Source: Thermodesulfobacteriota bacterium (GTDB lineage: Bacteria; Desulfobacterota; WTBG01; CAIYCZ01; CAIRTM01). Taken from it: a stretch of DNA of 64,000 bases. How positions within the stretch are numbered: position 1 is the first letter of the stretch; each line of letters starts with the position of its first letter. Both the position numbers and the translations under genes were made by a program. Positions 1 through 64,000 of this stretch are shown here, piece after piece. Below the pieces are notes generated by a model, which worked only from the letters and a program-made list of their open reading frames with translations, was not told where the DNA came from and ran no database searches. The stretch lies in the NCBI GenBank assembly GCA_028282925.1, contig JANQGV010000091.1:4748-68747 (forward strand), given 5' to 3'.

Positions 1-28
1 GTTTGGGCATGGTTACATTTGTTGCCAT
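1..28 (-). CDS. 5' end (9 codons, MATNVTMPK) of a second lipoyl-domain protein gene running off the window; likely an E3 with an N-terminal lipoyl domain or a second E2 (partial)
   Basis: The reverse complement of 1-28 reads ATGGCAACAAATGTAACCATGCCCAAAC, identical over 25 nt to the start of the E2 gene at 1534. An AAGGAG ribosome-binding site sits 12 nt upstream, at 35-40. Confidence 0.35.
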
Positions 29-130
29 ATCTTCATACTCCTTTTTCTATTAATCAGACATTCGGAATTTACATCAGCACAACACAATGATTTTAACAAT
101 TCCAGACTTATCGTCGGCTGAAAAGCTTGA

Positions 131-1534
131 TTACGCCAGCGTCATCATCGGGTCTTCCATGTACTCTTTCAGTGTCTGCATAAACCGTCCGGCGTCGGCA
201 CCGTCGATAGTCCGGTGGTCATACGTCAGGGACAGATTCATCATAGGCCTGATAACGATCTGCTTGTCGATTACTACAGGCGTATCCTTAATGGTACCGA
301 CACCAAGAATCGCGTTTTCCGGCTGGTTGATGATGGCCGTAAACACATCCGTGCCGAACATACCCATGGCAGATACCGTAAAGGTACCACCGGTCATCTG
401 GTCGGGTCCGAGCTTGCCGTTGCGGCCCTTGTCGATCATGTCGACGCGGTCCTTGGCGACCTCGATAATGGACTTTTTGTCTGTGGTTTTGATTACCGGA
501 ACAACCAGACCGGTCTTGATGGCCATTGCCATACCGACATTGATGTCGTCCAGATACATAATGCCCTGACCCTCTACCCAGCGGGTATTGATAACCGGGT
601 GCTGACGCAGTGCCATGGCGGTCAGCTTCAGCATAAAGTCGGTAATGGTTACACGGATACCGTGCTTTTTCTCTGCCGGTTTCAGCAGCTTGGCGCGGAA
701 ATTCTGGATCGCCGTTGCATCGATGGCATAGGTCATATATGCCATTGCAGCCTCGTTGCAACTCTGCAGCATCTTGCGGGCGATAACCTTGCGCATGCCG
801 GAAAGCTTTTCCAGTTTGTCGTTGGGTCCCATTCCGGGAACTTCCGCCGGTGCCGCCTTTTTGTCTGCAGCCGCAGCAGCAGGTGCTGCTTTCTGGGCGG
901 CCATAAATGCCTCTACGTCGGCTTTCATGATCTTGCCGTTCACGCCGCTGCCGGTAATCTGGGTCAGATCCAGGTCGTTGGCATCGGCCATTTTCTTGGC
1001 CACCGGCGTAATGCGGATTTTGTTGGATGCCAAGTATTCTTCAACATCGCTCTTCGTCACGCGGCCTTCGGGGCCGGTACCGGGCACCAGGCTGATATCG
1101 ATATCGGCATCGCGGGCCATTTTCTTGGCAAGCGGGGAAGCCTTCACGCGTTCGCCCGGAGCACGATCGGGTGCTGCTGCCGGGGCTGCGGGAGCTGCGG
1201 CCTCTGCAGCAGGTGCTGCGGCTTCTGCCGGGGCTGCTTCTGCGGCAGGTGCTGCGGCTGCAGCGCCGCCTTCGGCGCATACTTTGTCGTAGTCGGCCTT
1301 GTCGGCCGCAATGATACCGATCAGCTCAGCTACCGGAACTTCGTCTTCAACCGGCACGATTATATGCAGCAGGCCGGTTGCCGGAGATTCCACCTCGTAG
1401 GTGATCTTCTCGGTTTCAACAATCAGAAGGATTTCACCCTCTTTAATTTCACCGCCTTCGTCAACTTTCCATTCGTTGATCTTACCTGTCTCCATGGAAA
1501 GCCCGAGTTTCGGCATGGTTACATTTGTTGCCAT
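131..1534 (-). CDS. Dihydrolipoamide acyltransferase (E2) of an acetoin/pyruvate-type 2-oxoacid dehydrogenase complex
   Basis: 467-aa ORF. N-terminal lipoyl domain (VETEKITYEVESPATG, with the lipoyl lysine). Ala/Pro-rich linker, peripheral subunit-binding domain, and a C-terminal catalytic domain ending in the DHRTIDGADAGRF motif. GGAGTT ribosome-binding site before the ATG. Confidence 0.9.
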   Translation of the reverse strand: MATNVTMPKLGLSMETGKINEWKVDEGGEIKEGEILLIVETEKITYEVESPATGLLHIIVPVEDEVPVAELIGIIAADKADYDKVCAEGGAAAAAPAAEAAPAEAAAPAAEAAAPAAPAAAPDRAPGERVKASPLAKKMARDADIDISLVPGTGPEGRVTKSDVEEYLASNKIRITPVAKKMADANDLDLTQITGSGVNGKIMKADVEAFMAAQKAAPAAAAADKKAAPAEVPGMGPNDKLEKLSGMRKVIARKMLQSCNEAAMAYMTYAIDATAIQNFRAKLLKPAEKKHGIRVTITDFMLKLTAMALRQHPVINTRWVEGQGIMYLDDINVGMAMAIKTGLVVPVIKTTDKKSIIEVAKDRVDMIDKGRNGKLGPDQMTGGTFTVSAMGMFGTDVFTAIINQPENAILGVGTIKDTPVVIDKQIVIRPMMNLSLTYDHRTIDGADAGRFMQTLKEYMEDPMMTLA

Positions 1535-1587
1535 ATGAACTCCTTTCCTTAATACATCACATGCTCAATCGCAGATGTACCGTTCAG

Positions 1588-2568
1588 TTATCCCATAATT
1601 TCTTTAACTTTGGTGACCAGCTTGTCTGCGTTGGGAAAATATTCCTTCTCAAGTGCAGGCTGAAAAGCAATGTGGGTAAACGGAGCGGCAACACGTGCTA
1701 CCGGCGCATCCAGCCAATCGAACATTGTTTCCTGCAGGTCTGCTGCAACTTCGGCACCGATACCCATGATTTTCTTGGCCTCATGCATAATCACGCACCG
1801 GTTGGTTTTCTTCACGGAAGCATAAATTGTTTCCATATCGAGCGGGTTGACGGTCAGCAGGTCGATAAGCTCGGCCTTGATGCCTTCCCCTTCCAGGGTT
1901 TTACAGGCCTTCTCAGCCTCGCCGCGCAGGCGGCCGACGGTAATAATGGTTACATCGCTGCCCTCGATGGCAACTTCGGCCTTGCCGATGGGAGTAATCA
2001 CATCGTCACCCTCGGGAATTTCCTGTTTCAGGCCGTAGGAAGAAAGGGGCTCAATGTAGAGTACCGGGTTATCGTCGCGGATGGCAGCCTTCATCAGGCC
2101 CTTGGCGGTAAGCGGCGTGCTGGGCATAACAACTTTCATACCCGGCATGCAGGCAAACCAGCTCTCAAGCGATGATGAATGGTGCGGGCCGGCGCCGAAA
2201 CCGCCGGCGGTCATAGCGCGTACGACAAAGGGCTGCTTAACCTGGCCGCCGAACATCCAGCGCATCTTGGAACCCTGGTTGTAAAATTCTTCAACAACCA
2301 GCGTGATAAAGTTCATAAACATGATTTCGGCTACGGGCCGCAGGCCGGAGGCTGCCGCGCCACAGCACAGACCAACGATTGCGCCTTCGCTGATGGGAGT
2401 ATCTACGGCACGCTCGGCGCCGAATTCATCGATAAGACCGCGGGTTACGCCGAAAGGGCCGCCCGGCTTTCCAACGTCTTCACCGATTATAAATACGTTG
2501 GGGTCTCTACGCATCTCTTCTGCAATGGCATGATTGATTGCCCACTGAAATTTTACAGGTTTAGCCAT
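1588..2568 (-). CDS. 2-oxoacid dehydrogenase E1 component beta subunit (transketolase-like; AcoB/PdhB type)
   Basis: 326-aa ORF. It begins MAKPVKFQWAINHAIAEEM...GEDVG, the conserved N-terminus of E1beta subunits. It lies directly upstream of E2 in the same orientation. Confidence 0.9.
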   Translation of the reverse strand: MAKPVKFQWAINHAIAEEMRRDPNVFIIGEDVGKPGGPFGVTRGLIDEFGAERAVDTPISEGAIVGLCCGAAASGLRPVAEIMFMNFITLVVEEFYNQGSKMRWMFGGQVKQPFVVRAMTAGGFGAGPHHSSSLESWFACMPGMKVVMPSTPLTAKGLMKAAIRDDNPVLYIEPLSSYGLKQEIPEGDDVITPIGKAEVAIEGSDVTIITVGRLRGEAEKACKTLEGEGIKAELIDLLTVNPLDMETIYASVKKTNRCVIMHEAKKIMGIGAEVAADLQETMFDWLDAPVARVAAPFTHIAFQPALEKEYFPNADKLVTKVKEIMG

Positions 2569-2633
2569 GTATCTATCCTCCAGTAAATAAATTGATTACA
2601 CTCTATGCTTGGTTCAATTGTATACAGCCGATG

Positions 2634-3593
2634 TTATGCAAGAATTTCCTTGTAGAGCTCTTCAACATCGGGCTGCGGGCTCTTGCGGGCAAAATCAACT
2701 GCTCCTTCAACCGCCTTTGTTGCCTCGTCCTTGATAGCCTTGATTCCCTTGGCATCAAGCACGCCCTCTTTTTTCAGTTTTTTCTCAAACAGGTCGATGG
2801 GGTCTTTCTTTTTCCATTTTTCCAGCTCACCATCGGGACGGTAGTCGCAGGGGTCGCCTTCAAAGTGACCGTGGTGACGATAGGTTTTGGCCTCGATCAG
2901 ATACGGCCCTTTGCCGGAGCGGCAGTGCTTGATGGCCTTGTTTGCTTCTGCGAATACCGCTTCGATATCGTTTCCGTCCACGATCACGCCGGGAGCGCCG
3001 TAACCGGCCGCACGGTCGGAAACGTTCTCGATGGCGATATGGTCGGACTTGGGGGTCATCTGGGCATACAGGTTGATGCTGCAGACAAAGATCAGCGGGA
3101 GCTTGAGAACGGCGGCCATGTTGAATGATTCATGGAATGCGCCGGTTCCGGTGGCACCTTCGCCGAAGAACACTGCGGTTACGTTGTCGGTTTTCTGATA
3201 TTTCTGGGCGAATGCGGTACCCAGTGCTATACGCATACCTTCGCCAACGATACCGTTGGAGCCCATGCAGCCGGTCTTGACGTCGGCAAAGTGCATGGAG
3301 CCGGCGCGGCCTTTACAGCATCCGTCGATACGGCCGAACAGCTCGGCCATCATGGGGTTCAGGTCGGCGCCCTTGGCAATAATACAGCCGTGGCCGCGGT
3401 GGGTGGTGTAAATAGCATCTTCAAGACGCATGGCACCGCATACGCCTGCGGCAACCGCTTCCTCGCCCTGGGAGAGATGCAGAAAACCCGGCATATCACC
3501 ACTTGCGAAATTTACTGTCGTAAGGTCCTCAAACGTTCTGACGCGGACCATGCGCGTAAACAGGTCAATCTTGGTCTCTTTGCTAATTTTCAT
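2634..3593 (-). CDS. 2-oxoacid dehydrogenase E1 component alpha subunit (TPP-dependent; AcoA/PdhA type)
   Basis: 319-aa ORF with a TPP-binding GDG...N region and the YRHHGHFEGDP phosphorylation-loop-like motif typical of heterotetrameric E1alpha. First gene of the operon. Confidence 0.9.
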   Translation of the reverse strand: MKISKETKIDLFTRMVRVRTFEDLTTVNFASGDMPGFLHLSQGEEAVAAGVCGAMRLEDAIYTTHRGHGCIIAKGADLNPMMAELFGRIDGCCKGRAGSMHFADVKTGCMGSNGIVGEGMRIALGTAFAQKYQKTDNVTAVFFGEGATGTGAFHESFNMAAVLKLPLIFVCSINLYAQMTPKSDHIAIENVSDRAAGYGAPGVIVDGNDIEAVFAEANKAIKHCRSGKGPYLIEAKTYRHHGHFEGDPCDYRPDGELEKWKKKDPIDLFEKKLKKEGVLDAKGIKAIKDEATKAVEGAVDFARKSPQPDVEELYKEILA

Positions 3594-3720
3594 CTAAAAT
3601 CCTCCACATACAATAATTAATTAACGATACATCTTATACGCATAGTGCTTAAAACCGGAACCCCTGGAACTGCAGGTCCCGGTTTTACGTATGCAACTCT
3701 ATCTATTGCTGAAAACAACC

Positions 3721-4131
3721 TTAGGGAACGATAATCTCGGCCGACCCGCGTGCACAGGCATTTCCGTCCTGATCCTGAATCTGCATGTCGCATACCAGAG
3801 AGTTATCCGTTTTTTCCTTAACCACCAGGTTGCTTGAGATGGTCATACCGGGTTTCACCGGTGCCCGGAACTGCAGTTCAATAGTAGTTCCTTCGGCCGG
3901 CCAGGTTTTGCCCTGGATTGCACAAATGGCCTGCATCACCGGCTCAACGTTGATGGTTCCGTGGGCAATGGTGGACCCACCGAACATCTCATTGCTTTTC
4001 ATGGCTTCAACATCTACATGGAGCGTATTATAATCGCCGCAGATATCGGCATAATCGTTGATCAACTGCTGATCAACCGAAATAGTTTTTGAGGGAAGCG
4101 TATCACCTACATTAATGCTTGCAATATCCAT
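3721..4131 (-). CDS. MaoC-like (R)-specific enoyl-CoA hydratase/dehydratase, hotdog fold
   Basis: 136-aa ORF. The motif segment DYADICGDYNTLHVDVEAMK...FGGSTIAHG matches the MaoC dehydratase signature. Confidence 0.8.
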   Translation of the reverse strand: MDIASINVGDTLPSKTISVDQQLINDYADICGDYNTLHVDVEAMKSNEMFGGSTIAHGTINVEPVMQAICAIQGKTWPAEGTTIELQFRAPVKPGMTISSNLVVKEKTDNSLVCDMQIQDQDGNACARGSAEIIVP

Positions 4132-4157
4132 TGTTTCCTCCTTATATCGAGAAAAAT

Positions 4158-4634
4158 TTATTTCATGGTTCTTGGCAACAAGAAACTCATCACGATGTCG
4201 GTAATCTTCTCACCGTCCTGGTTGGTGGCGCTCATGTTCACATACAGGAACTTGGTTACGCGCACTTTGCCGTCTTTCTCTTTGGTAACTTCCTTTTTGT
4301 CGGCAATGGAAAGCTTGGTGGTGATGGTGTCGCCGATCTTGGCCGGTTTGTGAAAGGTGATTTTGTCACCGGCGCGTACGGCCTGGTCGATAAATACTCT
4401 GCGGTCCCAGCAGATGCGCAATCCGAAAATATAAATCATGCCCACCGGAACGTTTTCAGCGCCGGTATTGGAATCGCCCATCAGCTTTGCAAACTTTTCA
4501 ACTTCTTCCTGGGTAATCTTATAGGTTCCGCCGCCACAATCCCAGCCGGACTCCATCTCCGCAAAGGTGAGATCAGCAAGCATCTTGTCGGATCCGAAAT
4601 TGGTAATTAAATCGGTATTGAATTTCTGTTCCAT
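4158..4634 (-). CDS. MaoC N-terminal-like hotdog-fold protein (partner of the downstream MaoC dehydratase)
   Basis: The ORF spans 4158-4697, but I place the start at the internal ATG at 4634 (MEQKFNTD), which is preceded by a GGAGG ribosome-binding site. Hotdog-like beta-rich sequence. It is directly adjacent to the MaoC gene. Confidence 0.65.
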   Translation of the reverse strand: MEQKFNTDLITNFGSDKMLADLTFAEMESGWDCGGGTYKITQEEVEKFAKLMGDSNTGAENVPVGMIYIFGLRICWDRRVFIDQAVRAGDKITFHKPAKIGDTITTKLSIADKKEVTKEKDGKVRVTKFLYVNMSATNQDGEKITDIVMSFLLPRTMK

Positions 4635-4850
4635 TTTTCTTGCCTCCCTAGAAGGTCGTTTATAATGACACCATTTCCATCCCACCGGTAACGGCATACA
4701 GCCTGGTAACGATGCATATTAGTAAGCTCTGGCAACCGGGTAAGTGCGGTAATAACTGCTGCAATCAGAATGGAAATGTGTGCGGGACATCAGTTGTTCA
4801 AAAAAAGTTGATCTCCCGCCCTGAAAGCGGGAGATCAACAGTGCTCATCG

Positions 4851-6104
4851 TTAGTAAGACTTCTTCTGTCCCAGCATCACCTGACCGATGAAGCTCTTTG
4901 ACATCTCGTTTGTAATCGGAGCAAATACCAGCTGACGGATATCGCGATAGTACCGCTGGATATGGTATTCCATGGTAAAACCGTATCCGGCCAGGATTCT
5001 CATTGCACGGTCGGTGCAACGGAAAGCGGCATCGGAGGTGTACATTTTAGCCATACTGGCGATAACGCCGTTTGCCATATCGGTCGGGTTGGCAGCCTGC
5101 ATCCAGGCGGCTTTGTACGTAATCAGGCGTGAAAGTTCAATCTCGGTCGCCATTTCGGCCAGCTGATGCTGGATGGCCTGGAACTGCCCGATCGGTTTAC
5201 CGAAGGCCTCACGCTCGATTGCGTACTGGTTGGCTTCTTCCAGGCAGCCCTGGGCCAGACCGACACAAATTGCGGCGCATACGATACGTTCGTTATTCAA
5301 GGTTGCAAGCAGGTTGTACCAGCCTTTACCGCGATCACCAAGGACAGTTTCCTTGGCGAGCTTCACGTCTTCGTAGGAAACCTCGAAGGATGCCAGGATG
5401 TGGCTTCCGAGCTTTTTAATTTTGTGATACGTCAGACCCTCGGTAAACTTCTGGTTCAGCAGGTCACCGTCGATTTCCTGCTGGCCGGGATTGTCACGGT
5501 CGATCAGGAAAATGGTCAGACCCTTGGCGGGCTTGCCTTCAACATCGTCGGTACGGCAAATGAATACGATGGTGTTTGCGGCATGCAGACCGGTGGTGAA
5601 AATCTTTGTTCCATTGGCGATAAAGGAGCCGTCAGGCTGCTCAACTGCGCGGGATTTCAGGGCGCCGAGGATATCGGTACCACCGCCCGGCTCGGTCAGT
5701 GACAGGGCAAAGTTCCAGTCGCCGGCAATAAGAGGCGGCAGATATTTCTGTTTCTGTTCTTCGGTTCCATAGTGGAGAATCGACATACCGCCGAAGCATA
5801 CACCGGTCAGATAGGCCAGACCCATGGCGGAGAAACTGTTGGAGATTTCTTCAGTGATCAGGGTTTCATCAACGATGTTACCACCGGTTCCGCCATACTC
5901 TTCAGGAAAGCAAGCACCCAGAATACCTTCATTACCGAGTTTTTTCCAGACATCTACCGGAAAATGGTTTTCCTCGTCCCATTCGGCGATTTTTTCTTTG
6001 GGGCATTCTTTTTCTTTGAACTTTTTGAGCATATCGATCATCATTTTTCGCTCATCGCTCAGGCCAAAATCAATCGGAATCAAATAATCTGCTTGCAAAC
6101 TCAT
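4851..6104 (-). CDS. Acyl-CoA dehydrogenase family protein
   Basis: The ORF spans 4851-6128. The start at 6104 (MSLQADY) is preceded by AAAGGAGA. Acyl-CoA dehydrogenase N, middle and C-terminal domain pattern (GGTDI, FAPITNEM-like C-terminus). Confidence 0.85.
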   Translation of the reverse strand: MSLQADYLIPIDFGLSDERKMMIDMLKKFKEKECPKEKIAEWDEENHFPVDVWKKLGNEGILGACFPEEYGGTGGNIVDETLITEEISNSFSAMGLAYLTGVCFGGMSILHYGTEEQKQKYLPPLIAGDWNFALSLTEPGGGTDILGALKSRAVEQPDGSFIANGTKIFTTGLHAANTIVFICRTDDVEGKPAKGLTIFLIDRDNPGQQEIDGDLLNQKFTEGLTYHKIKKLGSHILASFEVSYEDVKLAKETVLGDRGKGWYNLLATLNNERIVCAAICVGLAQGCLEEANQYAIEREAFGKPIGQFQAIQHQLAEMATEIELSRLITYKAAWMQAANPTDMANGVIASMAKMYTSDAAFRCTDRAMRILAGYGFTMEYHIQRYYRDIRQLVFAPITNEMSKSFIGQVMLGQKKSY

Positions 6105-6567
6105 AATGATTCTCCTTTCATAAAACAAATAACGTTTTTTAAAACTACCAAGCCTCTTGCTTTAATTTCGTTGTTGTGCCCCGATTATTCTACGTAAGTA
6201 CATATGGTATAGGAGCACAATACATACCAAAAATCCCATTGCGAAAAATCATTATTGCCATGGGATTACAATCAGTTACAGATAGAAAGCATCCCCCTGA
6301 TACTTAATGAACGCTAACCGGAGTGACAATCTGGCAAAAAGGCCGTTTCCCAACCCGCACAGCTGACATATTGACACTACCCTTTACGCCCTAAACACTA
6401 CATAAAACAAAGGATTCTGATACCATTCAGTCTTTTTTTTGTCAAGGAATTTAAGCAAGGCGGAAAATCCCTTCAAGTGGAGAAAAACAGGCGCTATTCG
6501 GTCAAAACAACGCCCTGAAAACCGGTCCGAGAACCCATTGCAAACCCCAAGCTGACCCCTGTCGGCA

Positions 6568-6891
6568 CTAGCACTTTCTTGTAACGTCGGCTATCCAGCT
6601 CATATATTCTGGAGAGCCGTCTTTGATAGGTACAAAGACGATCTCCGGCACATCATATGAGTGCAGCCGTTTTACTTCCGCACTCAGCTCCGGAAAAAGC
6701 GCTTCGGTTGTTTTGGCGGTAAACAGCACTTCCGGATCGTCACACACCTTGCCGTCCCACCAGTACAGCGACCGGATGTCGGAAACAATCTGCACACAGG
6801 CCGCCAGGCGCTTCTCAACCAGGCTTTTAGCAATTGTTTCAGCCTCTTCGCGCTTGGCCGCAGTCATGAACACAATTCCGCAATCGGACAT
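6568..6891 (-). CDS. cutA: Divalent-cation tolerance protein CutA
   Basis: About 107 aa. The motifs AACVQI...SLYWWDGKV...E....KTT...HSYDVPEI are diagnostic of CutA1. Confidence 0.85.
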   Translation of the reverse strand: MSDCGIVFMTAAKREEAETIAKSLVEKRLAACVQIVSDIRSLYWWDGKVCDDPEVLFTAKTTEALFPELSAEVKRLHSYDVPEIVFVPIKDGSPEYMSWIADVTRKC

Positions 6892-6955
6892 AGCACATAC
6901 TCCTTTCAATCGGTTTGCTAACGGTTCACGGCATATCGGTGCCGGATGTCGGCGC

Positions 6956-7624
6956 CTACCTGGATGTTATCAGCACGCTTCTTTTTTCGTTCTTTTCAAA
7001 CTTCTTGGCCAGGGGCTGGGCTTCTTCCATACTGTTGAACCGACCCATGCGCACCCGATAGACCGTGCCCTTACCGGCAACATGGATTTTTACAATATAC
7101 GGCTCATAGCCTTTTTCAGCCAGTTCCTCGGAAAACTGCCGGGCACTCCGGGCGCTTGAAAACGATCCGACCTGAATGGTAAATTTTCCGTGTAACGGCT
7201 TTGCACTTTTAACGGCCTTTGCCGCCGGGGGCTTTTGGGCGATTTTTTTCGGTTTTGGGGGCTGACTGCGGGGCTTTCTCTGTATTTCCAGCAGTTTCTT
7301 CCGACGATCAGCATCAATTGCATCTTCTTCGGGGCTCTTCTGCATCAGGGTTTCGAAAAAACTCAACTGCTGTTGCTGAGGTTCCTGCTCGGGTGCCGCC
7401 CGGCGGGTTGCTACAGGGGGTAACTTCTCATCGGGAGGCAACAGAGAAGCAGGCGTATCGGCTACAGTGCCTCGCCGTTTATAATGATCCAGGCCGTATC
7501 CTGCCGCAAAGAGAACCCCGGCCACCGCTCCGCACAGCAGGCATATCCGCATAAGCCGCAGCACTTCTTTCAGGCGTGATTTTTTTTTCAATTTGCTCTT
7601 ACCGCTGGAGGCTGCCATATGCAC
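6956..7624 (-). CDS. SPOR-domain (sporulation-related repeat) cell-division/peptidoglycan-binding protein
   Basis: 222-aa ORF with an N-terminal transmembrane anchor, a Pro/Lys/Gln-rich linker and a C-terminal SPOR domain (FTIQVGSFSSARSARQFSEEL...YRVRMGRFNSMEEA). It lies immediately downstream of argS, a common arrangement. Confidence 0.8.
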   Translation of the reverse strand: MHMAASSGKSKLKKKSRLKEVLRLMRICLLCGAVAGVLFAAGYGLDHYKRRGTVADTPASLLPPDEKLPPVATRRAAPEQEPQQQQLSFFETLMQKSPEEDAIDADRRKKLLEIQRKPRSQPPKPKKIAQKPPAAKAVKSAKPLHGKFTIQVGSFSSARSARQFSEELAEKGYEPYIVKIHVAGKGTVYRVRMGRFNSMEEAQPLAKKFEKNEKRSVLITSR

Positions 7625-7630
7625 TATCGG

Positions 7631-9295
7631 CTACATTTTATCAGGGGCCTGCACACCGACGAGCGACAAACCGTTCTTTAGAACGGTCTTTATTGCACCC
7701 ATAAGATACAGACGTGCCAGACTGAGCTCCTCGTGCTCCGTAATCACCCGGTGCTTGTTGTAATAGCTGTGAAACTGGCCCACCAGCTCCATTAAATACA
7801 TGGAAATACGATGCGGCTCAAAGGCCCGGGCGCTTCCGGCAATCATTTCCCCGAACTGGGAAAGTTTTTTGATCAGATCGGTCTCTTCCGGGGCGGTAAG
7901 AAGCGAAGCGTCAATGTCGGCATACGCCGGCACGGAAAACCCTTTTTCCTCGGCAAAGGCAATAATGCTGCAAATCCGGGCATGGGCGTACTGCACATAA
8001 TACACCGGGTTTTCGTCGCTCTGTTTTTTTGCAACGGCCAGGTCAAAGTCGAGCTGTGCATCCGATCTCCTGGTTAAAAACATAAACCGGGCGGCATCGC
8101 TGCCGACTTCGTCGATAACTTCCCGCAGGGTCACAAATTCCCCCGCCCGGGTGGACATGGCCACCGGTGTGCCGTCGCGCAGCAGATTGACCATCTGCAC
8201 AAGCAGCACGCTGAAGGCGTCCTGCTCGATGCCGAGTGCATCAAGGACCGCCCTGATACGCGGCACATATCCATGGTGGTCTGCGCCCCAGATGTCGATG
8301 GCCGTTTCGAAACCGCGCGTGAATTTATTCTGATGGTAGGCGATATCGGAAGCAAAGTAGGTGGTCTTGCCGTCTTCCTTGATCATCACCCGGTCCTTTT
8401 CATCCCCGTACCGGCCAGCCCGAAACCACAGGGCGCCGTCCTGTTCATAGGCGAGGTCTTTTGCTTTAAACGCCTCGATGGTCTGCTGCACCGATCCATT
8501 GTCGAAAAGCTGTTTTTCGGAAAACCACTCCTGAAACGCTACGCCGAACGCCTCAAGATCCTCTTTAATACCCTGCAGGATCGTGGACGCCGCAAATTGG
8601 GTAAAATGCGGCACCGCCTCTTCCTCGGCCATTTCCAAAAATTTGTTGCCCTGCTTCAGGATCATTTCTTTGGCAAGGTCGTAGATATAGGCGCCCCGGT
8701 ACAGGTCGTCGGGAAAATCGACATCCTTCTTGAGCAGTTCCAGATAGCGCAAATAGGTTGCTCGGCCCAGGTTCCGCATCTGCACGCCCACATCGTTGAT
8801 ATAATATTCACGCTGAACATCATACCCGGTAAAAGCCAGAATTCGGGCCAGCGCATCGCCCAGTGCAGCACCTCGGCCATGCCCGATATGCAGGGGTCCG
8901 GTCGGATTGGCACTGACGAACTCAACCAGCACCTTGCGGCCCTTGCCGATATCGGTTGCCCCGAACCGGTCGCCCGCCTTTTCAATGTCTTCGAGCACGT
9001 TGTGCCACACATCGTCCTTTACACAAAAATTGATGAACCCGGGGCCTGCGATCTCCACATTGTCGATACGCCGGTCGGCTTCATGCAGCCGGGGAGCAAG
9101 AATATCGGCAATTTCCCGCGGGGGCCGTTTTTCCGTTTTCGCCAGCACCATGGCAAGATTGGTGGCCAAATCGCCGTGGGCCTTGTTGCGCGGCATCTCA
9201 ACCACGAATTTCGGCATGTCCGTGCTTTTCAGCAGCCCTTCCTGCCGGCATTCTTCAAACACTTTCTCAAGAGCATCTCGTACAAAATCTTTCAT
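7631..9295 (-). CDS. argS: Arginine--tRNA ligase
   Basis: 554-aa ORF. HIGH-type motif (PTGPLHIGHGRGAALGD) and an Arg-tRNA synthetase N-terminal domain; the whole protein aligns to the ArgRS pattern. Confidence 0.95.
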   Translation of the reverse strand: MKDFVRDALEKVFEECRQEGLLKSTDMPKFVVEMPRNKAHGDLATNLAMVLAKTEKRPPREIADILAPRLHEADRRIDNVEIAGPGFINFCVKDDVWHNVLEDIEKAGDRFGATDIGKGRKVLVEFVSANPTGPLHIGHGRGAALGDALARILAFTGYDVQREYYINDVGVQMRNLGRATYLRYLELLKKDVDFPDDLYRGAYIYDLAKEMILKQGNKFLEMAEEEAVPHFTQFAASTILQGIKEDLEAFGVAFQEWFSEKQLFDNGSVQQTIEAFKAKDLAYEQDGALWFRAGRYGDEKDRVMIKEDGKTTYFASDIAYHQNKFTRGFETAIDIWGADHHGYVPRIRAVLDALGIEQDAFSVLLVQMVNLLRDGTPVAMSTRAGEFVTLREVIDEVGSDAARFMFLTRRSDAQLDFDLAVAKKQSDENPVYYVQYAHARICSIIAFAEEKGFSVPAYADIDASLLTAPEETDLIKKLSQFGEMIAGSARAFEPHRISMYLMELVGQFHSYYNKHRVITEHEELSLARLYLMGAIKTVLKNGLSLVGVQAPDKM

Positions 9296-9551
9296 GGTTT
9301 TTCACAGTCCCCGAATAGCAGTCGTTGAATTCATAAGGCAATCAGTTCATCAACAAAATATGTCATTTTCATATGGTTCCGCCTTTTTGTCAAGTTCTTC
9401 ATCCATGGGCGGATGGCACCGGCGCCGGTGCAAAACAATGCACAAGCCCTTGCCGACGGTGCAAAATGTATTTGTAATATGCAATGTAATATGCAAAACT
9501 TTCAAGTCTATGGAAATTACCTAAGCAAAACGGCCATCATTCCTTTTCAGC

Positions 9552-10574
9552 ATGAAGAAACTGTCTTTTTTTTCTGTCTTTTGTTACTGTTGCCTGAACC
9601 TGCTTCCCCTGCCCGCCCGGGCCGCAAACGAAACACCGGCGGAGACCGGAGCTGAATATGCCGTTGTGCGCCCTGCCCTGCAGGAAACAATTCTCACCGG
9701 ATATACCCGCCCCCGGACCAGGATGGTTCTTTCAAGCGAAGAAAACGGCCGCTGCATTGAGGTTTTTGCAGACATAGGGGAGCCGATCGGCGCAAACGGT
9801 ATTTTTGCCCGGCTAGACACCACCTTTATCTCTCTCGACATACAGAGAAACGAAGCCGACCGGAAGCGCGTACAGGCGGAGGTGGCCTTCTACAACAAAG
9901 AGGTGGAGCGCTATCGAAAACTGCTGCTGAATGAAACAGTTTCTCAAAGCGAATATGACCTGCTTGTACAAAAATACACCTCTGCGCAGCAGCAACTGAA
10001 CGCCCTCAATATCCAGGACCGCTCACTCAGAGAGCACCACAAACGCTACACCTTAAAGGGCCCGCCGGGATGGTTTGTTATTCAGCGCCATGCCGAACCT
10101 GGAGAATGGATCAGCAGCGGCCAAGCCGTTGCTGAGCTGGGCGATTTCAGAACCCTGCTTGTTCCCTTTGCCCTTTCCCCGTCCGAATACCAGTGGCTCA
10201 GCGCGCAGGAGAAAAATTCCCTGACCCTGACGGATTTGAACATAACGGTCCAGGCCCACATAGAGCGTTCCGATCCCGACTTTGACCCTGAAACCAGGAA
10301 GATTAATACCGACCTGGAAATCATCCCCGGTTCTCATCAACTGCGGGGCGGCCTGCGCGCGGAACTGAAACTGCAACGGCCGGACAAATCAGGAGTTCTC
10401 CTGATCCGGAAAAATGCGGTCGAAGAACGTTTTGACGAATTCTGGGTTACAAAATCCGACGGCACCCGCATACAGGTCGTCAATATCGGCAATGGCCCGG
10501 AGAATGCCATGAGAGTCATTTCACCAAAACTGCAGCCCGGTGACAAACTGATTATCCCGGCAAAAAAACAGTAA
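9552..10574 (+). CDS. RND efflux periplasmic adaptor subunit (membrane fusion protein, HlyD/AcrA family)
   Basis: 340-aa ORF with a signal peptide, coiled-coil-rich middle and a beta-barrel C-terminus. The permease gene follows after 8 nt. Confidence 0.8.
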   Translation: MKKLSFFSVFCYCCLNLLPLPARAANETPAETGAEYAVVRPALQETILTGYTRPRTRMVLSSEENGRCIEVFADIGEPIGANGIFARLDTTFISLDIQRNEADRKRVQAEVAFYNKEVERYRKLLLNETVSQSEYDLLVQKYTSAQQQLNALNIQDRSLREHHKRYTLKGPPGWFVIQRHAEPGEWISSGQAVAELGDFRTLLVPFALSPSEYQWLSAQEKNSLTLTDLNITVQAHIERSDPDFDPETRKINTDLEIIPGSHQLRGGLRAELKLQRPDKSGVLLIRKNAVEERFDEFWVTKSDGTRIQVVNIGNGPENAMRVISPKLQPGDKLIIPAKKQ

Positions 10575-10581
10575 TGCAACC

Positions 10582-13500
10582 ATGATACAGTCCCTGGTCC
10601 GTTTTGCACTCGGTCATAAAGTTTTCGTTAACCTCGCGTTTTTTCTCCTCATGTTCGCCGGCTTTTTCGCCCTGCTGAGCCTGCCGGTAGAACAGTTTCC
10701 CAACGTACAGATCGGCAAAATCTTCATCAGCACCTTCTACCCCGGAGCTTCTCCGGCCGACGTAGAGGCTCTTGTTACAAAAAAAATTGAAGATGCCCTC
10801 TCCGATGTCGAAAACATAGAATTCATCCAGGCAACCTCTTACCGCGAACGTTCAAGCATCATGGTCAAGTTCATCGACGATACCGATTATGAAACCGGCT
10901 ATGACCGTGTACGGTTCAAGGTTCTCAGCACCATGAACGAACTGCCGGAACTGGTTGATCCGCCCCTCTTTTTTGAAATAGACATGGCCAACTGGATACC
11001 TTCCATCGTGGTCAACCTGGTGGGCGACCGGTCCAACCGGGCCTTAAGCCTTATGGCCGACCAGTTGCGCATCCCCCTGCGCAGGATCGAGGGCGTCAAG
11101 GAAGTGGATGTCCAGGGAGAATATACCCGCGAGTTTCATATCTACATCAACCCGGAACAGCTTATCCGTTACGGCATCACCTTCGAAGAAGTTGTACGCG
11201 CCCTGCAGGAAGCAAACATTGCCATTCCCGCAGGTGATTACAGCAACCGGGACGGCGACTTTATTGTGCAGGTAGATGAAAAATTCCGCAGCCGCGAGCA
11301 GGTCGCCGCAACAATCATCCGCCGTGACGCCGACGGCTCATTCGTCACCCTCGCCGATGTCATGTCGGAAGCGGTTCTTTCCCACCGCGACCCTTTTGTC
11401 ATCACCTCGGTCAACGGCCGGAACTGCGTCAGCCTCAGAATTATCAAAACCAGCCGGGGAAATACCATATCAATCGTCAGAGAGACCCAGAAGATTCTGG
11501 ATGAGTTCCGGCCGACCCTTGCCCGGGAGGGGGTCGATATCGTGCTGACCCAGGATCAGCGCATCAGGTTGTTCGACTCCCTGAACACGCTGCTCATCAA
11601 CCTCGTTGTCGGTATGGTTCTTGTTTTCGGTATCATCTGGCTGTTCCTCGGCAAACGGAATGCGCTGCTCACCACCGTGGGCATTCCTTTTTCTTTTTTG
11701 GTGACCCTGATTTTCACCTTTATTTCCGGCAATTCACTCAACGAGATAACCCTGTTTGCCTTTGTGCTGGTTGGCGGAATCATCGTTGATGATGCCATCG
11801 TTGTTGTGGAAAACATACACAGGCACTACAACAACGGCTCCTCACTGACAGCGGCCGTAGCAAACGGAACCGCCGAAGTCGCCTGGCCGGTTATTGCGGC
11901 AACCTCCACCACGGTGGCGACCTTTCTGCCGATGCTGATCATGACCGGCTCTACCGGTGAGTTCTTCGCACTTATCCCCAAAGGCGTCAGCGCTGCCATT
12001 GCCGCATCGCTCATTGAGTGCCTCCTGATCCTTCCGGTGCACTTTGCCGACTGGCCCGGCCTGAAGGCCTCCCGGAAAAGCCCCGCAAGTGATAAAAAAC
12101 CGGGCGATCGCATTATTGGACTACTGCTCCCTCGGGTGACGGCGCTTGTGAAGCGCTGCCTGGATTACCGCGCCGCCAGCCTTTCCACGGTTTTCGGTGC
12201 ATTCGTTACCGCGCTCCTTATTTTCGGCATTTCGGTTTCAGGAGTTGTCCCCCTGATAAAAATTAAATTTTATCCTGAGCAGTATGACATTTATTTTATC
12301 GATGTATTTGCTCCTGTCTCCACCCCCATTGAAAACGTCTCCAACCGCCTGAACAGCATCTCAAAATTTATTATGGACATGGGGCCCGGCATGGCAAAAG
12401 CAGCCACGGCCAATGCAGGATCGTACTTTTCCGATGATTATGAATACATATACGAACGCAACGTGGGACATGTTATTGTTGAGCTTCCGGTGTCGCACAA
12501 TCGTGAGTTCGCAGACTATCCGGAAAACGATCCCCAGGCACATCTGGAGCATATTCGCGATCAGCTTGCCCGTTTCAACACAGACGGTTTCAAAATACAG
12601 GTGCGGGCACAAATGAACGGCCCACCTGCAGGCAAGGATATAAATATCAGAATAGTCGGTTCCAATCCCGACATGGTACAGGGTCTGGCATCCGCCATAG
12701 AAGCTTACACGAAAGCAGACAAGGCAATTGCTCCGTATCTGGTCGATTTTTCCGACGATCAGGGCCGCCCCTCCCGGGTATTCCGTTTTAAAGCGTTACA
12801 GGAGAAGGCCGCCGAATTCGGTCTTACAAAAGGCCATGTTGCACGCCTGGCCGGCGCCATCCTGGACGGCAGGTACATCGGAAAGTTTCGCACAGCCGAC
12901 GAAGAGGTTGATCTCAAGGTGCGTATCACCCCGGACTATCTCGACAATCCCTCCAAAGCGCTCAGCCTGCCGCTGCTTGAGCATCCAAGCGGACCGGTTA
13001 CGCTGGGAGACCTGTGCAGGGTGGAGTCATTCACCGAACCCAGCCGGCTCGCCAGGTACGAAGGTGACCGCGCCATAACCTTCACCGCAAACATTGCGTC
13101 GGGAGCACCGGTATCACCGGCCTCGGTGGTGCATCGCGTTCAGAAGTATTACAAATCCATTCAGGACCGGTACCCGGGAGCAGCCCTGAGCTTTGCCGGC
13201 GCTTTCGAAAGCACCAAGAAATCCTATTCTTCATTGGCCTATGCTTTTATAATTGCACTCATAATCATTTATCTCATTCTTGCCACTGAGTTTAAATCGT
13301 ATCTTCAGCCCCTGATTATCCTTTCTTCAGTTGTTTTTTCGCTGATCGGGGTCATCTTCGGGGCTTTTATATCTCAAACCCTCTTCACGGTCGACAGCTT
13401 CATTGCAACTGTGGGGGTAACAGGGGTTGTGGTAAACGACTCCCTGGTGCTGGTGGACTTTATCAACCGATGCTATGCCTCCGGCATGTCCAGGCACGAT

Positions 13501-13767
13501 GCCATTATGGAAGGTGTGCGCGTACGCCTGCGGCCTATTCTGCTTACTACCCTGACAACAACACTGGCGCTTTTGCCCATGGCCCTGGGAATCCCAAAAT
13601 ACTCAATCGTATGGGGCTGCATGGCAAGCACCTTTGTAACCGGGTTATGCACAGCTACTTTTCTGACGCTGCTGATCATTCCTGTACTGTGGGACGTAGT
13701 GGTGGGCATCCAGGAGCGATTCGGCAAAAGGGAAGGCACATACCCGACAGAAACAACTTCTCTTTAA
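10582..13767 (+). CDS. RND efflux transporter permease (AcrB/AcrD/AcrF family)
   Basis: 1061-aa ORF with the 12-TM topology pattern and two large periplasmic loops. Conserved TM4 region (GGIIVDDAIVVVENIHRH). Confidence 0.9.
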   Translation: MIQSLVRFALGHKVFVNLAFFLLMFAGFFALLSLPVEQFPNVQIGKIFISTFYPGASPADVEALVTKKIEDALSDVENIEFIQATSYRERSSIMVKFIDDTDYETGYDRVRFKVLSTMNELPELVDPPLFFEIDMANWIPSIVVNLVGDRSNRALSLMADQLRIPLRRIEGVKEVDVQGEYTREFHIYINPEQLIRYGITFEEVVRALQEANIAIPAGDYSNRDGDFIVQVDEKFRSREQVAATIIRRDADGSFVTLADVMSEAVLSHRDPFVITSVNGRNCVSLRIIKTSRGNTISIVRETQKILDEFRPTLAREGVDIVLTQDQRIRLFDSLNTLLINLVVGMVLVFGIIWLFLGKRNALLTTVGIPFSFLVTLIFTFISGNSLNEITLFAFVLVGGIIVDDAIVVVENIHRHYNNGSSLTAAVANGTAEVAWPVIAATSTTVATFLPMLIMTGSTGEFFALIPKGVSAAIAASLIECLLILPVHFADWPGLKASRKSPASDKKPGDRIIGLLLPRVTALVKRCLDYRAASLSTVFGAFVTALLIFGISVSGVVPLIKIKFYPEQYDIYFIDVFAPVSTPIENVSNRLNSISKFIMDMGPGMAKAATANAGSYFSDDYEYIYERNVGHVIVELPVSHNREFADYPENDPQAHLEHIRDQLARFNTDGFKIQVRAQMNGPPAGKDINIRIVGSNPDMVQGLASAIEAYTKADKAIAPYLVDFSDDQGRPSRVFRFKALQEKAAEFGLTKGHVARLAGAILDGRYIGKFRTADEEVDLKVRITPDYLDNPSKALSLPLLEHPSGPVTLGDLCRVESFTEPSRLARYEGDRAITFTANIASGAPVSPASVVHRVQKYYKSIQDRYPGAALSFAGAFESTKKSYSSLAYAFIIALIIIYLILATEFKSYLQPLIILSSVVFSLIGVIFGAFISQTLFTVDSFIATVGVTGVVVNDSLVLVDFINRCYASGMSRHDAIMEGVRVRLRPILLTTLTTTLALLPMALGIPKYSIVWGCMASTFVTGLCTATFLTLLIIPVLWDVVVGIQERFGKREGTYPTETTSL

Positions 13768-13837
13768 ACCACCGCTCCTGCCCCCTGCAATTGAAACCAG
13801 TTCAAAATCAAGCGGGGATTCGTCGCCTGGTTTAGAA

Positions 13838-14068
13838 CTAGGTATCATTGCCGACCTTTACGTCTTCTGCCGGATCGGACGCATCACCCATGACGGTATG
13901 CGTGCTTTTATTGTCCGTATTAAACCAAAAGATATACTGATCGTTTTCTCTGGTAAAACAGTCCTCAAGTGATTCATGGGGACAGCAGGGGTAAATGCGG
14001 GTAAACTTTTTCCGCGCCTTATCGATCAGTCTTTTTTTTTCGCACTTTTTCATGATTGTGTCACTCAC
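13838..14068 (-). CDS. Hypothetical small Cys-rich protein (CCPHESLEDC motif)
   Basis: 76-aa ORF, or 71 aa from MKKCEKK. It sits in an intergenic region, with a weak ribosome-binding site and no family I recognise. Confidence 0.25.
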   Translation of the reverse strand: MSDTIMKKCEKKRLIDKARKKFTRIYPCCPHESLEDCFTRENDQYIFWFNTDNKSTHTVMGDASDPAEDVKVGNDT

Positions 14069-14482
14069 TCTCGATCCGAGCTATCAATATTTGGAAAATC
14101 CTCTGCACTACAACAACCGTGCCGATTGATTCTCACCAGAATATACGCTGCATACTAAAATTTCTTACAAATCATCAAAATGATTAATCCACTTCTTCCA
14201 TACGATGTAATATCCGTAATATTCACACCCCGTAATCATATAGGACAAAATACCTATATTTTTTAAGTATACAAAACCGCTCATAATATCGTAAAATAAT
14301 TCAAAGCATGTACAAATGATCCGGGTGCGTTCAAACAAAAGAGTTCAACAACGCACACAGGTGCCACTGGCTGTAAAACACCCATGCACCAGCCCGGTAG
14401 ATTCGTGCTGATTCAAAAACACTGCCGTTTCCGTCGGCACATGTCGACAGGCTTCATAAAACACTCTACGATTGTACCGTGT

Positions 14483-15079
14483 ATGGACAGCAACAGGGCC
14501 ACCGAAATAAAACTGCTTAAGGGATGCATTTCCGGCGACAAAGCGCAGTGGGATATCTTCGTTGAAAAATACAACCAGCTGATTTACCATGCTATTTTCA
14601 AAACACTGCGGCAATATACAGGGGGCGGCGATCACACCGAAGATGTCAACGACCTCTTTCAGGAAGTCTTTACCGCACTGTGCGCTGATACGTGCAAAAA
14701 GCTGCGGGCATTCGACCCGGACAAGGGCTGCAGCCTGCCCAGTTGGCTGCGAATGATAACCGTCCGCATTACCATCGATCACCTACGCAAAAGCCGGCCG
14801 GAAACATCGCTGGATGCCGTTACCACCTCTCCCTCTCAAGACGGCATAGAGGGTGAAATGATTGGTGAAGAATCGCGATCAACCCTGAAAAAACTGCTGG
14901 AGAATCTCCCCTCACAGGACAAGCTGTTGATGGAACTTTCCTGCATACAGGAACTCCCCTCGCAGGAAACGGCCAGAATATTAAATATTACAATCGAGAA
15001 TCTATATACACGAAAAAACAGAATCTTAGGAAAATTAAAAAAAATAGCGCTTCGGGAAGAGTCTTTATGTAATAAATAA
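14483..15079 (+). CDS. ECF-type RNA polymerase sigma-70 factor
   Basis: The ORF spans 14384-15079; I place the start at 14483 (MDSNRATEIKLLKGCISGD). Sigma-70 region 2 (YNQLIYHAIFKTL..DVNDLFQEVF) and region 4 helix-turn-helix (LPSQETARILNITIENLYTRKNRILGKLKK). Confidence 0.85.
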   Translation: MDSNRATEIKLLKGCISGDKAQWDIFVEKYNQLIYHAIFKTLRQYTGGGDHTEDVNDLFQEVFTALCADTCKKLRAFDPDKGCSLPSWLRMITVRITIDHLRKSRPETSLDAVTTSPSQDGIEGEMIGEESRSTLKKLLENLPSQDKLLMELSCIQELPSQETARILNITIENLYTRKNRILGKLKKIALREESLCNK

Positions 15080-15153
15080 CGACCTCCTGCGTATATTAAT
15101 ATGAACATACGCTATCGTAGCACCATGCTTTTGGGCTCAAAAAGAGGCACCCT

Positions 15154-16062
15154 ATGAATGATGAACTGTTAAAAAAAGCGTTCAAAGACATGAAGCAGGA
15201 AATGCCCGAGACCGGACAATGCCCGGACGAGATGGATCTTGTCCGCTTTGCAGAGGGAAATACGGACGGTGCTGAAAGGCAAGCCATTGAGGGCCATCTG
15301 GTTGTGTGTCCAAACTGCTGCGAGTATGTTGTATCCTACACAAAAGCCGTAACTATTGCGGAAGAAATGAAACTGCCCGACGTGCCGGAAGACCAGATTC
15401 AGAAAGCGCGCTCTTTGGTAACACAATCGGAACCGGCTGCATACCGTCCTGCCGACAGGGCTTCCTTTTTTGACACGTGCCTGCACTTTTTCAGGTCGCT
15501 GCACTTCCGGCCTATGGCTGCATCCGGGGCTCTGGCGGTTCTTGCCCTGCTCGTAGTCACGTCCGGGCTTTTCATCTCACGTCACAATGCAGACACGACG
15601 AACCAGGGGGTATACGCTCCGCCCGGTATACACCTGCAGGTTCTCGGTAAAACCGCCTTGACCTTACGTAGCGGAGAGCAGCAAAACCGGACAATTGAAA
15701 AAATCATCAATGAGGGCGACACCCTTCAATCCAACGACCACTGCCGCATACAGTTCAGCGTAGAGCACGATGCCTATGTCTATGTTGTCTATTTCGATTC
15801 ATCGGGAAAAACCCATCAATTATTCCCGAACCCGGCAACAACACATCCTCAGAAAATAACCGGCGGCAAAACATACAGCATCCCCCCCGAAAAAGACAGA
15901 TGGTTCAAGCTGGACACTATTCCGGGAACCGAAACCGTTTTTGTCATAGCCGCCCGCCGGCCCATCGACAACCTTGAAAAAACATTTCAGAGCATCAGGC
16001 AATCCGGCATGCCGGAAGAGCCGGTCATCGCGGTAAAAAAACTCAGCTTCACCCACAACTAA
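15154..16062 (+). CDS. Anti-sigma factor, zinc-finger type, with transmembrane segment and C-terminal DUF4384-like domain
   Basis: 302-aa ORF 75 nt downstream of the ECF sigma gene. N-terminal H..C..CC zinc-finger anti-sigma motif (CPDEMDLVRFAEGNTDG...HLVVCPNCCEY). One TM helix (ALAVLALLVVTSGLFI). C-terminal beta-rich domain resembling DUF4384. Confidence 0.7.
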   Translation: MNDELLKKAFKDMKQEMPETGQCPDEMDLVRFAEGNTDGAERQAIEGHLVVCPNCCEYVVSYTKAVTIAEEMKLPDVPEDQIQKARSLVTQSEPAAYRPADRASFFDTCLHFFRSLHFRPMAASGALAVLALLVVTSGLFISRHNADTTNQGVYAPPGIHLQVLGKTALTLRSGEQQNRTIEKIINEGDTLQSNDHCRIQFSVEHDAYVYVVYFDSSGKTHQLFPNPATTHPQKITGGKTYSIPPEKDRWFKLDTIPGTETVFVIAARRPIDNLEKTFQSIRQSGMPEEPVIAVKKLSFTHN

Positions 16063-16420
16063 AGCATCCGCAAGACGGCACCCCTGCAAAAAACAGACCG
16101 CGCGCTTTGCGCTTTCTGCCCATCGCCGAAGGCATCTATTTTCTTTGGAAGAAATACAGTAAAAAGCCGAGAATGGTTTTCCGGGGTTTTCCAGAACGGC
16201 TCGGAGAGGGCGGGACCAGATGGAAAATATCATCAGGAACATTAAAGACCGGGGCCAGCGTATCACACACTTTCAAAACGATTTTTTCAATCCAACGCAT
16301 GCTGCCTGCTCTCCCCTGCAATGTATTAATGCCCTCGAACAAACCCTTAGTCGTTTATATCATGCAGGGTACTGTTCTACCTCCCATTACCTACTACGAT
16401 AGGGATTTCAGGGCCTTTTT

Positions 16421-16443
16421 GCAATAAAAACGGCCGGGGCCGT
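16421..16443 (-). terminator. Putative intrinsic terminator downstream of giant paralog 1 (minus strand)
   Basis: The minus strand reads ACGGCCCCGGCCGT followed by TTTTTATT. A second perfect 9-bp inverted repeat (GAGCTGCAC-n11-GTGCAGCTC) lies at 16472-16500. Confidence 0.4.
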
Positions 16444-16699
16444 AAACATTTTAAAAACACATAGAGGCCAGGAGCTGCACTGATCAAAATCGTGCAGCTC
16501 GCCCCTCTGACACTCTATGTAGCAACAGTTTCTTCCGTAGAACCGTTTACAACATAACATACGCAGAGGGACGAATTTCCTTACATGTTTTTACATAGTT
16601 ATTTGTGCTATTGTTTAAGGAATACAGATGTGCCGTTATAAAGACCAACAACTCATATTCCGGTAGACAGGTCTTACGCTAAAATCCTCGGTGCAGGCA

Positions 16700-19600
16700 T
16701 CAACGCACCCTGTTTACCGTTTCTCTTTCCACACCTATCTCCTCCATAAAGCCACGGTCTTCAAGTCTGCGCAATACCAGGGCCAGGCCCTTTTTCAATC
16801 CCGGCGATGCTTTTGTCCGCAGTTTTTTCAGCACATGTACCATCCTTTTTTCCTGCATTTTGGTAATTTTTATCGTATCTCCGCATGTAAGGCCCGCCTT
16901 GAGTACTGCATACAATTCAAACATAAGGGTTCTCACCTCAGCCATAAGTTCCGGATGTGCTCCTAAAATGCCGGCGACTTCAGCGCTGTGTACGTAATAC
17001 AGATACACAAGCAGTCGGCCTGTTTCCGTTTTAATGAGCCGCTTGTCCCTGAAAGACCGTAAGGTATCAATTTTTTGTTTATTGGTTCCGGCCGCGCTTT
17101 GTAAAGGACAAACCGAACCCGGCTTCACCATAACCGCAAACTGTTGTCTGGCCTCTTGTCCGTTGCCATCCTGCACCGCAACTTCGATTTCGTGAGATCC
17201 CAGATCCTTGAGTTGCGGGGTCCAGGATATGTACCCCTTTAATACATCAATGGTCATAGTTTCGGGTTTTTGAGTCAACCGGTAAGAAAACATTCCCATT
17301 CCAGCGGTGTTTTTACCAGCCCCTGCTTCAGGCTCGGAATCGTTTGATTTGACTTCAACAGTATACACGTAATGCCTGCCGACAGTGGCCTGATTGTCCG
17401 GAACAGAAATAATAACCGGCGGATCAGAAAAGTTGATCGTTGTTGTAGAAGAGGAGTCCGATGTTGTGGTAGTCGTCTCTACATCAATGCTTGTTGTCGT
17501 TATTGTTGTTTCAATAATTACGGTCGTAGTAACCGTTGAAGTTGGGTCTATTGGTACAGACGTAGTAGATATGTTGCTCTTAGTTGTTGTGGTCGATGTT
17601 GTGGATTTCTTAATGCTTGTTGTCGTTGATGACGTGGTTTCTTTTACACTTGTTGTCGTGGTCGAAGACGACGTAGTCTCCTTAATACTTGTTGTCGTCG
17701 TCGATGACGTGGTTTTCTTAATGCTTGTTGTTGAAGTAGTAGACACCCAGTCCGGATACATACCGATATCGGCATTAAGTATCCTGGAGCGAGTGCCGAT
17801 GTTTAAACGATCATAATACAAATGGTATCCGGCAGCAGCGGCATATAAATTCCAGTCGCCCGGATAAAGATACAGGTCGTATCGACCCTGCATGGCAACT
17901 GCCGCACCACCGCCGTCAGTCATGATTACAGCCCCGTCAATAAGCTGGCTGGACATTTCATCACGCACCGTTCCGCTGACCAGCACAAGAAAATCCGGCC
18001 AATACGGATTATATACCCGTAAGGAGTACCTTGTTGTTGCGGCATCACCATCAAACAGCAGATCATTCCACAAACGAACATAATAGATACCATCCTCCGG
18101 ACACAGCCAGTCAAGATACACCATACCGTCTTCGTCGGGTATCTTTGACCTCCGCATATCAAGGTTTTCGTTGTAAAGCTCTATAACCGGTCGGCTGTTT
18201 TCTCCCAGATCATCTGCAGCTATGCTATAATACTCACCTTCCCGGCCGTAAAACATCACCCAGTCTTCATCCGTAGCAGTGCAGAAGGTATGCTTCTGGG
18301 CCTCCCGGGCATTAACAACAATTCCTCGTGCATCGTCTTTCGTGTTGTCGTCCTCAAATGCATCGGCTGTTGCGTCACTGCACCGCGCCTGGTATTCATG
18401 CAAATATACTTTTGTTTCCAGGGGCAGTGATGTATTATTGTCGTCGTCCCGGGCATACACCGTTATCTTGTAGTCCGTCACGTCATCCGGTTCAAACAAA
18501 CCAACAGCCAGTGCGGTTTCATTATCGTAGTCGAGATCAACTTCCACTAATTCATCATTCTCCCCGGGGAGATATTCGACCGGCGTAATAACCGCCCAGA
18601 CACGCTTAACAATACCGGTGCCGGTAACACTCGCCCATACGGATATCTCACCGGCCTCCGGCGACTCGGCAAAGAGTGCACTGATCATGGGGCTGTCGTC
18701 GGCAAAATTCAACCCGATACCGATCTTGTAGTTTGCCGCCAAAAAACCGTCGGCATATTCATTGGCGATACCGTTACCGTTATCGTCGAGTGACGGGGTC
18801 TGAGTTCGGTATCTCCTACTCAAGCAGCGTGCCGCTTTCCCGGAGTGCTTGTACGCATCATACACGTCTTCACCATTACGGACCTGACTCCAGAAAAAAG
18901 TGGAAGAAGATATAATTCCGCGCTGGCCGTAATAGGCGGTTTCATCGGCAGTGGTGCTGGTAAATACAATGCGCTTTTTGCCTTCCGGCGCCGCAAGGAG
19001 AGGGATGAAGCTTCCTGAGCGATCGGCATCATATATAACGGTGAGCATACCATCCATGTACGCCTGCAATTGGTCCAGCCAGCCGTCAAGCACAGCGGCG
19101 TGCAATATTTCATGATTGTTTATGCGGAATGTCCCGGCTCCGCCCGGCCCGATCATATACAGAACCAGATCATGGGTGGTGTTATGAGCAGCGTTTATGG
19201 TATTTTCAAGAGCGGCAAGGGTTGCCGCACCGTCTACACAATTGTGATTTCCGTAACAATGTATCCCCTCCGGACCGAGGAAAACGATATTCTCATCTGT
19301 ATAGCCCTGGGCCTTCAGGGCACCATAAGCTCGCTGTACGCCCTTTTTTGCATACACATCAGCGCGCCCTCCACCAACAACCACTATTGCCTTCTGAGCC
19401 AGAGGATTTTCAACAATAACCCGGGCCATACCGGCCGTAGAGGTATTGCCCTGCTCATCCATGGCGTAGACCGCTATATCATATGTTCCGGCCATGGTAA
19501 ACTGATCAAAGGTCCCTTCATAGCAAAGGGATTCTGTTACAGTTGACTCACCGGCAACCGAAGAAAGCTCAAAGGACGGCATTTCAACCATGGGGTTGTC

Positions 19601-22600
19601 AGCCTGGTCCTCGCTGAAGCCAGGCGGCACCACCACCGCCCACACACCTGAAAAATGACGCGAATCGGGATCAATGATATCACTCACCCTGATAGTAGCG
19701 CTTGTACCGTTGCTGATACTTTGTTCCTGTGGAAAAACAGTGCCGATTTCAGGGGCATGGCCTGAGATGCTTGTGCCGTAACCGATTTTCAATGATTTGG
19801 ATATTCTTTCCGGTTCTGACCGGGGAACCTGGTCTTCAAAGATGTTTATTATTGCGGAACCGGCTTTTTCAAAAGCCCGGCTGACCGACTCACCGCTGAA
19901 AACAGCACTCCAGAAATAGTTGGAAAATGAGATGGTTCCCTGAGCCAGAAACTTGGCTCGCTGGTTGCTGTCGGCGCTGGTAATAACAGTACGGTTTTCT
20001 TTTTTGAGAGCCTGCAGAAAGCTTCCTGAACTGCAGGCGTCATATACCACCGTCACGGGGCCGTCGAAGCTGTCGAGCCACTCTGCCAACTCCCCGGCCT
20101 TGAGCACTTCGCTTTCGTTCAGGCGCAAGGTTTGCGGTCCGCCATGGTCTATCAGGCATAGCACAAGACTGTCTGCATCCTGAGCCCATACGGTCAAAGC
20201 TTCATGCAGGTTTTTCCGCGTTGCAGCACCATCCACATCGTCAAACTCGCCGTTATTGTCCTGGTCCCAATGGATATCCGGCGATAAGTAGCAGATACGG
20301 TCCTTGCTAAACCCCTGGTACAAGAGAGTCCGATAGGCAAACTTGGCGTTCATGCTGGTGGCTCCCCACAGCGCATCCCCGGCATGGGTGCGCCCGGCAA
20401 CGATTATGGCCTTGCTGTTTGGCATTTGAAGCGGGGAGAAGACCTGGATGCGGTCGTTACCGGTATCGGCTACATAGATCCGGCCGTCTTTCCCGATGCA
20501 CAGGTCGCCGGGATCATTCATCTGACCGGGATTAAGACCCTTTCCGCCAAAAGCTTCGACAAACTGTCCCGCAGCCGTAAATTTCTGGATACGGTGATTA
20601 CCGCTGTCGGCCACATAGACATACACGTGGCCGAACTCGACTGCTGCAGCTATGCCACGGGGAGCGTTGAATTCACCTTGGCCATCGCCATAGGTTCCCC
20701 ACTGGCTTACATAGGTTCCATCCGGCTGAAACTTCTGGATACGATGATTACCGGTATCGGCCACATAGACATATCCATCGTGGTCAACAGCAATTCCGTG
20801 AGGATTTTCAAAGGCACCATCGCCTGTTCCGACCTCGCCCCATTCTGCTACTTGAGCATCATAATTACTTGTAAATTTAATAATATAGTGATTACCGCTA
20901 TCAACAACATATACATGCCCATTATCATCACAGGCTATGCCGCTCGGTTTGTAAAAATTATGAAAGGTGGTGTTTTTCGAATAGGAATGCCGCGATAAAC
21001 CGTATTCACCGAAACGGGTATACACCGAAACCTGATTATTACCGGTACCGGCAACATAGATTCTATTGCCCGAACCGACAGCAATGCCCTGGGGAGATCT
21101 GGCAGCATTACCGGACCACTCTGATATAAATTCACCATCTGCACTGAATTTTTGAATACGGTGATTATCCGTATCGGCTACATAGATATATCCCCGCTTG
21201 TCAACGGCAATACTTTCCGGCGCTATAAATTCACCACTTTGTTCTCCCCGGTTTGACATGGCGGAAACATGCGTAAGGTCGGCACCGCCATCATGAAACT
21301 TCTGAATACGGTTGTTCCATACATCCGTCAAATAAACAGTGCCTTGAACATTGGCCGCTATACCCGCAGGACTGCACAATTGATCATCGTCAGTGCCGCA
21401 TGTGCCTTTGACTGCAACAAATGCAATAGCTGATCCATCATCACGAAGCTTAACAATTCGATGATTTTCACTGTCGGAGACATATATCACGCCGGCCTCT
21501 CCTGCTGCTATACCAAGCGGAGAATCAAGCTCCCCGGCAGCAGACCCTTCACTTCCCCATGCCGTTAGAAACGTGCCGTTATCGTTGAATTTCTGGATGC
21601 GATGATTATACCGATCGGCCACATAGATGTGCCCGTTTCTATCTGATGCAATACCCCGCGGCAGATCAAACTCACCCTCCCCACTTCCATATGTTCCCCA
21701 TAGTGCAAGCAATTGACCATCGTTGTTAAACTTTACTATGCGGTCATTAAAGGTATCTGCCACATAGATATTGCCCCCTTGGTCAATCGTCACCCCTTGC
21801 GGATAGCTCAGTGAGTCATCACCGGTTATCTGCTCACAGATCTCCAACATAAAAGCCCCATTGGAGTCGAATTTCTGAATCCGGTGATTGTCCGTATCGA
21901 CAACAAACACATTACCATATAGATCCGTTGCTATACCGGTCGGATAGGCAAACTGGCCGTTCCCCGATCCCGGGCTGCCCCAAGAGGCAATAAACTTGCC
22001 ACCTGAGGTAAACTTTTGTATACGGTGCTTGCCGGTATCGGCCACATACAGATTGCCCCAGGGATCTACCGCCACATCGGCCGGGTGTGTGAAATACCAG
22101 GGATTCTTTAACGACGGCCACAAGCCGTTGCATACATATTTTGATACAAGGGCCTTATCCGCACGTATGTCTGACAGCTCAACACCGTCTTTTTCCAAAC
22201 GGGATATCTCTTCGTCATGAGTTCCGCCGAACGGGCTGAGGCCCGACAGCCCGTTTCCACCATCGCGTATAGCCTGGAGCGTTGGCCCGTCTCCGGAGCT
22301 GCCTGTAGTTGCACCTGGAAAACCATCCCCACCGGAAACACCGATTGCCTGTTCAGAAAACGCCCCGCCACCGGAATACTCGTCCGCCCCCATGTCGACT
22401 TCAGCAGAACCACTAGTATCTCCATCTATAATCCTGGGGTCACCGTCAATATCCATATCAGAAAGGGTAATACCCGTAGAACGTCCGGCATCAATACATG
22501 GTGAAGTCGAACGCAGATGCAAGTCACCATAGTCATCATCATCCGTACCCCACTCACCATCCGGACCCGCATCAGGATTGCGGACAAAGAGGGGGTCTGT

Positions 22601-23830
22601 ACGGATATTGCCGTTGGAGCCGGCATAGCCCTCCGCGACGACATCACTGTATGTGATACTAAAGGATGAACCAGAAGCACCTATGGATGTTAATGTACCC
22701 GCTGCTGCATTGCTCCATACAATACAATTAATAATACTATCTGATGATAGATGGAAATATATTTCGCTACCTCTCATTGCGCTATTATCGGAAATGGTAC
22801 AATTGGTTATGGTGGAATCGGAGGTATGATTCCTTATTCCCCCACCGTTTTTAGCGCTGTTACCCAAAAAAATGCAATTGGTAATATTGGGCGCGGAGGC
22901 AACGTTATCTATTCCACCGCCCACGTTAGCGGTGTTACCCAAGAAACTGCAATGAGTGACTGTGGGGGCATGAAAATTGTTATAGATTCCACCGCCTTGT
23001 GTTAAAGCATTGTTGCCTGAAAAAATACAGTCATTAATGTTGGGCGAAGATTTAAAATTACTTATCCCGCCACCCAAATCAGCTATATTACCCAAGAAGC
23101 TGCAACTGGTGAGAGTAGATGAGGACTCATTATTATATATTCCACCGCCTCGATACCCGGCATAGTTTTCAGTGAACGTGCAATTGTCAATGACAGTATT
23201 ACTGTAACTGGCATACAATGCGCCGCCTGACGTACCGGAAAAATTGTTTTCGAAAATACAGTTTATAATAACCAGGTCCCCATAGCGCACATAAAGCGCC
23301 CCGCCATCGCCGCCGACACTATTTTCTATAAACCTGCAATTGTTGAATGTGGGAGACGCATAGGCAATATAGCCCGCTCCGCCTTCTTCATCGAGTGTAC
23401 AGCCGTCATCAGCATTGCGGATGGTGAATCCGTCGATAGTGGCATTATCGGTTATATACAGCAAATTATAAACCGCATACTGACCGTCCAGCACGGTTTC
23501 ATAGAGGGCAACGTCCCGGTCCTCCCAATCCGGATAGGTAACATCAGCCGGAAAGCCGCCATAGATATGCACAGCCTTGTCAACCGCGATACTGGCCGAC
23601 AGGGGGTACCGGCCCTCCTTGACCAGTATCACGTCATCGGCTTCAGCCGCATCTATTGCATCTTGAAGGTTTTTAAAGGCATCGGCCCAGGCAAGACCAT
23701 ACCGGCTGGATGAATCCACACCGCCGTCTACGTACCAGGTAGTGGCGTGCAAATATGCACCAGGCAAACACAGATAGAATATAAAAGTTGTAATAAAAAA
23801 ACATAATGGGATTTTTACCGATTTCATCAC
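16700..23830 (-). CDS. Giant secreted/surface multidomain protein, paralog 1 (2376 aa). Domain order: signal peptide, Pmp-like GGxI/FxxN parallel beta-helix, 2x NHL beta-propeller, active peptidase C13 (legumain-like), inactive C13-like domain, PPC domain, CarboxypepD_reg-like, Thr-rich linker, Ig-like domain, conserved C-terminal domain.
   Basis: Single uninterrupted ORF with an N-terminal signal peptide. GGGIYNN/FxGN repeats as in polymorphic membrane protein repeats. The beta-helix ends with the cap motif DPGPDGEWGTDDDDYGDLHLRSTSPCIDAG. About 13 NHL repeats (YVADTGNHRIQKF). Legumain-like His/Cys dyad (LIDHGGPQ ... VYDACSSGSF). Second copy degenerate (MIGPGGAG ... IYDADRSGSF). PPC motif DEDWVMF. 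Confidence 0.9.
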   Translation of the reverse strand: MMKSVKIPLCFFITTFIFYLCLPGAYLHATTWYVDGGVDSSSRYGLAWADAFKNLQDAIDAAEADDVILVKEGRYPLSASIAVDKAVHIYGGFPADVTYPDWEDRDVALYETVLDGQYAVYNLLYITDNATIDGFTIRNADDGCTLDEEGGAGYIAYASPTFNNCRFIENSVGGDGGALYVRYGDLVIINCIFENNFSGTSGGALYASYSNTVIDNCTFTENYAGYRGGGIYNNESSSTLTSCSFLGNIADLGGGISNFKSSPNINDCIFSGNNALTQGGGIYNNFHAPTVTHCSFLGNTANVGGGIDNVASAPNITNCIFLGNSAKNGGGIRNHTSDSTITNCTISDNSAMRGSEIYFHLSSDSIINCIVWSNAAAGTLTSIGASGSSFSITYSDVVAEGYAGSNGNIRTDPLFVRNPDAGPDGEWGTDDDDYGDLHLRSTSPCIDAGRSTGITLSDMDIDGDPRIIDGDTSGSAEVDMGADEYSGGGAFSEQAIGVSGGDGFPGATTGSSGDGPTLQAIRDGGNGLSGLSPFGGTHDEEISRLEKDGVELSDIRADKALVSKYVCNGLWPSLKNPWYFTHPADVAVDPWGNLYVADTGKHRIQKFTSGGKFIASWGSPGSGNGQFAYPTGIATDLYGNVFVVDTDNHRIQKFDSNGAFMLEICEQITGDDSLSYPQGVTIDQGGNIYVADTFNDRIVKFNNDGQLLALWGTYGSGEGEFDLPRGIASDRNGHIYVADRYNHRIQKFNDNGTFLTAWGSEGSAAGELDSPLGIAAGEAGVIYVSDSENHRIVKLRDDGSAIAFVAVKGTCGTDDDQLCSPAGIAANVQGTVYLTDVWNNRIQKFHDGGADLTHVSAMSNRGEQSGEFIAPESIAVDKRGYIYVADTDNHRIQKFSADGEFISEWSGNAARSPQGIAVGSGNRIYVAGTGNNQVSVYTRFGEYGLSRHSYSKNTTFHNFYKPSGIACDDNGHVYVVDSGNHYIIKFTSNYDAQVAEWGEVGTGDGAFENPHGIAVDHDGYVYVADTGNHRIQKFQPDGTYVSQWGTYGDGQGEFNAPRGIAAAVEFGHVYVYVADSGNHRIQKFTAAGQFVEAFGGKGLNPGQMNDPGDLCIGKDGRIYVADTGNDRIQVFSPLQMPNSKAIIVAGRTHAGDALWGATSMNAKFAYRTLLYQGFSKDRICYLSPDIHWDQDNNGEFDDVDGAATRKNLHEALTVWAQDADSLVLCLIDHGGPQTLRLNESEVLKAGELAEWLDSFDGPVTVVYDACSSGSFLQALKKENRTVITSADSNQRAKFLAQGTISFSNYFWSAVFSGESVSRAFEKAGSAIINIFEDQVPRSEPERISKSLKIGYGTSISGHAPEIGTVFPQEQSISNGTSATIRVSDIIDPDSRHFSGVWAVVVPPGFSEDQADNPMVEMPSFELSSVAGESTVTESLCYEGTFDQFTMAGTYDIAVYAMDEQGNTSTAGMARVIVENPLAQKAIVVVGGGRADVYAKKGVQRAYGALKAQGYTDENIVFLGPEGIHCYGNHNCVDGAATLAALENTINAAHNTTHDLVLYMIGPGGAGTFRINNHEILHAAVLDGWLDQLQAYMDGMLTVIYDADRSGSFIPLLAAPEGKKRIVFTSTTADETAYYGQRGIISSSTFFWSQVRNGEDVYDAYKHSGKAARCLSRRYRTQTPSLDDNGNGIANEYADGFLAANYKIGIGLNFADDSPMISALFAESPEAGEISVWASVTGTGIVKRVWAVITPVEYLPGENDELVEVDLDYDNETALAVGLFEPDDVTDYKITVYARDDDNNTSLPLETKVYLHEYQARCSDATADAFEDDNTKDDARGIVVNAREAQKHTFCTATDEDWVMFYGREGEYYSIAADDLGENSRPVIELYNENLDMRRSKIPDEDGMVYLDWLCPEDGIYYVRLWNDLLFDGDAATTRYSLRVYNPYWPDFLVLVSGTVRDEMSSQLIDGAVIMTDGGGAAVAMQGRYDLYLYPGDWNLYAAAAGYHLYYDRLNIGTRSRILNADIGMYPDWVSTTSTTSIKKTTSSTTTTSIKETTSSSTTTTSVKETTSSTTTSIKKSTTSTTTTKSNISTTSVPIDPTSTVTTTVIIETTITTTSIDVETTTTTSDSSSTTTINFSDPPVIISVPDNQATVGRHYVYTVEVKSNDSEPEAGAGKNTAGMGMFSYRLTQKPETMTIDVLKGYISWTPQLKDLGSHEIEVAVQDGNGQEARQQFAVMVKPGSVCPLQSAAGTNKQKIDTLRSFRDKRLIKTETGRLLVYLYYVHSAEVAGILGAHPELMAEVRTLMFELYAVLKAGLTCGDTIKITKMQEKRMVHVLKKLRTKASPGLKKGLALVLRRLEDRGFMEEIGVERETVNRVR

Positions 23831-24095
23831 CTTGCCCCTTTTTGCGTAGTGATCATGATGGAAATGGAGGATTCTTTTGGAAGCTGCCCCTGCCGACTAT
23901 TTATACATGTTAGTACAATTGATTATACAATCTGCCCCAACCGACTGGATTTGATTTTATTCTCCTTGAAAATTTTATCAAATATTTTCTAAAAAGGCAA
24001 TACTTGGGAAAGGATTTAACGATAGACATTCAAGAAACGATTTTTAGTTAGGAATTTTCCGATGGGGTACGGACATAAAAGCTTCTTCATAAACG

Positions 24096-27000
24096 CTAGC
24101 GGTGTAACCGTCCCTGCTCCACGCCAATTTCTCTCAGAAAGCCGGCATCTTCAAGCCTCCGCAATACCAGGGCCAGGCTCTTTTTCAGCCCCGGGGACGC
24201 CTTATGCCGGATATTTTTCAAAACCGTGCGCACTTTTCTGCGGGCATCTCTTGAAAGGCTTCCAGGTTCATTATACACAACAATCTTTTTAAGTTCCGGC
24301 AGCAGTTCCCCTGCTATTTCACGTACCAATGCCATAAGACTGGGCTGCTGCGCCAGGATTCCATATATCTCAGGGCCATTGGCATAGTAAAGGTACAGAA
24401 GCGACCGCCCGGCAGCACTCCGGTACAGGCGGATGTCTCGGTAGCGCCTCAGCAGATCCAGGTTTTGCCTGTTATTGTTCAGCACCTGCGTGAGCACACA
24501 GCTCAGCGTCACCCGCACCGTAAACTCCTGGCTGACCCTTTGGCCCAGATTGTCTACGGCACACACTATTATCCTGTGATTGCCCAGTTGATCCAACCCA
24601 GGCGTCCAGGTGATGATACCGGTTTCCTTATCGATTGTCATTCCAGCGGGTGCCGATTCCAGTGCACATGTTACAACAGCACCACTGCGTACTTCCACAG
24701 TATAGCTATACTGTTCTCCTGCAAAGGCCGTCACCCGCGGTGATGATATTATCTCGACCGGCGGTGGTGGCGTAACCGTGATTGTAGTAGTTGTTGTTGA
24801 TGTTAAAGTTGATTCTATTGGTACCGTCGTTGTGGTGGTAGTAGCCGGCGGCGTAGAAGGCGATGAATCAATACTGGTGGTTGTAGAAGTATATGTACCT
24901 AACGGCTGCATGCTGATATCCTTCTGCATCACCATACTGCCCGTGACGACATTCAGGTGTTTCCGGCACCACTGGTACCCAGCCGCCTGCACCTCCAGGC
25001 TCCACTGGCCAGGGTAATGATACATTTCATAACGGCCACCTGTTGATATTGCTGCCCCTCCACCGTCGGTGGTAATGACGGCACCGTCTATGGGCTGCTG
25101 CGTTGTACTGTCTTTTACTTCCCCGCTCATCAGCACCAGGAAATCAGGCCAGTACGGATTGTAGATCCGCAGGCGATATCTGGTTGTATTCCCCTGCCCA
25201 TCCTCCTCATGCAGCAGGTAATTCCACAGCCGTACATAATAGATACCATCCTGCGGGCACAGCCAGTCAAGATACACTGCACCGCCCTCTTCCGGCACCT
25301 TCGAACGCTGCATATTGAGCTGTTCATTGTACAGCTCGATAACCGGCAGGCTGTTTACACCCAGATCATCCGTTACAATGCTGTAATATTCTCCTTCACG
25401 CCCGTAGAACTTCACCCAGTCTTCATCCGTAGCAGTACAAAAGTTGTGCTCCTGCGCCTGGCGGTCATTTACTAGTATTGCCCTTGCATGGTCTTTGTTG
25501 TTATCGTCTTCATATCCATCCGCACTATTCACTCTGCACAGTCCCTGCCCCTCACTCAGGTACACTTTAGTTTCAAAGGGCCTGGAAGTGTTGTTATCAT
25601 TATCTTGGGCATATACGGTTATCTTGTAATCCTGTGAGCCCGCTGCGTCAAAAAGGCCCGTGGCCGTTTCAGTTTCATTGTCATACGCAAGATCCATCTC
25701 CACCGGAAACTCACTCCCACCCGGGCAATGGTCTGCCGGCGTAATTACTGCCCAAATTCTTCTGATTTCTATGGTTCCGGTCACACCGGCTCTTATGGAC
25801 ACCTGATTGTTTTCTGCAGTTTCTGCAAAAACTGATCCGATCATGGGACCGTCGTCGGCAAAGTTCCACCCGATACCGATCTTGTAGTTCATAGCCAGCA
25901 GACCATCGGCATACTCATTTGCAACGGCATTGCCGTTATCATTGAGGCACGGAGTTTGGCTTCGGCAGCTTTTGTTTAAACAGCCGGCTGCTTTTTTAGC
26001 ATAAGTGAATGCATCATATACCTTTTCGCCGTTATAGATCTGACTCCAGAAAAAGGTCGAAAACGAGATAATCCCCTGGGTGCCGTAATACACCGTTTCA
26101 TCTGCAGCGGTGCTGGTAATTACGATCCGTTTCTTGTTTTCAGGGGGTGTGAGCCGCGGGATAAAGCTGCCGGAAAAATCGGCATCATACACAACGGTCA
26201 ACATCCCGTTCATGGTTGTCTGCAACTGGTCGAGCCACTGATCAAGCACAGAAGCCTGTAAAATTTCACTATCCTTTATATGGAACGATTCTGTATCGCC
26301 CTTTCCGATCATATAGAGCACCAGATCGTGGGTATTACTGTGGTCGGCAGTAAGTGTAGATTCAAGTACAGCAAGCGTTGCAGACTCGTCTACACAGGAG
26401 CCTGATCCATTGCAGCGCATTCCCTCGGGACCTAAAAATTCAATTGCATCATCGTCATACCCTTGTGTCTTCAGGGCACGATAGGCAAGCTCGGCTCCAT
26501 GCTTCACAAACAGATCTCCCGGCTCACCACCGGCTACAATAATCGCTTTCTGAGTCAACAGGTTATTCACGGTAACCGTTCCCATGCTGGGCGCCGAAGT
26601 ATTACCCTGGTCATCCATGGCATAGACCGCCACATCATATGCTCCGTCTATAGTAAACCCTTTAAAGGTGCCTTCATAGCATTTACCGGCATATCCGGAA
26701 CAGTCTGCTTCCTGCAACTCAAAGGACGGCAGTTCAACCATGGGATTGTCAATCGAGCCTTCATTGAACCCCGGGGGCAACACCACCGCCCATACCCCTG
26801 ACAGCGTACCGCTGTCAGGATCTGTGATCCCATTGGCCCGTATAGTGGCACTGGTACCACTTGTAATGGACTGGATGGCCGGAGACAGCTCTGCAATCTC
26901 AGGGGCAAGGCCTGATATGCTGGTTCCGTAACCAATGGTCAGGTTATCTGATATATTTACAGGTTCCGACATAGGGGTCTGGTCACCAAAGGTACTCACT

Positions 27001-30000
27001 ATTGCAGATCCGGCCTTTTCCATGGCCTGTTTTACCGGGGTACCGTTAAAGATATGATTCCAGAAATAATTTGAAAACGAAATAATACCCCGTCCCAGAA
27101 ACTTGGCCCGCTGATTTACATCGGTGCTGGTAATAACAGTACGGTTCTCTTTTTTCAATGCTTGCAAAAAACTTCCCGAACTGCAGGCATCATACACTAT
27201 CGTTGCAGGACCCGTAAAAACATCCAGCCACTGGCCAAACACTCCGGCTTCCAGCACTTCCTTATCGTTTAAGCGAAAGGTTTGGGGGCCGCCATGGTCT
27301 ATCAGGCACACAACAAGGCTGTCGGCATCCCGAGCCCACTCAGTCAAAGCGTTATACAGGTTCTCCATGGTGGGCTCACCGTCTACATCGTCAAACTCAC
27401 CGTTATTGTCCTGATCCCACAGGGTATCAGGCGACAAATAATAGATTGTCTCTTTTGTAAAGCCCTGGTACAGAAGCGCCCGATAGGCAAACTTGGCGTT
27501 CATACTGGTAGCATTCCACAGAGCATCTCCAGGGTGGGTACGGCCGGCAACGATTATGGCCTTACTGTTGGGCATCTGCAGGGGACTGAAAACCTGAATA
27601 CGGTTATTGCCGGTATCAGCCACATATACCCGTCCGTCTCTGGCGATACTCACGCCCCCGGGATCTTTAAACTGGCCTGGATTGGTACCTTTACTGCCCA
27701 GTGACTGAATAAAAGCACCATCAGCGGTAAACTTCTGGAGGCGGTGATTGCCGCTATCGGCCACATACACTACAATCCGTCCGGACTCATTGTCAGTAGT
27801 TATACCTCGGGGAGCGTTAAGCTCTCCTTCGCTGCTTCCATAGCCGCCCCACTGTCCAAGATAAATACCATTGGATGTAAACTTCTGGACACGATGATTA
27901 TTTGTGTCAGCTACATACACATTACCCTCCGCATCTATTGCTATGCCGTGAGGATTTCGGAATCTACCGGCCTCAATGCCATGGCCTCCCCATACTGTTT
28001 CAGTGTCATTAAAACCCGGGGTAAATTTCACTACATAGTGATTACCTCTATCGACAACATATATGTTATCCAGGCAATCAAAAGCTACGCCATAGGGCTC
28101 ATAAAAAAATTTATCCACATCGTCTTTAATATATTTATTTGCATACGTACGGTACTTGCAGTCACCAGTATATTTGGTGACCTGATTATAATCGGCACTC
28201 GCAGCATAAACATCACCTTGCGTGTCAGTAGCAATTCCTTGAACAAATCGGGTATCATACCTGGACCACTCGAACAAAAACACTCCGTCTATACCTAATT
28301 TCTGTATCCGGTGGTTTTCTGTATCAGCTACATACACATAACCCTGTTCATCAACCGTAACGCTTTCAGGCGATATAAACTCTCCGCCGCGCTCCCCCCG
28401 GTTTGAAAGAGTATAAACATAATTAAAATCAGCACCGGCATCACGAAACTTCTGAATGCGGTTGTTCCACACATCTGCCACATAGACATTCCCGCCGGCA
28501 TCTACCGCTATGCCGGAAGGAGTGCACAGTGAATCATGATCGGAACCGCATGAGCCCTTTACTGAGACAGGAGCAAAACCTGAGTTGTCATCACTGAGTT
28601 TAACGAGCCGATGATTCTCACTGTCGGTTACATATATCGCGTTGTTTGCGCCAACTGCAATGCCAAGGGGCGAGTCAAGCTGCGAGCCCCCATCTCCTTC
28701 ACTTCCCCACGTCATTAGAAACGTACCATCGTCGCGAAATTTTTGAATACGGTGATTATACCGGTCGGCCACATAGATGTGTCCATTTCTATCTGATGCG
28801 ATACCCCGGGGCAGATCAAACTCACCAGTGCCATCACCGTACGCACCCCAGCTAGCAATCAATTGACCACCTGGAGCAAACTTCACAATCCGGTCGTTAA
28901 AGGTATCTGCAACATAAATATTGCCCCATTGGTCAATCGTAATACCTTGAGGATAGCTTAAAGTGTCGGTATCTGTTATCTGCTCATAAATCTCCAGCAT
29001 GAAATTCCCATTGGCATCGAACTTTTGTATCCGATGGTTGTCGGTATCGGCTACGTACACATTACCATACAGGTCCGTTGCTATGCCGGTTGGATAGGCA
29101 AACTGCCCGTGTCCTGCCCCCGGGCTTCCCCAGGCTGCAATAAAATTTCCACCGGAAGAAAACTTCTGAATACAGTGTCTGCCGGTATCGGCCACATACA
29201 GATTACCCCAGGGGTCCACCGCCGCACCGGACGGATGCTCAAAATACCAGGGATTCTTTAATGATGGCCAGATACTCCTGCAGGTATACTGAAATACTGG
29301 GGCAACATGCAAAGCCGATTCCGATACAGTCTGCTCTTCTGCTTCTTCAAGAACACTGTTTTCATCTGCAGTGCCGTCCGTCAAAGGTTTACTGGCACTG
29401 CCAGTGCCACCTGACACATCCCCTAACCTAGGATCTGAGCTACTTTCCGCAATAACCGGAAGCAGGAGTGCACTGTCAGATTCATACAGATTCAGTGTCA
29501 CTGATGAAAGCGTTTGATCATGAGTAAATTCATCCGCCCCAATATCAACAAGAGCCTCACCGTTATCATCCCCATCCATGATCCTTTGGTCACCCTCAAT
29601 ATCAGTCGATAAAAGATGTGCAGCGGCATTGTTTCCGGCATCAATACAGGGAGAAGAAGCACTCAAATGCAAATCGCCGTAGTCATCATCAGCAGTACCC
29701 CACTCTTCATCAGGCCCGGGATCCGGGTTGCGAATAAACAATGGTTCTTTACGGATGTTACCATTACCATCCGCACTGCCGTCCGGTTTGCCAAATCCGC
29801 TTTGATCAATATTGCAATATGACAATGGAACATAATCAGAATAAGAGTAAAGCTGGGGGCCATTGTCTGCCGATGCATTACCAAGAAGGGCATTCCCCCA
29901 CATAAGACAATTAGAAAGAATATCATCGGTGCAGTTGTCACTCATAATTCCACCGCCGTAACCTGCCTTATTGCCGGACAGAGTGCAGTTAGTCATGGTG

Positions 30001-31568
30001 ATAGCAGAATCATTGCCGTATAGGCCACCACCGATATAAGCCTTATTGCCTGAAAAAACAGAGTTGACCACCACCGGGGCAGATGAATAAGTACTCATAC
30101 CACCACCAAAGGTTACGGCCAGGTTACCCAGAAAGGCGCAGTTACTAATTTTGGGGAAAGAATTACTCGTATTTAAAATCCCGCCTGCCTGGTGAGCGCT
30201 ATTGTTATTAATGATACAATCGGTTATTTCTGGTGAGGACTTTGCATTTAAAATTCCGCCGGCACTTTCATCGGCCTTATTACCCGAAAAAATTGAGCCG
30301 GTTATAATAGTATCGGATTCTTTGTTGTATATTCCACCACCCTTTACAACAGCACTATTGCCGGAAAAAATCGTATTTCTTATTATAGGGGAAGAATATT
30401 GTATATTTAATGCGCCACCATATTCAGCAATGTTGTCAACAAAACTGCATTTAGTAATCGTTGGAGAGGAATAATGGATAAAAACCGCTCCACCATATTT
30501 GTCGGTATCATTTTCCGCAAAGGTACAATTGTCAAATACCGGAAAGCTTTCCTTTAAATAGATAGCTGCACCGGAACCTTTGGCATAATTATTTTCAAAA
30601 GTGCAGTTACTGATGAGCGCATTGCTCTTATTGAGATAAACAGCTCCACCATACAAATCGACACTGTTGCCCGAAAAAGTACAATTGATGATAGTGGGAT
30701 TGGAATTATAATTACATATGCCGGCGCCGTTCTCTACCGCTTGATTAATCAAAAAGGTACAATTGTCAAAACTGGAAAAAGAGTCACTGGTATTTAAAAT
30801 CCCGCCTGCCTGATGAGCGCTATTATTATAAAAAATACAGTCGTTTATTTCTGGCGAGGACTTTGCGTTTAAAATTCCACCGGCGCTGACATCGGCACTA
30901 TTACCTGAAAAAATTGAGCCGGATATAGTGGGATTCGATTCTTTGTTGCATATTCCACCACCCTTAACAGCAGCGCTGTTGCCTGAAAAAACAGTATTTC
31001 TTATGGAGGGAGAGGAGTTTCGATTATAAATTCCACTGCCATATTCAGCCGTATTGTCGATAAAATTGCATTTAGTGATAGTCGGAGAGGAGTAATGGTT
31101 AAAAATCCCTCCACCATATTTGGCAGTATCATTTTTCGTAAAGGTACAATTGTCAATTACCGGAAAGCTTTCCTTTAAATAGATAGCTGCACCGGAACCT
31201 TCAGCAAAATTATTATCAAAATAGCAGTCGCTGATGAGCGTATTACTATTATTGAGATAAACAGCTCCACCATATAAACCAACACTGTTGTCTGTAAAAG
31301 TGCAATTGATGATGACTGGAGAAGCATAAACGATAAAGGCCCCCCCACCATCTGCTTCCTCCAAACATCCATCATCGGCATTGCGAATAGTAAGCCCGTC
31401 TACGGTGGCATTGTCGGTTATGTACAGTAAATTATAGACCGAATACTGACCGTCCAGTACAGTTTCATACAGCCCCGCATCCCGGTCCTCCCACTCCGGG
31501 TAGTCAACATCTGCCGGAAATCCACCATAGATATGCACAACCTTATCGATTTCGACACTGCCCGACAA
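24096..31568 (-). CDS. Giant secreted/surface multidomain protein, paralog 2, main reading frame (2490 aa) with the same architecture as paralog 1. Its N-terminus is supplied by the frameshifted fragment at 31418-31789.
   Basis: Homologous to paralogs 1 and 3 along the whole length. It contains an internal tandem duplication of about 205 aa of Pmp-like repeats. C13 dyad LIDHGGPQ/VYDACSSGSF, then degenerate MIGKGD/VYDADFSGSF. Confidence 0.85.
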   Translation of the reverse strand: MSGSVEIDKVVHIYGGFPADVDYPEWEDRDAGLYETVLDGQYSVYNLLYITDNATVDGLTIRNADDGCLEEADGGGAFIVYASPVIINCTFTDNSVGLYGGAVYLNNSNTLISDCYFDNNFAEGSGAAIYLKESFPVIDNCTFTKNDTAKYGGGIFNHYSSPTITKCNFIDNTAEYGSGIYNRNSSPSIRNTVFSGNSAAVKGGGICNKESNPTISGSIFSGNSADVSAGGILNAKSSPEINDCIFYNNSAHQAGGILNTSDSFSSFDNCTFLINQAVENGAGICNYNSNPTIINCTFSGNSVDLYGGAVYLNKSNALISNCTFENNYAKGSGAAIYLKESFPVFDNCTFAENDTDKYGGAVFIHYSSPTITKCSFVDNIAEYGGALNIQYSSPIIRNTIFSGNSAVVKGGGIYNKESDTIITGSIFSGNKADESAGGILNAKSSPEITDCIINNNSAHQAGGILNTSNSFPKISNCAFLGNLAVTFGGGMSTYSSAPVVVNSVFSGNKAYIGGGLYGNDSAITMTNCTLSGNKAGYGGGIMSDNCTDDILSNCLMWGNALLGNASADNGPQLYSYSDYVPLSYCNIDQSGFGKPDGSADGNGNIRKEPLFIRNPDPGPDEEWGTADDDYGDLHLSASSPCIDAGNNAAAHLLSTDIEGDQRIMDGDDNGEALVDIGADEFTHDQTLSSVTLNLYESDSALLLPVIAESSSDPRLGDVSGGTGSASKPLTDGTADENSVLEEAEEQTVSESALHVAPVFQYTCRSIWPSLKNPWYFEHPSGAAVDPWGNLYVADTGRHCIQKFSSGGNFIAAWGSPGAGHGQFAYPTGIATDLYGNVYVADTDNHRIQKFDANGNFMLEIYEQITDTDTLSYPQGITIDQWGNIYVADTFNDRIVKFAPGGQLIASWGAYGDGTGEFDLPRGIASDRNGHIYVADRYNHRIQKFRDDGTFLMTWGSEGDGGSQLDSPLGIAVGANNAIYVTDSENHRLVKLSDDNSGFAPVSVKGSCGSDHDSLCTPSGIAVDAGGNVYVADVWNNRIQKFRDAGADFNYVYTLSNRGERGGEFISPESVTVDEQGYVYVADTENHRIQKLGIDGVFLFEWSRYDTRFVQGIATDTQGDVYAASADYNQVTKYTGDCKYRTYANKYIKDDVDKFFYEPYGVAFDCLDNIYVVDRGNHYVVKFTPGFNDTETVWGGHGIEAGRFRNPHGIAIDAEGNVYVADTNNHRVQKFTSNGIYLGQWGGYGSSEGELNAPRGITTDNESGRIVVYVADSGNHRLQKFTADGAFIQSLGSKGTNPGQFKDPGGVSIARDGRVYVADTGNNRIQVFSPLQMPNSKAIIVAGRTHPGDALWNATSMNAKFAYRALLYQGFTKETIYYLSPDTLWDQDNNGEFDDVDGEPTMENLYNALTEWARDADSLVVCLIDHGGPQTFRLNDKEVLEAGVFGQWLDVFTGPATIVYDACSSGSFLQALKKENRTVITSTDVNQRAKFLGRGIISFSNYFWNHIFNGTPVKQAMEKAGSAIVSTFGDQTPMSEPVNISDNLTIGYGTSISGLAPEIAELSPAIQSITSGTSATIRANGITDPDSGTLSGVWAVVLPPGFNEGSIDNPMVELPSFELQEADCSGYAGKCYEGTFKGFTIDGAYDVAVYAMDDQGNTSAPSMGTVTVNNLLTQKAIIVAGGEPGDLFVKHGAELAYRALKTQGYDDDAIEFLGPEGMRCNGSGSCVDESATLAVLESTLTADHSNTHDLVLYMIGKGDTESFHIKDSEILQASVLDQWLDQLQTTMNGMLTVVYDADFSGSFIPRLTPPENKKRIVITSTAADETVYYGTQGIISFSTFFWSQIYNGEKVYDAFTYAKKAAGCLNKSCRSQTPCLNDNGNAVANEYADGLLAMNYKIGIGWNFADDGPMIGSVFAETAENNQVSIRAGVTGTIEIRRIWAVITPADHCPGGSEFPVEMDLAYDNETETATGLFDAAGSQDYKITVYAQDNDNNTSRPFETKVYLSEGQGLCRVNSADGYEDDNNKDHARAILVNDRQAQEHNFCTATDEDWVKFYGREGEYYSIVTDDLGVNSLPVIELYNEQLNMQRSKVPEEGGAVYLDWLCPQDGIYYVRLWNYLLHEEDGQGNTTRYRLRIYNPYWPDFLVLMSGEVKDSTTQQPIDGAVITTDGGGAAISTGGRYEMYHYPGQWSLEVQAAGYQWCRKHLNVVTGSMVMQKDISMQPLGTYTSTTTSIDSSPSTPPATTTTTTVPIESTLTSTTTTTITVTPPPPVEIISSPRVTAFAGEQYSYTVEVRSGAVVTCALESAPAGMTIDKETGIITWTPGLDQLGNHRIIVCAVDNLGQRVSQEFTVRVTLSCVLTQVLNNNRQNLDLLRRYRDIRLYRSAAGRSLLYLYYANGPEIYGILAQQPSLMALVREIAGELLPELKKIVVYNEPGSLSRDARRKVRTVLKNIRHKASPGLKKSLALVLRRLEDAGFLREIGVEQGRLHR

Positions 31569-31789
31569 AGGATACCGCCCCTCTTTGACAAAATTACGTC
31601 ATCGTCCACAGCTGCATCGATAGCCTCTTGCAAACTTTTAAAGGCATCTGCCCAGGTAAGGCCGTAGTTGCCGAAGGAATCAATACCTCCGTCAACATAC
31701 CACGTGGCAGCATGAAGGTTTGATAAAGACAGTGCTACAAGCACCAAAAAAAACAATAATAGTCTTGTTTTTTTCACATTGCCCCTCAA
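31418..31789 (-). pseudogene. Frameshifted N-terminal fragment (signal peptide plus conserved N-domain) of giant paralog 2. A 1-nt deletion near 31589-31590 separates it from the main frame; this is either a pseudogene, phase variation or a sequencing error.
   Basis: The fragment reads MRGNVKKTRLLLFFLVLVALSLSNLHAATWYVDGGIDS...DDDVILSKRGG and then diverges. Restoring one C (GAC to GACC) gives DDDVILVKEGRYPLSGSVEIDKVVHIYGGFP, continuous with the main ORF and matching paralogs 1 and 3. Confidence 0.6.
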
Positions 31790-32031
31790 TGTGTTTTTTA
31801 GGCGGAAGAGGGAATATGTTGTAAAATGTGCCCCAATCCTGTTTGTGTAGTGGAATTAAAAAATGAGCGTGTGCCCTGAGAATCAGATTATAATATCAAT
31901 CAATCTGATTCATATTATAATAATAAAAAGCATATAAAAAAGCAATAATAATTACTTTTCTTTTTTATAATAAATATGAGATATTATTATCAAACTTTCA
32001 GCATATAAACAGATAAATACACACACATTTG

Positions 32032-35000
32032 TCATTTTCTGCCAGTATTTGAGTGTTTTATACCGATATCCTGTAAAAAACCAACGTCTTCAAGTCTGCG
32101 CAATACCAGGGCCAGACTTTTTTTCAGTCCAGGGGAGGCCTTCTGCCGGATATCTTTAAGCAGCCTGCGCGCTTTTCTGCGCGTGTCTTCCGGCAGGCCG
32201 ATCGGTTCATTCTTCTCAGCCCCCTTTTTAAGCTCCGGAAGCAGTTCCCTGACCGTTTTACGCACTGATGTCATAAGGCCGGGCTGTTTGGCAAGGATTG
32301 CATATATCTCAGGTCCGTTGGCATAGTAAAGGTACAAAAGCCCCCTGCCGGCTGCACTCCGGTACAACCTGCTGTCACGGTAGCTTCTCAGCAGGTCCAG
32401 GTCTTGCCTGTTATTGTTCAGCACCTGCGTAAGCACACAACTCAGTGTCACCCGCACCGTAAACTCCTGGCTCACCTTCCGGCCCAGGTCGTCTGTAACA
32501 CATACGACAACCCTGTGGTTGCCCAGTTGCTCCAGCGCAGGTGTCCAGGTTATGGTTCCTGTTGTTTTATCAATCACCATTCCTGCCGGTGCCGACTGCA
32601 GTTCACACGTTACCGCTGCACCGCCACTGACTTCTACGGTATAGGTATACTGTTCATCAACAAAGGCCATTGCCCGGGGGGTCGATACGATCTCAAGGGG
32701 CTCCGGGGGTGGTGCAACCGTGGTTGTTGTGGTCGCAAGATTGCCGTCATCAATGGTCGTTGTCGTCGATGAGGTTGTTTCCACGGGCACCGTTGTGGTT
32801 GTTGCTGGGGGCGATGAAGAAGAGGAATCAATACTGGTAGTGGTTGATGTATTCGTACTTAGCGGTAGCATGCTGATATCTTTCTGCATCACCATACTTC
32901 CTGTTCCTACAGTAATGTACTCACGGTACCACTGGTACCCGGAAGAACGGGCCTCCAGGGTCCACCGGCCCGGATACTGGTACAGCTCATAGCGCCCTTG
33001 CTCCGATATTGCAGCCCCACCTCCGTCGGTGGTAATCACGGCTCCGTCTATGGGCTGCCGCGTTGTACCGTCTTTTACCTCTCCGCTCATCAGCACCAGG
33101 AAATCCGGCCAGTAGGGGTTATAGACCCGCAGGCTGTAACCGGTTGTTACAGTATCCTGTCCATCTTCGTCATACAGCAGGTAATTCCACAGCCGTACAT
33201 AGTAAACACCATCCTCAGGGCACAGCCAGTCCAGGTACACCGCCCCGCCCTCTTCCGGCACCTTCGAGCGCTGCATATCAAGCTGTTCATTGTACAGCTC
33301 AATAACCGGCAGGCTGTTTTCTCCCAGGTTGTCCGTTACAATACTGTAGTATTCTCCTTCCAGGCCGTAGAACTTTACCCAGTCTTCATCACGGGCACTG
33401 CAAAAGCTGTGTTCCTGGGGTTCCCGTGCATTTACCACTATTACCCGGGCCTCTTCTTTGCTGTTGTCTTCTTCATAGGCATCTGCCGTACCTGCGCTGC
33501 ACAGCCCCCCCTGCCCAAGATACACCTTGGTTTCAAAGGGGCGGGAGGTGTTATTATCCGCATCCCGGGCATACACTGTTATTTTATAGTCTTGTGAAGA
33601 GGTGGGTTCAAAAAGGCCCGTGGCCGTTTCCGATGCAATATCGTAGAAAAGCTCGACTTCTTCCACTGCTTCATCCCCGCCCGGGCACGAGTCTATCGGC
33701 GTCACAACGGCCCACACCCTTTTAACCTCTCCTGTTCCGGTAACTCCTGCCTGTATTGATATACGGTTATTCTCTTCTGCTTCCGCAAACACTGAGCCCA
33801 CCATGGGGCCGTCATCGGCAAAGTTCCACCCGATGCCGATTTTGTAGTTCATGGCAAGCAGACCGTCGGCATATTCATTAGCTATGCCGTTACCGTTATC
33901 ATTGAGACTCGGTGTCTGGGGCCGGCAGCTCTTGTTCAGACAGTTCGAGGCCTTTTTGGCATAGCTAAAGGCATCATGCACCTTCTCCCCGTTATACACC
34001 CGGCTCCAGAAAAAGGTCGAAAAGGATATAAGCCCCCGGCTGCCGTAATACACAGGCTCATCTGCTGCGGTGCTGGTGATAACGATGCGTTTCTTGTTCT
34101 CCGGCGGGGTGAGAAGCGGAATGAAGCTGCCGGAATAGTCGGCGTCATAGATGACGGTAAGCACCCCATCCATATTCGCCTGCAATTCATCCAGCCAGCT
34201 ATCAAGCTCGGAAACTGAAAGAATTTCACTATCATTAATGTGGAACTCTAACGGCCCGCCCTGTCCAACCAGATACAGCACTAGATCATGGGTACTGTTT
34301 CGAGCGGCCTCCAGGGCTCCTCTCAGAGATGAAATGCTTGCAGAACCATCCGGCTCTAAAACCGTAATTACGCCATCTTTGTACCCCTGCGTTTTCAGAG
34401 CATGATAGGCAAGATCTACACCCTTTTCCACAAAACCATCCCCTCCCTTCGTTCCAGCAACAATGATTGCCTTCTGGGTCAACGGGCTTTCAACCTTTAC
34501 TTCCGATACCAACGGCACAGAGGTATTCCCCTGGTCATCCATGGCATACACTGCTAACTGATACTCTCCGTCTATGGTAAATTTATCAAAACTTCCTTCA
34601 TAGCACTTGCCGCTGTACCCGTCACAGTCAACTTCCTGCAATTCAAAAAACGGAAGTTCCACCATGGGGTTGTCGATTGAGTCTTCACTGAAGCCCGGCG
34701 GCAGCACAACAGCCCATACCCCGGACAGTGTAGCGCTGTCAGGGTCGGTAATTCTGTTGGCACGTATCGTTGCAGTAGTGCCGCTTGTGATTGTCTGGGT
34801 GTCAGGATATATCTCTGCTATCTCAGGGGCGCTGCCGGATATACTGGTGCCGTAACCGATGACAAGGTCAGCTGATATGTCTGAGGGCTCCGACAGTGGC
34901 GTCTGGTTGTGAAAAGTGCTTTCAACGGCTGTGCCGGCCTTTTCCATGGCTTCCCGTACCGGGACTCCGTTAAAAATATGGTTCCAGAAATAATTTGAAA

Positions 35001-38000
35001 AAGAGATAGCCCCGCCCCCCAGGAACTGTGCCCGCTGGTTGACATCAGTGCTGGTAATAAGGGTCCGGTTCGCTTTCTTCAAGGCCTGCAAAAAACTTCC
35101 TGATCTGCACGCATCATACACCACCGTTGTAGGACCACTGAAGCCGTCAAGCCACTGCGATAGCTCTCCTGCATGCAGCACCTCCTGTTTATTGAGGCGA
35201 AATATCTCCGGGCCGCCGTGGTCTATCAAGCACACCACCAGACTGTCTGCATCACCGGACCACTCGGTCAAGGCCGTATGCAGGCTCTCACGACTGGCAA
35301 TGCCGTCAACATCGTCGAACTCACCGTTATTGTCCTGATCCCACTGGATATCCGGCGATAAATAACAGATTGTATCCTTGGTAAAGCCCTGGTACAACAA
35401 AGCCCGGTAGGCAAACTTAGCGTTCATGCTGGTGGCATTCCACAAGGCATCCCCCTCGTGGCTGCGCCCGGCAACAATGACTGCCTTGCTGTTTGGAGTC
35501 TGCAAGTGGTTGAACACCTGGATTCGATCATTACCGGTATCGGCCACATATATCCGTCCGTCATTACCGATGCAAAGCCCTCCGGGATCATTAAACTGCC
35601 CCGGACTGGTGCCATAACTGCCAAATGACTGGATAAAATCCCCGGAGGCACTGAACTTCTGAATGCGGTGATTACCACTATCGGCTACATAAAGTACCAC
35701 GGTACCCGACTCATTATCGGTCGCTACACCGCGAGGGGCATTGAACTCTCCTGCGCTGCTTCCATTGACACCCCACTGACCAATATACTCCCCGGCAGAG
35801 CTAAACTTCTGGATACGATGATTGTCAGTATCTGCAACATACACTCTGCCTTCTACATCTACTGCTATGCCGTGGGGATTGCGAAAGTAGCCAGCACCGA
35901 TACCTTGGCCTCCCCATACTGTTTCAGTGTCATTAAAATTAGGGTTAAATTTCACTACATAGTTATTACCCCTATCGACAACATATATATTCCCCTGGTC
36001 ATCAAAAGCTATGCCATAGGGTTTATAAAAAAACTTATACACATCGTCTTTAATATATTTATTTACATACGCAAGAAAATTTCCGTCACCAGCATATTTG
36101 GTAACCTGATTAAAATCGGCACTCGCAGCATAAATATCGCCTTGCGTGTCAGCAGCAATTCCCTGAACAAACTTGGTATCATTTCTGGACCACTCGAATA
36201 AAAACGCTCCGTCTGCACCTAATTTCTGTATACGGTGGTTATCTGTATCGGCTACATAAACATAACCCTTTTCATCAACAGTAACGCTTTCCGGTGATAT
36301 AAACTCTCCGCCGCGTGCCCCTCGATTTGAAAGTGCAAAAACATAATCAAGTTCGACATCGACATCATGAAACTTCTGAATACGGTTATTCCACACATCT
36401 GCCACATAGACATACCCGTCGGCATCCACTGCTATACCGGCAGGGGTGCACAATGAATCCTGACCGGTACCACATGCCCCCATAACTGCAACAGACACAA
36501 AACCGGAACCGTCATCACGGAGCTTAACTATACGATGATTTTCACTGTCGGTGACATATATCTCGCTATCTAAACCAACTGCAATGCCAAGGGGAGAGTC
36601 AAGCTGCGAGCCCCCATCTCCCTCACTTCCCCACGCCATCAGAAACGTACCATCATCATGAAACATCTGGATACGGTGATTATAACGGTCGACCACATAG
36701 ATGTGTCCGTTTCTATCTGATGCGATACCCCGAGGCAAATCAAACTCACCACTGCCATTACCGTATGAACCCCACATGGCAATCAATTGACCATCGGGAT
36801 TAAACTTTACAATCCGGTCATTAAAGGTGTCTGCAACATAAATATCGCCCCCTTGGTCAACAGCAACTCCTTGAGGATAACTCAACGTGTCATTATCCGA
36901 TATCTGTTCACAGATCTCTAATATAAAATTACCATTGGGATCGAATTTTTGTATCCTGTGGTTATCGGTATCGGCCACATAAACATTCCCGTACAGGTCC
37001 GTTGCTATGCCGGTCGGATAGGAAAACTGTCCGTGTCCTGCCCCCGGGCCTCCCCAGGCCGCAATAAACTTTCCGCCGGGCGAAAACTTCTGAACACCGT
37101 GTTTGCCGGTATCGGCCACATACAGATTACCCCAAGGATCCACTGCCACACCGGCCGGATGCTCAAAATACCAAGGATTCTTCAATGATGGCCAAATACT
37201 CCTGCAGGTATAGTGAAATGCCAGGGGAACATTTAAAGCTGAATCCTCTCCGTTCTGCCCTTTAACTTCTGAAAGAACAATTATATCTCCACCAGTGCCA
37301 TCCGGCAAAGACTGACTGTCGCTACCGTTGCCCCCTGCCCCATCCTGCGGCATCCGGGTTGTATCATTTTCCGGATAAGTCGGGGACATACTAACAATGT
37401 CATCTTCAAGCAAATCCGTTGTCAATGATGAGAGCATTTGATCATGGATAAATTCATCCATTCCCATATCAACAACAGCCACACCGTCATCATCTCCGTC
37501 AACGATCCTTGGATCACCGTCAGGATCGGTCGACAAAAGATGCGCGACTTCATTACTGCCGGCATCGATACATGGCGAAAAAGAAGTCAGATGCAAATCT
37601 CCGTAGTCATCATCATCAGTGCCCCATTCTTCATCTGCGCCTGGATCAGGTGCGCGAACAAACAACGGATCTTTGCGGATATTACCTTTTCCATCCGCAC
37701 TGCCGTCCTGATTGCCAAACCCGCTTTGATCTATATTACAAAAACCCACTGAAGAATAATCAGTATAAGTGTAAATCTGAGGACCATTATCTACTGATGC
37801 ATTATTAGGGAGGACATTCCCCCACATGACACAATTCGAAATAACATCATCAGTACAGTTGTCAGTCATAATCCCACCACCATAACTTGCCCTATTACCA
37901 GACAGTGTGCAGTTGGCCATGTTGACTATAGTGTTATTGTTATATAAGCCGCCGCCTATATAAGCCTTATTGCCGGAAAAAAATGAATTGTTTATAAAAG

Positions 38001-39720
38001 GAGTGGAATTATAATTGCTCATCCCACCACCAAAAGTTACGGCCTGGTTGCCCAAAAAGGCACAATTATTAATACCGGGGAAAGAGCCATACGTATTCAA
38101 CATCCCGCCTGCCTGATGAGCGCTGTTATTATAAAAAACACAGCCGGCTATTTCAGGAGAGGCCTTGGAGTTTAAAATTCCACCGGCGCTATCACCGGCC
38201 ACATTACTGGAAAAATTCGCATTGGTTATGATAAGGTCGGATTCCCGGTTATATATTCCACCACCCTTAAACACGGCTCTATTGCCGTAAAAAACCGTAT
38301 TGTTTATTGTAGGAGAGGAATATTGTATGTTTAATGCTCCACCATATTCAGCCGTGTTGTCAAAAAAATCGCATTTTGTGATCAGGGGAGAGGAATAATA
38401 GTTAAAAATCCCTCCCCCATATCTAGCAGTGTCATTTTCTGTGAAGGTACAATTGTCAATTACCGGAGAACTTTCTCTTAAATAGATACCTGCACCGGAG
38501 CCTTCAGCATAATTCTTTTCAAAATTGCAGTTACTGATTAGCGTATTGCTATTATAGAGATAAACAGCTCCACCATATAAACCAACACTGTTCTCTGTAA
38601 AAGTGCAATTACTGATGGTTGGCATGGAATTATAATTACATATGCCACCACCATTTTCTACAGCTTGATTTCCCCAAAAGGTACAGTTACTAATGTTGGA
38701 ATACGAGTCACTAGTATTTAAAATCCCGCCTGCCTGCTTAGCACTATTGTTAGAAATAATACAATCGGTTATTTCAGGTGAGGACTTTGAGTTTAATATT
38801 CCGCCGGCACTGACATCGGCTTTGTTGTCCGAAAAAATTGTGTCGGTTATAATACAATCGGATTCCCGGTTGAATATTCCTCCACCTTTAAAAACAGCAC
38901 TATTGCCTGAAATAATGGAATTTTTTATGATTGGAGAGGAATATTGGATATTTAATGCCCCACCGTATTCAGCCGTGTTGTCAAAAAATTTACATTTTGT
39001 AATAGTGGGAGAGGAATAATAATTAAACAATCCCCCACCATATTTAGCAGTATCATTTTCTGTGAAGGTACAATTGTCAATTACCGGGGCGCTTCCCCTT
39101 AAATAGATAGCTGCACCAGAACCTTCAGCATAATTATTATCAAAATTGCAGTTGTTGATTTGCGCATTACTATCTTTGAGGTAAAGAGCTCCACCATATA
39201 AATCAACACTGTTGTCTGTAAAAGTGCAATTGCTGATAACCGGAGAAGCATAAACGATAAAAGCACCACCACCATCTGCCATTTGGGAACAACCATCATC
39301 CCCATTGCGGATGGTCAACCCGTCGACGGTGGCATTGGCGGTTATATACAGTAAGTTATAGACCGTGTACTGGCCGTCAAGTACGGTTTCATAACGCGTA
39401 ACGTCCCGATCGTCCCACTCCGGGTAGGCAAAATCAGACGGGAACCCGCCGTAGATATGCACGGCCTTGTCAATCTCGATACTTGCCGACAGTGGATAGC
39501 GTCCCTCCTTGACCAGTATTAGATCATCAACTTGGGCAGCATCTATTGCCTCCTGCAAGCTTTTGAAGGCATCCGCCCAGGTAAAGCCGTACTGACTGGA
39601 AGAATCAACCCCGCCGTCTACATACCAGGTAGCGGCATGAAGGGGTGACAGGGGTAGAGCGGTAAAGAAGACAACAACTGCTGTAAAGTGAAATAGCCAG
39701 GAAGTAATTAGATTTTTCAT
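32032..39720 (-). CDS. Giant secreted/surface multidomain protein, paralog 3 (about 2562 aa from MKNLITSW) with the same architecture, including an internal tandem duplication of Pmp-like repeats
   Basis: The ORF spans 32032-39798. I place the start at 39720, which puts the signal peptide (MKNLITSWLFHFTAVVVFFTALPLSPLHA) at the N-terminus. C13 dyad LIDHGGPE/VYDACRSGSF, then degenerate LVGQGGP/IYDADYSGSF. Conserved C-terminal domain. Confidence 0.9.
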   Translation of the reverse strand: MKNLITSWLFHFTAVVVFFTALPLSPLHAATWYVDGGVDSSSQYGFTWADAFKSLQEAIDAAQVDDLILVKEGRYPLSASIEIDKAVHIYGGFPSDFAYPEWDDRDVTRYETVLDGQYTVYNLLYITANATVDGLTIRNGDDGCSQMADGGGAFIVYASPVISNCTFTDNSVDLYGGALYLKDSNAQINNCNFDNNYAEGSGAAIYLRGSAPVIDNCTFTENDTAKYGGGLFNYYSSPTITKCKFFDNTAEYGGALNIQYSSPIIKNSIISGNSAVFKGGGIFNRESDCIITDTIFSDNKADVSAGGILNSKSSPEITDCIISNNSAKQAGGILNTSDSYSNISNCTFWGNQAVENGGGICNYNSMPTISNCTFTENSVGLYGGAVYLYNSNTLISNCNFEKNYAEGSGAGIYLRESSPVIDNCTFTENDTARYGGGIFNYYSSPLITKCDFFDNTAEYGGALNIQYSSPTINNTVFYGNRAVFKGGGIYNRESDLIITNANFSSNVAGDSAGGILNSKASPEIAGCVFYNNSAHQAGGMLNTYGSFPGINNCAFLGNQAVTFGGGMSNYNSTPFINNSFFSGNKAYIGGGLYNNNTIVNMANCTLSGNRASYGGGIMTDNCTDDVISNCVMWGNVLPNNASVDNGPQIYTYTDYSSVGFCNIDQSGFGNQDGSADGKGNIRKDPLFVRAPDPGADEEWGTDDDDYGDLHLTSFSPCIDAGSNEVAHLLSTDPDGDPRIVDGDDDGVAVVDMGMDEFIHDQMLSSLTTDLLEDDIVSMSPTYPENDTTRMPQDGAGGNGSDSQSLPDGTGGDIIVLSEVKGQNGEDSALNVPLAFHYTCRSIWPSLKNPWYFEHPAGVAVDPWGNLYVADTGKHGVQKFSPGGKFIAAWGGPGAGHGQFSYPTGIATDLYGNVYVADTDNHRIQKFDPNGNFILEICEQISDNDTLSYPQGVAVDQGGDIYVADTFNDRIVKFNPDGQLIAMWGSYGNGSGEFDLPRGIASDRNGHIYVVDRYNHRIQMFHDDGTFLMAWGSEGDGGSQLDSPLGIAVGLDSEIYVTDSENHRIVKLRDDGSGFVSVAVMGACGTGQDSLCTPAGIAVDADGYVYVADVWNNRIQKFHDVDVELDYVFALSNRGARGGEFISPESVTVDEKGYVYVADTDNHRIQKLGADGAFLFEWSRNDTKFVQGIAADTQGDIYAASADFNQVTKYAGDGNFLAYVNKYIKDDVYKFFYKPYGIAFDDQGNIYVVDRGNNYVVKFNPNFNDTETVWGGQGIGAGYFRNPHGIAVDVEGRVYVADTDNHRIQKFSSAGEYIGQWGVNGSSAGEFNAPRGVATDNESGTVVLYVADSGNHRIQKFSASGDFIQSFGSYGTSPGQFNDPGGLCIGNDGRIYVADTGNDRIQVFNHLQTPNSKAVIVAGRSHEGDALWNATSMNAKFAYRALLYQGFTKDTICYLSPDIQWDQDNNGEFDDVDGIASRESLHTALTEWSGDADSLVVCLIDHGGPEIFRLNKQEVLHAGELSQWLDGFSGPTTVVYDACRSGSFLQALKKANRTLITSTDVNQRAQFLGGGAISFSNYFWNHIFNGVPVREAMEKAGTAVESTFHNQTPLSEPSDISADLVIGYGTSISGSAPEIAEIYPDTQTITSGTTATIRANRITDPDSATLSGVWAVVLPPGFSEDSIDNPMVELPFFELQEVDCDGYSGKCYEGSFDKFTIDGEYQLAVYAMDDQGNTSVPLVSEVKVESPLTQKAIIVAGTKGGDGFVEKGVDLAYHALKTQGYKDGVITVLEPDGSASISSLRGALEAARNSTHDLVLYLVGQGGPLEFHINDSEILSVSELDSWLDELQANMDGVLTVIYDADYSGSFIPLLTPPENKKRIVITSTAADEPVYYGSRGLISFSTFFWSRVYNGEKVHDAFSYAKKASNCLNKSCRPQTPSLNDNGNGIANEYADGLLAMNYKIGIGWNFADDGPMVGSVFAEAEENNRISIQAGVTGTGEVKRVWAVVTPIDSCPGGDEAVEEVELFYDIASETATGLFEPTSSQDYKITVYARDADNNTSRPFETKVYLGQGGLCSAGTADAYEEDNSKEEARVIVVNAREPQEHSFCSARDEDWVKFYGLEGEYYSIVTDNLGENSLPVIELYNEQLDMQRSKVPEEGGAVYLDWLCPEDGVYYVRLWNYLLYDEDGQDTVTTGYSLRVYNPYWPDFLVLMSGEVKDGTTRQPIDGAVITTDGGGAAISEQGRYELYQYPGRWTLEARSSGYQWYREYITVGTGSMVMQKDISMLPLSTNTSTTTSIDSSSSSPPATTTTVPVETTSSTTTTIDDGNLATTTTTVAPPPEPLEIVSTPRAMAFVDEQYTYTVEVSGGAAVTCELQSAPAGMVIDKTTGTITWTPALEQLGNHRVVVCVTDDLGRKVSQEFTVRVTLSCVLTQVLNNNRQDLDLLRSYRDSRLYRSAAGRGLLYLYYANGPEIYAILAKQPGLMTSVRKTVRELLPELKKGAEKNEPIGLPEDTRRKARRLLKDIRQKASPGLKKSLALVLRRLEDVGFLQDIGIKHSNTGRK

Positions 39721-39999
39721 GATGCCCCTCTGGGTTCGGCAAAATGACCAGAAAGCCGGCATCTGCCCGGAAATGCATACCATTTGATCGAGCTTCAACC
39801 AAATGGGTATATGCTACTGATGACGGTTTCTTTTCTGTTTACACTCGTAATGTGGCTACCTGGTAAACAAATATTACAATACCGATTGCAGCCGATAAAA
39901 TATAAAATCGCATACTAACAAAAATTACGAAAAAAACAATACTGAAAGTATTTACTCAGTCTAAAATGAGTAAAAATACGGATAAACACTGGTCGTCTG

Positions 40000-41349
40000 T
40001 TAGAAATAATAGATCAAAGAGGTCATAAAGAGGTGTTGGGTCACATCGGCATCGGTGCCGGGCAGGTTTACCAGCACATCACCCTGCACATCGTTGCCGC
40101 GGCGATACTGGTAGGCACAATCAAAAACCAGGTTACCGGCCGTAAAGCCGGTGCCCAAGGAAAATCCCCAGAAATCTTCCGGGCTCTTTTCCGATGGTTC
40201 GGGATCGTAAAACAGCCCGCACCGCAATGGTATGATGGTTTTCGGCAGGATAAAGAGGTATTCGGCCCCCAGCCGTACCTGGTGGGTCGCACGGGTGGGG
40301 CTTTCGTGTGAGGGCTTGCCGGTCAGCGGGTTCAGTCGGTTGCCGCTGCCGTCTTCCAGCCGGAAATGAGACCACTCGGTCCGGTAGATATCAAATGAAA
40401 TGGTCAGCCGGTCGGTAAACCGCATCGCAACTCCAAGACCGTAGGAGAGCGGCATTTCAAGCTCAACGTCTTCATCAATCCGCATTGAACCCGTTGCGGG
40501 CAAGCCGCCGATCATGCGGCTGGTGGTTACAACCTCACGCTCATGCTCCATGTCTGCCGTGAACGGGGTTTTAACCACACCGCCGACGGTCAAAAAGCTG
40601 TTTATATGCCACAGAAAACCGATATGCATGTTAAAGCCGGAGAAACCGTAGTAGCGGTCACGGTCGGTGGATTTCACCGTGGACGAAAGTCTGCCGTCGC
40701 GGTAGGTGGCACCTTTAATGACCAGATCCGACTCCCAGCCGTTACTCCAGAAAAGGTTGTCGGTCCAGATATTACAGGTAACACCGAGAGCAAAGTCCGG
40801 GGTTACCTCAACGGCAAAGGCCGGTGACAGAGCGCTAAGCTTACCCTTCTGCCTAAAGTCGACTTTCTGGTCATACTGCAGGGGCGGATCCGTGGAGCGT
40901 TCAGTCAGATCGGTGCGGATATCGCGGTCGAACTCATACAGGCGCTGATAGTTGAGGGACACAATCATATTCCGCTCTAAAAACTCAAACGGAAAGGCGA
41001 TGCTGAAATAGTTGAGATCCTTGACAAGGGTTTTCTGCATGCCGGACACTTCCGGGTAGGAGCGGGACGAAAAATCATCGCGGCGGCTGAAATGCGAAAA
41101 GGCAAACGAAACTTCGGGTTGCATCAACTGGGTCAGACCGGCCGGGTTCCACGACGCGGCAGTGGCATCATCGGCAACGGCGATAAAGGCACCCCCCATA
41201 CCCACGGCCCGGGCACCTGAACCCACCGGGTTGGGCGACGATGCACTGATGGCCTTTTGGGGTGTCTGCTGGGCCGCGGCCCCCTGGCACAGGGCAATAC
41301 CGAAACCCGTCAGAAAACATATATATATAAATATCTTTTTCACAGGCAT
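40000..41349 (-). CDS. FadL/TodX-family outer-membrane beta-barrel transport protein
   Basis: 449-aa ORF with a signal peptide. N-terminal hatch motif GARAVGMGGAFIAVADDATAASWNPAGL (FadL-type G.GA.ADDA.....NPA). Alternating amphipathic beta-strands, terminal aromatic residue (YYF). Last gene of the three-gene operon. Confidence 0.75.
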   Translation of the reverse strand: MPVKKIFIYICFLTGFGIALCQGAAAQQTPQKAISASSPNPVGSGARAVGMGGAFIAVADDATAASWNPAGLTQLMQPEVSFAFSHFSRRDDFSSRSYPEVSGMQKTLVKDLNYFSIAFPFEFLERNMIVSLNYQRLYEFDRDIRTDLTERSTDPPLQYDQKVDFRQKGKLSALSPAFAVEVTPDFALGVTCNIWTDNLFWSNGWESDLVIKGATYRDGRLSSTVKSTDRDRYYGFSGFNMHIGFLWHINSFLTVGGVVKTPFTADMEHEREVVTTSRMIGGLPATGSMRIDEDVELEMPLSYGLGVAMRFTDRLTISFDIYRTEWSHFRLEDGSGNRLNPLTGKPSHESPTRATHQVRLGAEYLFILPKTIIPLRCGLFYDPEPSEKSPEDFWGFSLGTGFTAGNLVFDCAYQYRRGNDVQGDVLVNLPGTDADVTQHLFMTSLIYYF

Positions 41350-41360
41350 AGAACCGTCAG

Positions 41361-43355
41361 CTATTTTGTAATAATGTTGTCGCCTTTCACCATTCCTCTC
41401 TCGGTAAAAAGCTTTTCAATATCCGTCCGGGCGGATTCCACTTTAACCTCCCCGGCGGACAGCAGGGCCTGGATAATGGTATCGCTGCCAAGATCAACCC
41501 CTTTACCGGCAGGTTCCTTCGGCTCTTCATCGCTGTAAGCCAGGAAACGCATGCCAGGGCGGATGCCGTCGCTACTGCCAAGGTCGATACGTGCATAAGA
41601 ACTCGCCAGTTCTTCAACACGGCCTTCCCTGAGCGGCAGGTGTTCTTTAAATTTGCGTGCCAGGCGGTCCATATTTTCCCATACGTCCGCCCAGCGGTCG
41701 CCCTCCCAGTACACATCCATTTCAGCCAGCACGCGCTGGGTTTCAACATCAACCAGCCGGGCATCAACACCCACCGATACTCCCGAGGCGGTAATAGCAC
41801 CCTGAAGTACCGTGTCCGCACCTATTCTGATGCCCATCTCTGCCGCTTTTTCCTGTGCAGCCAGTGCAGTCACATCCCCAGACTCTTTGTGCAAAACTTC
41901 ATCAACTTTTCCGGCCTCAAAAACATTAAAGCGCTTCTGGTTTGTAAAGGCTGTCATCAGCACACTCCGGACAGTATCCTGCAGCGCACGTTCTGCAGGT
42001 TTCTTTTCAGCAAACGGTAAAACCGCCATCGACAGACGAGAATTTATGCGCCGCACACGGGGCACCACCCGCTCGACCATAACTTCTTTTTCCACAGTAC
42101 GCCCCGACGAATCGACGTGGGAAACCCTGACCGTATTGTTTTTATCAACCAGTTTTATCCGCTTGCTGAATGCCACAGCAACAGAGATACTGCGGTCCTG
42201 TTTTTTTAAAAACGCCCTGAAATCGTTCCGCGCTTTTGCGGCCAGCAACGGCTGCCCATTGAGATCCAACTCGCGGACACCTTTCGCGGCAGCGACCAGC
42301 CCCTGTACGCACAAGCTGCTTTTATAGCTCACCTGGTGGTCTTTAAGACCTGCAAGATCGATCACCGGACTGCCCCGACCACTAGCAACCGGTATCACAC
42401 CGGTGGTAACATTGCCCACCGTATCCCGGACGCTGAAGTGAACACCCTCCGGTCCAACGGCAAAGCTCTCATGGAAAGAACCCGCGGCCGTATTCTTAAA
42501 AGCAAGGGTGCGGCCGTTGATGGTCAGATCTGCAATACCCGATTCATCATATACCCTGCCCGAGATCGAAACAACACCGGCAGAATCCGGTGCACAGGCA
42601 AGCATGACCAGCGGCCCCTGACGGTCGACAAACACTTTCAATTCCACCGCCGTGGACGTTTTACCGAGAATGTCCTCCGAGCGGATCGTAATAAGGTTTT
42701 TTCCCTGCTGCAAAACAAATTCTTCTGCAAAAGAAACTTCACTCCGGGAAAGTTCCAGGGTGGAAGCCGCGTTGTTGACAATAACGTTTTTAACGAAATA
42801 GTTGTCACGGGCCGTTCCCCTGACGGTCACTGAAAAATCATTAGTGCTGTACTGCGGCGGTGGAAAGGTAACCGCAACCGACGGGGGTTTTGTATCAAGT
42901 CCTGCCCGCTCCAGCCACGCTTTGCGGGCCAGGTTCAGGTAATACTTTGCCCGGGCGGTTTCAACCGACGCCAGCGACGTCTCCAGTGCCTGGATTGCCT
43001 GCTGATACTTCCCAAGGTTGTACCAGGCAATCCCAAGCTCGCGCCGGGGAAAGTAGTCGATAACATGCATGCCGTAGGTACGCGCCCGGCGCTGATCATT
43101 GGAACGCCTGCCAATGGCAACCAGGTAATCGGCTGCCGCATCTTCCCAGTACCCGCCCTCAGTGTACGAGCACCCACGCAAATAATAGTTATACCAGCGC
43201 GATTTAAAAAGACCATCGGTCTTTCCGTAGAGTTCGCCGTCCTTTTCATAGACCCTGCCCTTTTTCACCGCACACCCCGTAAACAGATACGGCAGGCTGC
43301 ACAGCACAATAAGGCCGGCAATATATACAATGACTTTTTTTTCTTTATGCATCAT
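41361..43355 (-). CDS. Lipoprotein with N-terminal TPR-like region, central Ig-like beta domains and C-terminal CsgG/LpoB/FlgO-like (TolB-N-like) domain
   Basis: 664-aa ORF with a lipobox (LFTGC). The C-terminal segment LSMAVLPFAEKK...VRSVLMTAFTNQKRFNVFE...GDVTALAAQEKAAEMGIRIGADTVLQGAI...VDARLVDVETQRVLA fits the CsgG/LpoB-like pattern. It begins 26 nt after the CHAT gene and ends 11 nt before the OMP gene. Confidence 0.7.
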   Translation of the reverse strand: MMHKEKKVIVYIAGLIVLCSLPYLFTGCAVKKGRVYEKDGELYGKTDGLFKSRWYNYYLRGCSYTEGGYWEDAAADYLVAIGRRSNDQRRARTYGMHVIDYFPRRELGIAWYNLGKYQQAIQALETSLASVETARAKYYLNLARKAWLERAGLDTKPPSVAVTFPPPQYSTNDFSVTVRGTARDNYFVKNVIVNNAASTLELSRSEVSFAEEFVLQQGKNLITIRSEDILGKTSTAVELKVFVDRQGPLVMLACAPDSAGVVSISGRVYDESGIADLTINGRTLAFKNTAAGSFHESFAVGPEGVHFSVRDTVGNVTTGVIPVASGRGSPVIDLAGLKDHQVSYKSSLCVQGLVAAAKGVRELDLNGQPLLAAKARNDFRAFLKKQDRSISVAVAFSKRIKLVDKNNTVRVSHVDSSGRTVEKEVMVERVVPRVRRINSRLSMAVLPFAEKKPAERALQDTVRSVLMTAFTNQKRFNVFEAGKVDEVLHKESGDVTALAAQEKAAEMGIRIGADTVLQGAITASGVSVGVDARLVDVETQRVLAEMDVYWEGDRWADVWENMDRLARKFKEHLPLREGRVEELASSYARIDLGSSDGIRPGMRFLAYSDEEPKEPAGKGVDLGSDTIIQALLSAGEVKVESARTDIEKLFTERGMVKGDNIITK

Positions 43356-43381
43356 ATGTTGGTATCAAACAATGCAGCACG

Positions 43382-46081
43382 CTACAGCCAGTTTCCCATG
43401 AGAATAAACGGCGACCAGAAAAAAGGGTGCGCATAGGGTTTCGCCGGGTCCGTGCCGGTCGACTCCATCCCCGCCTGCTCCTCAATGCGCTCAATCTGCA
43501 TCCCGCGCATTGCCGGTTGTCTTTCGCTGTAATCAAAGCGCCCGTTAATAAGATTCATCTGTGCCAGCCGCAATGCTTCGGCTTTGGTCCGGCCGGGCTG
43601 CTCGCTGTGCAGACGATAAAAGTCCTGCATTAATATTCCGGTACTCTGGTCCGCCACCGGCAGCAGGGTAGCCATCACGCCCTCTGCCCCAAGATCCTGT
43701 GACAGTGTTCCGAAGCACTCAATTTCACTGCCGTTTGCCTCGGCACCGCCAACGGCGGTATTACAGGCCGAAAGGGCCATAAGCTCCACCCCGCCAAAAT
43801 CATATCCACCGCCCATAAGTCGCGACAAAGGCAGCCTGGAGCCGTCGCCCAGCACCAGATACGATTGCCGGTGTGTTCCCGGGTTAAGCTTGAAATGTCC
43901 GGCGATATGCACAGCCGGAAATGATGCCGCCAAAACCTCTTTAAGCGATCCTTCCGAGAACAGCTCGTCAAGATAAATCACCCCCGGCAAAACGCCGTCA
44001 GGGTCTTCCCGGTCACGGCGAATAATACCTTCCAGCTCTTGCGGCACATGCGGCAGGGGATCGAACTCGCGAACCGCCTTACTCAGCCCGAAACCACCTA
44101 CCCGCCATTGAGTCCCGGGCGCAGCCATATCTCGCATCCCCGCAGCGGCCGTATAGACGGCCAGTTGGTACCGCTCCACAACATATCGCTCTCCATCGTG
44201 CAATGCCGCCACCGGCAAATAGCGCAGCGGCCCGTCAAGTGACAGCATCAGTGTTTCCGCCCCGGCCTGTTTCAGGTCCCCGGCAATCGGACCCAGCACA
44301 ATCCGGTACAGCTCAGCTGCCTTTTGCAGGTGAGTACTCCGCGGGTCTTGAAGAACCGTTCGATAATCAACAATCTTACGCTTGAGGTCCCGGGCGCTAA
44401 CCGTCACATCCCGGCATAGTTGCCGGTCGGCGGTAGTCAACAGAATGCGCAGTTTTTCATCCGTCAGCACATAATGAATAATAACGGCACCGTGTCCCAG
44501 GTCCCGTAGGGTACGCTGCCATTGCGGCTGAGTATCCCGGCTTTCCGGACTGGCCTGCGCAAGCTGCTTTCCGTCGGCACTGTCGAACTCCTCGATATGT
44601 TCGTCCAGATAGCGCCGTGCGGTTTTGCGTGCGACTTTCAGTTCCTTTTCAAGCTGCCGGTATCGTTTCACTTCCTGAGCTGTTCGGTCCTGCGGTAAAA
44701 TGGCTTCTAAAAGCCTCGATTTACCGGCTAGTCCGGCTATTTTCTCATAGAGCGTGCGGTAGCGCTGCACCCAGGAGTGCTCGGCTTCGCTATAGCCGGC
44801 CATTGTTGAACGTACGTCGGAATGTGCTGCCGTCCGGCGCAAAAAGTCAAAATACTCCTCCTCTTTCTGCATGCGCAGCACCTGCTGCGCCTCGGGAAAC
44901 CTGCCTAGGTCGATAAGCACGTCGGCCAGAAACCGGTACACGTGCATTTTTGTTTTCATAAACGATGACTGAAAGTGCCGTTCCAGGCTCCTGATTTCAA
45001 AACGCAATTGCTGGATGGTGTTAACGGCCGCCTTGCCGAAAAAAACGGCCGCCTGCCGGTTGCCCTGCCGGTTCAGCACAAACGCCAGGTTAAACTGTAC
45101 CCGCCAGAGCAACTCCGGGAGCCGGGTCTCCTGCGCAATCACCAGCGCACGCTCATACAGCACACGCGCCTGCCCGTAATCCCCCTGCGCAAAACGGACC
45201 TCACCAAGGTTATTCAGCCGGACCGCCACCAGCCAATGATTCGCGCCATATTCCGCCTCGTCGATTGAAAGGGCCCTCTTATAGAGTTTTTCGGCTTCCA
45301 GGAACTCATTCACTGCATAATAGAGGCCGGCCCGGTTATTCAACACGGTGGCCGTCTCCGGATGGTCCGGGCCATAGGCTTTGCCCGTGATGGAAAGAGC
45401 CCTGTCATACATCCTGCGGGCCGCGGCATAGTTACCAACCACTTTATAAAAACGGGCAACATTACTCAGCACAGTGGCCGTTTCAGGATGGTTTGGTCCG
45501 TGAACCTGTTCGCTGCTGTTCAATGCGCGCACATACAGGGTTTCGGCCCCGTCATAATCACCCAACGCGTGAAGAACCTCTGCCAGGTTGTTGAGCAACG
45601 TTGCCTTCCGCACCGCATGCCCCACACCCCCGTTTTTCTCGTAGTTTGCCAGGGCATGCTCATACAGGGATTTTGCCTCGGGATACTCGCCCAGGGCAAA
45701 AACGGTTCCCGCCAGATTGGCAAGGTCTCGGGCAACCACCGTATGTTCAGGACCCATGGTCTGCATATCGATGGACAGCGCCCGGTCATACAGTTCCCGG
45801 GCCTGCTCGTAGTTCCCCCGTTCATAATGAAATCGGGCAAAACCGTTCAGAACGACGGCAACTTCCGGATGGCCGGAACCGTACCTGCTTTCCGTGCCAG
45901 CCAGCAATTCCTGATAGTCTTTTTCTGAAAGAACCGGTCCCTTCAGCGTTTTCCGCCCGAGGTCCCGGGCGGCCTTATCCGCCCGAAAAAAACCGCACCC
46001 GCACAGAACAACTGCCAGGATACACACTGTCAGGCAGGCTGAAATAGTTTTATTTTTTTGCACCAACCGTACTATGTTCAT
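43382..46081 (-). CDS. TPR-repeat CHAT-domain protein (caspase-like clan CD peptidase), predicted lipoprotein
   Basis: The ORF spans 43382-46108 and starts on GTG. I place the start at the ATG at 46081 (MNIVRLVQKNKTISACLTVCILAVVLCGCG, a signal peptide with a lipobox). At least 6 TPR_10/12-like repeats (YERGNYEQARELYDRALSI...). C-terminal CHAT domain with a His/Cys dyad (HIAGHF ... LSACNTAVGG) and a typical ending (HPFFWSPFILMGNWL). Confidence 0.85.
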   Translation of the reverse strand: MNIVRLVQKNKTISACLTVCILAVVLCGCGFFRADKAARDLGRKTLKGPVLSEKDYQELLAGTESRYGSGHPEVAVVLNGFARFHYERGNYEQARELYDRALSIDMQTMGPEHTVVARDLANLAGTVFALGEYPEAKSLYEHALANYEKNGGVGHAVRKATLLNNLAEVLHALGDYDGAETLYVRALNSSEQVHGPNHPETATVLSNVARFYKVVGNYAAARRMYDRALSITGKAYGPDHPETATVLNNRAGLYYAVNEFLEAEKLYKRALSIDEAEYGANHWLVAVRLNNLGEVRFAQGDYGQARVLYERALVIAQETRLPELLWRVQFNLAFVLNRQGNRQAAVFFGKAAVNTIQQLRFEIRSLERHFQSSFMKTKMHVYRFLADVLIDLGRFPEAQQVLRMQKEEEYFDFLRRTAAHSDVRSTMAGYSEAEHSWVQRYRTLYEKIAGLAGKSRLLEAILPQDRTAQEVKRYRQLEKELKVARKTARRYLDEHIEEFDSADGKQLAQASPESRDTQPQWQRTLRDLGHGAVIIHYVLTDEKLRILLTTADRQLCRDVTVSARDLKRKIVDYRTVLQDPRSTHLQKAAELYRIVLGPIAGDLKQAGAETLMLSLDGPLRYLPVAALHDGERYVVERYQLAVYTAAAGMRDMAAPGTQWRVGGFGLSKAVREFDPLPHVPQELEGIIRRDREDPDGVLPGVIYLDELFSEGSLKEVLAASFPAVHIAGHFKLNPGTHRQSYLVLGDGSRLPLSRLMGGGYDFGGVELMALSACNTAVGGAEANGSEIECFGTLSQDLGAEGVMATLLPVADQSTGILMQDFYRLHSEQPGRTKAEALRLAQMNLINGRFDYSERQPAMRGMQIERIEEQAGMESTGTDPAKPYAHPFFWSPFILMGNWL

Positions 46082-46453
46082 ATAGTTAGCTGTGTCGTTT
46101 AAAAGCACAAACAGTGCCCCGGTTTCGCCTCCCGCTCCTTCCCATCAAGATCACCGTAGAGGAATGGAACTACCGGAAAACGATAACCTGCTGATATTGC
46201 AACACTTTCAAGGAATCCCCTGATGAAAATAACAAAAGGCGCCGTGGTCGTCAAGCGGTGCCCCTTGAGTGTACAAGTATACCCTTTTGTTCAGATCAGG
46301 TGTAGCTGTTTTATTCCTCCCTTAATAATACGTAAACGTTCGAGATTTCTTACATAAAATCCTTATGACCTCAATCCCGGCACAATTGGAAAAGATAGGC
46401 GCTCTCCGAGAGTCTTCTTGACGTTCACTGGGGCAAAACATACTATTAACGGT

Positions 46454-47263
46454 ATGACAGCACGAAAAGTTCATAGTATCAGTATTGTGTATATAGCGTT
46501 CTGCATGCTCTATGCCTGCGATGCTCCCCGGGGTAGCATCGCGCACTATACCTATACGGTGCGGGCCGTTTACAACCACGACCCGCAAGCATTTACCCAG
46601 GGTCTGCAATACGTCGACGGAACACTCTTTGAAAGCACCGGCCGATACGGACAATCAACTTTGCGGGAGGTAGCACTTGAAAGTGGGGATATTATCCGGA
46701 AAGTCTCTCTGGCGAATTATTTTTTCGGGGAGGGAATGACGGTCATAGATGCAACCATATACCAGCTGACCTGGCAGTCCGGCATATGCCTTGTCTATGA
46801 CCGGGAAACATTTGAAGAGCAAGCCCGATTCATCTATGATACCGTAGGCTGGGGATTGACCGATAACGGAACTCACCTGATCATGAGCGATGGATCAAAC
46901 AGGCTTTATTACCGAGACCCCGGCACCTTTGCAATAACCCGGACCGTTTCAGTAACACTGCGCGGAGCACCGCTGACACAACTGAACGAGCTTGAATACA
47001 TCAACGGCACCATCTTCGCCAACATCTGGCAAACCGACCTCATAGCCCTGATTGATCCCGCCTCCGGAAAAGTTACCGGACTTGCCGACCTTACCGGGCT
47101 CCTGGAATCCTATGCCGCAACACATGGAACCAATGTACTCAACGGCATTGCATATAATTCTGAAACCGGACGCCTCCTTGTCACCGGCAAACTCTGGCCT
47201 AACCTTTTTGAAATCGAGCTGATTGAACAGACGATCAGTTCTGGACAAAATCCACACCTGTGA
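46454..47263 (+). CDS. Glutaminyl-peptide cyclotransferase (bacterial/plant-type glutamine cyclotransferase, beta-propeller), predicted lipoprotein
   Basis: The ORF spans 46418-47263. I place the start at 46454 (MTARKVHSISIVYIAFCMLYAC). Glutamine cyclotransferase (PF05096-like) pattern: YTVRAVYNHDPQAFTQGLQY.DGTLFESTGRYGQS.LREV...GEG.T....IYQLTWQ.G...YD..TF. Confidence 0.8.
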   Translation: MTARKVHSISIVYIAFCMLYACDAPRGSIAHYTYTVRAVYNHDPQAFTQGLQYVDGTLFESTGRYGQSTLREVALESGDIIRKVSLANYFFGEGMTVIDATIYQLTWQSGICLVYDRETFEEQARFIYDTVGWGLTDNGTHLIMSDGSNRLYYRDPGTFAITRTVSVTLRGAPLTQLNELEYINGTIFANIWQTDLIALIDPASGKVTGLADLTGLLESYAATHGTNVLNGIAYNSETGRLLVTGKLWPNLFEIELIEQTISSGQNPHL

Positions 47264-47320
47264 TATACATAAGTACAAATACCTGCAACAGTAATCCCTA
47301 TTCCCTGACAGAGAAATACT

Positions 47321-49651
47321 ATGCGCACCAAAAAAAGCATTTGCGTGTGGATATTCGGCCTCCTTCTCCTTGCGCCCATCCATGGCGATTGTGCGGAGAA
47401 TGAAAAAATCGGGATTCTGTTTATGGGTTCCGGTATGGACGAATCGTACAGGCCGGACTGGTTTATCGGATACCAGGAGCACCTGTACCCGATATTCCCA
47501 CCGGGCTTCATGGCCGGAGGCCCGCTTGAGGGCGACTCCTGTTACAGCCTGATCCATTATGCAAACGAAGCCGAAGCCGCGGTCTGCAGCCAGGCCACCG
47601 GCGAGGCCGTAGATATCGGAACCCCGATTGACATTTTCTGCAATGAATATACAAAGCTCGATGAGTATCCCGTCCATTCAATCTTTGACCACCGCCTGTT
47701 CGGTGAAAATGGATTTCTCAACACCTGCTACCCCGGCATCGTTCCGTACTTTATCGGAGCCGGGCACAGCACCACCGATCCCGTAACGGGGAAAGAAATC
47801 ATAGGGCCCCATGTCGACGACCCCCACGGACCCGGCATCGGCATAGCAGACTTTTCGGAACAGATTGCCTTTGCACATATCGACTACCATTACTATCTGG
47901 TTCCGGATTACCTGAGCCCCTACCGCAAACAATACCTGCGCTGGCTGTACGGCAACAACATCCCCTCTTCATACGGTTATCCGCCCGAAGCCAGTGAAGC
48001 AATAAACATCCTTGATGAACTCTATAAAGCACTCTCAGGTACCGGCACAACCGTAGTCGCACGACACGGCTGGGTTTCATACATGAAAAACCACGACCCC
48101 TATGGCAATGACCTCTTCATTCCCGACAGTCTCCAGACCGCCCTGGAAGAGTTGATCAATGACGAAAAGGTTGATCGTATCATTGTGCAGGGCTCGGGAA
48201 GTCTCTACGCCAACATCACCAACTGGGGCTACTGCTGGAGGAATGCCGACAACACCGGCTTGAGCCGGCTTGACAATGCCACCTACTTCGACTGCATAAC
48301 CAATATTGACGACGGCTACGGACCCGGCACCAGTGAAGAGCTGGGAGCCCTGCTGACGAACAAGCCATGGCACCAGTATGCTTCACCCTACCCCGTTATC
48401 AAGCATATGGCCGAGGCGATCGATCCGGCCGTTACAATGACCTTTGCCCCGGCATACGGCGACTATCCGGAATTTGACGAAGCGGTCCTGGCAATGCTCA
48501 GGTATACGATAGAAAAATATCAGATCAGTTCCGACGCGACTTTAAAAGTCATTACCGGAACCCACGGATACGGCTCGGGCTATATGAACGGCGGAGACTG
48601 CGATGCTTACTTTGTCGTCGATGACCGATTAGATGCACGTGTTACGTCCCGGCTTGATGCGTATCTGGCCACCGCCTGGAACGGAAAATATTCCGTGGCA
48701 GCTGCTGAAAATGAGTTTTCCCAACCCTCCGAAGAGGGCGCGTTTTACGATCCCCCAAGCAGCGACAAGCCCATGGGCGATATCATCAGTACAGGCGAGC
48801 ACATCGATCTGGCAATAAACGGTCGGTATGTTAATGAACTGGGGCAGGTGGTTGACAACGGAAACAACAATTACGATTACGTTATTGCCATTCCCATCAT
48901 CTGGGATGCTGAAAATGTTGATACCATTTCCCACTTTCGGCACGAGACCCTCGGCAACCACGAACTGCAAACCGTTTCCGGCAGCCGGGCATGGATACGC
49001 CAGGGCGTATCGAAAGACGGCGATGAGTATCAGGCCGGTATTGACTATGATGATGAGTACTTTACCGTAGCCGTAATGGATGCAAGCGGATGGGAAAGCA
49101 CGCCCGCTGGTACATGGCTGCTGGACAGACCTGCTCCGGTTAAAAAGGGTAGTTCGGAAAACCCCACCACGGTTATCCTCACCGGCACCATGCTTTCCGC
49201 AGGAAACAGCCGGGTACGCACCAGCCTGACTGCAGCTGCCGTGGCAAGCATCAGGGACGCAATTGATAATCCTTCTGCCGGCGGATATCTTGATGCCACG
49301 TGTGAAGCACAGGCGCTTAATATGGTTGTTGATTTCTCTGCCGAAGCTCACAACGGATCGGTTGTACTTTCCTGGAAAACCCTGAGTGAAGTCGACAGCC
49401 GGGGATTTGCCCTTTACCGCGCCGAATCCTCATTCGGTCCCTACGAAAAAGTAAACAGTTCTCCTGTCAGTCCCACCGGTAATGCAACCTCCGCTTCTTC
49501 GTACACCTATACCGACAACTCGCTTACCAATCTCACCCCGTATTATTATCGCCTTGAGCATTCTTTTTCAGACACGTCTGCCACCTACGGGCCGATAGCG
49601 GCAACCCCCTGTATAATCAAGGGTTTCCCGGCTCAGCAAACCGCCCATTAA
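47321..49651 (+). CDS. Large secreted protein with a duplicated chelatase-like (CbiX/CbiK-like?) N-terminal region and a C-terminal fibronectin-III-like domain; function unknown
   Basis: 776-aa ORF with a signal peptide (MRTKKSICVWIFGLLLLAPIHG). Segments resembling the class II chelatase fold (KIGILFMGSG.., KVITGTHGYGSGY). C-terminal FN3-like pattern (VVLSWKTLSEVDSRGFALYRAE...YYYRLEH). The CbiX-like assignment is tentative. Confidence 0.65.
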   Translation: MRTKKSICVWIFGLLLLAPIHGDCAENEKIGILFMGSGMDESYRPDWFIGYQEHLYPIFPPGFMAGGPLEGDSCYSLIHYANEAEAAVCSQATGEAVDIGTPIDIFCNEYTKLDEYPVHSIFDHRLFGENGFLNTCYPGIVPYFIGAGHSTTDPVTGKEIIGPHVDDPHGPGIGIADFSEQIAFAHIDYHYYLVPDYLSPYRKQYLRWLYGNNIPSSYGYPPEASEAINILDELYKALSGTGTTVVARHGWVSYMKNHDPYGNDLFIPDSLQTALEELINDEKVDRIIVQGSGSLYANITNWGYCWRNADNTGLSRLDNATYFDCITNIDDGYGPGTSEELGALLTNKPWHQYASPYPVIKHMAEAIDPAVTMTFAPAYGDYPEFDEAVLAMLRYTIEKYQISSDATLKVITGTHGYGSGYMNGGDCDAYFVVDDRLDARVTSRLDAYLATAWNGKYSVAAAENEFSQPSEEGAFYDPPSSDKPMGDIISTGEHIDLAINGRYVNELGQVVDNGNNNYDYVIAIPIIWDAENVDTISHFRHETLGNHELQTVSGSRAWIRQGVSKDGDEYQAGIDYDDEYFTVAVMDASGWESTPAGTWLLDRPAPVKKGSSENPTTVILTGTMLSAGNSRVRTSLTAAAVASIRDAIDNPSAGGYLDATCEAQALNMVVDFSAEAHNGSVVLSWKTLSEVDSRGFALYRAESSFGPYEKVNSSPVSPTGNATSASSYTYTDNSLTNLTPYYYRLEHSFSDTSATYGPIAATPCIIKGFPAQQTAH

Positions 49652-49764
49652 AACGCCGCAACAGACCTGAACTGCTGCCCCAAAAAACAGGCTTTTCTTA
49701 TATACTTTGATACGGTATAATGTTTAACTCGCCAACAAGGCTTCAAATAGAAAAAGGAGTAGAC

Positions 49765-50001
49765 ATGGACGAGCAGAAAGACGTGAAATGGTATAACAAC
49801 CGCGCAAAAGTGATCTTTTCCCTGCAGGCGTTTCCGCCCCTGGGCATTTATGCCCTGCTGCGTAGCACGGCGTTTACCCCCAAACAAAAATGGCTGGTTG
49901 TACTGGGTGTCTCGGCCCTCATCGGGGTGTTCATTTATTCCGGAATCGGAGCCAAAATGAACAGTTTTGTTTTTGGACTTTTCACCGGCGAGTCCCTGTG
50001 A
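49765..50001 (+). CDS. Small membrane protein (78 aa), hypothetical
   Basis: GGAG ribosome-binding site (aaaaaggagtagac) directly before the ATG at 49765. One or two predicted TM helices (WLVVLGVSALIGVFIYSGIGA). Confidence 0.4.
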   Translation: MDEQKDVKWYNNRAKVIFSLQAFPPLGIYALLRSTAFTPKQKWLVVLGVSALIGVFIYSGIGAKMNSFVFGLFTGESL

Positions 50002-50254
50002 TTATTTACAAGGCAACACCCGTCGGCCATTCAATGCCGACCACAATTTCAGGAATGCATGTACGCTGTTTCCTTTTTGCAATGCATACTGACAGCGTTC
50101 GATCGGTTTCGTAGCGTACAAACCCGATCAACCGGAACCATTTGAAACAGCTTCATAAAATTTGCAGGAACAACCACCCCAGGATCCTGTTCATCTCAAT
50201 AAGGCCACATTTTCGGTTGACACTCGGCAAATATAATCTATACTTATAATAAAA

Positions 50255-50272
50255 TTCGACCGACTGGTCGGA
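50255..50272. promoter_or_regulatory. Candidate TetR operator, copy 1 (TTCGACCGACTGGTCGGA, inverted repeat CGACC-n4-GGTCG), upstream of the tetR gene
   Basis: An identical 18-mer occurs again at 50933-50950, upstream of the corrinoid-protein gene. It is a palindromic half-site arrangement. Confidence 0.45.
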
Positions 50273-50297
50273 ATAATAACGGGAATCGTTCAGAACC

Positions 50298-50894
50298 ATG
50301 ACAGGCAGAGAACTCAATAAAATCCGTCGCATAGAAGATATATTCGAGGCAGCACTTCAGTGCTTCAATGAAGCAGGTTTTTCCTCCACCACCATGGAAA
50401 GCATTGCGGCCAAAGCCAATATCAGCAAGGGCGGGATGTACCACTATTTCAGCTCAAAAAAAGATCTTTTTCTGAACCTCTTCCGCTACCGGATGAACAA
50501 GTACTTCGATGAGATGAAGTCCTATCTTGATAAAGATGATTCTCCGGAACAGCGAATCCGTACTCTGGTTAAGAAAGCCGGACAGATTCTAAAACAAAAT
50601 GAAGATTTCTACCGGTTTTGCATAATCTTCCTTTCTCAGGGTGTCCGTAATAAAGAAATACGCACCATCATGACCGATTTCTACAAAGATTCAGTGGGCA
50701 CATTTAAAAGCCTTTTGGAAGAAGGCATTGAAAAGGGGCATTTTAAAAAAATCGATACAGAAAAAGCTGCTCGTGCTATTTACTTTCTGGTTATGGGGGT
50801 CTATTTCACCTATTTTTCGGTGGACACGGATTTCGATATCATCGACCAGCATTCTTTTCATATTAATAATATACTTAAATCAATTAAAATTTAA
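50298..50894 (+). CDS. TetR/AcrR family transcriptional regulator
   Basis: 198-aa ORF with an N-terminal TetR helix-turn-helix (FSSTTMESIAAKANISKGGMYHYFSSKKDLF). Confidence 0.85.
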   Translation: MTGRELNKIRRIEDIFEAALQCFNEAGFSSTTMESIAAKANISKGGMYHYFSSKKDLFLNLFRYRMNKYFDEMKSYLDKDDSPEQRIRTLVKKAGQILKQNEDFYRFCIIFLSQGVRNKEIRTIMTDFYKDSVGTFKSLLEEGIEKGHFKKIDTEKAARAIYFLVMGVYFTYFSVDTDFDIIDQHSFHINNILKSIKI

Positions 50895-50932
50895 ATTAAT
50901 TAAAAAGCATATACTGTTTTTTTTAACCTATT

Positions 50933-50950
50933 TTCGACCGACTGGTCGGA
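50933..50950. promoter_or_regulatory. Candidate TetR operator, copy 2, 25 nt upstream of the corrinoid-protein ATG
   Basis: Identical TTCGACCGACTGGTCGGA 18-mer, followed by an AGGGAGG ribosome-binding site and the ATG at 50975. Confidence 0.45.
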
Positions 50951-50974
50951 TTATAAAACAAGGGAGGAAATACC

Positions 50975-51649
50975 ATGCAAACATCAGACTTAATCAACAA
51001 CCTTGAGCATTCAATTATTGAGGGAGATGTGGACAATGCGGAAAAGTGGGCATTACAGGCCCTTGACGAAAAAGCAGACATACCTCAGGCAATAAACAAC
51101 GGACTCATAAAAGGGATCAAGCAGGTCGGCGATGCCTTCGGCAATGGTGAAATTTTCCTGCCGGATCTCATCCTGAGCAGCGAAGCCATGAAAATCGCCT
51201 CTGATATTTTTGAAAACGAACTGCGAAAAACAGGCCAGAACATTCAAACCTCCGGCGGTAAAATTGTTATCGGTACGGTTAAAGGCGATATACACGATAT
51301 CGGCAAAACCCTCGTATCCACCCTCTTTAAAGGAGCCGGTTTCACGGTTATCGACCTGGGCGTTGATGTGCCGACCGACGATTTCATTGCAGCGGTTCGC
51401 CGGCACCAGCCGCACATTCTGGGCCTTTCCTCCCTGCTCACCACCAGTGCCATTGAACAGAAAAACGTCATCGATGCCCTCGATCACGCCGGGCTACGCT
51501 CACAGGTCAAAATAATGGTGGGAGGTGGAGCAATAACCGAACAATGGTCACAGGAAATAGGTGCCGATGCCTACAGCGGCGATGCACGTGAAGCGGTCGA
51601 CTGCGGCTGCAGACTGCTTGACTCTTTACAGGGAGAATATCATGCATAA
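50975..51649 (+). CDS. Corrinoid (cobalamin)-binding methyltransferase partner protein (MtbC/MttC/MtgC-like)
   Basis: 224-aa ORF with an N-terminal B12-binding_2 cap and a Rossmann B12-binding domain carrying the DxHxxG motif (VKGDIHDIGKTLV). Confidence 0.85.
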   Translation: MQTSDLINNLEHSIIEGDVDNAEKWALQALDEKADIPQAINNGLIKGIKQVGDAFGNGEIFLPDLILSSEAMKIASDIFENELRKTGQNIQTSGGKIVIGTVKGDIHDIGKTLVSTLFKGAGFTVIDLGVDVPTDDFIAAVRRHQPHILGLSSLLTTSAIEQKNVIDALDHAGLRSQVKIMVGGGAITEQWSQEIGADAYSGDAREAVDCGCRLLDSLQGEYHA

Positions 51650-53099
51650 TAAAGTACGATTTCCATTACAGGTGTTGTCGGATGACGACATTAAAAGCAT
51701 TTATGTAGCCGCCCTTGAAATCCTTGTCGATGTCGGGATTCAATTTGAAGATGAAAGGGTGTTGCACATCCTCGAAGAGCGGGGCTGCACCGTCGATTAC
51801 CCGCGTATGCGGGTAAAATTCATTCCGTCTGTGATTGAACAAGCCCTGCGGTCATGTCCATCGGAATTCACGGTGAAAGCCCGCAACCCGGAATACAGCC
51901 TCCTCTTTGACGGTTCCCATGTCTATTTTGCCGCCCATTCGGCACCCACCGTCTGCGATCCAAAGACCGGTCTTTCGCACAAACCCTCGTCCAGAGATGT
52001 GCAGGACCGGCTTATTCTCATCGATGCCCTCGAACATATTAATGCCACCCTGACTTTGACCGGTGAAGTCAGCGACAAACCGCCCGAAGTGGGCGTTGAA
52101 TGGGTTAAAGCAGAAACATTCCGGAGAACTGCAAAAGTCACCACGGCCCCGGCATTCAGAAACAGCCCGAAATGGATCATCGAGATGGCCGCAGTTGTGG
52201 GCTCCCAGGTCATCGGATGCTGCGGCTGTTCGCCTCCCCTCTTCTATGCCAAACAGGACACCGATGCCATGCTGCAATACGCCGCAGCCGGACACCCGGT
52301 TACGGCGGGCTCCGGCATCGCCCTTGGCGGAACCGGACCGGTAACCCTGGCCGGCAGTCTGGCCCAACAAACGGCTGAAACCCTGGCCGGCGTTGCCCTG
52401 GTGCAGTCATGCCATCCAGGAACCGGCATGCTGTGGTTGACGGAAACCGCTCCCATGGACATGCGCATAGGCGACCTTGCCTGGGGCAGCATCGAAGTCG
52501 GCATGCTGCACGCTGCCCAGGGGCAAATGTCGCGCTTTCTGGGTCTGCAAAATTTTTCACTTTTCCCCATGAGCAGTTCCCATATCAGCGACCAGCAGCT
52601 CGGTTTTGAAAAAGGCATGCAGGCAATTATAATGGCCCTGTCGGGCATTCAGTTCATGGCCGGCGGAGGCGGTGTATATAATGAGTCGTCCATCTGCCTG
52701 GAGCAGCTTATCATCGACAATGATATATACGGCATGGCGGCCCGCTTTCTGGAAGGGTTCGAAGTAAATGCCGACACCCTGGCCCTGGATATAATCCGCG
52801 AAATCGGATTGCAGCGTAACAGCTATTTGAGCCACAAGCATACCCGCCGCATGTTTAAACAGGAGCATTTTTTTCCCGGAGTATCCAACAGGCTTGCATT
52901 TGAAACATGGGAAAAATCAGGGTCCAAAGATATCGTAGCCAGGGCGCAGGAGCGGATACCACACATTATACAGAAGCATGAATCGGCGCCCCTGTCACCT
53001 GAAGCAGAGCGGGAATTGGATACCATTTTGAGGGCGGTTGAAAAAGAACGCCTGTCGGGCACTCAAACCGAGCACCTGACGGAACAAAGCACGGCCTGA
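51642..53099 (+). CDS. MttB-superfamily (trimethylamine methyltransferase family) substrate:corrinoid methyltransferase, non-pyrrolysine type; likely a quaternary-amine (glycine-betaine-like) methyltransferase
   Basis: The ORF spans 51561-53099. I place the start at the ATG at 51642 (MHNKVRF), preceded by GGGAGAA and overlapping the corrinoid-gene stop by 8 nt. Full-length TIM-barrel MttB-like sequence with no in-frame amber codon. Confidence 0.85.
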   Translation: MHNKVRFPLQVLSDDDIKSIYVAALEILVDVGIQFEDERVLHILEERGCTVDYPRMRVKFIPSVIEQALRSCPSEFTVKARNPEYSLLFDGSHVYFAAHSAPTVCDPKTGLSHKPSSRDVQDRLILIDALEHINATLTLTGEVSDKPPEVGVEWVKAETFRRTAKVTTAPAFRNSPKWIIEMAAVVGSQVIGCCGCSPPLFYAKQDTDAMLQYAAAGHPVTAGSGIALGGTGPVTLAGSLAQQTAETLAGVALVQSCHPGTGMLWLTETAPMDMRIGDLAWGSIEVGMLHAAQGQMSRFLGLQNFSLFPMSSSHISDQQLGFEKGMQAIIMALSGIQFMAGGGGVYNESSICLEQLIIDNDIYGMAARFLEGFEVNADTLALDIIREIGLQRNSYLSHKHTRRMFKQEHFFPGVSNRLAFETWEKSGSKDIVARAQERIPHIIQKHESAPLSPEAERELDTILRAVEKERLSGTQTEHLTEQSTA

Positions 53100-53157
53100 C
53101 AAACATCATCACAATAGCGCATTATTTGATATAACCATCGTTTCAGGAGAACAGCAT

Positions 53158-54060
53158 ATGCCCGTTTTTGAACGCGAACAAAAAACATATACCATCGGCA
53201 CTGTCGACATCGGCGGCCAGCCGGGGCAGCATCCAACCGTACTCATCGGCAGCATTTTCTTCGGCAAGCATAAAATCGTTTCCGACCCGATCAGGGGAAT
53301 TTTCAACAAAGATAAAGCGCGGGCACAACTTGCGCAGGAGGCGGCTCTCTCTGCTGCAACCGGCAATCCCCGCTTCATAGACCCCATCGGAGAGACAGCC
53401 GAAGCCATTATCAGATATGTTGAGTTTGTGGCGGAGCAGACCGATGCTCCGATCCTGATCGACTCACCGTATCAGGCAGCCAGGCTTGATGCCCTGCGAC
53501 ACTTTGCGGGCAAACCGATCATGTCCCGTATTATATACAACTCAATTGCGGAAGATTATACCGAAGAAGAAATCTCCTGCCTTAAAGAGTGCGGGGTAAA
53601 AAACGCCATCGTGCTTGCTTTCAGCACCGGCGCCCTCAGGCCCAAAGACCGTATCAGGCTGATGAAAGACATGCTGTTGCCGGTTGCCGAGCGAGCCGGC
53701 ATTGAAAATATCATGGTTGATACCGGCGTTCTCGACCTGCCCAGTGTCAGCTGGGCTGCCACAGCCATCCATGAAGTAAAAAAAGAGTTCGGCTTTCCGG
53801 CCGGCTGTGCCCCGGCCAACGCCCTGTTTGTATGGGACAAAAAGCGCAGGCAGGACCCGGCAACGTTCCAGGCGGCTGCCTCAGCCGTTCTGGGCATGAC
53901 CCAGCACTATGGCGCCGACTTCATCCTGTACGGCCCAATGCGTTTTGCTCCGTGGGTGTATCCGGCCTGTTCCGCCATCGATGCCATGACCGCCTACGGA
54001 GGGCGATTCAGCGGTGTGCGCCCGGCCACCAAGGGGCATCCTTTATACAACATCTTTTAG
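53158..54060 (+). CDS. MtrH-like methylcorrinoid:tetrahydrofolate (pterin) methyltransferase (MtgA-like)
   Basis: 300-aa ORF resembling tetrahydromethanopterin S-methyltransferase subunit H / pterin-binding proteins (TIGTVDIGGQPGQHPTVLIGSIFF). It sits inside the corrinoid methyltransferase operon. Confidence 0.75.
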   Translation: MPVFEREQKTYTIGTVDIGGQPGQHPTVLIGSIFFGKHKIVSDPIRGIFNKDKARAQLAQEAALSAATGNPRFIDPIGETAEAIIRYVEFVAEQTDAPILIDSPYQAARLDALRHFAGKPIMSRIIYNSIAEDYTEEEISCLKECGVKNAIVLAFSTGALRPKDRIRLMKDMLLPVAERAGIENIMVDTGVLDLPSVSWAATAIHEVKKEFGFPAGCAPANALFVWDKKRRQDPATFQAAASAVLGMTQHYGADFILYGPMRFAPWVYPACSAIDAMTAYGGRFSGVRPATKGHPLYNIF

Positions 54061-54072
54061 GCGCAGCAGGCT

Positions 54073-55629
54073 ATGGCATACCGCACAAAACACACCCGGG
54101 GGTATCTTCAGGTCGTCTGCAGCCCCGATGCTGCGTTGCATACCTTCGCCCGGCGGGCAGGAGCCGAACTGCGCACCGAATGCGGCGGAAGAGGAACCTG
54201 CGGCAAATGCAAAGTGCATATCCTGAGAGGACTTGTCACACCCCCTACGCCCCGGGAGCGCAAACTGCTCAGTGAAGAAGAGATTGACCGGGGGGTTCGA
54301 CTTGCATGTCAGACAAAAGCACTCGGCAAACATACAATTATTCTATCGGCTCCCGAACACACCACATCCGGGTCTTTGCCCGGCGACACGTTCACCAAAA
54401 AGGCTGTACGTTCGGGCCCGATGGGGCTGGTCATCGATTTTGGCACTACCACTATTACCGCACAAATCATTTCATTGCCGTCCGGCACTGTTGTGGATAC
54501 TGCAGACATAGAGAATCCTCAAAAAAAATTTGGTGCCGACGTAATGAGCCGCTTGCATCATGCTCGTAACGAAGCCGGCAAATCAGAGCTTCGCCTGACG
54601 GCGCTGGCTGCGCTCAATAATCTTCTTGAACGGTGGCATGCGCTGTGCGCATCCATTACTGCCGTAACGATAACCGGAAACACTGTTATGCAGCACCTCC
54701 TTCTCGGGCTGCCCGTTCAACAACTCGGCACCTATCCCTATACTCCCGCAGTAAAAAGCGCCCACACTCTTTCGGCACATAGACTCGGCCTGAACTGTGC
54801 ACCTGATGTTCCGGTTCATTTTCTTCCCAACATAAGCGGATGTATCGGTTCCGATCATGTTGCCATGATCTTGGCAACCGGTATTCACGTGGCCGAAAAA
54901 ACCGTACTGGGTATCGACATCGGCACAAACACGGAAATCACCCTCGCCCACGGCGGCAGTCTCACCAGCACATCATGTGCCTCAGGCCCCGCGCTTGAAG
55001 GGGCCCATATCAGCTGCGGCGTTCCCGCCGGCAATGGGGCGATATACAGGGTGCGCATACCTGCAGACACGGTTGAGTTTGAGACGATCGGCAATGCGCC
55101 GCCGTCCGGGCTCTGCGGCTCGGGCGCAGTTGATGGGGTTGCAGAACTCTATCGAAGGGGTAGTATCAATGCAAAAGGACACTTTCGTAAAGGCTCCGGC
55201 AAGGGCAATGATGCAGCATACATTCTGGTTCCGGCGAACCGGAGTGCCTCCGGGTATGACATAGCCCTGACCCAAAAGGACATACAGGAAATCCTGCTGG
55301 CAAAAGCCGCTATAAGGGCTGGAATTGAAATGCTGCTTTCGAAGCTATCACTTGCGTGGCATAATGTCGACGAACTGGTGATTGCCGGCAACTTCGGCAC
55401 ACATCTCTCTGTTGATAGTGCCGAAGCAATAGGCATGTTTCCGGCAATAGAAAAGGATACGACCTGCCGAATTGCAGGAAATGCTTCCGTCAATGGCGCC
55501 CGGACATATTTGGCATCACCAGACCGACGCCGCGCTACAGAAAGCATAGCAAGTCGTATAAAAAACTATAATTTGGCTGAATATGCCGGTTTCAGTCGTA
55601 TTTTTGCCCGTCACATAGTCTTGCCATAA
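54073..55629 (+). CDS. Reductive activator of corrinoid enzymes (RACo/RamA-like): N-terminal plant-type [2Fe-2S] ferredoxin domain fused to an ASKHA ATPase domain
   Basis: 518-aa ORF with a Cys motif CGGRGTCGKCKV...C (2Fe-2S) followed by a DUF4445/ASKHA-like domain. Confidence 0.8.
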   Translation: MAYRTKHTRGYLQVVCSPDAALHTFARRAGAELRTECGGRGTCGKCKVHILRGLVTPPTPRERKLLSEEEIDRGVRLACQTKALGKHTIILSAPEHTTSGSLPGDTFTKKAVRSGPMGLVIDFGTTTITAQIISLPSGTVVDTADIENPQKKFGADVMSRLHHARNEAGKSELRLTALAALNNLLERWHALCASITAVTITGNTVMQHLLLGLPVQQLGTYPYTPAVKSAHTLSAHRLGLNCAPDVPVHFLPNISGCIGSDHVAMILATGIHVAEKTVLGIDIGTNTEITLAHGGSLTSTSCASGPALEGAHISCGVPAGNGAIYRVRIPADTVEFETIGNAPPSGLCGSGAVDGVAELYRRGSINAKGHFRKGSGKGNDAAYILVPANRSASGYDIALTQKDIQEILLAKAAIRAGIEMLLSKLSLAWHNVDELVIAGNFGTHLSVDSAEAIGMFPAIEKDTTCRIAGNASVNGARTYLASPDRRRATESIASRIKNYNLAEYAGFSRIFARHIVLP

Positions 55630-55857
55630 TCCCTTACAAACAGGTAACCACCAAACTCCCCGGGAAATTCTGTGCAGCCTTACGTACACCTTCTGGCAGA
55701 TTTACGAAGGAGACATTAGAAACCCCACCTGCCGGGACGAGCTTGAAGAACTGGACGGACTCGACCAGCCCCTTTCCGAAGTGCTGGAACAGCTGCGGGA
55801 TGAAGTTGCCCCTGATGACCATGACGAAGGTCACTGAGCACTAAGCACACAACTCAA

Positions 55858-55885
55858 GGCCGGCTGCAGGCAGCCGGCCTTTTTT
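55858..55885 (+). terminator. Rho-independent terminator of the corrinoid methyltransferase operon
   Basis: GGCCGGCTGC-agg-CAGCCGGCC perfect stem followed by TTTTTT. Confidence 0.65.
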
Positions 55886-55890
55886 GGGTC

Positions 55891-57252
55891 TCACACCTTT
55901 TTAAGAGACATCTTAATGTTCTTCTGAGCAATCACAAAGAAGATTCCCAGAGCTATATTGATTATTCCCTTTATTAAAAAAACCCAGGCCGGATTCAATT
56001 TGTCAAAAATAACACCGCCGCTGAAAAGAAACAGGATCAGACCGACCTGCGCCACGGTATTCAACCCGCCAAGCACTGAGCCCACAAGTTCCGGCGGAGA
56101 TGCGTCTACCGCCAGCGCATTTGATCCCACAACGGCACCACTTACGCTGCAGCCGATGAGCAACACTCCCAGGATGTTAAAAATACCCGGAAAAGGAGTG
56201 GGCGATGCAGCAACACAAAGAAAGCCGATGCCACCCAGAAACAGGGTCAACATAATGGTAGGCACCCTTCCCCAGCGGTCCAGAAGGATACCGAACACCG
56301 GATACGCAAAAAGGCTGAATGTACCCATAACCATCATGGGAACCGCCCCTTTGAAGGACGCAGCCTCTGAACTCATGCCGTATTCCGGGGCGATAGACAC
56401 TGCCCAGGCAATAAGATAGGTAGCTGTCAGCGTCACATCGACACGGGTGATAAACGCACAGAGATAGCCTGCTTTTATCGCCATGCTTTTTTTAACAACG
56501 AGCAACAGCTCTTTAACACCCTTCTGCTCTTTTGTTTGTTGCGGCAGTCGTTCCCGCAGCCCAACCAGGGTCAAAACCGTCCCGGCCACTGCTATGCAGG
56601 CTGCAATATAAAAAAGCGTTTCCACGCCGCCCTTTTTACCCATGGGCGCAAAAACGGCAAACACAACAAGACTCCCCAGGCCGATCATGGCTCCATTAAG
56701 CGCCAGCCCCTTGCCCCGGTCTTTTTCCTGTGTATAATCCGTTACCATTGTCTTGAATTGCGGATACACCATCACAAGGCTTAAGCCGATGAAAAAGCGG
56801 ATACCGTAGGCGGATATAAGTGCGGGAGAAAAGGGAATGAATTCTTCCTTTGCGGTGCTGAAGCTTAAAGCGGCGCAGACCGTAGCGGAAAAACCGGCCG
56901 GAATATGCAGCAACCGGGCGATTGGTTCAGAATACAAAAATAAGATATAAAAGGCTATCAGCAGCGCAAAGCCGGTAACCGAAAGGGGTTTTCGTCCCCT
57001 TTTGTCGGACATCACGCCGATATAACCGATAAACAGCAGGCTTGCAACCTGGGCCATGCTCTGCAGAGCCCCGTTGATCGAACCGAAATAGGTGTCGGAT
57101 ACCTGTATGATGTCCTTGAGAAAAGCGGGTTGAATAATACCTGGTATGGTAATGAGAATTCCGATCAAAAGGGTATTGAGATACAGAAAAAAGAAGTTTC
57201 TTCTTTTCAGATCCGGCGGCAGGTCGATGCCTGCGAAACGTTTCTTTTCCAC
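55891..57252 (-). CDS. MFS-family transporter
   Basis: 453-aa ORF with about 12 predicted TM helices. Conserved MFS loop motif (GVMSDKRGRKP). Confidence 0.8.
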   Translation of the reverse strand: MEKKRFAGIDLPPDLKRRNFFFLYLNTLLIGILITIPGIIQPAFLKDIIQVSDTYFGSINGALQSMAQVASLLFIGYIGVMSDKRGRKPLSVTGFALLIAFYILFLYSEPIARLLHIPAGFSATVCAALSFSTAKEEFIPFSPALISAYGIRFFIGLSLVMVYPQFKTMVTDYTQEKDRGKGLALNGAMIGLGSLVVFAVFAPMGKKGGVETLFYIAACIAVAGTVLTLVGLRERLPQQTKEQKGVKELLLVVKKSMAIKAGYLCAFITRVDVTLTATYLIAWAVSIAPEYGMSSEAASFKGAVPMMVMGTFSLFAYPVFGILLDRWGRVPTIMLTLFLGGIGFLCVAASPTPFPGIFNILGVLLIGCSVSGAVVGSNALAVDASPPELVGSVLGGLNTVAQVGLILFLFSGGVIFDKLNPAWVFLIKGIINIALGIFFVIAQKNIKMSLKKV

Positions 57253-57362
57253 ACTCCCTCCTTTTAATTGGGGCTATTACAGAATGTCCTCAAGCAACTC
57301 ATCATGACAGCAATGGCCCTAAAACATAAAAGAAAGAAAGTCTTTCATGCCCTGTCATGGGA

Positions 57363-57487
57363 AGACTGTTGGAGAATGTTCTCAGACACAAGGCGCGCGA
57401 TATCCTTTGGAATGAGGCGTACTTGGTTGTACGCCGCAGTGACGAAGGGTGAGCGCAACGCAGTAGATGGACGTTCTCCGGCAGTCT
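57363..57487 (+). repeat. Intergenic structured repeat element, copy A (about 125 bp) with a closing 13-bp terminal stem
   Basis: About 88% identical to 60850-60976. Terminal arms AGACTGTTGGAGA / TCTCCGGCAGTCT. Internal perfect hairpin GGCGTAC-n6-GTACGCC. Confidence 0.6.
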
Positions 57488-57510
57488 CTTAAGGTAAAAA
57501 GCGGCCCCCT

Positions 57511-59466
57511 TTATTCAATTTCTCTCACCGTCTTAAACCCACTCCACACAGCATCCATAATCCGGTCGGGCTTCACACAGTCGCCGATACTGAAAACAGT
57601 GCCGGAAGAATTTTCAAGGGCTTTGCTCAGATCATTTAACGATTGTAAGGGGCCTGCAAAAACAATGCTGTCCGCCTGAATTTTCTTTTCTGATCCATCC
57701 TGCTCGGCCACAACCCCGTCATGATTCAAGCGTAGCGGCACGGTATTGGGCAGAACATCTATTTTAGCATCCTGTACCATATTCATAAGCATGGCATGAT
57801 TGTTATGATCAAAAAGTTCCATGGCCAAATCGTCTGCATCCCGCCTAGTGCTTATGGTCACCTGCTTGCCCATGCGTGTCAGGTACAATGCCGTTTCCGT
57901 ACCCATTATACCGCCACCCATAACAAGAACCTTTTGTCCCTGGGGCTCCATGCCGCTGAGCACCTGGATCGCCGTAAGCACCCTTTCTGTTTTGTCCTCA
58001 AACGGCGGGGCCACCATCACAGCACCGGTTGCAAGGACAACATAATCCGCACCGAAGCTTTGAACATCTTCGGCAGTTGCCCTTTTATGTAATTCAACAC
58101 TAATCTGCAAACGATGGGTACGCTTTGTGAGGTACTCTATATAATCCAGTATATCATGCTTGAAATCCGGCTTTCCGGCCGGCCAGAGATTGCCGCCCAG
58201 CCTGTCGGTGGCCTCCCAGAGGGTAACGTCAAAACCGCGCTCCGCCCCGACACGCGCCGCTTCCATCCCGGCCGGTCCTCCCCCGACAACCAGCAAAGAT
58301 CGCTTCTGCTTAAGCGGGGTCAGCGCCCATTCGATTTCATGTCCGCAGGTCGGGTTCAGCGAGCAGCTTGTCGGCTGTCCCACAATCATTTGCCACTTGC
58401 AGCCCTCATGACATCCCAGGCAGGGACATATCTCATCCGTCCGTCCGCTTGCCACCTTGTTGACCCACTCCGGATCACTCAGAAGTCCTCTGCCCAGAGC
58501 GACAAAGTCGGCCTTACCGTCTGTCAGTGTTTTTTCGGCAGCTTCCGGGTATTGCAACCGCCCTACCGCGATAATCGGAAGCGTACTGATTTTTTTCACT
58601 TTTTCCGCCAGATCAACCATAGTGGCAGGCGGTGCATACATGGGCGGATGCGGCCACCAATGTGTTTCGTAGCATCCCGCATCAACATGCAGGGCGGCAA
58701 CACCCATCTTTTCCAGCTCAACAGCTATCCAGAGTCCTTCTTCCTCTTCCCGGCCCCCTTCCAGGTAGTGCGTTATGCCATAGCGATAAATTATTGGGAA
58801 ATCAGCGCCGGCTTCCTGCTGAATAGCTGCTATTGCTTCGCGGGCAAAGGTGAGTCTTTTTTCCTTAGAGCCGCCGTACCGGTCGGTGCGCCGGTTCCAG
58901 AGACCGGTCATAAACTGGTCCAGCAGATAGCCTTCGTGGCCGTGCAGCTCAACACAGTCCGCCCCGACTTCACGGCACCGTTTCGCGGCAAAGCCGAACG
59001 ACCGGGCAAGGGCCGCGGCTTCATCCGTAGTGATTTCCCTGCACATGGGGAGGATACCATCGGGCATTACCGGCGAATAATGTTTGTTTTCCGAAGCCGA
59101 AACCGGCTTGACCCCCTCGGGCACAACCGGCGGTGGAACAACGCGGCCGAAACCGGCGGTCAGCTGAATACTTAACTTGCAGCCATGCGAATGAAGTGCG
59201 TCCGCAAGCAGGCGCATCGTATCCAGATGCTTGTCGGAAGCAGGATTGAAAAGATCTTTAGAAAAGGGCTCTAGGGCCTGGGACACAAATGTGGCTTCAG
59301 TAGTTATCAGGCCGACACCACCGGCCGCCTTGGCCTTATAATAGGCTCGATAGCGCTCACCCCAACTTCCGTCCGGCTCATGTAACCCGTGAGCACCCAT
59401 TGCCGCCATAACAACCCTATTTTTCACCTCCATTGTGCCGATACGGCCAGGCTTCAATATCATCAT
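57511..59466 (-). CDS. NADH:flavin oxidoreductase (Old Yellow Enzyme family) fused to an FAD/NAD(P)-binding domain; 2,4-dienoyl-CoA reductase / enoate reductase-like
   Basis: 651-aa ORF. OYE TIM barrel (RVVMAAMG...), 4Fe-4S Cys cluster (CPCLGCHEGC), C-terminal GGGPAG dinucleotide-binding motifs. Confidence 0.85.
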   Translation of the reverse strand: MMILKPGRIGTMEVKNRVVMAAMGAHGLHEPDGSWGERYRAYYKAKAAGGVGLITTEATFVSQALEPFSKDLFNPASDKHLDTMRLLADALHSHGCKLSIQLTAGFGRVVPPPVVPEGVKPVSASENKHYSPVMPDGILPMCREITTDEAAALARSFGFAAKRCREVGADCVELHGHEGYLLDQFMTGLWNRRTDRYGGSKEKRLTFAREAIAAIQQEAGADFPIIYRYGITHYLEGGREEEEGLWIAVELEKMGVAALHVDAGCYETHWWPHPPMYAPPATMVDLAEKVKKISTLPIIAVGRLQYPEAAEKTLTDGKADFVALGRGLLSDPEWVNKVASGRTDEICPCLGCHEGCKWQMIVGQPTSCSLNPTCGHEIEWALTPLKQKRSLLVVGGGPAGMEAARVGAERGFDVTLWEATDRLGGNLWPAGKPDFKHDILDYIEYLTKRTHRLQISVELHKRATAEDVQSFGADYVVLATGAVMVAPPFEDKTERVLTAIQVLSGMEPQGQKVLVMGGGIMGTETALYLTRMGKQVTISTRRDADDLAMELFDHNNHAMLMNMVQDAKIDVLPNTVPLRLNHDGVVAEQDGSEKKIQADSIVFAGPLQSLNDLSKALENSSGTVFSIGDCVKPDRIMDAVWSGFKTVREIE

Positions 59467-59532
59467 AGAACATTCTCCTTCCCTGTTAAGCTCTTCATGT
59501 TACATCATCCATTCAATTATTCCGACTATGCT

Positions 59533-59556
59533 GGACGTTCTCCGACAGACTCTAGG
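59533..59556 (+). repeat. Fragment of the intergenic repeat (GGACGTTCTCCGACAGACTCTAGG, matching the 3' end of copies A/B). It is followed at 59559-59581 by a 23-mer shared with 13804-13826.
   Basis: Direct sequence comparison with 57469-57487 and 60953-60976. Confidence 0.5.
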
Positions 59557-59730
59557 CCCAAATCAAGCGAGGATTCGTCGCGAGGGTGCTGGAATGCCAG
59601 GAGATTCAGGCTGCACGGACCGGAAGCCGAAGAATCGTACTTATCTGTACGTTGATGAGGCTGGAGGGAGTACAGCCTGTAGATTCGGGCATTCCGGCAG
59701 CCGCAGTAGAATTCTTCGTTTGTTTTGGGC

Positions 59731-60270
59731 CTACTTTTCCCAGAGGGCATGTTTTATGCCCTTCATAGTATGGTGATACACAATTTTCGTGGGAGTTACC
59801 CTGATCAACCGCAAAACTCCTTTCGGTACCTGGAAAGGCACCCCCATGGCATCGGCCATCTCCTTAAGCACCGGCTCTAAAACTTTCATGCCATGCTCAA
59901 ATTCAGGGGCATCATCGGTAAACACCTCGGCAATACCCCAGATATTAACCCCCCTTGTTTTCAGGGCCTGGGCGCCGGTGCCGATTCCAACAGCGACCTT
60001 ATTGTTCTCTTTCAGATTTTTAAACTTATCCCCGCCTTCGCTGATGATATAGATGGTAAGCCCTTCATTGACATAGTCCACAACAGAGATGCGCGGCACG
60101 GCATCCGCGCTGCAGGTTGCCAGGCTGCAGGGCTGTTTCTTGCTGAGATAATCGATAATCTCTGCTTCCAGCTCCTCCCTGGAGAGATGCCTGCGTTTGA
60201 TATTCATTTTCTCATACGCCTTGTTTATCATCTGCTCACGCTCTTCAGGGGTTAATTCGTGTACCGCCAT
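59731..60270 (-). CDS. Pyridoxamine 5'-phosphate oxidase-related FMN-binding family protein (split-barrel)
   Basis: 179-aa ORF with a PNPOx-like split-barrel pattern (CSLATCSADAVPRISVVDYVNEGLTIYIISEGGDKFKNLKENNKVAV). Confidence 0.55.
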   Translation of the reverse strand: MAVHELTPEEREQMINKAYEKMNIKRRHLSREELEAEIIDYLSKKQPCSLATCSADAVPRISVVDYVNEGLTIYIISEGGDKFKNLKENNKVAVGIGTGAQALKTRGVNIWGIAEVFTDDAPEFEHGMKVLEPVLKEMADAMGVPFQVPKGVLRLIRVTPTKIVYHHTMKGIKHALWEK

Positions 60271-60315
60271 CCTTAAATCTCCTCATAATGCATATACGAC
60301 AATTGACAATCCATT

Positions 60316-60765
60316 CTATTTCACAATAATTTTGCCCTCAAACCGGAAGCCCTCAGACTGAGCACTTGCCGAGGCCGGTGATCGTTCTATAACGTAATCA
60401 AATGTACCGCGCTCGACAAAACAAAGGCTTGCAACGGCGCCATATCGAACAGATTGAGAAACGAAAATACCCTGATCATTAATTAAAAAATTAACCGGGC
60501 TTTTACATGCCAGGGTGACCTTCTTTCCCGGGAAAGATATTTTCACATTGCCCTGGTACTGATTGATCCATACTACGACCGTTCCCGGTGCTATGAACAG
60601 ATTGAGGGGAGACACTCCCTCATAGCCGCGAATTCTGACAACGCTGTGCTTGACATCGACACCCTGAAGCTCTACCACGCCACGATCGGTTTTCCGTTCG
60701 CCCGTCAAAGCTGTACCCCCAAAAGCAAGCAGTGCCGCAATAATGAGTATTATTAATTTGTTCAT
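60316..60765 (-). CDS. Hypothetical secreted protein (149 aa, signal peptide)
   Basis: N-terminal signal peptide (MNKLIILIIAALLAFGGTA). No family I recognise. Confidence 0.5.
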   Translation of the reverse strand: MNKLIILIIAALLAFGGTALTGERKTDRGVVELQGVDVKHSVVRIRGYEGVSPLNLFIAPGTVVVWINQYQGNVKISFPGKKVTLACKSPVNFLINDQGIFVSQSVRYGAVASLCFVERGTFDYVIERSPASASAQSEGFRFEGKIIVK

Positions 60766-60849
60766 TTTGAACCCCAGCTTTGATTATAGAATAACTTTAC
60801 GTTCAATACCGTCTCCTCCTTGGAGCCTGTTTAAATACCCCTGCAAAGG

Positions 60850-60976
60850 GGAGGCTGTTGGAGGAGGTTCAGATACAAGGCGCGCAAAATCCTGAGAAAT
60901 GAGGCGTACTTGCAGGTACGCCGCAGTGACGAAGGATGAGCGCAACGCAGGAGATGGACGTTCTCCGACAGCCTCC
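60850..60976 (+). repeat. Intergenic structured repeat element, copy B (about 127 bp) with a 14-bp terminal stem
   Basis: Terminal arms GGAGGCTGTTGGAG / CTCCGACAGCCTCC. Internal hairpin GGCGTAC-TTGCAG-GTACGCC at 60903-60922. About 88% identical to copy A. Confidence 0.6.
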
Positions 60977-61683
60977 TAGAACAAGAGGGCCAGGATCTTT
61001 TTAGCCTTCTCTGCTCCCAGTTCCTGCTTCAACGGCCCTTCCCCTGGATCATATTCAAGCATGGTGTTAAGCATTGTCTTTTTTCTATTATTGAGTGCCA
61101 TCATATAGTCCGGATCTGCTTTTTGGACGTCGGCCCAGAGCTGTGCATACAGCTTCAAGTAGTCGACCGTGATCTCCAGCGAAGTTTCCTCAATAGAGTC
61201 AACAGAATATTTAAATTTGCCATATGAATAATACGGAGAAAGCATAACGCGCTGCCACACGTAGCGCTCTATACCTGCACCTTCTATATCCCTGTGCCTT
61301 TTCCACAGATCTTCCATCGGCGTAATATATTTCTCCATATAATCCTCATCACAGGCCAGGTCTGCCAGTGGAATAAAATCTACTCGCAGGCTGAGATGAT
61401 TTACGGCCTGAACTAATTCCGAAGTAAACAAGGGAAAGGGGTATTCATCGGTCGGAACAATGGTGGTACCGTGCACTACAATTTTGCCGCCCAGGATCTC
61501 GGTTGTCAGGGATACAATCTTGTCCACCTTGTCTGCACTAAAAATCCGCAGATATTGCGTCATCATCTCTGTTTTTATTTCCTTGAACTCTGTAATATCC
61601 TCTCCGTTATAGGTTGTCATTGGCTGCGGGTCAAATGGCGCAAGAGCTTCATAGATACGTTCATAATATGGAATGGTCTTCAT
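60976..61683 (-). CDS. Hypothetical protein; possibly a ferredoxin-dependent bilin reductase (HY2/PcyA) family-like protein
   Basis: 235-aa ORF. The segment KIVVHGTTIVPTDEYPFPLFTSELV ... DFIPL resembles the PcyA core ([22 protein letters not shown] ... DLSP). The assignment is tentative. Confidence 0.4.
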   Translation of the reverse strand: MKTIPYYERIYEALAPFDPQPMTTYNGEDITEFKEIKTEMMTQYLRIFSADKVDKIVSLTTEILGGKIVVHGTTIVPTDEYPFPLFTSELVQAVNHLSLRVDFIPLADLACDEDYMEKYITPMEDLWKRHRDIEGAGIERYVWQRVMLSPYYSYGKFKYSVDSIEETSLEITVDYLKLYAQLWADVQKADPDYMMALNNRKKTMLNTMLEYDPGEGPLKQELGAEKAKKILALLF

Positions 61684-61726
61684 AGCGTCCTCCCTGTTGT
61701 TTCCTAACGGTATTCTTATATTTATT

Positions 61727-63520
61727 TTATTGCAGTTTTTCTAAAATTGTATTCAGCACATGTTTTGCCAGCATTTTCCCCAGGCGGGGGTCCTCATTGG
61801 GCGGCCGGTACATATCCCACGTTCCGGTATACTGTTCCTGTACCGGACCGTTGGGGTCGGGGGGACCGAGTGTAGGGTCATAGCCAAGATGTCCGTAATC
61901 GCTCATGTCAAATGCCAGCGACGGGTCAAGGTCGGCCCGTTTTTTATCCAAAGGAGTCTGCCTGGGAGGTGGATAAACTCTACCGTCTGAGCAACCCCCC
62001 ATTTCAAAGCAGCATTCCTCGCCGCCACAATCGGTGTCGACCCAGTTCCCCCAGTACTCGTAAAAAGGATGACCGACCTCCGGATACAAAGAGAAGTCAC
62101 CTGTGTCGTAATGCGCCCAGGTTTTTATGCCGATCTCCTTGCCGAACTGATTGGGAACCTCTATCAAGTTCAGATTATTGTCGGCAATATGCTGAGGAAA
62201 TCCAATTACAATGTGTTGCACACCGCGGTCTTTCAGGTACGAGAAAGCCTCCCAATAACGATATCCCCATTCATCACCCGGCAGTTGCTTGTCACTCTCA
62301 TAGAGCCATGCATATCCATATGTTTCCCCTCGCATATCCCGGACCCTTTCCTCAAGCCCGTTCTCGGGGTTTACCTCCTTGATGCCTCCGTAGGCGCCGA
62401 TGATATTGTCCGGGTCCATGTCAGGGTGTCGCTGGAGCAGCAACGCCTTGATGTTCTTATTCAGAATAAGGGTGTCATCAATTTTAGGATCAAAAAATTC
62501 ATTATAGTCATGCAGGGCATGGTTAAAAAGGACCACTGCGGTTGCATTGTCCGGGACCGAGGTGGAAAAAGAGGCTTCCAGGCTTTCCACATGCAGTTGA
62601 GCAAGAACCGGGTCCTCTATAACCGGATTATTGTTACCTTCCAGCGAAAAATGCCGGTCCACATCGGGTGTTTTTTTCGAGTTCGTCCAGTTTACCGGCG
62701 CTGACGGATAGGACTGTTCCATTACATTATTGGGATCATTAACCCACACAAGGGGAATAGACGTTCCGTGGGCTTCGTTCCAGTCTTCCAGTGCCCGCTT
62801 TGTCATCTGAATAACATCAAATGTTTTAGAAAAACGGACTCCCCCGGTCGTCGTATCTACCATAACGATACTGGACACACCTTTTTTGAGCAGTCGTTCA
62901 ACCGGACCGTCTACATTATAGCGCTCGGGGTCGCAATCCTCCCATGGCCCGTCAGGCTCATTCTCTCCACAGTACGTACACCCGGCCAGACCAATGAGCG
63001 GCGGAATGCCGGTCAAAAGATTGGGAACAGTGTACAGATAGCGGGGATACGGATAATGGTCCACCTCTTCTGCTCCCATATACCCGACCCAGTCCACCTC
63101 AAACTCATAACCATACGTATTGTTGTCCAGTTCAGATGTCAGGTCGTCAAGCTGTTTTACACTTATATCAGGATAAGGATCACTGCCTCCCATGCGCTCA
63201 TATCCGAACTCGTACATAATCAGAAACCTTTTCGCGAAGTCGGTTGTCTCCCGGTCTAAAATCATCGACCAGAAAAAGGGGTTCCAGATAACAAAGTTAT
63301 AGATTGAGTGGTTGTTGTCATAGGAAAACTGATGAACTACTGCATCCCACATATATTGCGGCTTATAATACTTCATGCCTCCATGCTGGACATACAGCAC
63401 CCCGATTTTATTTTCATCAATCGGCACATCATCACCCTTGTCACAGGCGATGGGCAGCAGGAACAAAAAAACAGCTGTTACGAGAATAATTCGTCGAAGG
63501 TTTGCGTTTTTATTATTCAT
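61727..63520 (-). CDS. Lipoprotein of unknown function with a CbiX-like N-terminal segment (KIGVLYVQHGG); distant paralog of the 776-aa protein
   Basis: 597-aa ORF with a signal peptide and lipobox (LLPIAC). N-terminal NKIGVLYVQHGG vs NEKIGILFMGSG in 47321-49651. Rich in Trp, Tyr, Asp and Pro. Confidence 0.65.
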   Translation of the reverse strand: MNNKNANLRRIILVTAVFLFLLPIACDKGDDVPIDENKIGVLYVQHGGMKYYKPQYMWDAVVHQFSYDNNHSIYNFVIWNPFFWSMILDRETTDFAKRFLIMYEFGYERMGGSDPYPDISVKQLDDLTSELDNNTYGYEFEVDWVGYMGAEEVDHYPYPRYLYTVPNLLTGIPPLIGLAGCTYCGENEPDGPWEDCDPERYNVDGPVERLLKKGVSSIVMVDTTTGGVRFSKTFDVIQMTKRALEDWNEAHGTSIPLVWVNDPNNVMEQSYPSAPVNWTNSKKTPDVDRHFSLEGNNNPVIEDPVLAQLHVESLEASFSTSVPDNATAVVLFNHALHDYNEFFDPKIDDTLILNKNIKALLLQRHPDMDPDNIIGAYGGIKEVNPENGLEERVRDMRGETYGYAWLYESDKQLPGDEWGYRYWEAFSYLKDRGVQHIVIGFPQHIADNNLNLIEVPNQFGKEIGIKTWAHYDTGDFSLYPEVGHPFYEYWGNWVDTDCGGEECCFEMGGCSDGRVYPPPRQTPLDKKRADLDPSLAFDMSDYGHLGYDPTLGPPDPNGPVQEQYTGTWDMYRPPNEDPRLGKMLAKHVLNTILEKLQ

Positions 63521-63553
63521 AGTGGTCTCATTCCTTAAAAGGGGTTAACACAC

Positions 63554-64000
63554 TTAAAAATCAGCAAGCCCGAACTCTTCCATGTCATAGCTGAAACCGG
63601 AGCTGATCACCCAGGAATCACCGCCGTCTCCTGTTTGGGCAATTGTGCCCCGGGCGCCGACAAGCATGCCGTGTTTATCATCAACAAAGGAGATTTCCCG
63701 CAACCAGAACTTGGTTGTTAACGACCTGTCCTTTGCTGTCCAAGTGGCACCACCGTCATGGGACATTAAGCAAACCCCTTTATTCCCGACAATCCATCCT
63801 TTTTGACCTTTAATGACAATTGAGTACAGGGGTTTATCTGTAGCCCTGGTCAACAGTGACCATGTCTGCCCGCCATCATCCGTTTTCACAATAACGCCAT
63901 CCATACCGACACACCACCCTTGCCTTCTGTCCAGAAAATAAATGCCGTACAGCGCGGGAAGGGGTCTGTCCCAGTCTGCATCTTTCACAACATCGTTAAG
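63554..64000 (-). CDS. BNR-repeat / Ycf48-like beta-propeller protein (partial; the N-terminus probably lies beyond the window end)
   Basis: Repeated BNR-like motifs (TDDGGQTWS, SHDGGATWT, TGDGGDSWV). Confidence 0.55.
   Translation of the reverse strand, partial: LNDVVKDADWDRPLPALYGIYFLDRRQGWCVGMDGVIVKTDDGGQTWSLLTRATDKPLYSIVIKGQKGWIVGNKGVCLMSHDGGATWTAKDRSLTTKFWLREISFVDDKHGMLVGARGTIAQTGDGGDSWVISSGFSYDMEEFGLADF

Follow-up and report, generated by a model that had tools for sequence, protein, structure and literature searches.

To our knowledge, enzymes of the legumain family are known almost solely from eukaryotes, namely asparaginyl endopeptidases, peptide ligases and the GPI transamidase. 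In legumain (MEROPS family C13, PF01650), Asn42 is the third catalytic residue, Arg44 and His45 are the S1 residues that provide Asn/Asp specificity, and a C-terminal helical prodomain, the LSAM domain, makes the enzyme a zymogen. The Asn-Tyr-Arg-His segment from Asn42 to His45 is common to legumain and GPI8 (PIGK), the catalytic subunit of GPI transamidase, which acts with GAA1, PIG-S, PIG-T and PIG-U on C-terminal GPI signals. Elsewhere in clan CD, active domains are paired with pseudo-proteases, as in the pseudo- and active-protease domains of separase, in gingipain subdomains A and B and in caspase-8 with cFLIP.

The window, i.e. the whole stretch of 64,000 nucleotides that was analyzed, carries on its minus strand neighboring genes for three paralogous giant proteins, G1, G2 and G3, in each of which one chain holds two homologous caspase-like domains of predicted C13 fold (D1 and D2), with D2 lying about 340 residues farther on than D1 and a His/Cys dyad in D1 only. 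This layout is reminiscent of the clan CD pairs, where two homologous caspase-like folds likewise share a single dyad, but it differs from them in that both domains fall within family C13, a beta-sandwich lies between them and the putatively active domain comes first. Pseudo-variants of clan CD enzymes, including pseudo-orthocaspases, are documented in bacteria (PMC6426788). Our literature searches on the CFI-box, on bacterial C13 domains combined with NHL repeats and on prokaryotic legumain-like proteins returned nothing relevant, and no activity data for members of the bacterial subfamily were found in the literature searched.

Architecture of the giant proteins

The features of the three genes are collected in Table 1. 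For G1, the database call (P0027) starts at an ATG at 23827. The database call for G3 (P0028) comprises 2562 aa, and the start of G3 is therefore likely Met27 at about position 39720. In G2, an apparent 1-nt frameshift near 31590 splits the main ORF from the signal-peptide segment, which lies upstream in a different frame and begins with a GTG at 31777. All motifs quoted in the original prediction are present in these ORFs, and in G1 the four codons at the dyad positions fall inside 18950-20200, the region to which that prediction was assigned; the full domains extend slightly beyond it.

Table 1. Giant-protein genes and their predicted domains, with positions in the window
Feature	Position	Strand	Residues	Remarks
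G1 ORF	16700..23830	-	2376 aa from GTG	giant secreted protein (predicted)
G1 D1, C13/legumain-fold domain	19814..20416	-	1139-1339	intact dyad; PF01650, hhalign, AF2 + Foldseek
G1 D1 dyad codons	20144-20146; 20033-20035	-	His1229; Cys1266	
G1 beta-sandwich (Ig-like) between D1 and D2	19412..19741	-	1364-1473	all-beta in AF2 model
G1 D2, predicted pseudo-C13 domain	18785..19399	-	1478-1682	
G1 D2 dyad-position codons	19145-19147; 19022-19024	-	Pro1562; Asp1603	His to Pro; Cys to Asp
G1 second beta-sandwich, 3' of D2	18407..18688	-	1715-1808	AF2 model
G2 main ORF	24096..31568	-	2490 aa	
G2 D1	26964..27566	-		intact dyad: His1425 (27294-27296), Cys1462 (27183-27185)
G2 D2, predicted pseudo-C13 domain	25941..26555	-		His to Lys1756 (26301-26303), Cys to Asp1797 (26178-26180)
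G3 ORF	32032..39798	-	2588 aa from TTG	
G3 D1	34888..35490	-		intact dyad: His1527 (35218-35220), Cys1564 (35107-35109)
G3 D2, predicted pseudo-C13 domain	33901..34479	-		His to Gln1846 (34261-34263), Cys to Asp1887 (34138-34140)

Signal peptides could be read from the sequences of the giant proteins, and NHL and PMP repeats were found in them. From its N-terminal end, G1 consists of the signal peptide, a PMP-repeat beta-helix, NHL propellers, D1, a beta-sandwich, D2 and a further beta-sandwich, followed by more beta domains, a Thr/Ser linker and a CFI-box-CTERM domain (NCBIfam NF041770) at residues 2250-2304, which scored 41.5 bits (cut-off 40). Given the signal peptides, the adhesin-like beta-helix and NHL parts and the C-terminal sorting-type domain, D1 would act extracellularly.

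The unit shared by the paralogs is a cassette of about 690 residues composed of D1, beta-sandwich, D2 and beta-sandwich. An AF2 model of the four domains (G1 residues 1128-1815) reached a pLDDT of 85.6 and a pTM of 0.81. In this model, the roughly 110 residues that follow D1 and likewise those that follow D2 are all-beta; Pfam returned Ig-like matches only below threshold for the beta-sandwich between the two domains of G1. The pTM value, taken together with the constant spacing of D1 and D2 described below, suggests that the two domains probably form one rigid unit.

The first domain in comparison with legumain and GPI8

The dyad His of D1 lies in the motif LIDHGGP and the Cys in VYDAC. Pfam Peptidase_C13 (PF01650) matched D1 with 37.9, 26.5 and 34.8 bits in G1, G2 and G3, respectively (gathering score 22.8), and a D1 profile built from 24 sequences aligned with human legumain at a probability of 96.6% and E = 6.9e-10 (hhalign), which placed the His on H148 and the Cys on C189. 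The legumain-type dyad proposed for D1 is thus in the right register, and the motifs singled out as catalytic do correspond to the legumain His and Cys. D1 furthermore shares with legumain the His-Gly and Ala-Cys contexts of the dyad and an acidic residue two positions N-terminal of the Cys (Asp1264 in G1, aligned with Glu187), and in the AF2 model the His and Cys of D1, as well as their equivalents in D2, each directly follow a beta-strand as is the case in clan CD. The two residues are 37 positions apart in D1 and 41 in legumain and between the equivalent positions of D2. When the D1 profile was run against the PDB, legumains were found at E = 4.6e-8; assignment of D1 to the caspases or metacaspases, which belong to another clan CD family, was rejected, as these scored E values of only 0.06-0.12 versus 5e-8 for legumain. 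The best PDB folds for the cassette model were legumain, plant asparaginyl endopeptidases and GPI8 (Foldseek E = 4e-10, target-normalized TM about 0.6), the legumains and asparaginyl endopeptidases, with their caspase-like alpha/beta fold, being the best structural matches.

Sequence identity between D1 and legumain is only about 15-18%. Legumain Asn42, Arg44 and His45 face Ala, Ala and Thr in G1 D1, and the D1 family consensus of this segment is LWxAT, both according to an N-terminal alignment of low confidence; the counterpart of legumain Asp231 could not be aligned in G1 D1 (hhalign). Where legumain has its helical LSAM prodomain, the model shows a beta-sandwich and no helical prodomain. 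An Ig-like domain after the catalytic domain is also found in gingipains and in MALT1, the latter being a weaker Foldseek match. Unlike legumain, D1 resides within bacterial extracellular proteins of 1,000-4,000 aa and is paired with a dead copy. Since equivalents of Asn42, Arg44 and His45 are missing, asparaginyl (P1 Asn) specificity of D1 is unlikely, and we tentatively suggest from the aligned sequences that its P1 preference differs from that of legumain. The original prediction had linked the domains to asparaginyl endopeptidases and GPI transamidase as members of family C13: the C13 dyad register stands, but the kinship with these particular enzymes is weaker than implied, given the unconserved Asn42, Arg44 and His45 and the beta-sandwich in place of the LSAM prodomain.

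The fold and dyad that D1 shares with GPI8 (PDB-profile E about 3e-5, Foldseek E about 2e-9) raise the question of whether D1 belongs with the transpeptidases or sorting enzymes, cutting a C-terminal signal such as CFI-box-CTERM and joining proteins to a surface anchor, with D2 in the role of a scaffold. GPI8 is among the closest folds, one homolog (P0007) has even been auto-annotated as GPI8 by JGI, G1 itself ends in a sorting-type domain, and clan CD includes transpeptidases of the GPI8 and PorU type, PorU being an enzyme of type IX secretion. We nonetheless regard this reading as quite improbable. The Asn-Tyr-Arg-His segment is absent from D1 (hhalign), the bacterial setting lacks a GPI pathway, and the domain is internal to a giant secreted protein, so that the cassette sits within the putative cargo instead of forming a separate enzyme. 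Neither is it tied to the CFI-box: homologs carry PF00395 or PF00404 domains, which we take to be SLH and dockerin, respectively, and the cassette co-occurs with many different C-terminal anchors, among them SLH and dockerin, or with no anchor at all. Across 70 genome loci no conserved partner gene was seen beside the cassette. The commonest neighbor cluster occurred at just 11 loci, on which grounds a fixed gene system or operon was rejected, and a FadL-like outer-membrane protein was encoded at 6 of the 70. This FadL neighbor and the best relatives point to Thermodesulfobacteriota.

The second domain and its former nucleophile position

D2 is recognized less readily. PF01650 gave 23.3 bits for G1 and 26.0 for G3, which is borderline, and no match for G2; single-sequence phmmer searches of D2 against the PDB yielded noise only, and a D2 profile found legumain only at E of about 0.08. 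D1 and D2 profiles, however, align with each other at E = 1e-77, and a model of D2 by itself (pLDDT 82) has legumain and GPI8 as best folds (Foldseek E = 1.4e-11, query-normalized TM 0.66). It is on account of this homology to D1 and the legumain fold that D2 is assigned to family C13 despite the weak sequence search against the PDB. On sequence profiles and predicted structure, D2 is a true homolog of D1 with legumain fold from which the dyad is gone. The replacement of His by Pro, Lys or Gln and of Cys by Asp, as originally described, was confirmed in all three paralogs.

The dN/dS ratios among the paralogs were 0.11-0.12 for D1 and 0.09-0.14 for D2, rough values because dS is saturated (>1). 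Like D1, D2 is hence under purifying selection (dN/dS about 0.1). In combination with its conservation across phyla, this supports the earlier view of D2 as a maintained pseudo-protease. That D2 is a functionless, decaying relic is hardly credible and largely refuted by its conservation: both dyad positions rank among the more variable columns of D2, and in 97% of the sampled protein pairs D2 is the faster-evolving of the two domains (mean pairwise identity across the family 39% for D2 and 50% for D1), but the low dN/dS, the retained fold with its confident model and the constant spacing in several phyla and hundreds of clusters all speak against decay.

The identical Cys-to-Asp change in three paralogs had been taken as an argument against random decay. 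This argument is weak, because the Asp common to the recent paralogs G1, G2 and G3 was inherited from one ancestor and is no proof of selection, and the column is variable in the family as a whole. Among 142 D2 domains, the former Cys position is occupied by Asp (48), Cys (33), Ser (25), Pro (14), Asn (9) and others; for 143 D2 domains, parsimony demands at least 64 steps in this column, which corresponds to the 62nd percentile (column median 52), with Asp scattered across 25 small clades. Asp as a selected residue was rejected by the entropy and parsimony tests. It is highly doubtful, then, that the D-x-D of the Asp-bearing domains (YDAD) is a gained function, be it as a binding site for divalent cations or as a new active site. 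No other residue is as frequent as Asp at the former Cys position, and this Asp is always preceded, two positions back, by a nearly invariant one; yet this preceding Asp is equally conserved where Cys, Ser or Pro takes the place of the nucleophile, the position itself changes faster than the median column, and a second conserved catalytic residue was not found in D2. The Asp that took the place of the nucleophile is, we infer, an inherited and tolerated substitution, not a new catalytic residue.

What is kept in D2 are the motifs SGSF and ISFSxFFW and the Asp two positions ahead of the former Cys, whose conservation in D2 (0.13 bits) exceeds that in D1 (0.44 bits). These features, along with purifying selection, would fit an independent ligand-binding module that retains a substrate-like cleft but does not cleave, and whose role, either targeting of the giant protein or capture of peptides or proteins, would not depend on D1. 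We consider this rather unlikely: the conserved motifs could be structural alone, D1 and D2 follow each other in strictly constant order and spacing, and the four-domain model has a high pTM, the latter two findings suggesting a single unit.

Distribution of the cassette and a proposed role for the pair

An exhaustive search retrieved 2851 representative proteins at E<=1e-3, of which 976 remained when the threshold was set to E<=1e-30. Judged by these homologs, the cassette is an ancient and widespread bacterial module that is not confined to the source genome. In 141 of the 142 two-domain representatives the first domain has His and Cys. The second domain has both in only two, each located about 913 aa from the first domain; these are therefore separate modules and not the D2 of a cassette, and at cassette spacing none of the 142 possesses a full dyad. 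A scan of the 70 genome loci, which used a narrower D1 alignment, gave a matching picture for 51 tandem proteins, with His and Cys in the first domain of 50, a second domain devoid of the His in 50, and a median start-to-start spacing of 348 aa. What is constant throughout the family is the loss of an intact dyad in D2, nearly always via loss of the His. All D2 domains cluster separately from D1, which points to a single old duplication. Proteins in which D1 stands alone with a beta-sandwich also exist (e.g. L051 and L053), so D1-type domains do not strictly need a D2.

The best explanation, which we hold to be fairly probable, is that D1 serves as an endopeptidase outside the cell and has in D2 a fixed, non-catalytic partner. 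As the working endopeptidase, D1 would most likely process its own giant protein, other proteins at the surface or outside the cell, or both. D2, kept at a fixed distance, probably stabilizes, positions or regulates D1 or provides a non-cleaving binding cleft, and the separase pair, gingipain subdomains A and B and caspase-8 with cFLIP may serve as analogs. Going further, the cassette could be an intramolecular pseudo-heterodimer in which the live domain needs the dead one for its activation or gating. The unit would then serve Desulfobacterota, Hydrogenedentota and other phyla as a surface enzyme that processes or ligates giant adhesin-like proteins. We think this unlikely; if true, it would be a bacterial counterpart of the GPI8/PorU sorting proteases with a built-in regulatory pseudoenzyme.

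G1, G2 and G3 belong to a large bacterial branch of the legumain family without experimental study, in which the putative enzyme is joined within one chain to a dead but conserved second copy and the Asn-binding pocket of legumain is probably absent. This branch is a natural system in which to ask what role a pseudo-protease partner plays, and it could supply clan CD proteases of new specificity, or ligases, as tools. The cassette furthermore offers an entry point to the processing of giant surface proteins in sulfate reducers and their relatives.

A legumain-type dyad in the first of two related domains

The three paralogous giant secreted proteins G1, G2 and G3 are arranged head to tail on the same strand, and each contains two C13-like domains in tandem. 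The motifs reported in the original prediction, LIDHGGP and VYDAC(S/R)SGSF for the first domain (D1) and YDAD(R/F/Y)SGSF for the second (D2), were reproduced exactly by translation. In an alignment of all six domains the His and Cys of D1 share columns with the residues replacing them in D2, here termed the ex-His and ex-Cys positions. When profiles of the two domains, each drawn from many genomes, were compared, 236 columns aligned with E = 1e-77, which identifies D2 as a genuine duplicate of D1.

D1 is recognized by the Pfam Peptidase_C13 model in G1, G2 and G3 (37.9, 26.5 and 34.8 bits, respectively, versus a gathering score of 22.8). A PDB search with a D1 profile of 24 sequences matched legumains and plant asparaginyl endopeptidases with E = 4.6e-8 and weaker and GPI8 with E ~3e-5, and it matched metacaspase and caspase only with E values of 0.06-0.12. 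In these alignments, DHGG of D1 coincides with (N/D)HG and D-A-C-x-S-G-S with E-(A/S)-C-E-S-G-S. When the D1 profile was aligned by hhalign to human legumain (identical to PDB 4fgu except at residue 1 and for a single N-to-Q difference), a probability of 96.6% and an E value of 6.9e-10 were obtained in a register that places His1229 of G1 on H148, Cys1266 on C189 and Asp1264 on E187. The assignment of the D1 motifs to a legumain-type His/Cys dyad is thus borne out, the motifs falling on the legumain His and Cys positions. In legumain, Asn42 orients the catalytic His, and the S1 pocket that binds Asn is made up of Arg44, His45, Glu187 and Asp231. D1 differs from legumain in having Ala, Ala and Thr in place of Asn42, Arg44 and His45 (family consensus LWxAT), in a segment that is aligned with low confidence, and an Asn-Tyr-Arg-His-like motif is not present anywhere in the corresponding region of D1.

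D1 also carries a conserved acidic loop, DxDxDxNGxxDDVDG (G1 residues 1185-1205, approximately window 20216-20278, with equivalents in G2 and G3), which, judged by its sequence, looks like a calcium-binding motif. Residues D61, D63 and D70 of this loop (numbering of alignment A1) are nearly invariant, and the loop is deleted in D2.

An AlphaFold2 model of G1 residues 1128-1815, computed from an alignment of 26 rows (mean pLDDT 85.6, pTM 0.81), consists of an alpha/beta domain (D1), a beta-sandwich, a second alpha/beta domain (D2) and a second beta-sandwich, an arrangement referred to here as the cassette. A beta-strand ends one or two residues before His1229, Cys1266 and each of their D2 equivalents, and the same placement of key residues just after a strand is found in clan CD. 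Foldseek returned plant asparaginyl endopeptidases, human legumain and GPI8 as the top PDB folds for the cassette (from E = 4e-10; target-normalised TM ~0.6 for human legumain) and MALT1 as a lower-ranked match. Modelled alone (pLDDT 82, pTM 0.85), D2 likewise gave legumain and GPI8 as best folds (E = 1.4e-11, query-normalised TM 0.66). In the models, both D1 and D2 show a legumain fold. From its sequence, D2 would barely be identified as C13; its profile reached E ~0.08 against the PDB and an hhalign probability of 3.8%, albeit in the correct register. Where legumain has a helical prodomain, a beta-sandwich is predicted after each C13-fold domain, and a prodomain is absent from the model. D1 may pack against D2, to judge from the pTM of 0.81.

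Pairing of intact and dyad-less domains across the family

A word-indexed protein search returned 26 homologs, in which His and Cys are always present in D1 and the His is never present in D2. A scan of one genome per species yielded 70 related loci, from Desulfobacterales, Hydrogenedentota, Nitrospirota, Gammaproteobacteria and Magnetococcus, including the cultured Desulfonema magnum and Desulfamplus magnetovallimortis. In the tandem proteins from these loci, the first domain has both His and Cys in 50 of 51 cases, the second is without the His in 50 of 51, and the median start-to-start spacing is 348 residues. HMMER, run exhaustively against 1.84 billion representatives, matched 2851 proteins at E<=1e-3, of which 976 reached E<=1e-30, and nearly all of the best 150 matches cover the whole 688-residue cassette. 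Among the two-domain proteins of the top representatives, D1 has His and Cys in 141 of 142, and a second domain with both dyad residues occurs only twice; these two domains lie about 913 residues downstream and are therefore regarded as separate modules. The dyad in D1, its absence from D2 and the fixed order and spacing of the domains are established. In a neighbour-joining tree all D2 domains cluster separately from D1, so that a single ancient duplication is implied. Single D1 domains without D2 are found at two genome loci (L051 and L053) and in the homologs P0016 and P0021, and dead copies precede the live domain in a few proteins (P0007, P0015).

Nei-Gojobori dN/dS values among G1-G3 are 0.09-0.14 for D2 and 0.11-0.12 for D1, rough figures as dS is saturated, and the mean pairwise identity within the family amounts to 39% for D2 versus 50% for D1, D2 being the less conserved domain in 97% of the sampled pairs. 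D2 is therefore constrained, though less than D1. Both domains are under purifying selection, and the idea of D2 as a maintained pseudo-protease is upheld with respect to its upkeep. On the other hand, the occurrence of the same Cys-to-Asp change in all three paralogs, originally taken to argue against random decay, does not carry that argument, since this Asp is common by descent. Asp is the commonest residue at the ex-Cys position of D2 in the top two-domain representatives (D 48, C 33, S 25, P 14, N 9), yet it is neither held nor special. Column entropy in D2 is 2.55 bits at ex-Cys (66th percentile) and 3.12 bits at ex-His (88th percentile), with a median column of 1.91 bits. When changes were counted by parsimony on a tree with 143 D2 domains, at least 64 fell at ex-Cys versus a median of 52, and Asp is distributed over 25 separate all-Asp groups. 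On the entropy and the number of changes, Asp is rejected as a selected residue at this site. D2 does conserve an Asp two residues ahead of ex-Cys (0.13 bits), a Gly preceding ex-His (D-H-G in D1, G-x-G in D2) and the motifs SGSF and ISFSxFFW.

The giant proteins and their genomic surroundings

Features of the locus in window coordinates, with dyad residues and their D2 equivalents from translation
Feature	Position	Strand	D1 dyad	D2 ex-His, ex-Cys	Remarks
G1	16700-23830	minus	H1229, C1266	P1562, D1603	large ORF
G2	24096-31568	minus	H1425, C1462	K1756, D1797	large ORF
G3	32032-39798	minus	H1527, C1564	Q1846, D1887	large ORF
FadL/TodX outer-membrane protein	40000-41349	minus			upstream of giants
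TPR/Glucodextran_B/FlgO-CsgG-like protein	41361-43355	minus			upstream of giants, after TPR+CHAT gene
TPR+CHAT protein	43382-46108	minus			upstream of three giants; CHAT E = 1e-45
776-aa ORF	47321-49651	plus			no Pfam match at E<=0.001
ECF-type sigma factor	14384-15079	plus			downstream of G1
Putative anti-sigma factor (zf-HC2 + DUF4384)	15154-16062	plus			downstream of G1

The three paralogs are 54-79% identical at the amino acid level, depending on the region. Pfam and NCBIfam searches of G1 detected N-terminal Chlamydia-PMP repeats, which indicate a beta-helix, at least 12 NHL repeats, a single Peptidase_C13 match and a C-terminal CFI-box-CTERM domain (residues 2250-2304; NF041770, 41.5 bits versus a cut-off of 40). 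The C-terminus of homolog P0021 resembles this last sequence (end of G1, window 16700-17600).

By direct reading of the sequence, G1 and G3 start with typical signal peptides. The main ORF of G2 is without one (window 31560-31780, minus strand); its missing N-terminus, homologous to G1 and G3, is encoded upstream in another frame from a GTG at 31777 (VKKTRLLLFF...LHAATWYVDGG...). The frame is broken by one absent base near 31590, where TTTTGTCAAAGAG is present and TTTTGGTCAAAGAG expected; possible explanations are slippage, a recent pseudogene and an error in sequencing. Along their length, G2 and G3 differ unevenly at synonymous sites: divergence is ~0.6-0.7 in the beta-helix and NHL parts, ~0.83-0.85 both in the PPC/carboxypeptidase-regulatory-like and in the C-terminal regions, and ~1.3-2.2 over the D1-D2 cassette. 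This pattern suggests that the paralogs have undergone gene conversion or are mosaic in origin. The GC content falls to 0.40-0.42 at window 30001-32000 and 38001-40000, versus ~0.50 elsewhere; both intervals take in the 5' ends of G2 and G3 along with intergenic spacers.

CHAT, encoded upstream of the giants, is another caspase-like clan CD fold. The sigma/anti-sigma pair (14384-16062) converges on the 3' end of G1 and may regulate the giant-protein cluster. Across the 70 loci, FadL-like genes lie beside the cassette in six, the largest neighbour cluster occurs in 11, and none of the neighbours seen here is generally conserved. The anchors of the homologs are varied and include PF00395 (SLH) and PF00404 (dockerin). 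With varied anchors and no generally conserved neighbours, the cassette behaves as a portable extracellular module.

Predicted roles of the two domains

Proteins of this kind are already labelled "C13 family peptidase" in databases, and clan CD is already known for pairs of active and dead domains; bacterial pseudo-orthocaspases are documented (PMC6426788). Our literature search found no paper on the bacterial C13 branch, its built-in pseudo-domain or the CFI-box. D1 is predicted to work outside the cell as an active cysteine endopeptidase. At P1 it would not prefer Asn and might prefer a basic residue, since the acidic pocket residue is kept and the Arg and His are missing. D1 would likely process its own giant protein or neighbouring surface proteins, in a manner comparable to gingipain polyproteins. 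D2 may act as a structural or regulatory partner or provide a binding cleft that does not cleave.

Follow-up and report, generated by a model that had tools for sequence, protein, structure and literature searches.

Three giant proteins and their C-terminal domains

The window analysed here is a stretch of 64,000 nucleotides from a contig of a Thermodesulfobacteriota bacterium (JANQGV010000091.1, assembly GCA_028282925.1), and all positions below are positions in it. Three giant proteins are encoded in consecutive tandem ORFs, all on the minus strand, and domain searches show the same order of parts in each of them. Read from the N-terminus of giant 1, this order is a signal peptide, a beta-helix/PMP/choice-of-anchor Q region, NHL propellers, Peptidase_C13-like domains, CarboxypepD_reg, a linker, an Ig-like domain and the C-terminal domain (CTD) that is the subject of this work. 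In giant 2, a one-base frameshift near 31585 splits an exon-like ORF with the signal peptide from the main ORF. The features are as follows.

16700-23830, minus strand: giant 1, an ORF of 2376 aa (translation and domain search)
16700-16702, minus strand: stop codon of giant 1, directly after its CTD
16703-17110, minus strand: CTD of giant 1, 136 aa, CPLQSAAG...VNRVR (translation, NF041770 match and AlphaFold model)
17111-17422, minus strand: Ig-like (He_PIG-type) domain of giant 1, directly before the CTD (alignment to the paralogs)
17423-17749, minus strand: Thr/Ser-rich low-complexity linker of giant 1, 109 aa (translation)
24096-31789, minus strand: giant 2, with the main ORF at 24096-31568 (2490 aa) and the signal-peptide ORF at 31418-31789
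24099-24500, minus strand: CTD of giant 2, 134 aa, its CFI-box-matching part at 24315-24473
32032-39798, minus strand: giant 3, an ORF of 2588 aa with a probable start at M27, coordinate 39720
32035-32439, minus strand: CTD of giant 3, 135 aa, its CFI-box-matching part at 32242-32415

The Ig-like domain of giant 1 thus lies between the CTD and the Thr/Ser-rich linker upstream of it; the He_PIG matches themselves were found in paralogs 2 and 3. A fourth giant (P0208), a close relative outside the window, also keeps the CTD.

The first-pass annotation of this DNA had described a homologous domain at the C-termini of the three giants, and this is borne out: each ORF ends in a tail of 134-136 aa, and the homologous unit reaches to within 2-6 residues of the stop in all three. 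Aligned with no gaps of note, the tails have 57 invariant positions, with invariant stretches that include LRxxRDxRL, GRxLxYLYY and ASPGLKKxLALVLRRLEDxGF. Two of the three motifs first given for the domain, LR.(F/Y)RD.RL....G..L.YLYY and ASPGLKK(G/S)LALVLRRLED.GF, occur in all three tails, but the third, EIGVE, occurs in paralogs 1 and 2 only and is DIGIK in paralog 3.

The same annotation held the tail to be far more strongly conserved between paralogs than the neighbouring linker and Ig-like domain, which the alignments contradict. For the pairs 1/2, 1/3 and 2/3, identities are 46, 44 and 72% in the CTD, 44, 39 and 71% in the Ig domain, and 43, 48 and 74% in the linker when only its alignable positions are counted, with 60, 60 and 74% over the whole proteins. 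Among all 136-residue segments of the giants, the CTD ranks at the 10th to 30th percentile. It is among the less conserved parts of these paralogs, and its only edge in conservation over its neighbours is that it has almost no indels.

A long form of the CFI-box-CTERM family

The tail is not an unrecognised module: its first half is NF041770, CFI-box-CTERM, a curated NCBIfam model of 69 positions with a cut-off of 40 bits. The model aligns to the first half of each tail, from model positions 11 or 12 to positions between 64 and 68. Against this cut-off, the tails alone score 47.3, 37.6 and 39.9 bits in paralogs 1, 2 and 3, respectively, and the whole proteins score 41.5, 32.3 and 34.7 bits. 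Only paralog 1 thus exceeds the cut-off. Since the E-values of these matches range from 1e-8 to 1e-12, with 1e-9 to 1e-12 for the tails, homology to NF041770 is not in doubt. The matched core, LRxFRD...G...LYYxHxxE...P, takes up the first 60 or so residues of the tail, and 66 of 67 sampled long-form relatives match the model at E ≤ 0.01. In giant 1, the two parts of the CTD are:

16919-17083, minus strand: part aligned to CFI-box-CTERM, model positions 12-66 of 69; NKQKIDTLRSFRD...LYYVHSAE...
16703-16918, minus strand: extension past the NF041770 match, about 70 aa, with three helices, two short strands and the ASPGLKKGLALVLRRLED motif

In the giants, 60-70 further residues follow the end of the NF041770 match, with an ASPxLK motif, three helices and a mini-sheet, and this extension is conserved across the long-form family while being covered by neither NF041770 nor Pfam; the tails match nothing in Pfam even at E ≤ 10. 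At the other end, the CFI box proper (model positions 1-10) is unmatched in all three tails, whose alignments begin at position 11 or 12. At its place, the window tails read CPLQSAAG or CVLTQVLN, with the Cys alone kept. The consensus of the box is presumably CFIATAAYGS; we take the Cys-Phe-Ile motif from the family name and from one short relative (P0204) that has a literal CFIATA...SPPIA. This relative is one of the short forms, of about 75 residues and ending just after the ...LPLI helix, that were recovered in the same searches; in two more (P0197 and P0193), the protein stops some 75 aa past the Cys.

With a profile built from the three tails, a search of 1.84 billion representative proteins, clustered at 50% identity, gave 1,830 protein clusters at E ≤ 1e-3, of which 177 reach E ≤ 1e-10, the best matches of unrelated proteins going down to E = 1e-27. 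Nearly all of the best 150 matches span profile positions 3 to 132 or so and thus extend over the complete unit, beyond the NF041770 part. In about 147 of these 150, the domain is terminal, the median distance to the C-terminus being 1 residue, in host proteins that are 99-3,590 aa long. Other searches were less productive: a word-indexed search for homologs that used just the tail of paralog 1 returned no relatives, a tail-alignment search of metagenome contigs returned no match, and the same kind of search in genome contigs returned only an archaeal HTH protein sharing KASPGLKKAI, which was rejected as spurious.

The full unit is thus spanned by relatives, and, given also the homology to NF041770, the window tails belong to the long-form branch of the CFI-box-CTERM family. 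Judged by its sequence, then, the tail is a long-form variant of a catalogued but uncharacterised family. It resembles CFI-box-CTERM in being strictly C-terminal, on secreted multidomain proteins, and in following a Cys and often a Thr-rich linker; it differs in that the model has 69 positions, whereas the folded unit in the giants has 134-136 aa. A literature search found no publication mentioning CFI-box or the motif strings of the tail.

The hosts are varied. They carry cohesin, PKD, CarboxypepD_reg, Lcl_C, beta-propellers, MopE, TSP3, CBM96, CARDB, FG-GAP and Ig-like domains, all of them extracytoplasmic types, and their N-termini are signal-peptide-like. The tail is therefore, as first proposed, a discrete C-terminal module reused on otherwise unrelated secreted proteins (1,830 clusters, with about 147 of the best 150 matches terminal), and the wide occurrence in cytoplasmic proteins that would speak against such a module was not seen among these partner types. 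Members named by organism come from MAGs of Thermodesulfobacteriota, Desulfobacterota or Deltaproteobacteria, with one labelled 'bacterium' only. In one MAG (GCA_042567335.1), CTD proteins are encoded on two or more contigs, and the tail is kept in tandem arrays of paralogs, such as the three giants in the window and five PKD proteins in a row at another locus (L013). About 90% of members have a Cys 16-18 residues before LRxFRD, mostly as Cys-Pro, and in about 42% at least 40% of the 25 residues upstream of this Cys are Thr or Ser. A large cohesin subfamily has LWPLLYDKMWG in place of the boundary Cys. A link to anammox S-layers was considered and dropped: four members match NF052345, and in the one that was traced (P0047) the match falls outside the tail, in a CarboxypepD_reg-like domain upstream of it; papers on Kuenenia held nothing useful on such a link.

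Predicted fold and comparison with known C-terminal systems

An AlphaFold model from a 47-sequence alignment (pLDDT 91, pTM 0.82) confirms the helical character predicted for the tail. It has eight helices and, at residues 83-85 and 130-132, two short strands, which tie the extension together. The prediction is a confident one, with the tail as a globular unit of about 130 aa that is compact, all-helical and able to fold by itself. Foldseek found no relative of this fold in the PDB (best E 2.7, TM 0.30), and a sequence profile against PDB chains found designed (de novo) helical bundles only. The idea that the last 50 residues form a winged helix was rejected, as the TrmB and Crp HTH matches are insignificant (E = 0.14 and 1.5). 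The tails have no transmembrane segment, their maximum 19-residue Kyte-Doolittle hydropathy being 0.91-1.34. They are basic in the three giants, as annotated (net charge +11 to +14, pI 10-10.5), but basic charge is no trait of the family, in which pI values run from 4.6 to 10.3; this speaks against a simple electrostatic anchor, and one to anionic polymers was rejected on that ground.

The first reading had also set the tail apart from PEP-CTERM, LPXTG, the T9SS CTD and dockerins, and the lack of matches to these models, the lack of a transmembrane segment and the all-alpha fold agree with it. The T9SS CTD (TIGR04183/PF18962) is comparable in that it, too, is folded and ends varied secreted proteins, and in homologs of the beta-helix/choice-of-anchor Q module of the giants it stands where the giants have their CTD. 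In contrast to the tail of the giants, all-alpha and of about 130 aa, it is a beta-sandwich of about 70-100 aa, and the hosts of the tail are Thermodesulfobacteriota, not Bacteroidota. No TIGR04183/PF18962 match was found in the giants by a search that detected true examples elsewhere, and no T9SS core genes were seen.

The exosortase signals, PEP-CTERM and IPTL-CTERM, are likewise C-terminal modules that follow a Thr-rich spacer and occur on several paralogs per genome, and IPTL-CTERM alternates with the CTD among adjacent cohesin paralogs. Unlike these signals and GlyGly-CTERM, the CTD has no motif followed by a transmembrane helix and a basic cluster, and is predicted to be globular and not membrane-spanning; models of PEP-CTERM, IPTL-CTERM and GlyGly-CTERM find no match in the giants, where hydropathy stays under the transmembrane level. 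The paired Ca-binding repeats of dockerins (PF00404) have no match on the tails at E ≤ 10, while another protein, at a cohesin locus (L002), does end in a genuine dockerin-like tail. Finally, SLH-anchored cellulosomal scaffoldins share with a large subfamily of CTD proteins the order of signal peptide, cohesin, Thr/Pro-rich linker and C-terminal helical module, and in both a dockerin-bearing protein accompanies the cohesin, here in the same operon as the CTD cohesin. The CTD has no sequence similarity to SLH (no Pfam match at E ≤ 10) and its hosts are diderm; the analogy is a functional one only.

A proposed role in localisation, at the stalk base

Two comparisons bear on the role of the domain, the first being that of the cohesin loci L002-L005. 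Their gene order begins with a 1,781-aa protein with a dockerin-like tail, upstream of the cohesins. It continues with three cohesins: one that lacks any extension at its C-terminus, one in which a Thr-rich linker leads to the CTD, and one ending in VPTLSEWG, a transmembrane helix and RRRR (IPTL-CTERM-type), and it closes with an exosortase-family gene. By analogy, this layout is that of an anchoring scaffoldin. Among proteins that share only the beta-helix/choice-of-anchor Q module with the giants, the three checked (P0310, P0250 and P0324) have T9SS type A tails, and other proteins with the giants' N-terminal module carry dockerins. Thus, the domain does sit, as had been suspected, at the place of known sorting or anchor signals, in paralogs (the cohesins) as well as in homologs (the T9SS tails).

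Because a signal peptide, a binding domain, a Thr-rich stalk and a terminal module together make up a surface-display architecture, we read the CTD as a localisation module; going by these arrangements of domains and genes, it probably fixes the position of surface-type proteins on the cell. With moderate confidence, we propose that it lies at the base of the stalk and is a retained docking domain for a conserved partner in the envelope. The giants would be exported through their N-terminal Sec signal peptides, and the CTD would then hold or deliver the C-terminal end of the protein at this partner, with the Thr-rich linker and the adhesin-like and enzymatic domains pointing outward. The near-invariant Cys at the boundary between linker and domain may join in attachment or processing. 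Since the cohesin subfamily has LWP in its place, Cys chemistry is not universal, and a universal Cys-based attachment is ruled out. We infer docking or anchoring, as opposed to export tagging, as well as the existence of a partner and the part played by the Cys. A soluble domain exported to the periplasm of a diderm still needs a route to the outer membrane, which goes beyond what the docking explanation specifies.

The main rival is an export or sorting tag that is cleaved in T9SS style. Here, machinery in the outer membrane would recognise the folded CTD in the periplasm, a peptidase would cleave at the linker/Cys boundary, and the new C-terminus would possibly be attached covalently. Candidates for this machinery lie in the window, upstream of the giants:

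40000-41349, minus strand: FadL-family outer membrane protein (OMP), same strand as the giants
41361-43355, minus strand: TPR/Glucodextran_B/FlgO/CsgG-like protein of 664 aa, a FlgO/CsgG-like lipoprotein
43382-46108, minus strand: TPR-CHAT protein (clan CD), same strand as the giants

The CHAT, lipoprotein and OMP genes and those of the three giants follow one another on one strand. The OMP has sub-threshold NCBIfam matches to BamG and PorV/PorQ, the T9SS shows that a folded C-terminal domain can be a secretion signal, homologous N-terminal modules carry T9SS tails elsewhere, and a conserved Cys stands exactly at the domain boundary. Against this, the OMP scores are far under their cut-offs (63.9 bits against 250 for BamG, 55.9 against 90 for PorV/PorQ), and the tail is predicted to be all-alpha, not a beta-sandwich. 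The first-pass annotation had suggested the TPR-CHAT, lipoprotein and FadL-like OMP genes as a possible partner operon, which comparison did not support: nine other CTD loci, a set drawn apart from P0208 (the one protein outside the window that is closely related to the giants), lack this operon in flanks of up to 10 kb, with no CHAT or FadL-like gene there. The link between CTD and operon is therefore one of adjacency in the window only. As sorting machineries are often encoded elsewhere in a genome, such a link is still conceivable. In addition, a cohesin without the CTD lies in the same operon as a cohesin with it, which suggests that the tail is not needed for export, and anchoring is thereby mildly favoured over a requirement in export. 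We regard the tag as possible, if rather unlikely.

It is also conceivable that the CTD is purely structural, a helical cap that multimerises or stabilises stalked proteins, or an intramolecular folding aid, in either case carrying no targeting information. The compact, self-contained helical fold of the AlphaFold model would suit such a role, no partner gene was found, and the conserved polar residues (R, R, D, Y, Y and E) could make a buried network and not a binding site. We find this doubtful: the very varied and unrelated N-terminal architectures, with the strictly terminal place of the domain, form the pattern of a targeting module, and some paralogs and homologs carry true sorting signals where others carry the CTD.

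It is tempting to draw a complete pathway from the window, with the long CFI-box domain as the recognition and attachment signal of a T9SS-like route for surface sorting in Thermodesulfobacteriota. The FadL/PorV-like barrel (40000-41349) would receive the folded CTD, the FlgO/CsgG-like lipoprotein (41361-43355) would form or gate a pore, and the TPR-CHAT protease (43382-46108) would serve as signal peptidase or sortase, which would cut at the boundary Cys and fix the protein to the cell surface. We consider this very improbable. Lastly, the idea that the shared tail is a mere trace of recent tandem duplication with no distinct function, which would fit a CTD conserved no better than its neighbouring segments among the three paralogs, is refuted by the family-wide distribution, as some 1,800 unrelated protein clusters that differ in their N-terminal domains end in this domain, which also fits a curated family model.

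Little is known of the means by which diderms outside Bacteroidota display very large adhesin-like proteins. As long as neither a partner nor a processing event is demonstrated, the CTD counts as a clearly bounded domain with no assigned function, and not as a new pathway. It combines a confidently predicted fold with no solved relative and a place that is exactly that of anchors and sorting signals. Defining the full unit of 130 residues allows a better family model than the one of 69 positions, and offers a handle for phylogenetic profiling toward the partner and for reporter fusions. The domain marks a large set of surface-type proteins in relatives of the sulfate reducers, comprising at least 1,830 clusters at 50% identity. 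This set includes cohesin–dockerin systems of the kind that has been proposed to mediate cell–cell contact in syntrophic consortia (PMC10553843).

Neighbours of the giant array

The three giants, tandem minus-strand paralogs that each end in the C-terminal domain (CTD) of about 130 residues related to CFI-box-CTERM (NF041770), lie among the following genes of the window:

14384-16062, plus: ECF sigma factor and anti-sigma factor (zf-HC2 + DUF4384)
40000-46108, minus: in series, a TPR-CHAT protein (908 aa), a TPR/Glucodextran_B/FlgO/CsgG-like protein (664 aa) and a FadL-family OMP
47321-49651, plus: large ORF, 776 aa
50975-55629, plus: corrinoid methyltransferase cluster, preceded by a TetR regulator
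61727-63520, minus: large ORF, 597 aa

The TPR-CHAT, FlgO/CsgG-like and OMP genes stand immediately upstream of the giants. They resemble a T9SS-like outer-membrane set, which comprises a barrel, a lipoprotein and a clan-CD protease, and the FadL-family protein gave sub-threshold matches to BamG and PorV/PorQ. At nine other loci, no such TPR-CHAT/lipoprotein/OMP set adjoins the CTD genes. The two large ORFs have no Pfam or NCBIfam matches, and the corrinoid cluster, which encodes a B12-binding protein, an MttB-family methyltransferase, an MtrH-like methyltransferase and a RACo-type reductive activase, appears to have no relation to the giants' CTD.

The CTD beyond the window

Loci outside the window:

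L002 1642-10564, and likewise L003-L005: non-cellulosomal cohesin-dockerin operon, sediment metagenomes
L013 1-16113: tandem array of five PKD-repeat proteins, each about 900-1050 aa long, Deltaproteobacteria MAG GCA_024230655.1
L015 2114-2728: archaeal MAG protein, HTH-like sequence

The long-form CTD ends all five of the PKD-repeat proteins. The operon at L002 encodes an Lcl_C/TSP3/propeller protein of 1,781 aa with a dockerin-like tail, an exosortase-family gene product and three cohesin paralogs whose C-termini differ, one having no C-terminal extension, another the CFI-box long form and the third an IPTL-CTERM-type end. The archaeal protein contains KASPGLKKAI, 10 residues identical to the CTD motif; outside this segment it does not match the domain, and the pattern-scan match is therefore due to chance.

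Architecture of the giants and their possible regulation

Each giant contains two Peptidase_C13 (legumain-like) regions, at residues ~1150-1330 and ~1480-1700 of giant 1 and likewise in paralogs 2 and 3. The first retains the His-Gly ... Ala-Cys pattern (LIDHGGP ... VVYDACSSGSF). In the second, both residues are gone (MIGPGGA ... VIYDADRSGSF), and for this reason its sequence is probably that of an inactive duplicate. The paralogs also differ in the length of the Thr/Ser linker, which in giant 1 (17423-17749) has some 60 residues more than in paralogs 2 and 3 and includes a loosely repeated motif, about 10 residues long (TTSSTTTTSIKE...).

Giant 2 carries a frameshift close to its 5′ end, at about 31585 on the minus strand, which leaves a separate ORF:

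31418-31789, minus: signal peptide and first ~68 residues of giant 2, MRGNVKKTRLLLFF...DDDVILSKRG

At attttgtcaaagagggg this short ORF leaves the frame; paralogs 1 and 3 have ...ILVKEGRYPL there. The frameshift is a deletion of one base; therefore either giant 2 is a pseudogene or the deletion is an assembly error.

The ECF sigma/anti-sigma pair, encoded on the strand opposite to giant 1 and convergent with it, lies just past the 3′ end of that gene and possibly regulates the giant-gene array.

Follow-up and report, generated by a model that had tools for sequence, protein, structure and literature searches.

A conserved trio of CHAT protease, lipoprotein and FadL-like barrel as candidate envelope arm of an ECF sigma switch in a Thermodesulfobacteriota bacterium

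Classical routes from the envelope to sigma factors include DegS/RseA/RseB/RseP–sigmaE, the FecA/FecR/FecI cell-surface signalling and the RcsF–OMP sensor, and ECF systems often autoregulate their own sensing components. TPR-CHAT proteases have also been connected to sigma factors. DdvA of Myxococcus xanthus joins an anti-sigma factor and a periplasmic TPR-CHAT in one protein, for which autoproteolysis followed by cleavage by RseP has been proposed; DdvA/DdvS controls a CBASS-CRISPR island, and DdvA-like proteins were reported to be narrowly distributed (PMC11506125). Another example is the craspase, in which the TPR-CHAT protein Csx29, together with Cas7-11, cuts Csx30, which holds the ECF-like sigma factor CASP-sigma (PMC10028731). 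Finally, the FadL-family barrel BamG binds a lipoprotein N-terminus, and BamG–BamH belong to the BAM complex of Bacteroidota (PMC12611786).

The locus described here lies in a stretch of 64,000 nucleotides, the window, from contig JANQGV010000091.1 of a Thermodesulfobacteriota bacterium. A trio of genes, recognised from open reading frames and Pfam matches, is followed in the same orientation by three giant genes:
43382-46081, minus strand: exported TPR-CHAT protease
41361-43355, minus strand: lipoprotein of 664 aa (MID)
40000-41349, minus strand: FadL-family barrel of 449 aa
32032..39720, minus strand: giant 1, secreted, with beta-helix/PMP, NHL propellers, Peptidase_C13-like, He_PIG and a variant CFI-box C-terminal domain
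24096..31777, minus strand: giant 2, NHL propellers and Peptidase_C13; a 1-nt frameshift lies near 31590, about 60 codons into the gene
16700..23830, minus strand: giant 3, NHL propellers and Peptidase_C13
46418/46454..47263, divergent from the trio: glutaminyl cyclase (Glu_cyclase_2, 3e-92)

The coordinates of the trio were reproduced, with intergenic gaps of exactly 26 nt (CHAT/MID) and 11 nt (MID/barrel). Read from a GTG, the CHAT frame covers 43382..46108 (908 aa); the ATG at 46081 is the likely start. GC content of the trio (54-57%, against a window range of 40-57%) shows no composition anomaly. The protease was correctly recognised by the first-pass annotation as an exported TPR-CHAT, since it carries a lipobox (...AVVLCG-C) on its single, N-terminal hydrophobic segment and matches TPR_12 (4e-61) and CHAT (1e-45) in Pfam. 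On the side of the giants away from the trio there is also an ECF pair, which that annotation had not mentioned:
14384..15079, plus strand: ECF sigma factor (Sigma70_r2, r4_2), possibly beginning instead with the Met near 14483
15154..16062, plus strand: anti-sigma factor with zf-HC2 (H-x3-C-x2-C; weak in Pfam), a TM helix at about 123-141 and a periplasmic DUF4384 (1.9e-17)

Relatives of MID were found in 440 species-level genomes/loci, and the trio co-occurs in hundreds of sulfate-reducer and Nitrospira-type genomes. Linkage was counted at 36 MID loci flanked on either side by 7 kb or more, a partner being scored within 7 kb. Rather than being scattered in related genomes, CHAT and the FadL-like gene were each found beside MID at 31 of these loci, and both at 28. 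The sigma and anti-sigma genes were present at 20 or more of the 36, a lower bound since the pair of the window itself is 24 kb away; at nine loci CHAT and FadL are present with no such pair within 7 kb. The ECF pair, not the giants, is thus the most constant extra partner of the trio: legumain/NHL giants occur near the module at 8-10 of the 36 loci. Gene order is shuffled (SIG-ASIG-CHAT-MID-FADL, FADL-MID-SIG-ASIG-CHAT and CHAT-MID-FADL), the genes lying nearly always on one strand.

The trio is read here, with moderate confidence, as the envelope-side part of an ECF sigma switch that would regulate itself and have five components: sigma, anti-sigma, CHAT, MID and barrel. The barrel and MID, whose C-terminal half is like the ring-formers FlgT and TsaP, would make an outer-membrane sensing complex, and a signal from this complex would activate the caspase-like protease. 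By analogy with the known systems we infer that CHAT cleaves the anti-sigma factor, in the window within its periplasmic linker or DUF4384 ectodomain, intramembrane proteolysis then following. The released sigma would transcribe the trio and the anti-sigma gene, and read-through from the trio would extend to the three giants, which are probably the controlled output of the switch. As in the classical routes, an outer-membrane component would report the envelope state, a site-1 protease would remove the anti-sigma ectodomain and sigma would autoregulate; the pairing of a lipoprotein with a barrel recalls RcsF–OmpA/C/F. On the other hand, a clan CD caspase-like CHAT takes the place of a serine protease, the barrel is FadL/BamG-like and not a TonB-dependent transducer or porin, and the lipoprotein is large, FlgT-like and Ig-rich. 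If the reading holds, the module would be an undescribed protease-gated ECF switch akin in its logic to DdvA and the craspase, with a BamG-like barrel and a FlgT-like lipoprotein as outer-membrane sensor.

The catalytic dyad of the protease, His738/Cys782 in the numbering of the GTG frame (His729/Cys773 from the ATG), is invariant in module CHAT domains (56/56 and 55/55). Most of these proteins differ from that of the window in architecture: among 55, the order Guanylate_cyc-CHAT-TM-TPR-CsgG/FlgT_C was found in 36 and CHAT-TM-... in 14, and five (plus the window) are SP-TPR-CHAT. Fifty of the 55 lack a signal peptide and have CHAT N-terminal to one TM helix, usually behind a class III nucleotide cyclase domain, which places the protease in the cytoplasm and hence rules out that it is a periplasmic sortase there. 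A periplasmic domain homologous to the C-terminus of MID is present on 47 of the 55. In domain order, the majority protein is a typical predicted transmembrane signalling protein, with a periplasmic sensor and a cytoplasmic cyclase/protease. The window-type CHAT is nearer to unlinked TPR-CHATs (43-47% identity) than to the CHAT of most modules (E = 1e-4 to 1e-10), so the protease has been replaced, a CHAT protease being nonetheless kept. For the relatives with 43-47% identity in other lineages no module-type neighbours were found; the gene layout of the window is repeated in sister locus L091.

The cytoplasmic location bears directly on the proposal that the trio processes and exports the giants, with CHAT as PorU-like clan CD sortase, the barrel as PorV-like shuttle, MID as anchor and the giants' C-terminal domain as sorting signal. 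The likeness to the type IX attachment complex (PorU/PorV/PorZ/PorQ) is real in part: both have a cysteine peptidase of clan CD, a barrel of the FadL superfamily with the N-terminal motif common to the PorV/PorQ/BamG type, and large surface proteins adjoining. The CHAT of the window clade is an exported protein with TPR repeats for peptide binding, so that it could also act on the giants. Apart from L007 (see below), the window-clade loci whose sequence runs past the barrel gene, which are the window, L002, L004, L008 and L091, all encode large secreted proteins 3' of it, and the NHL/C13 giants recur near distant modules at the 8-10 loci mentioned above. However, giants are absent from many loci (e.g., L085), and just 2 of 84 loci have their C-terminal domain in the neighbourhood of the module. 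Giant 1 has no type IX C-terminal domain, and no type IX core, translocon or PorKLMN gene was seen among the open reading frames of the window, as already noted at first pass. The CHAT is not a C25 peptidase, the ECF pair is part of the unit, and the barrel scores under the PorV cutoffs, with no PorV-labelled entry among its 50 best listed PDB fold matches. The glutaminyl cyclase, which had been taken as a further type IX-like part, was linked to the module at none of 84 loci (nor at any of the 36 well-flanked ones). Processing and export of the giants is accordingly rather improbable. What stands of the first-pass annotation is that the three genes form a module, conserved and linked in function, that has apparently not been described before; the PorU/PorV-like processing and the giants as cargo with a conserved C-terminal domain are not supported.

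Protease and anti-sigma factor vary together in their location. At cytoplasmic-CHAT loci every detected anti-sigma factor (27-28) is soluble (maximal 19-residue hydropathy <=1.62), whereas in the window and five loci of its clade an exported CHAT is paired with a TM anti-sigma factor (hydropathy >=2.04). Protease and anti-sigma are thus always in one compartment, with zero exceptions among the loci compared, although the co-variation rests on one clade of about seven loci and is essentially one evolutionary switch, a single event and not 30 independent ones. A candidate cleavage motif reads P(V/I)RGS in the soluble anti-sigma factors; of the four closest TM ones, three (L002, L006, L007) have T/V-RG, and the window has only LRSG. 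Orthologues of the window anti-sigma factor occur in L002, L006, L007 and L091, and the window sigma matches the sigma factors of the first three with E = 1e-63.

The window arrangement is therefore like DdvA/DdvS in its parts (periplasmic TPR-CHAT with His-Cys dyad, zinc-binding anti-sigma, ECF sigma) and in the proposed logic, in which a CHAT cut of the periplasmic part would lead to intramembrane proteolysis and sigma release. It differs in that protease and anti-sigma are separate proteins, the ectodomain is DUF4384 and two outer-membrane partners, the lipoprotein and the FadL-like barrel, are obligatory; moreover, most module CHATs are cytoplasmic behind a cyclase, the predicted regulon consists of surface proteins and not of CBASS/CRISPR, and the module is found in hundreds of species, unlike the DdvA-like proteins with their reportedly narrow distribution. 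The majority form has the logic of the craspase, in which a cytoplasmic TPR-CHAT cuts a soluble protein that inhibits an ECF-type sigma, as the module protease may do. Nevertheless, the module lacks both a CRISPR effector and an RNA trigger; it would be activated across the TM helix by a sensor in the periplasm/outer membrane, and the anti-sigma is of zf-HC2 type, not Csx30.

MID has a lipobox (...LFTG-C), with a Cys conserved to 90% or more across the family, a TPR-like N-domain, three to four Ig-like domains (Glucodextran_B/Ig, 1.6e-10), a CsgG/LpoB-like alpha/beta domain and an FlgT_C/TsaP-like beta domain. For the CsgG/LpoB-type assignment made earlier the Pfam matches are weak (CsgG, 21.6 bits vs a cutoff of 20.8; FlgO, LpoB, TolB_N) and span only profile positions 33-104 of 210, and the best structural match of the AF2 model (pLDDT 87.6) is the flagellar H-ring protein FlgT (3w1e), together with the LPHT ring (8z5n); TsaP is matched in profile comparison. 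The barrel is predicted to have 14 strands and a Sec signal, and the FadL-type assignment holds (Toluene_X/FadL, 2e-16, 59.8 bits, the cutoff being 29.7). Its relatives are 50-70% identical, with a highly conserved N-terminal tail in which G43-L72 is invariant. The model (pLDDT 82) best matches BamG (9hiv_F, TM 0.70), followed by E. coli FadL. In spite of the likeness of the barrel to BamG of BamG–BamH, and of the C-terminal half of MID to FlgT (Vibrio H-ring) and TsaP (secretin-associated ring), the module has no BamA/BamD context or flagellar/pilus genes, and scores are far under the family cutoffs (BamG, 63.9 vs 250 bits; the NCBIfam cutoffs for PorV and FadL are likewise not reached).

A conserved ECF-type promoter, TGTAAG-N16-CGTAT, is predicted 5' of the trio and of the anti-sigma gene. 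With a matrix trained on other loci only, the window being left out, four sites were found:
46323..46354, minus strand: putative promoter, TGTAAGAAA-N13-CGTAT, about 240 nt 5' of the CHAT gene, 26.9 bits
15068..15099, plus strand: putative promoter where the sigma gene ends, 5' of the anti-sigma gene, 21.9 bits
14138..14169, minus strand: putative promoter facing a 76-aa ORF (13838..14068, minus), 24.4 bits
16554..16585, minus strand: putative promoter-like site, antisense toward the anti-sigma gene, 21.9 bits

The first equals the top training site, and against these four sites of at least 21.9 bits, 40 shuffles of the window gave none, nor any of 18 bits or more. The 76-aa ORF has no Pfam match and no relatives in the loci, and 3' of the antisense site there are only short unconserved ORFs and no obvious gene. 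Across 1.3 Mb of loci, TGTAAG-N16-CGT(A/C)T occurs at 42 sites, placed 5' of the anti-sigma gene in 18 loci, where it likewise occupies the sigma-gene end, 5' of FadL-MID in 4 and 5' of the CHAT operon in 3 (L002, L006, L007). These promoters, directly 5' of the FadL-MID and CHAT-MID-FadL operons, fit output as well as input. The trio could then be an induced outer-membrane complex for hydrophobic uptake through a FadL channel or for envelope remodelling, regulated by the sigma and not sensing for it, which is considered unlikely; similarly doubtful is its corollary, that CHAT acts on other substrates and the anti-sigma is inactivated by an unrelated route. The FadL-family assignment by Pfam and fold and the nine loci without an adjacent sigma agree with it, but it leaves the compartment match unexplained, the majority CHAT is built as a signalling protein, and autoregulation of sensing parts is usual in ECF systems.

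A last alternative, held to be very improbable, is envelope-triggered defence or abortive infection, in which the outer-membrane pair would detect a phage or predator and switch on exchangeable cytoplasmic effectors (CHAT, cyclase, TIR), sigma being one of several outputs. A TIR-TM-CsgG-like protein stands in for CHAT in L009, the cyclase domains of module CHATs have weak PycC-like matches, and DdvA/DdvS governs a CBASS-CRISPR island. Nonetheless, PADLOC models match none of MID, barrel, sigma and anti-sigma, and CHAT via its TPR region only; the neighbours are surface-protein and housekeeping genes instead of defence genes, and the module is chromosomal and widespread, with normal GC for the trio.

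As regards the output of the proposed switch, the barrel gene and giant 1 are separated by 279 nt of AT-rich sequence with no terminator-like and no minus-strand sigma-70-like site, and giant 1 is probably co-transcribed with the trio. Directly 5' of the giants the window has no ECF-type site, and their sigma dependence presupposes read-through; a putative promoter site is, however, present 5' of the giant-containing gene run in L002 and L091. In L007, where the barrel gene is frameshifted, the genes that come next encode instead a DUF4384-like protein, a CHASE2-cyclase and an ABC exporter of C39 type.

The ORF check on the minus strand returned the three co-oriented genes with the 26- and 11-nt gaps first described for them, and three co-oriented giant genes begin 279 nt after the last of the trio. 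Beyond the giants lies an ECF sigma/anti-sigma factor pair that the first-pass annotation had not mentioned. The genes concerned are the following:

43382..46081, minus strand: CHAT gene, 899 aa from the ATG, 908 aa from a GTG at 46108 (mechanical ORF)
41361..43355, minus strand: MID gene (the middle-gene lipoprotein), 664 aa
40000..41349, minus strand: FadL-family barrel gene, 449 aa
32032..39720, 24096..31777 and 16700..23830, minus strand: giants 1, 2 and 3
15154..16062, convergent with the giants: anti-sigma factor gene, with zf-HC2 (H-x3-C-x2-C), a single TM helix and a periplasmic ectodomain (residues ~142-302) with DUF4384
14384..15079, beyond the giants and convergent with them: ECF sigma factor gene, with Sigma70_r2 and r4_2 matches
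46418-49651, plus strand: glutaminyl cyclase gene and gene of a 776-aa secreted protein, divergent from the CHAT operon

Since MID is the most distinctive of these proteins, it was taken as the anchor of the search for related loci. It falls into 81 clusters in a 90%-identity database, and its profile gives 2,643 matches at E <= 1e-30 among 50%-identity representatives, more than 100 of them full-length and some partial, to Ig-repeat giants. Relatives occur in 440 species-representative genomes, mostly of Thermodesulfobacteriota (Desulfobacterales, Syntrophobacteraceae, Geobacteraceae) and Nitrospirota, with further carriers in Schekmanbacteria, Nitrospinaceae and Entotheonella. The ORFs of 80 loci were labelled with iterated HMMs and checked against precomputed Pfam labels, and linkage was assessed in the 36 loci that reach 7 kb or more to each side of MID, a partner being counted if it lay within 7-10 kb. 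CHAT and FadL-like genes were each found near MID in 31 of these 36 loci and both together in 28; an ECF sigma factor with a zf-HC2 anti-sigma factor in 20, a CarboxypepD_reg-type protein in 14-17, and a Peptidase_C13 giant in 8-10. The gene order differs by lineage (SIG-ASIG-CHAT-MID-FADL, FADL-MID-SIG-ASIG-CHAT, CHAT-MID-x-FADL and FADL-MID-CHAT, SIG and ASIG being the sigma and anti-sigma genes), although the genes almost always stay on a single strand; this same-strand linkage despite rearrangement argues that the trio is a real functional unit. Quite probably, it belongs to an ECF signalling module, the natural extent of which is five genes, not three. No description of such a module was found in the searchable literature, and the PADLOC defence models gave no meaningful match to it. 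A metagenome scan with the CHAT half returned one locus only, in an unrelated context. Regarding the CarboxypepD_reg proteins, in one locus (L010:10616-12823) the FadL-like barrel itself bears an N-terminal domain of this type, and in other loci a small CarboxypepD_reg protein is encoded between MID and the barrel.

The idea of a conserved and undescribed envelope module linked to the giants is thus upheld, but the original proposal that this module processes and exports them in the manner of PorU and PorV, the protease and shuttle of the type IX system, finds no support in the barrel, the cargo or the protease. The barrel is indeed of the 14-strand FadL type, as first described, since it scores 59.8 bits against PF03349 (Toluene_X/FadL; cutoff 29.7) and its AF2 model (pLDDT 82) is an all-beta barrel with TM scores of 0.60-0.70 to FadL and BamG, the closest being BamG of the Bacteroides BAM complex (0.70) and the next E. 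coli FadL. None of its NCBIfam matches comes near its cutoff, and all of them owe their score to an N-terminal motif: against the PorV/PorQ profiles NF033709 and NF033710, it reaches 55.9 bits (cutoff 90) and 23.8 bits (cutoff 250), this motif alone aligning (profile positions 10-59 of 326). No entry labelled PorV appears among its top 50 fold matches. BamG is its best match by fold only, with 63.9 bits against a cutoff of 250 (NF053685) and no BAM genes in the window. A partial copy of the barrel, 99% identical, has been deposited under a 'Rhodospirillales bacterium' MAG; the close relatives of the locus are all from Thermodesulfobacteriota, and the record is probably a binning error.

As for the cargo, no Por_Secre_tail-type domain was found in giant 1 by NCBIfam and Pfam scans. 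The C-terminal domain that the giants carry is a sub-threshold variant of CFI-box-CTERM (34.7 vs 40 bits in giant 1), and it was rejected as a sorting signal because it is rare near the module (2 of 84 loci); of the neighbourhood expected at first, the linkage of CHAT with FadL holds and that with this domain does not. The protease has no Peptidase_C25 match, CHAT being matched instead. Among the ORFs of the window, SprA/Sov and PorK/L/M/N were not seen, in agreement with the earlier remark that no other type IX components were seen. The glutaminyl cyclase, which had been counted in favour of a type IX-like system, is a coincidental neighbour: it is absent from all 84 loci, and no ECF-type promoter site points towards it, so it was discarded as a module member. 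The same was decided for the 776-aa protein, which has no Pfam match, no ECF-type site and, as its sole match, a common Fn3-like C-terminal domain in locus L008.

MID, whose lipobox Cys is kept in at least 90% of its relatives, contains a short TPR and Ig-like domains, and its Pfam matches to CsgG, FlgO, LpoB and TolB_N are weak. Its model (pLDDT 87.6, pTM 0.82) consists of a helical TPR-like N-domain, an Ig-like string, an alpha/beta domain and, at the C-terminus, a beta domain. Among PDB entries, it is matched best by FlgT and the Vibrio LPHT ring; the family profile also matches TsaP. Both FlgT and TsaP form periplasmic rings round outer-membrane machines. The alpha/beta and beta domains of the model match FlgT best; by profile, LpoB and CsgG reach only E = 0.03-0.05. 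A full CsgG channel fold with its transmembrane hairpins was not found, the Pfam match to CsgG (21.6 bits) extending over no more than profile positions 33-104 of 210. Pairing of a barrel with a lipoprotein has a precedent in BamG, in which a lipoprotein's N-terminus is held (PMC12611786).

The third member carries five TPR_12 stretches and a C-terminal CHAT domain (1e-45 in Pfam; PF12770 at 156.7 bits vs a cutoff of 24), in which the catalytic His738 and Cys782, which become His729 and Cys773 when counted from the ATG, are invariant in 56 and 55 module CHAT domains, respectively; by domain and His-Cys dyad, it is a CHAT/clan CD caspase-like peptidase. Its only hydrophobic segment is N-terminal and ends in a lipobox, which marks the window protein as exported, and this signal peptide, together with the lack of cas genes in the window, agrees with the earlier view that it is not a craspase. 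In the distant modules, the CHAT proteins are composed, from N to C terminus, of a class III nucleotide cyclase, CHAT, one TM helix, and a TPR plus CsgG/LpoB/FlgT_C region (Pfam). This architecture is found in 36 of the 55 module CHAT proteins, 14 lack the cyclase only, and five, plus that of the window, are of the exported type with signal peptide, TPR and CHAT (the window clade). Of the 55, 47 have a homologue of the MID C-terminus as a periplasmic domain. The CHAT domain is cytoplasmic in 50 of the 55, and a CHAT located behind a cyclase, with no signal peptide, is therefore no PorU-like sortase. An exceptional arrangement is that of L009 (6471-9933, Thermodesulfobacteriota MAG), where a TIR-TM-CsgG-like protein, its gene preceded by that of a sigma-54-interaction AAA+ protein, takes the place of CHAT; its neighbours are the usual pair of MID and FadL and a beta-helix/PKD protein of 2028 aa. 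This again suggests a sensor whose cytoplasmic outputs can be exchanged.

The compartment of CHAT is matched by that of the anti-sigma factor. Where CHAT is cytoplasmic and an anti-sigma factor was detected (27-28 loci), the latter has no TM helix (maximal 19-residue hydropathy 0.66-1.62); in the window and the five window-clade loci, an exported CHAT goes together with an anti-sigma factor that has a strong TM helix (2.04-2.34) and, behind it, a periplasmic domain. No mixed topologies occur among these loci, and this co-variation represents a single evolutionary event and not thirty. TPR-CHAT proteins of Desulfonema limicola and Betaproteobacteria, beside which no MID, FadL or sigma genes were found, share 43-47% identity with the window-type CHAT half, whereas the majority type of module CHAT matches this half at E = 1e-4 to 1e-10 only; therefore, the protease was replaced from another CHAT lineage. 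The replacement appears to have had the opposite topology, and the anti-sigma factor to have switched topology alongside. The simplest reading of this pattern makes the anti-sigma factor the target of CHAT, and the chances that CHAT cleaves it seem evenly balanced. A conserved P(V/I)RGS motif was observed in the soluble anti-sigma factors (~34 loci, e.g., L022:12924-13628), where it lies past the zinc finger and before a beta-rich domain, likewise conserved, at the C-terminus; in three of the four closest transmembrane ones (L002, L006 and L007), T/V-RG stands directly past the membrane helix. The sequence in the window protein is LRSG. The P(V/I)RGS and T/V-RG motifs are candidate sites of cleavage after Arg. 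In L007 (14408-20733), which belongs to the window clade, the genes after the module encode a DUF4384-like ORF, a CHASE2-nucleotide cyclase and an ABC exporter of the cNMP-binding Peptidase_C39 kind, so cyclic-nucleotide signalling is back even with the fused cyclase of CHAT lost.

The four closest loci have in common ATACG-N13-TTTCTTACA, which on the other strand reads TGTAAGAAA-N13-CGTAT, with TGTAAG as -35, a spacer of 16 nt and CGTAT as -10; by its sequence, this is the textbook shape of an ECF promoter. It was recognised only from the reverse strand of a 10-mer common to these four loci. Distant lineages have the element, with CGTCTA as -10, at the sigma/anti-sigma junction. A blind enumeration of bipartite motifs in 40 sigma-upstream regions gave nothing interpretable above shuffles. 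The explanation of the 9-mer enrichment as coding conservation was dropped in view of the location at the sigma/anti-sigma junction and the fixed-distance -10 CGTCT/CGTAT. A PWM trained on 15 sites, all from other loci, scores four sites of the window at 21.9-26.9 bits; 40 shuffles of the window contained no site of 18 bits or more. The four are:

46354, minus strand: ECF-type site, ~240 nt upstream of the CHAT gene
15068, plus strand: ECF-type site directly before the anti-sigma gene
14138-14169, minus strand: strong ECF-type site before a 76-aa Cys-rich ORF (13838..14068, minus strand), divergent from the sigma gene
16554-16585, minus strand: strong ECF-type site just past the giant 3 stop, antisense towards the anti-sigma gene

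The window is thus predicted to hold an ECF sigma/zinc-finger anti-sigma system with an autoregulated ECF-type promoter. The small ORFs behind the extra promoters show no conservation and no Pfam match; downstream of the 16585(-) site there is no credible ORF, and this site may drive an antisense or small RNA. The loci, 1.3 Mb in all, contain 42 sites, which lie before the anti-sigma gene (18), FadL-MID operons (4), CHAT operons (3 loci) and assorted secreted proteins. The GGGGCA words upstream of the giants, CHAT and the glutaminyl cyclase were rejected as a shared motif, having no enrichment (54 vs 52 expected); those near the giants belong to paralogous leader regions. In L084 (10840-12977), five near-identical ECF-promoter-like copies (TGAAAGAAATTC.GCGCTGC.GCGTATA), three of them spaced ~170 nt, lie within 2.1 kb downstream of the module, and they look like a repeated element carrying the promoter.

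The giants, which contain beta-helix/PMP repeats, NHL propellers, a Peptidase_C13-like domain and He_PIG, have no ECF-type site directly before them in the window. The 279-nt gap after the barrel gene has neither a terminator-like nor a minus-strand sigma-70-like site, making read-through from the trio into the giants plausible. L091, whose CHAT is 59% identical, has exactly the gene layout of the window (CHAT-MID-FadL-x-NHL/C13 giant, then the convergent DUF4384 anti-sigma and sigma genes); L002 has a C13 giant downstream, and L004 and L008 have other large secreted proteins directly after the barrel gene. These layouts place the giants inside the unit in the window clade. Moreover, an ECF-type site precedes the gene run ending in the C13 giant in L002, and the FadL, 151-aa and NHL/C13 giant genes in L091. 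NHL/C13 giants are also present near distant modules with a cytoplasmic CHAT (L020, L053 and L057). This evidence fits the giants being a regulated output of the module; the periplasmic CHAT may additionally process them. In giant 2, which starts with a GTG at 31777 and a signal peptide, the frame is lost after ~60 codons (31590-31777, minus strand), where one base is apparently missing, judged against giants 1 and 3 (...GTAATTTTG^TCAAAGAGG...); either the gene is a pseudogene or a T/G run was misassembled.

Two known systems are related to the action proposed here for CHAT. In DdvA, a fused anti-sigma-TPR-CHAT protein reported to be the sole characterised example and to have a narrow distribution, CHAT has been proposed to lift the brake on an ECF sigma factor (PMC11506125), and the removal of such a brake by CHAT has been demonstrated for the type III-E craspase (PMC10028731). 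The DdvA type is a single polypeptide with a cytoplasmic zinc anti-sigma domain, a TM helix and a periplasmic TPR-CHAT, whereas the anti-sigma factor (15154..16062) and TPR-CHAT (43382..46081) of the window are separate and 27 kb apart; the craspase combines TPR-CHAT with Cas7-11 and a CRISPR array. The module differs in its separate components, its obligatory outer-membrane barrel and lipoprotein, its usual transducer, a cyclase-CHAT protein, and its wide distribution. In the mechanism proposed, the BamG-like FadL barrel and the FlgT-like ring lipoprotein would sense the state of the cell surface and gate CHAT, a caspase-like protease that in many cases is joined to a nucleotide cyclase and that would destroy the anti-sigma factor. 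In the window clade, the protease would have been swapped for a periplasmic one and the anti-sigma factor made transmembrane, and the pathway would control the giant NHL/legumain surface proteins. As a whole, this undescribed pathway from the outer membrane to the cytoplasm is possible rather than likely, and it would be spread over Thermodesulfobacteriota, Nitrospirota and neighbouring phyla. If true, CHAT proteases would be a general gate of ECF sigma factors rather than a peculiarity of a single Myxococcus protein and a single CRISPR subtype, the FadL/BamG-like barrel and FlgT-like lipoprotein would be a new type of outer-membrane sensor, and a first functional handle would be gained on the control of giant surface proteins in uncultured sulfate reducers and Nitrospirota. 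The promoter consensus, the catalytic residues, the candidate cleavage motifs and the natural 'topology swap' experiment are the testable items yielded.

The remaining genes of the window are housekeeping ones. At 50298-55629, a TetR gene is followed by those of a corrinoid protein, an MttB-family methyltransferase, an MtrH-like methyltransferase and a RACo activase, which form a methylamine or betaine demethylation cluster, and at 60976-61683 there is a ferredoxin-dependent bilin-reductase-like gene, unusual for a presumably non-phototrophic anaerobe.
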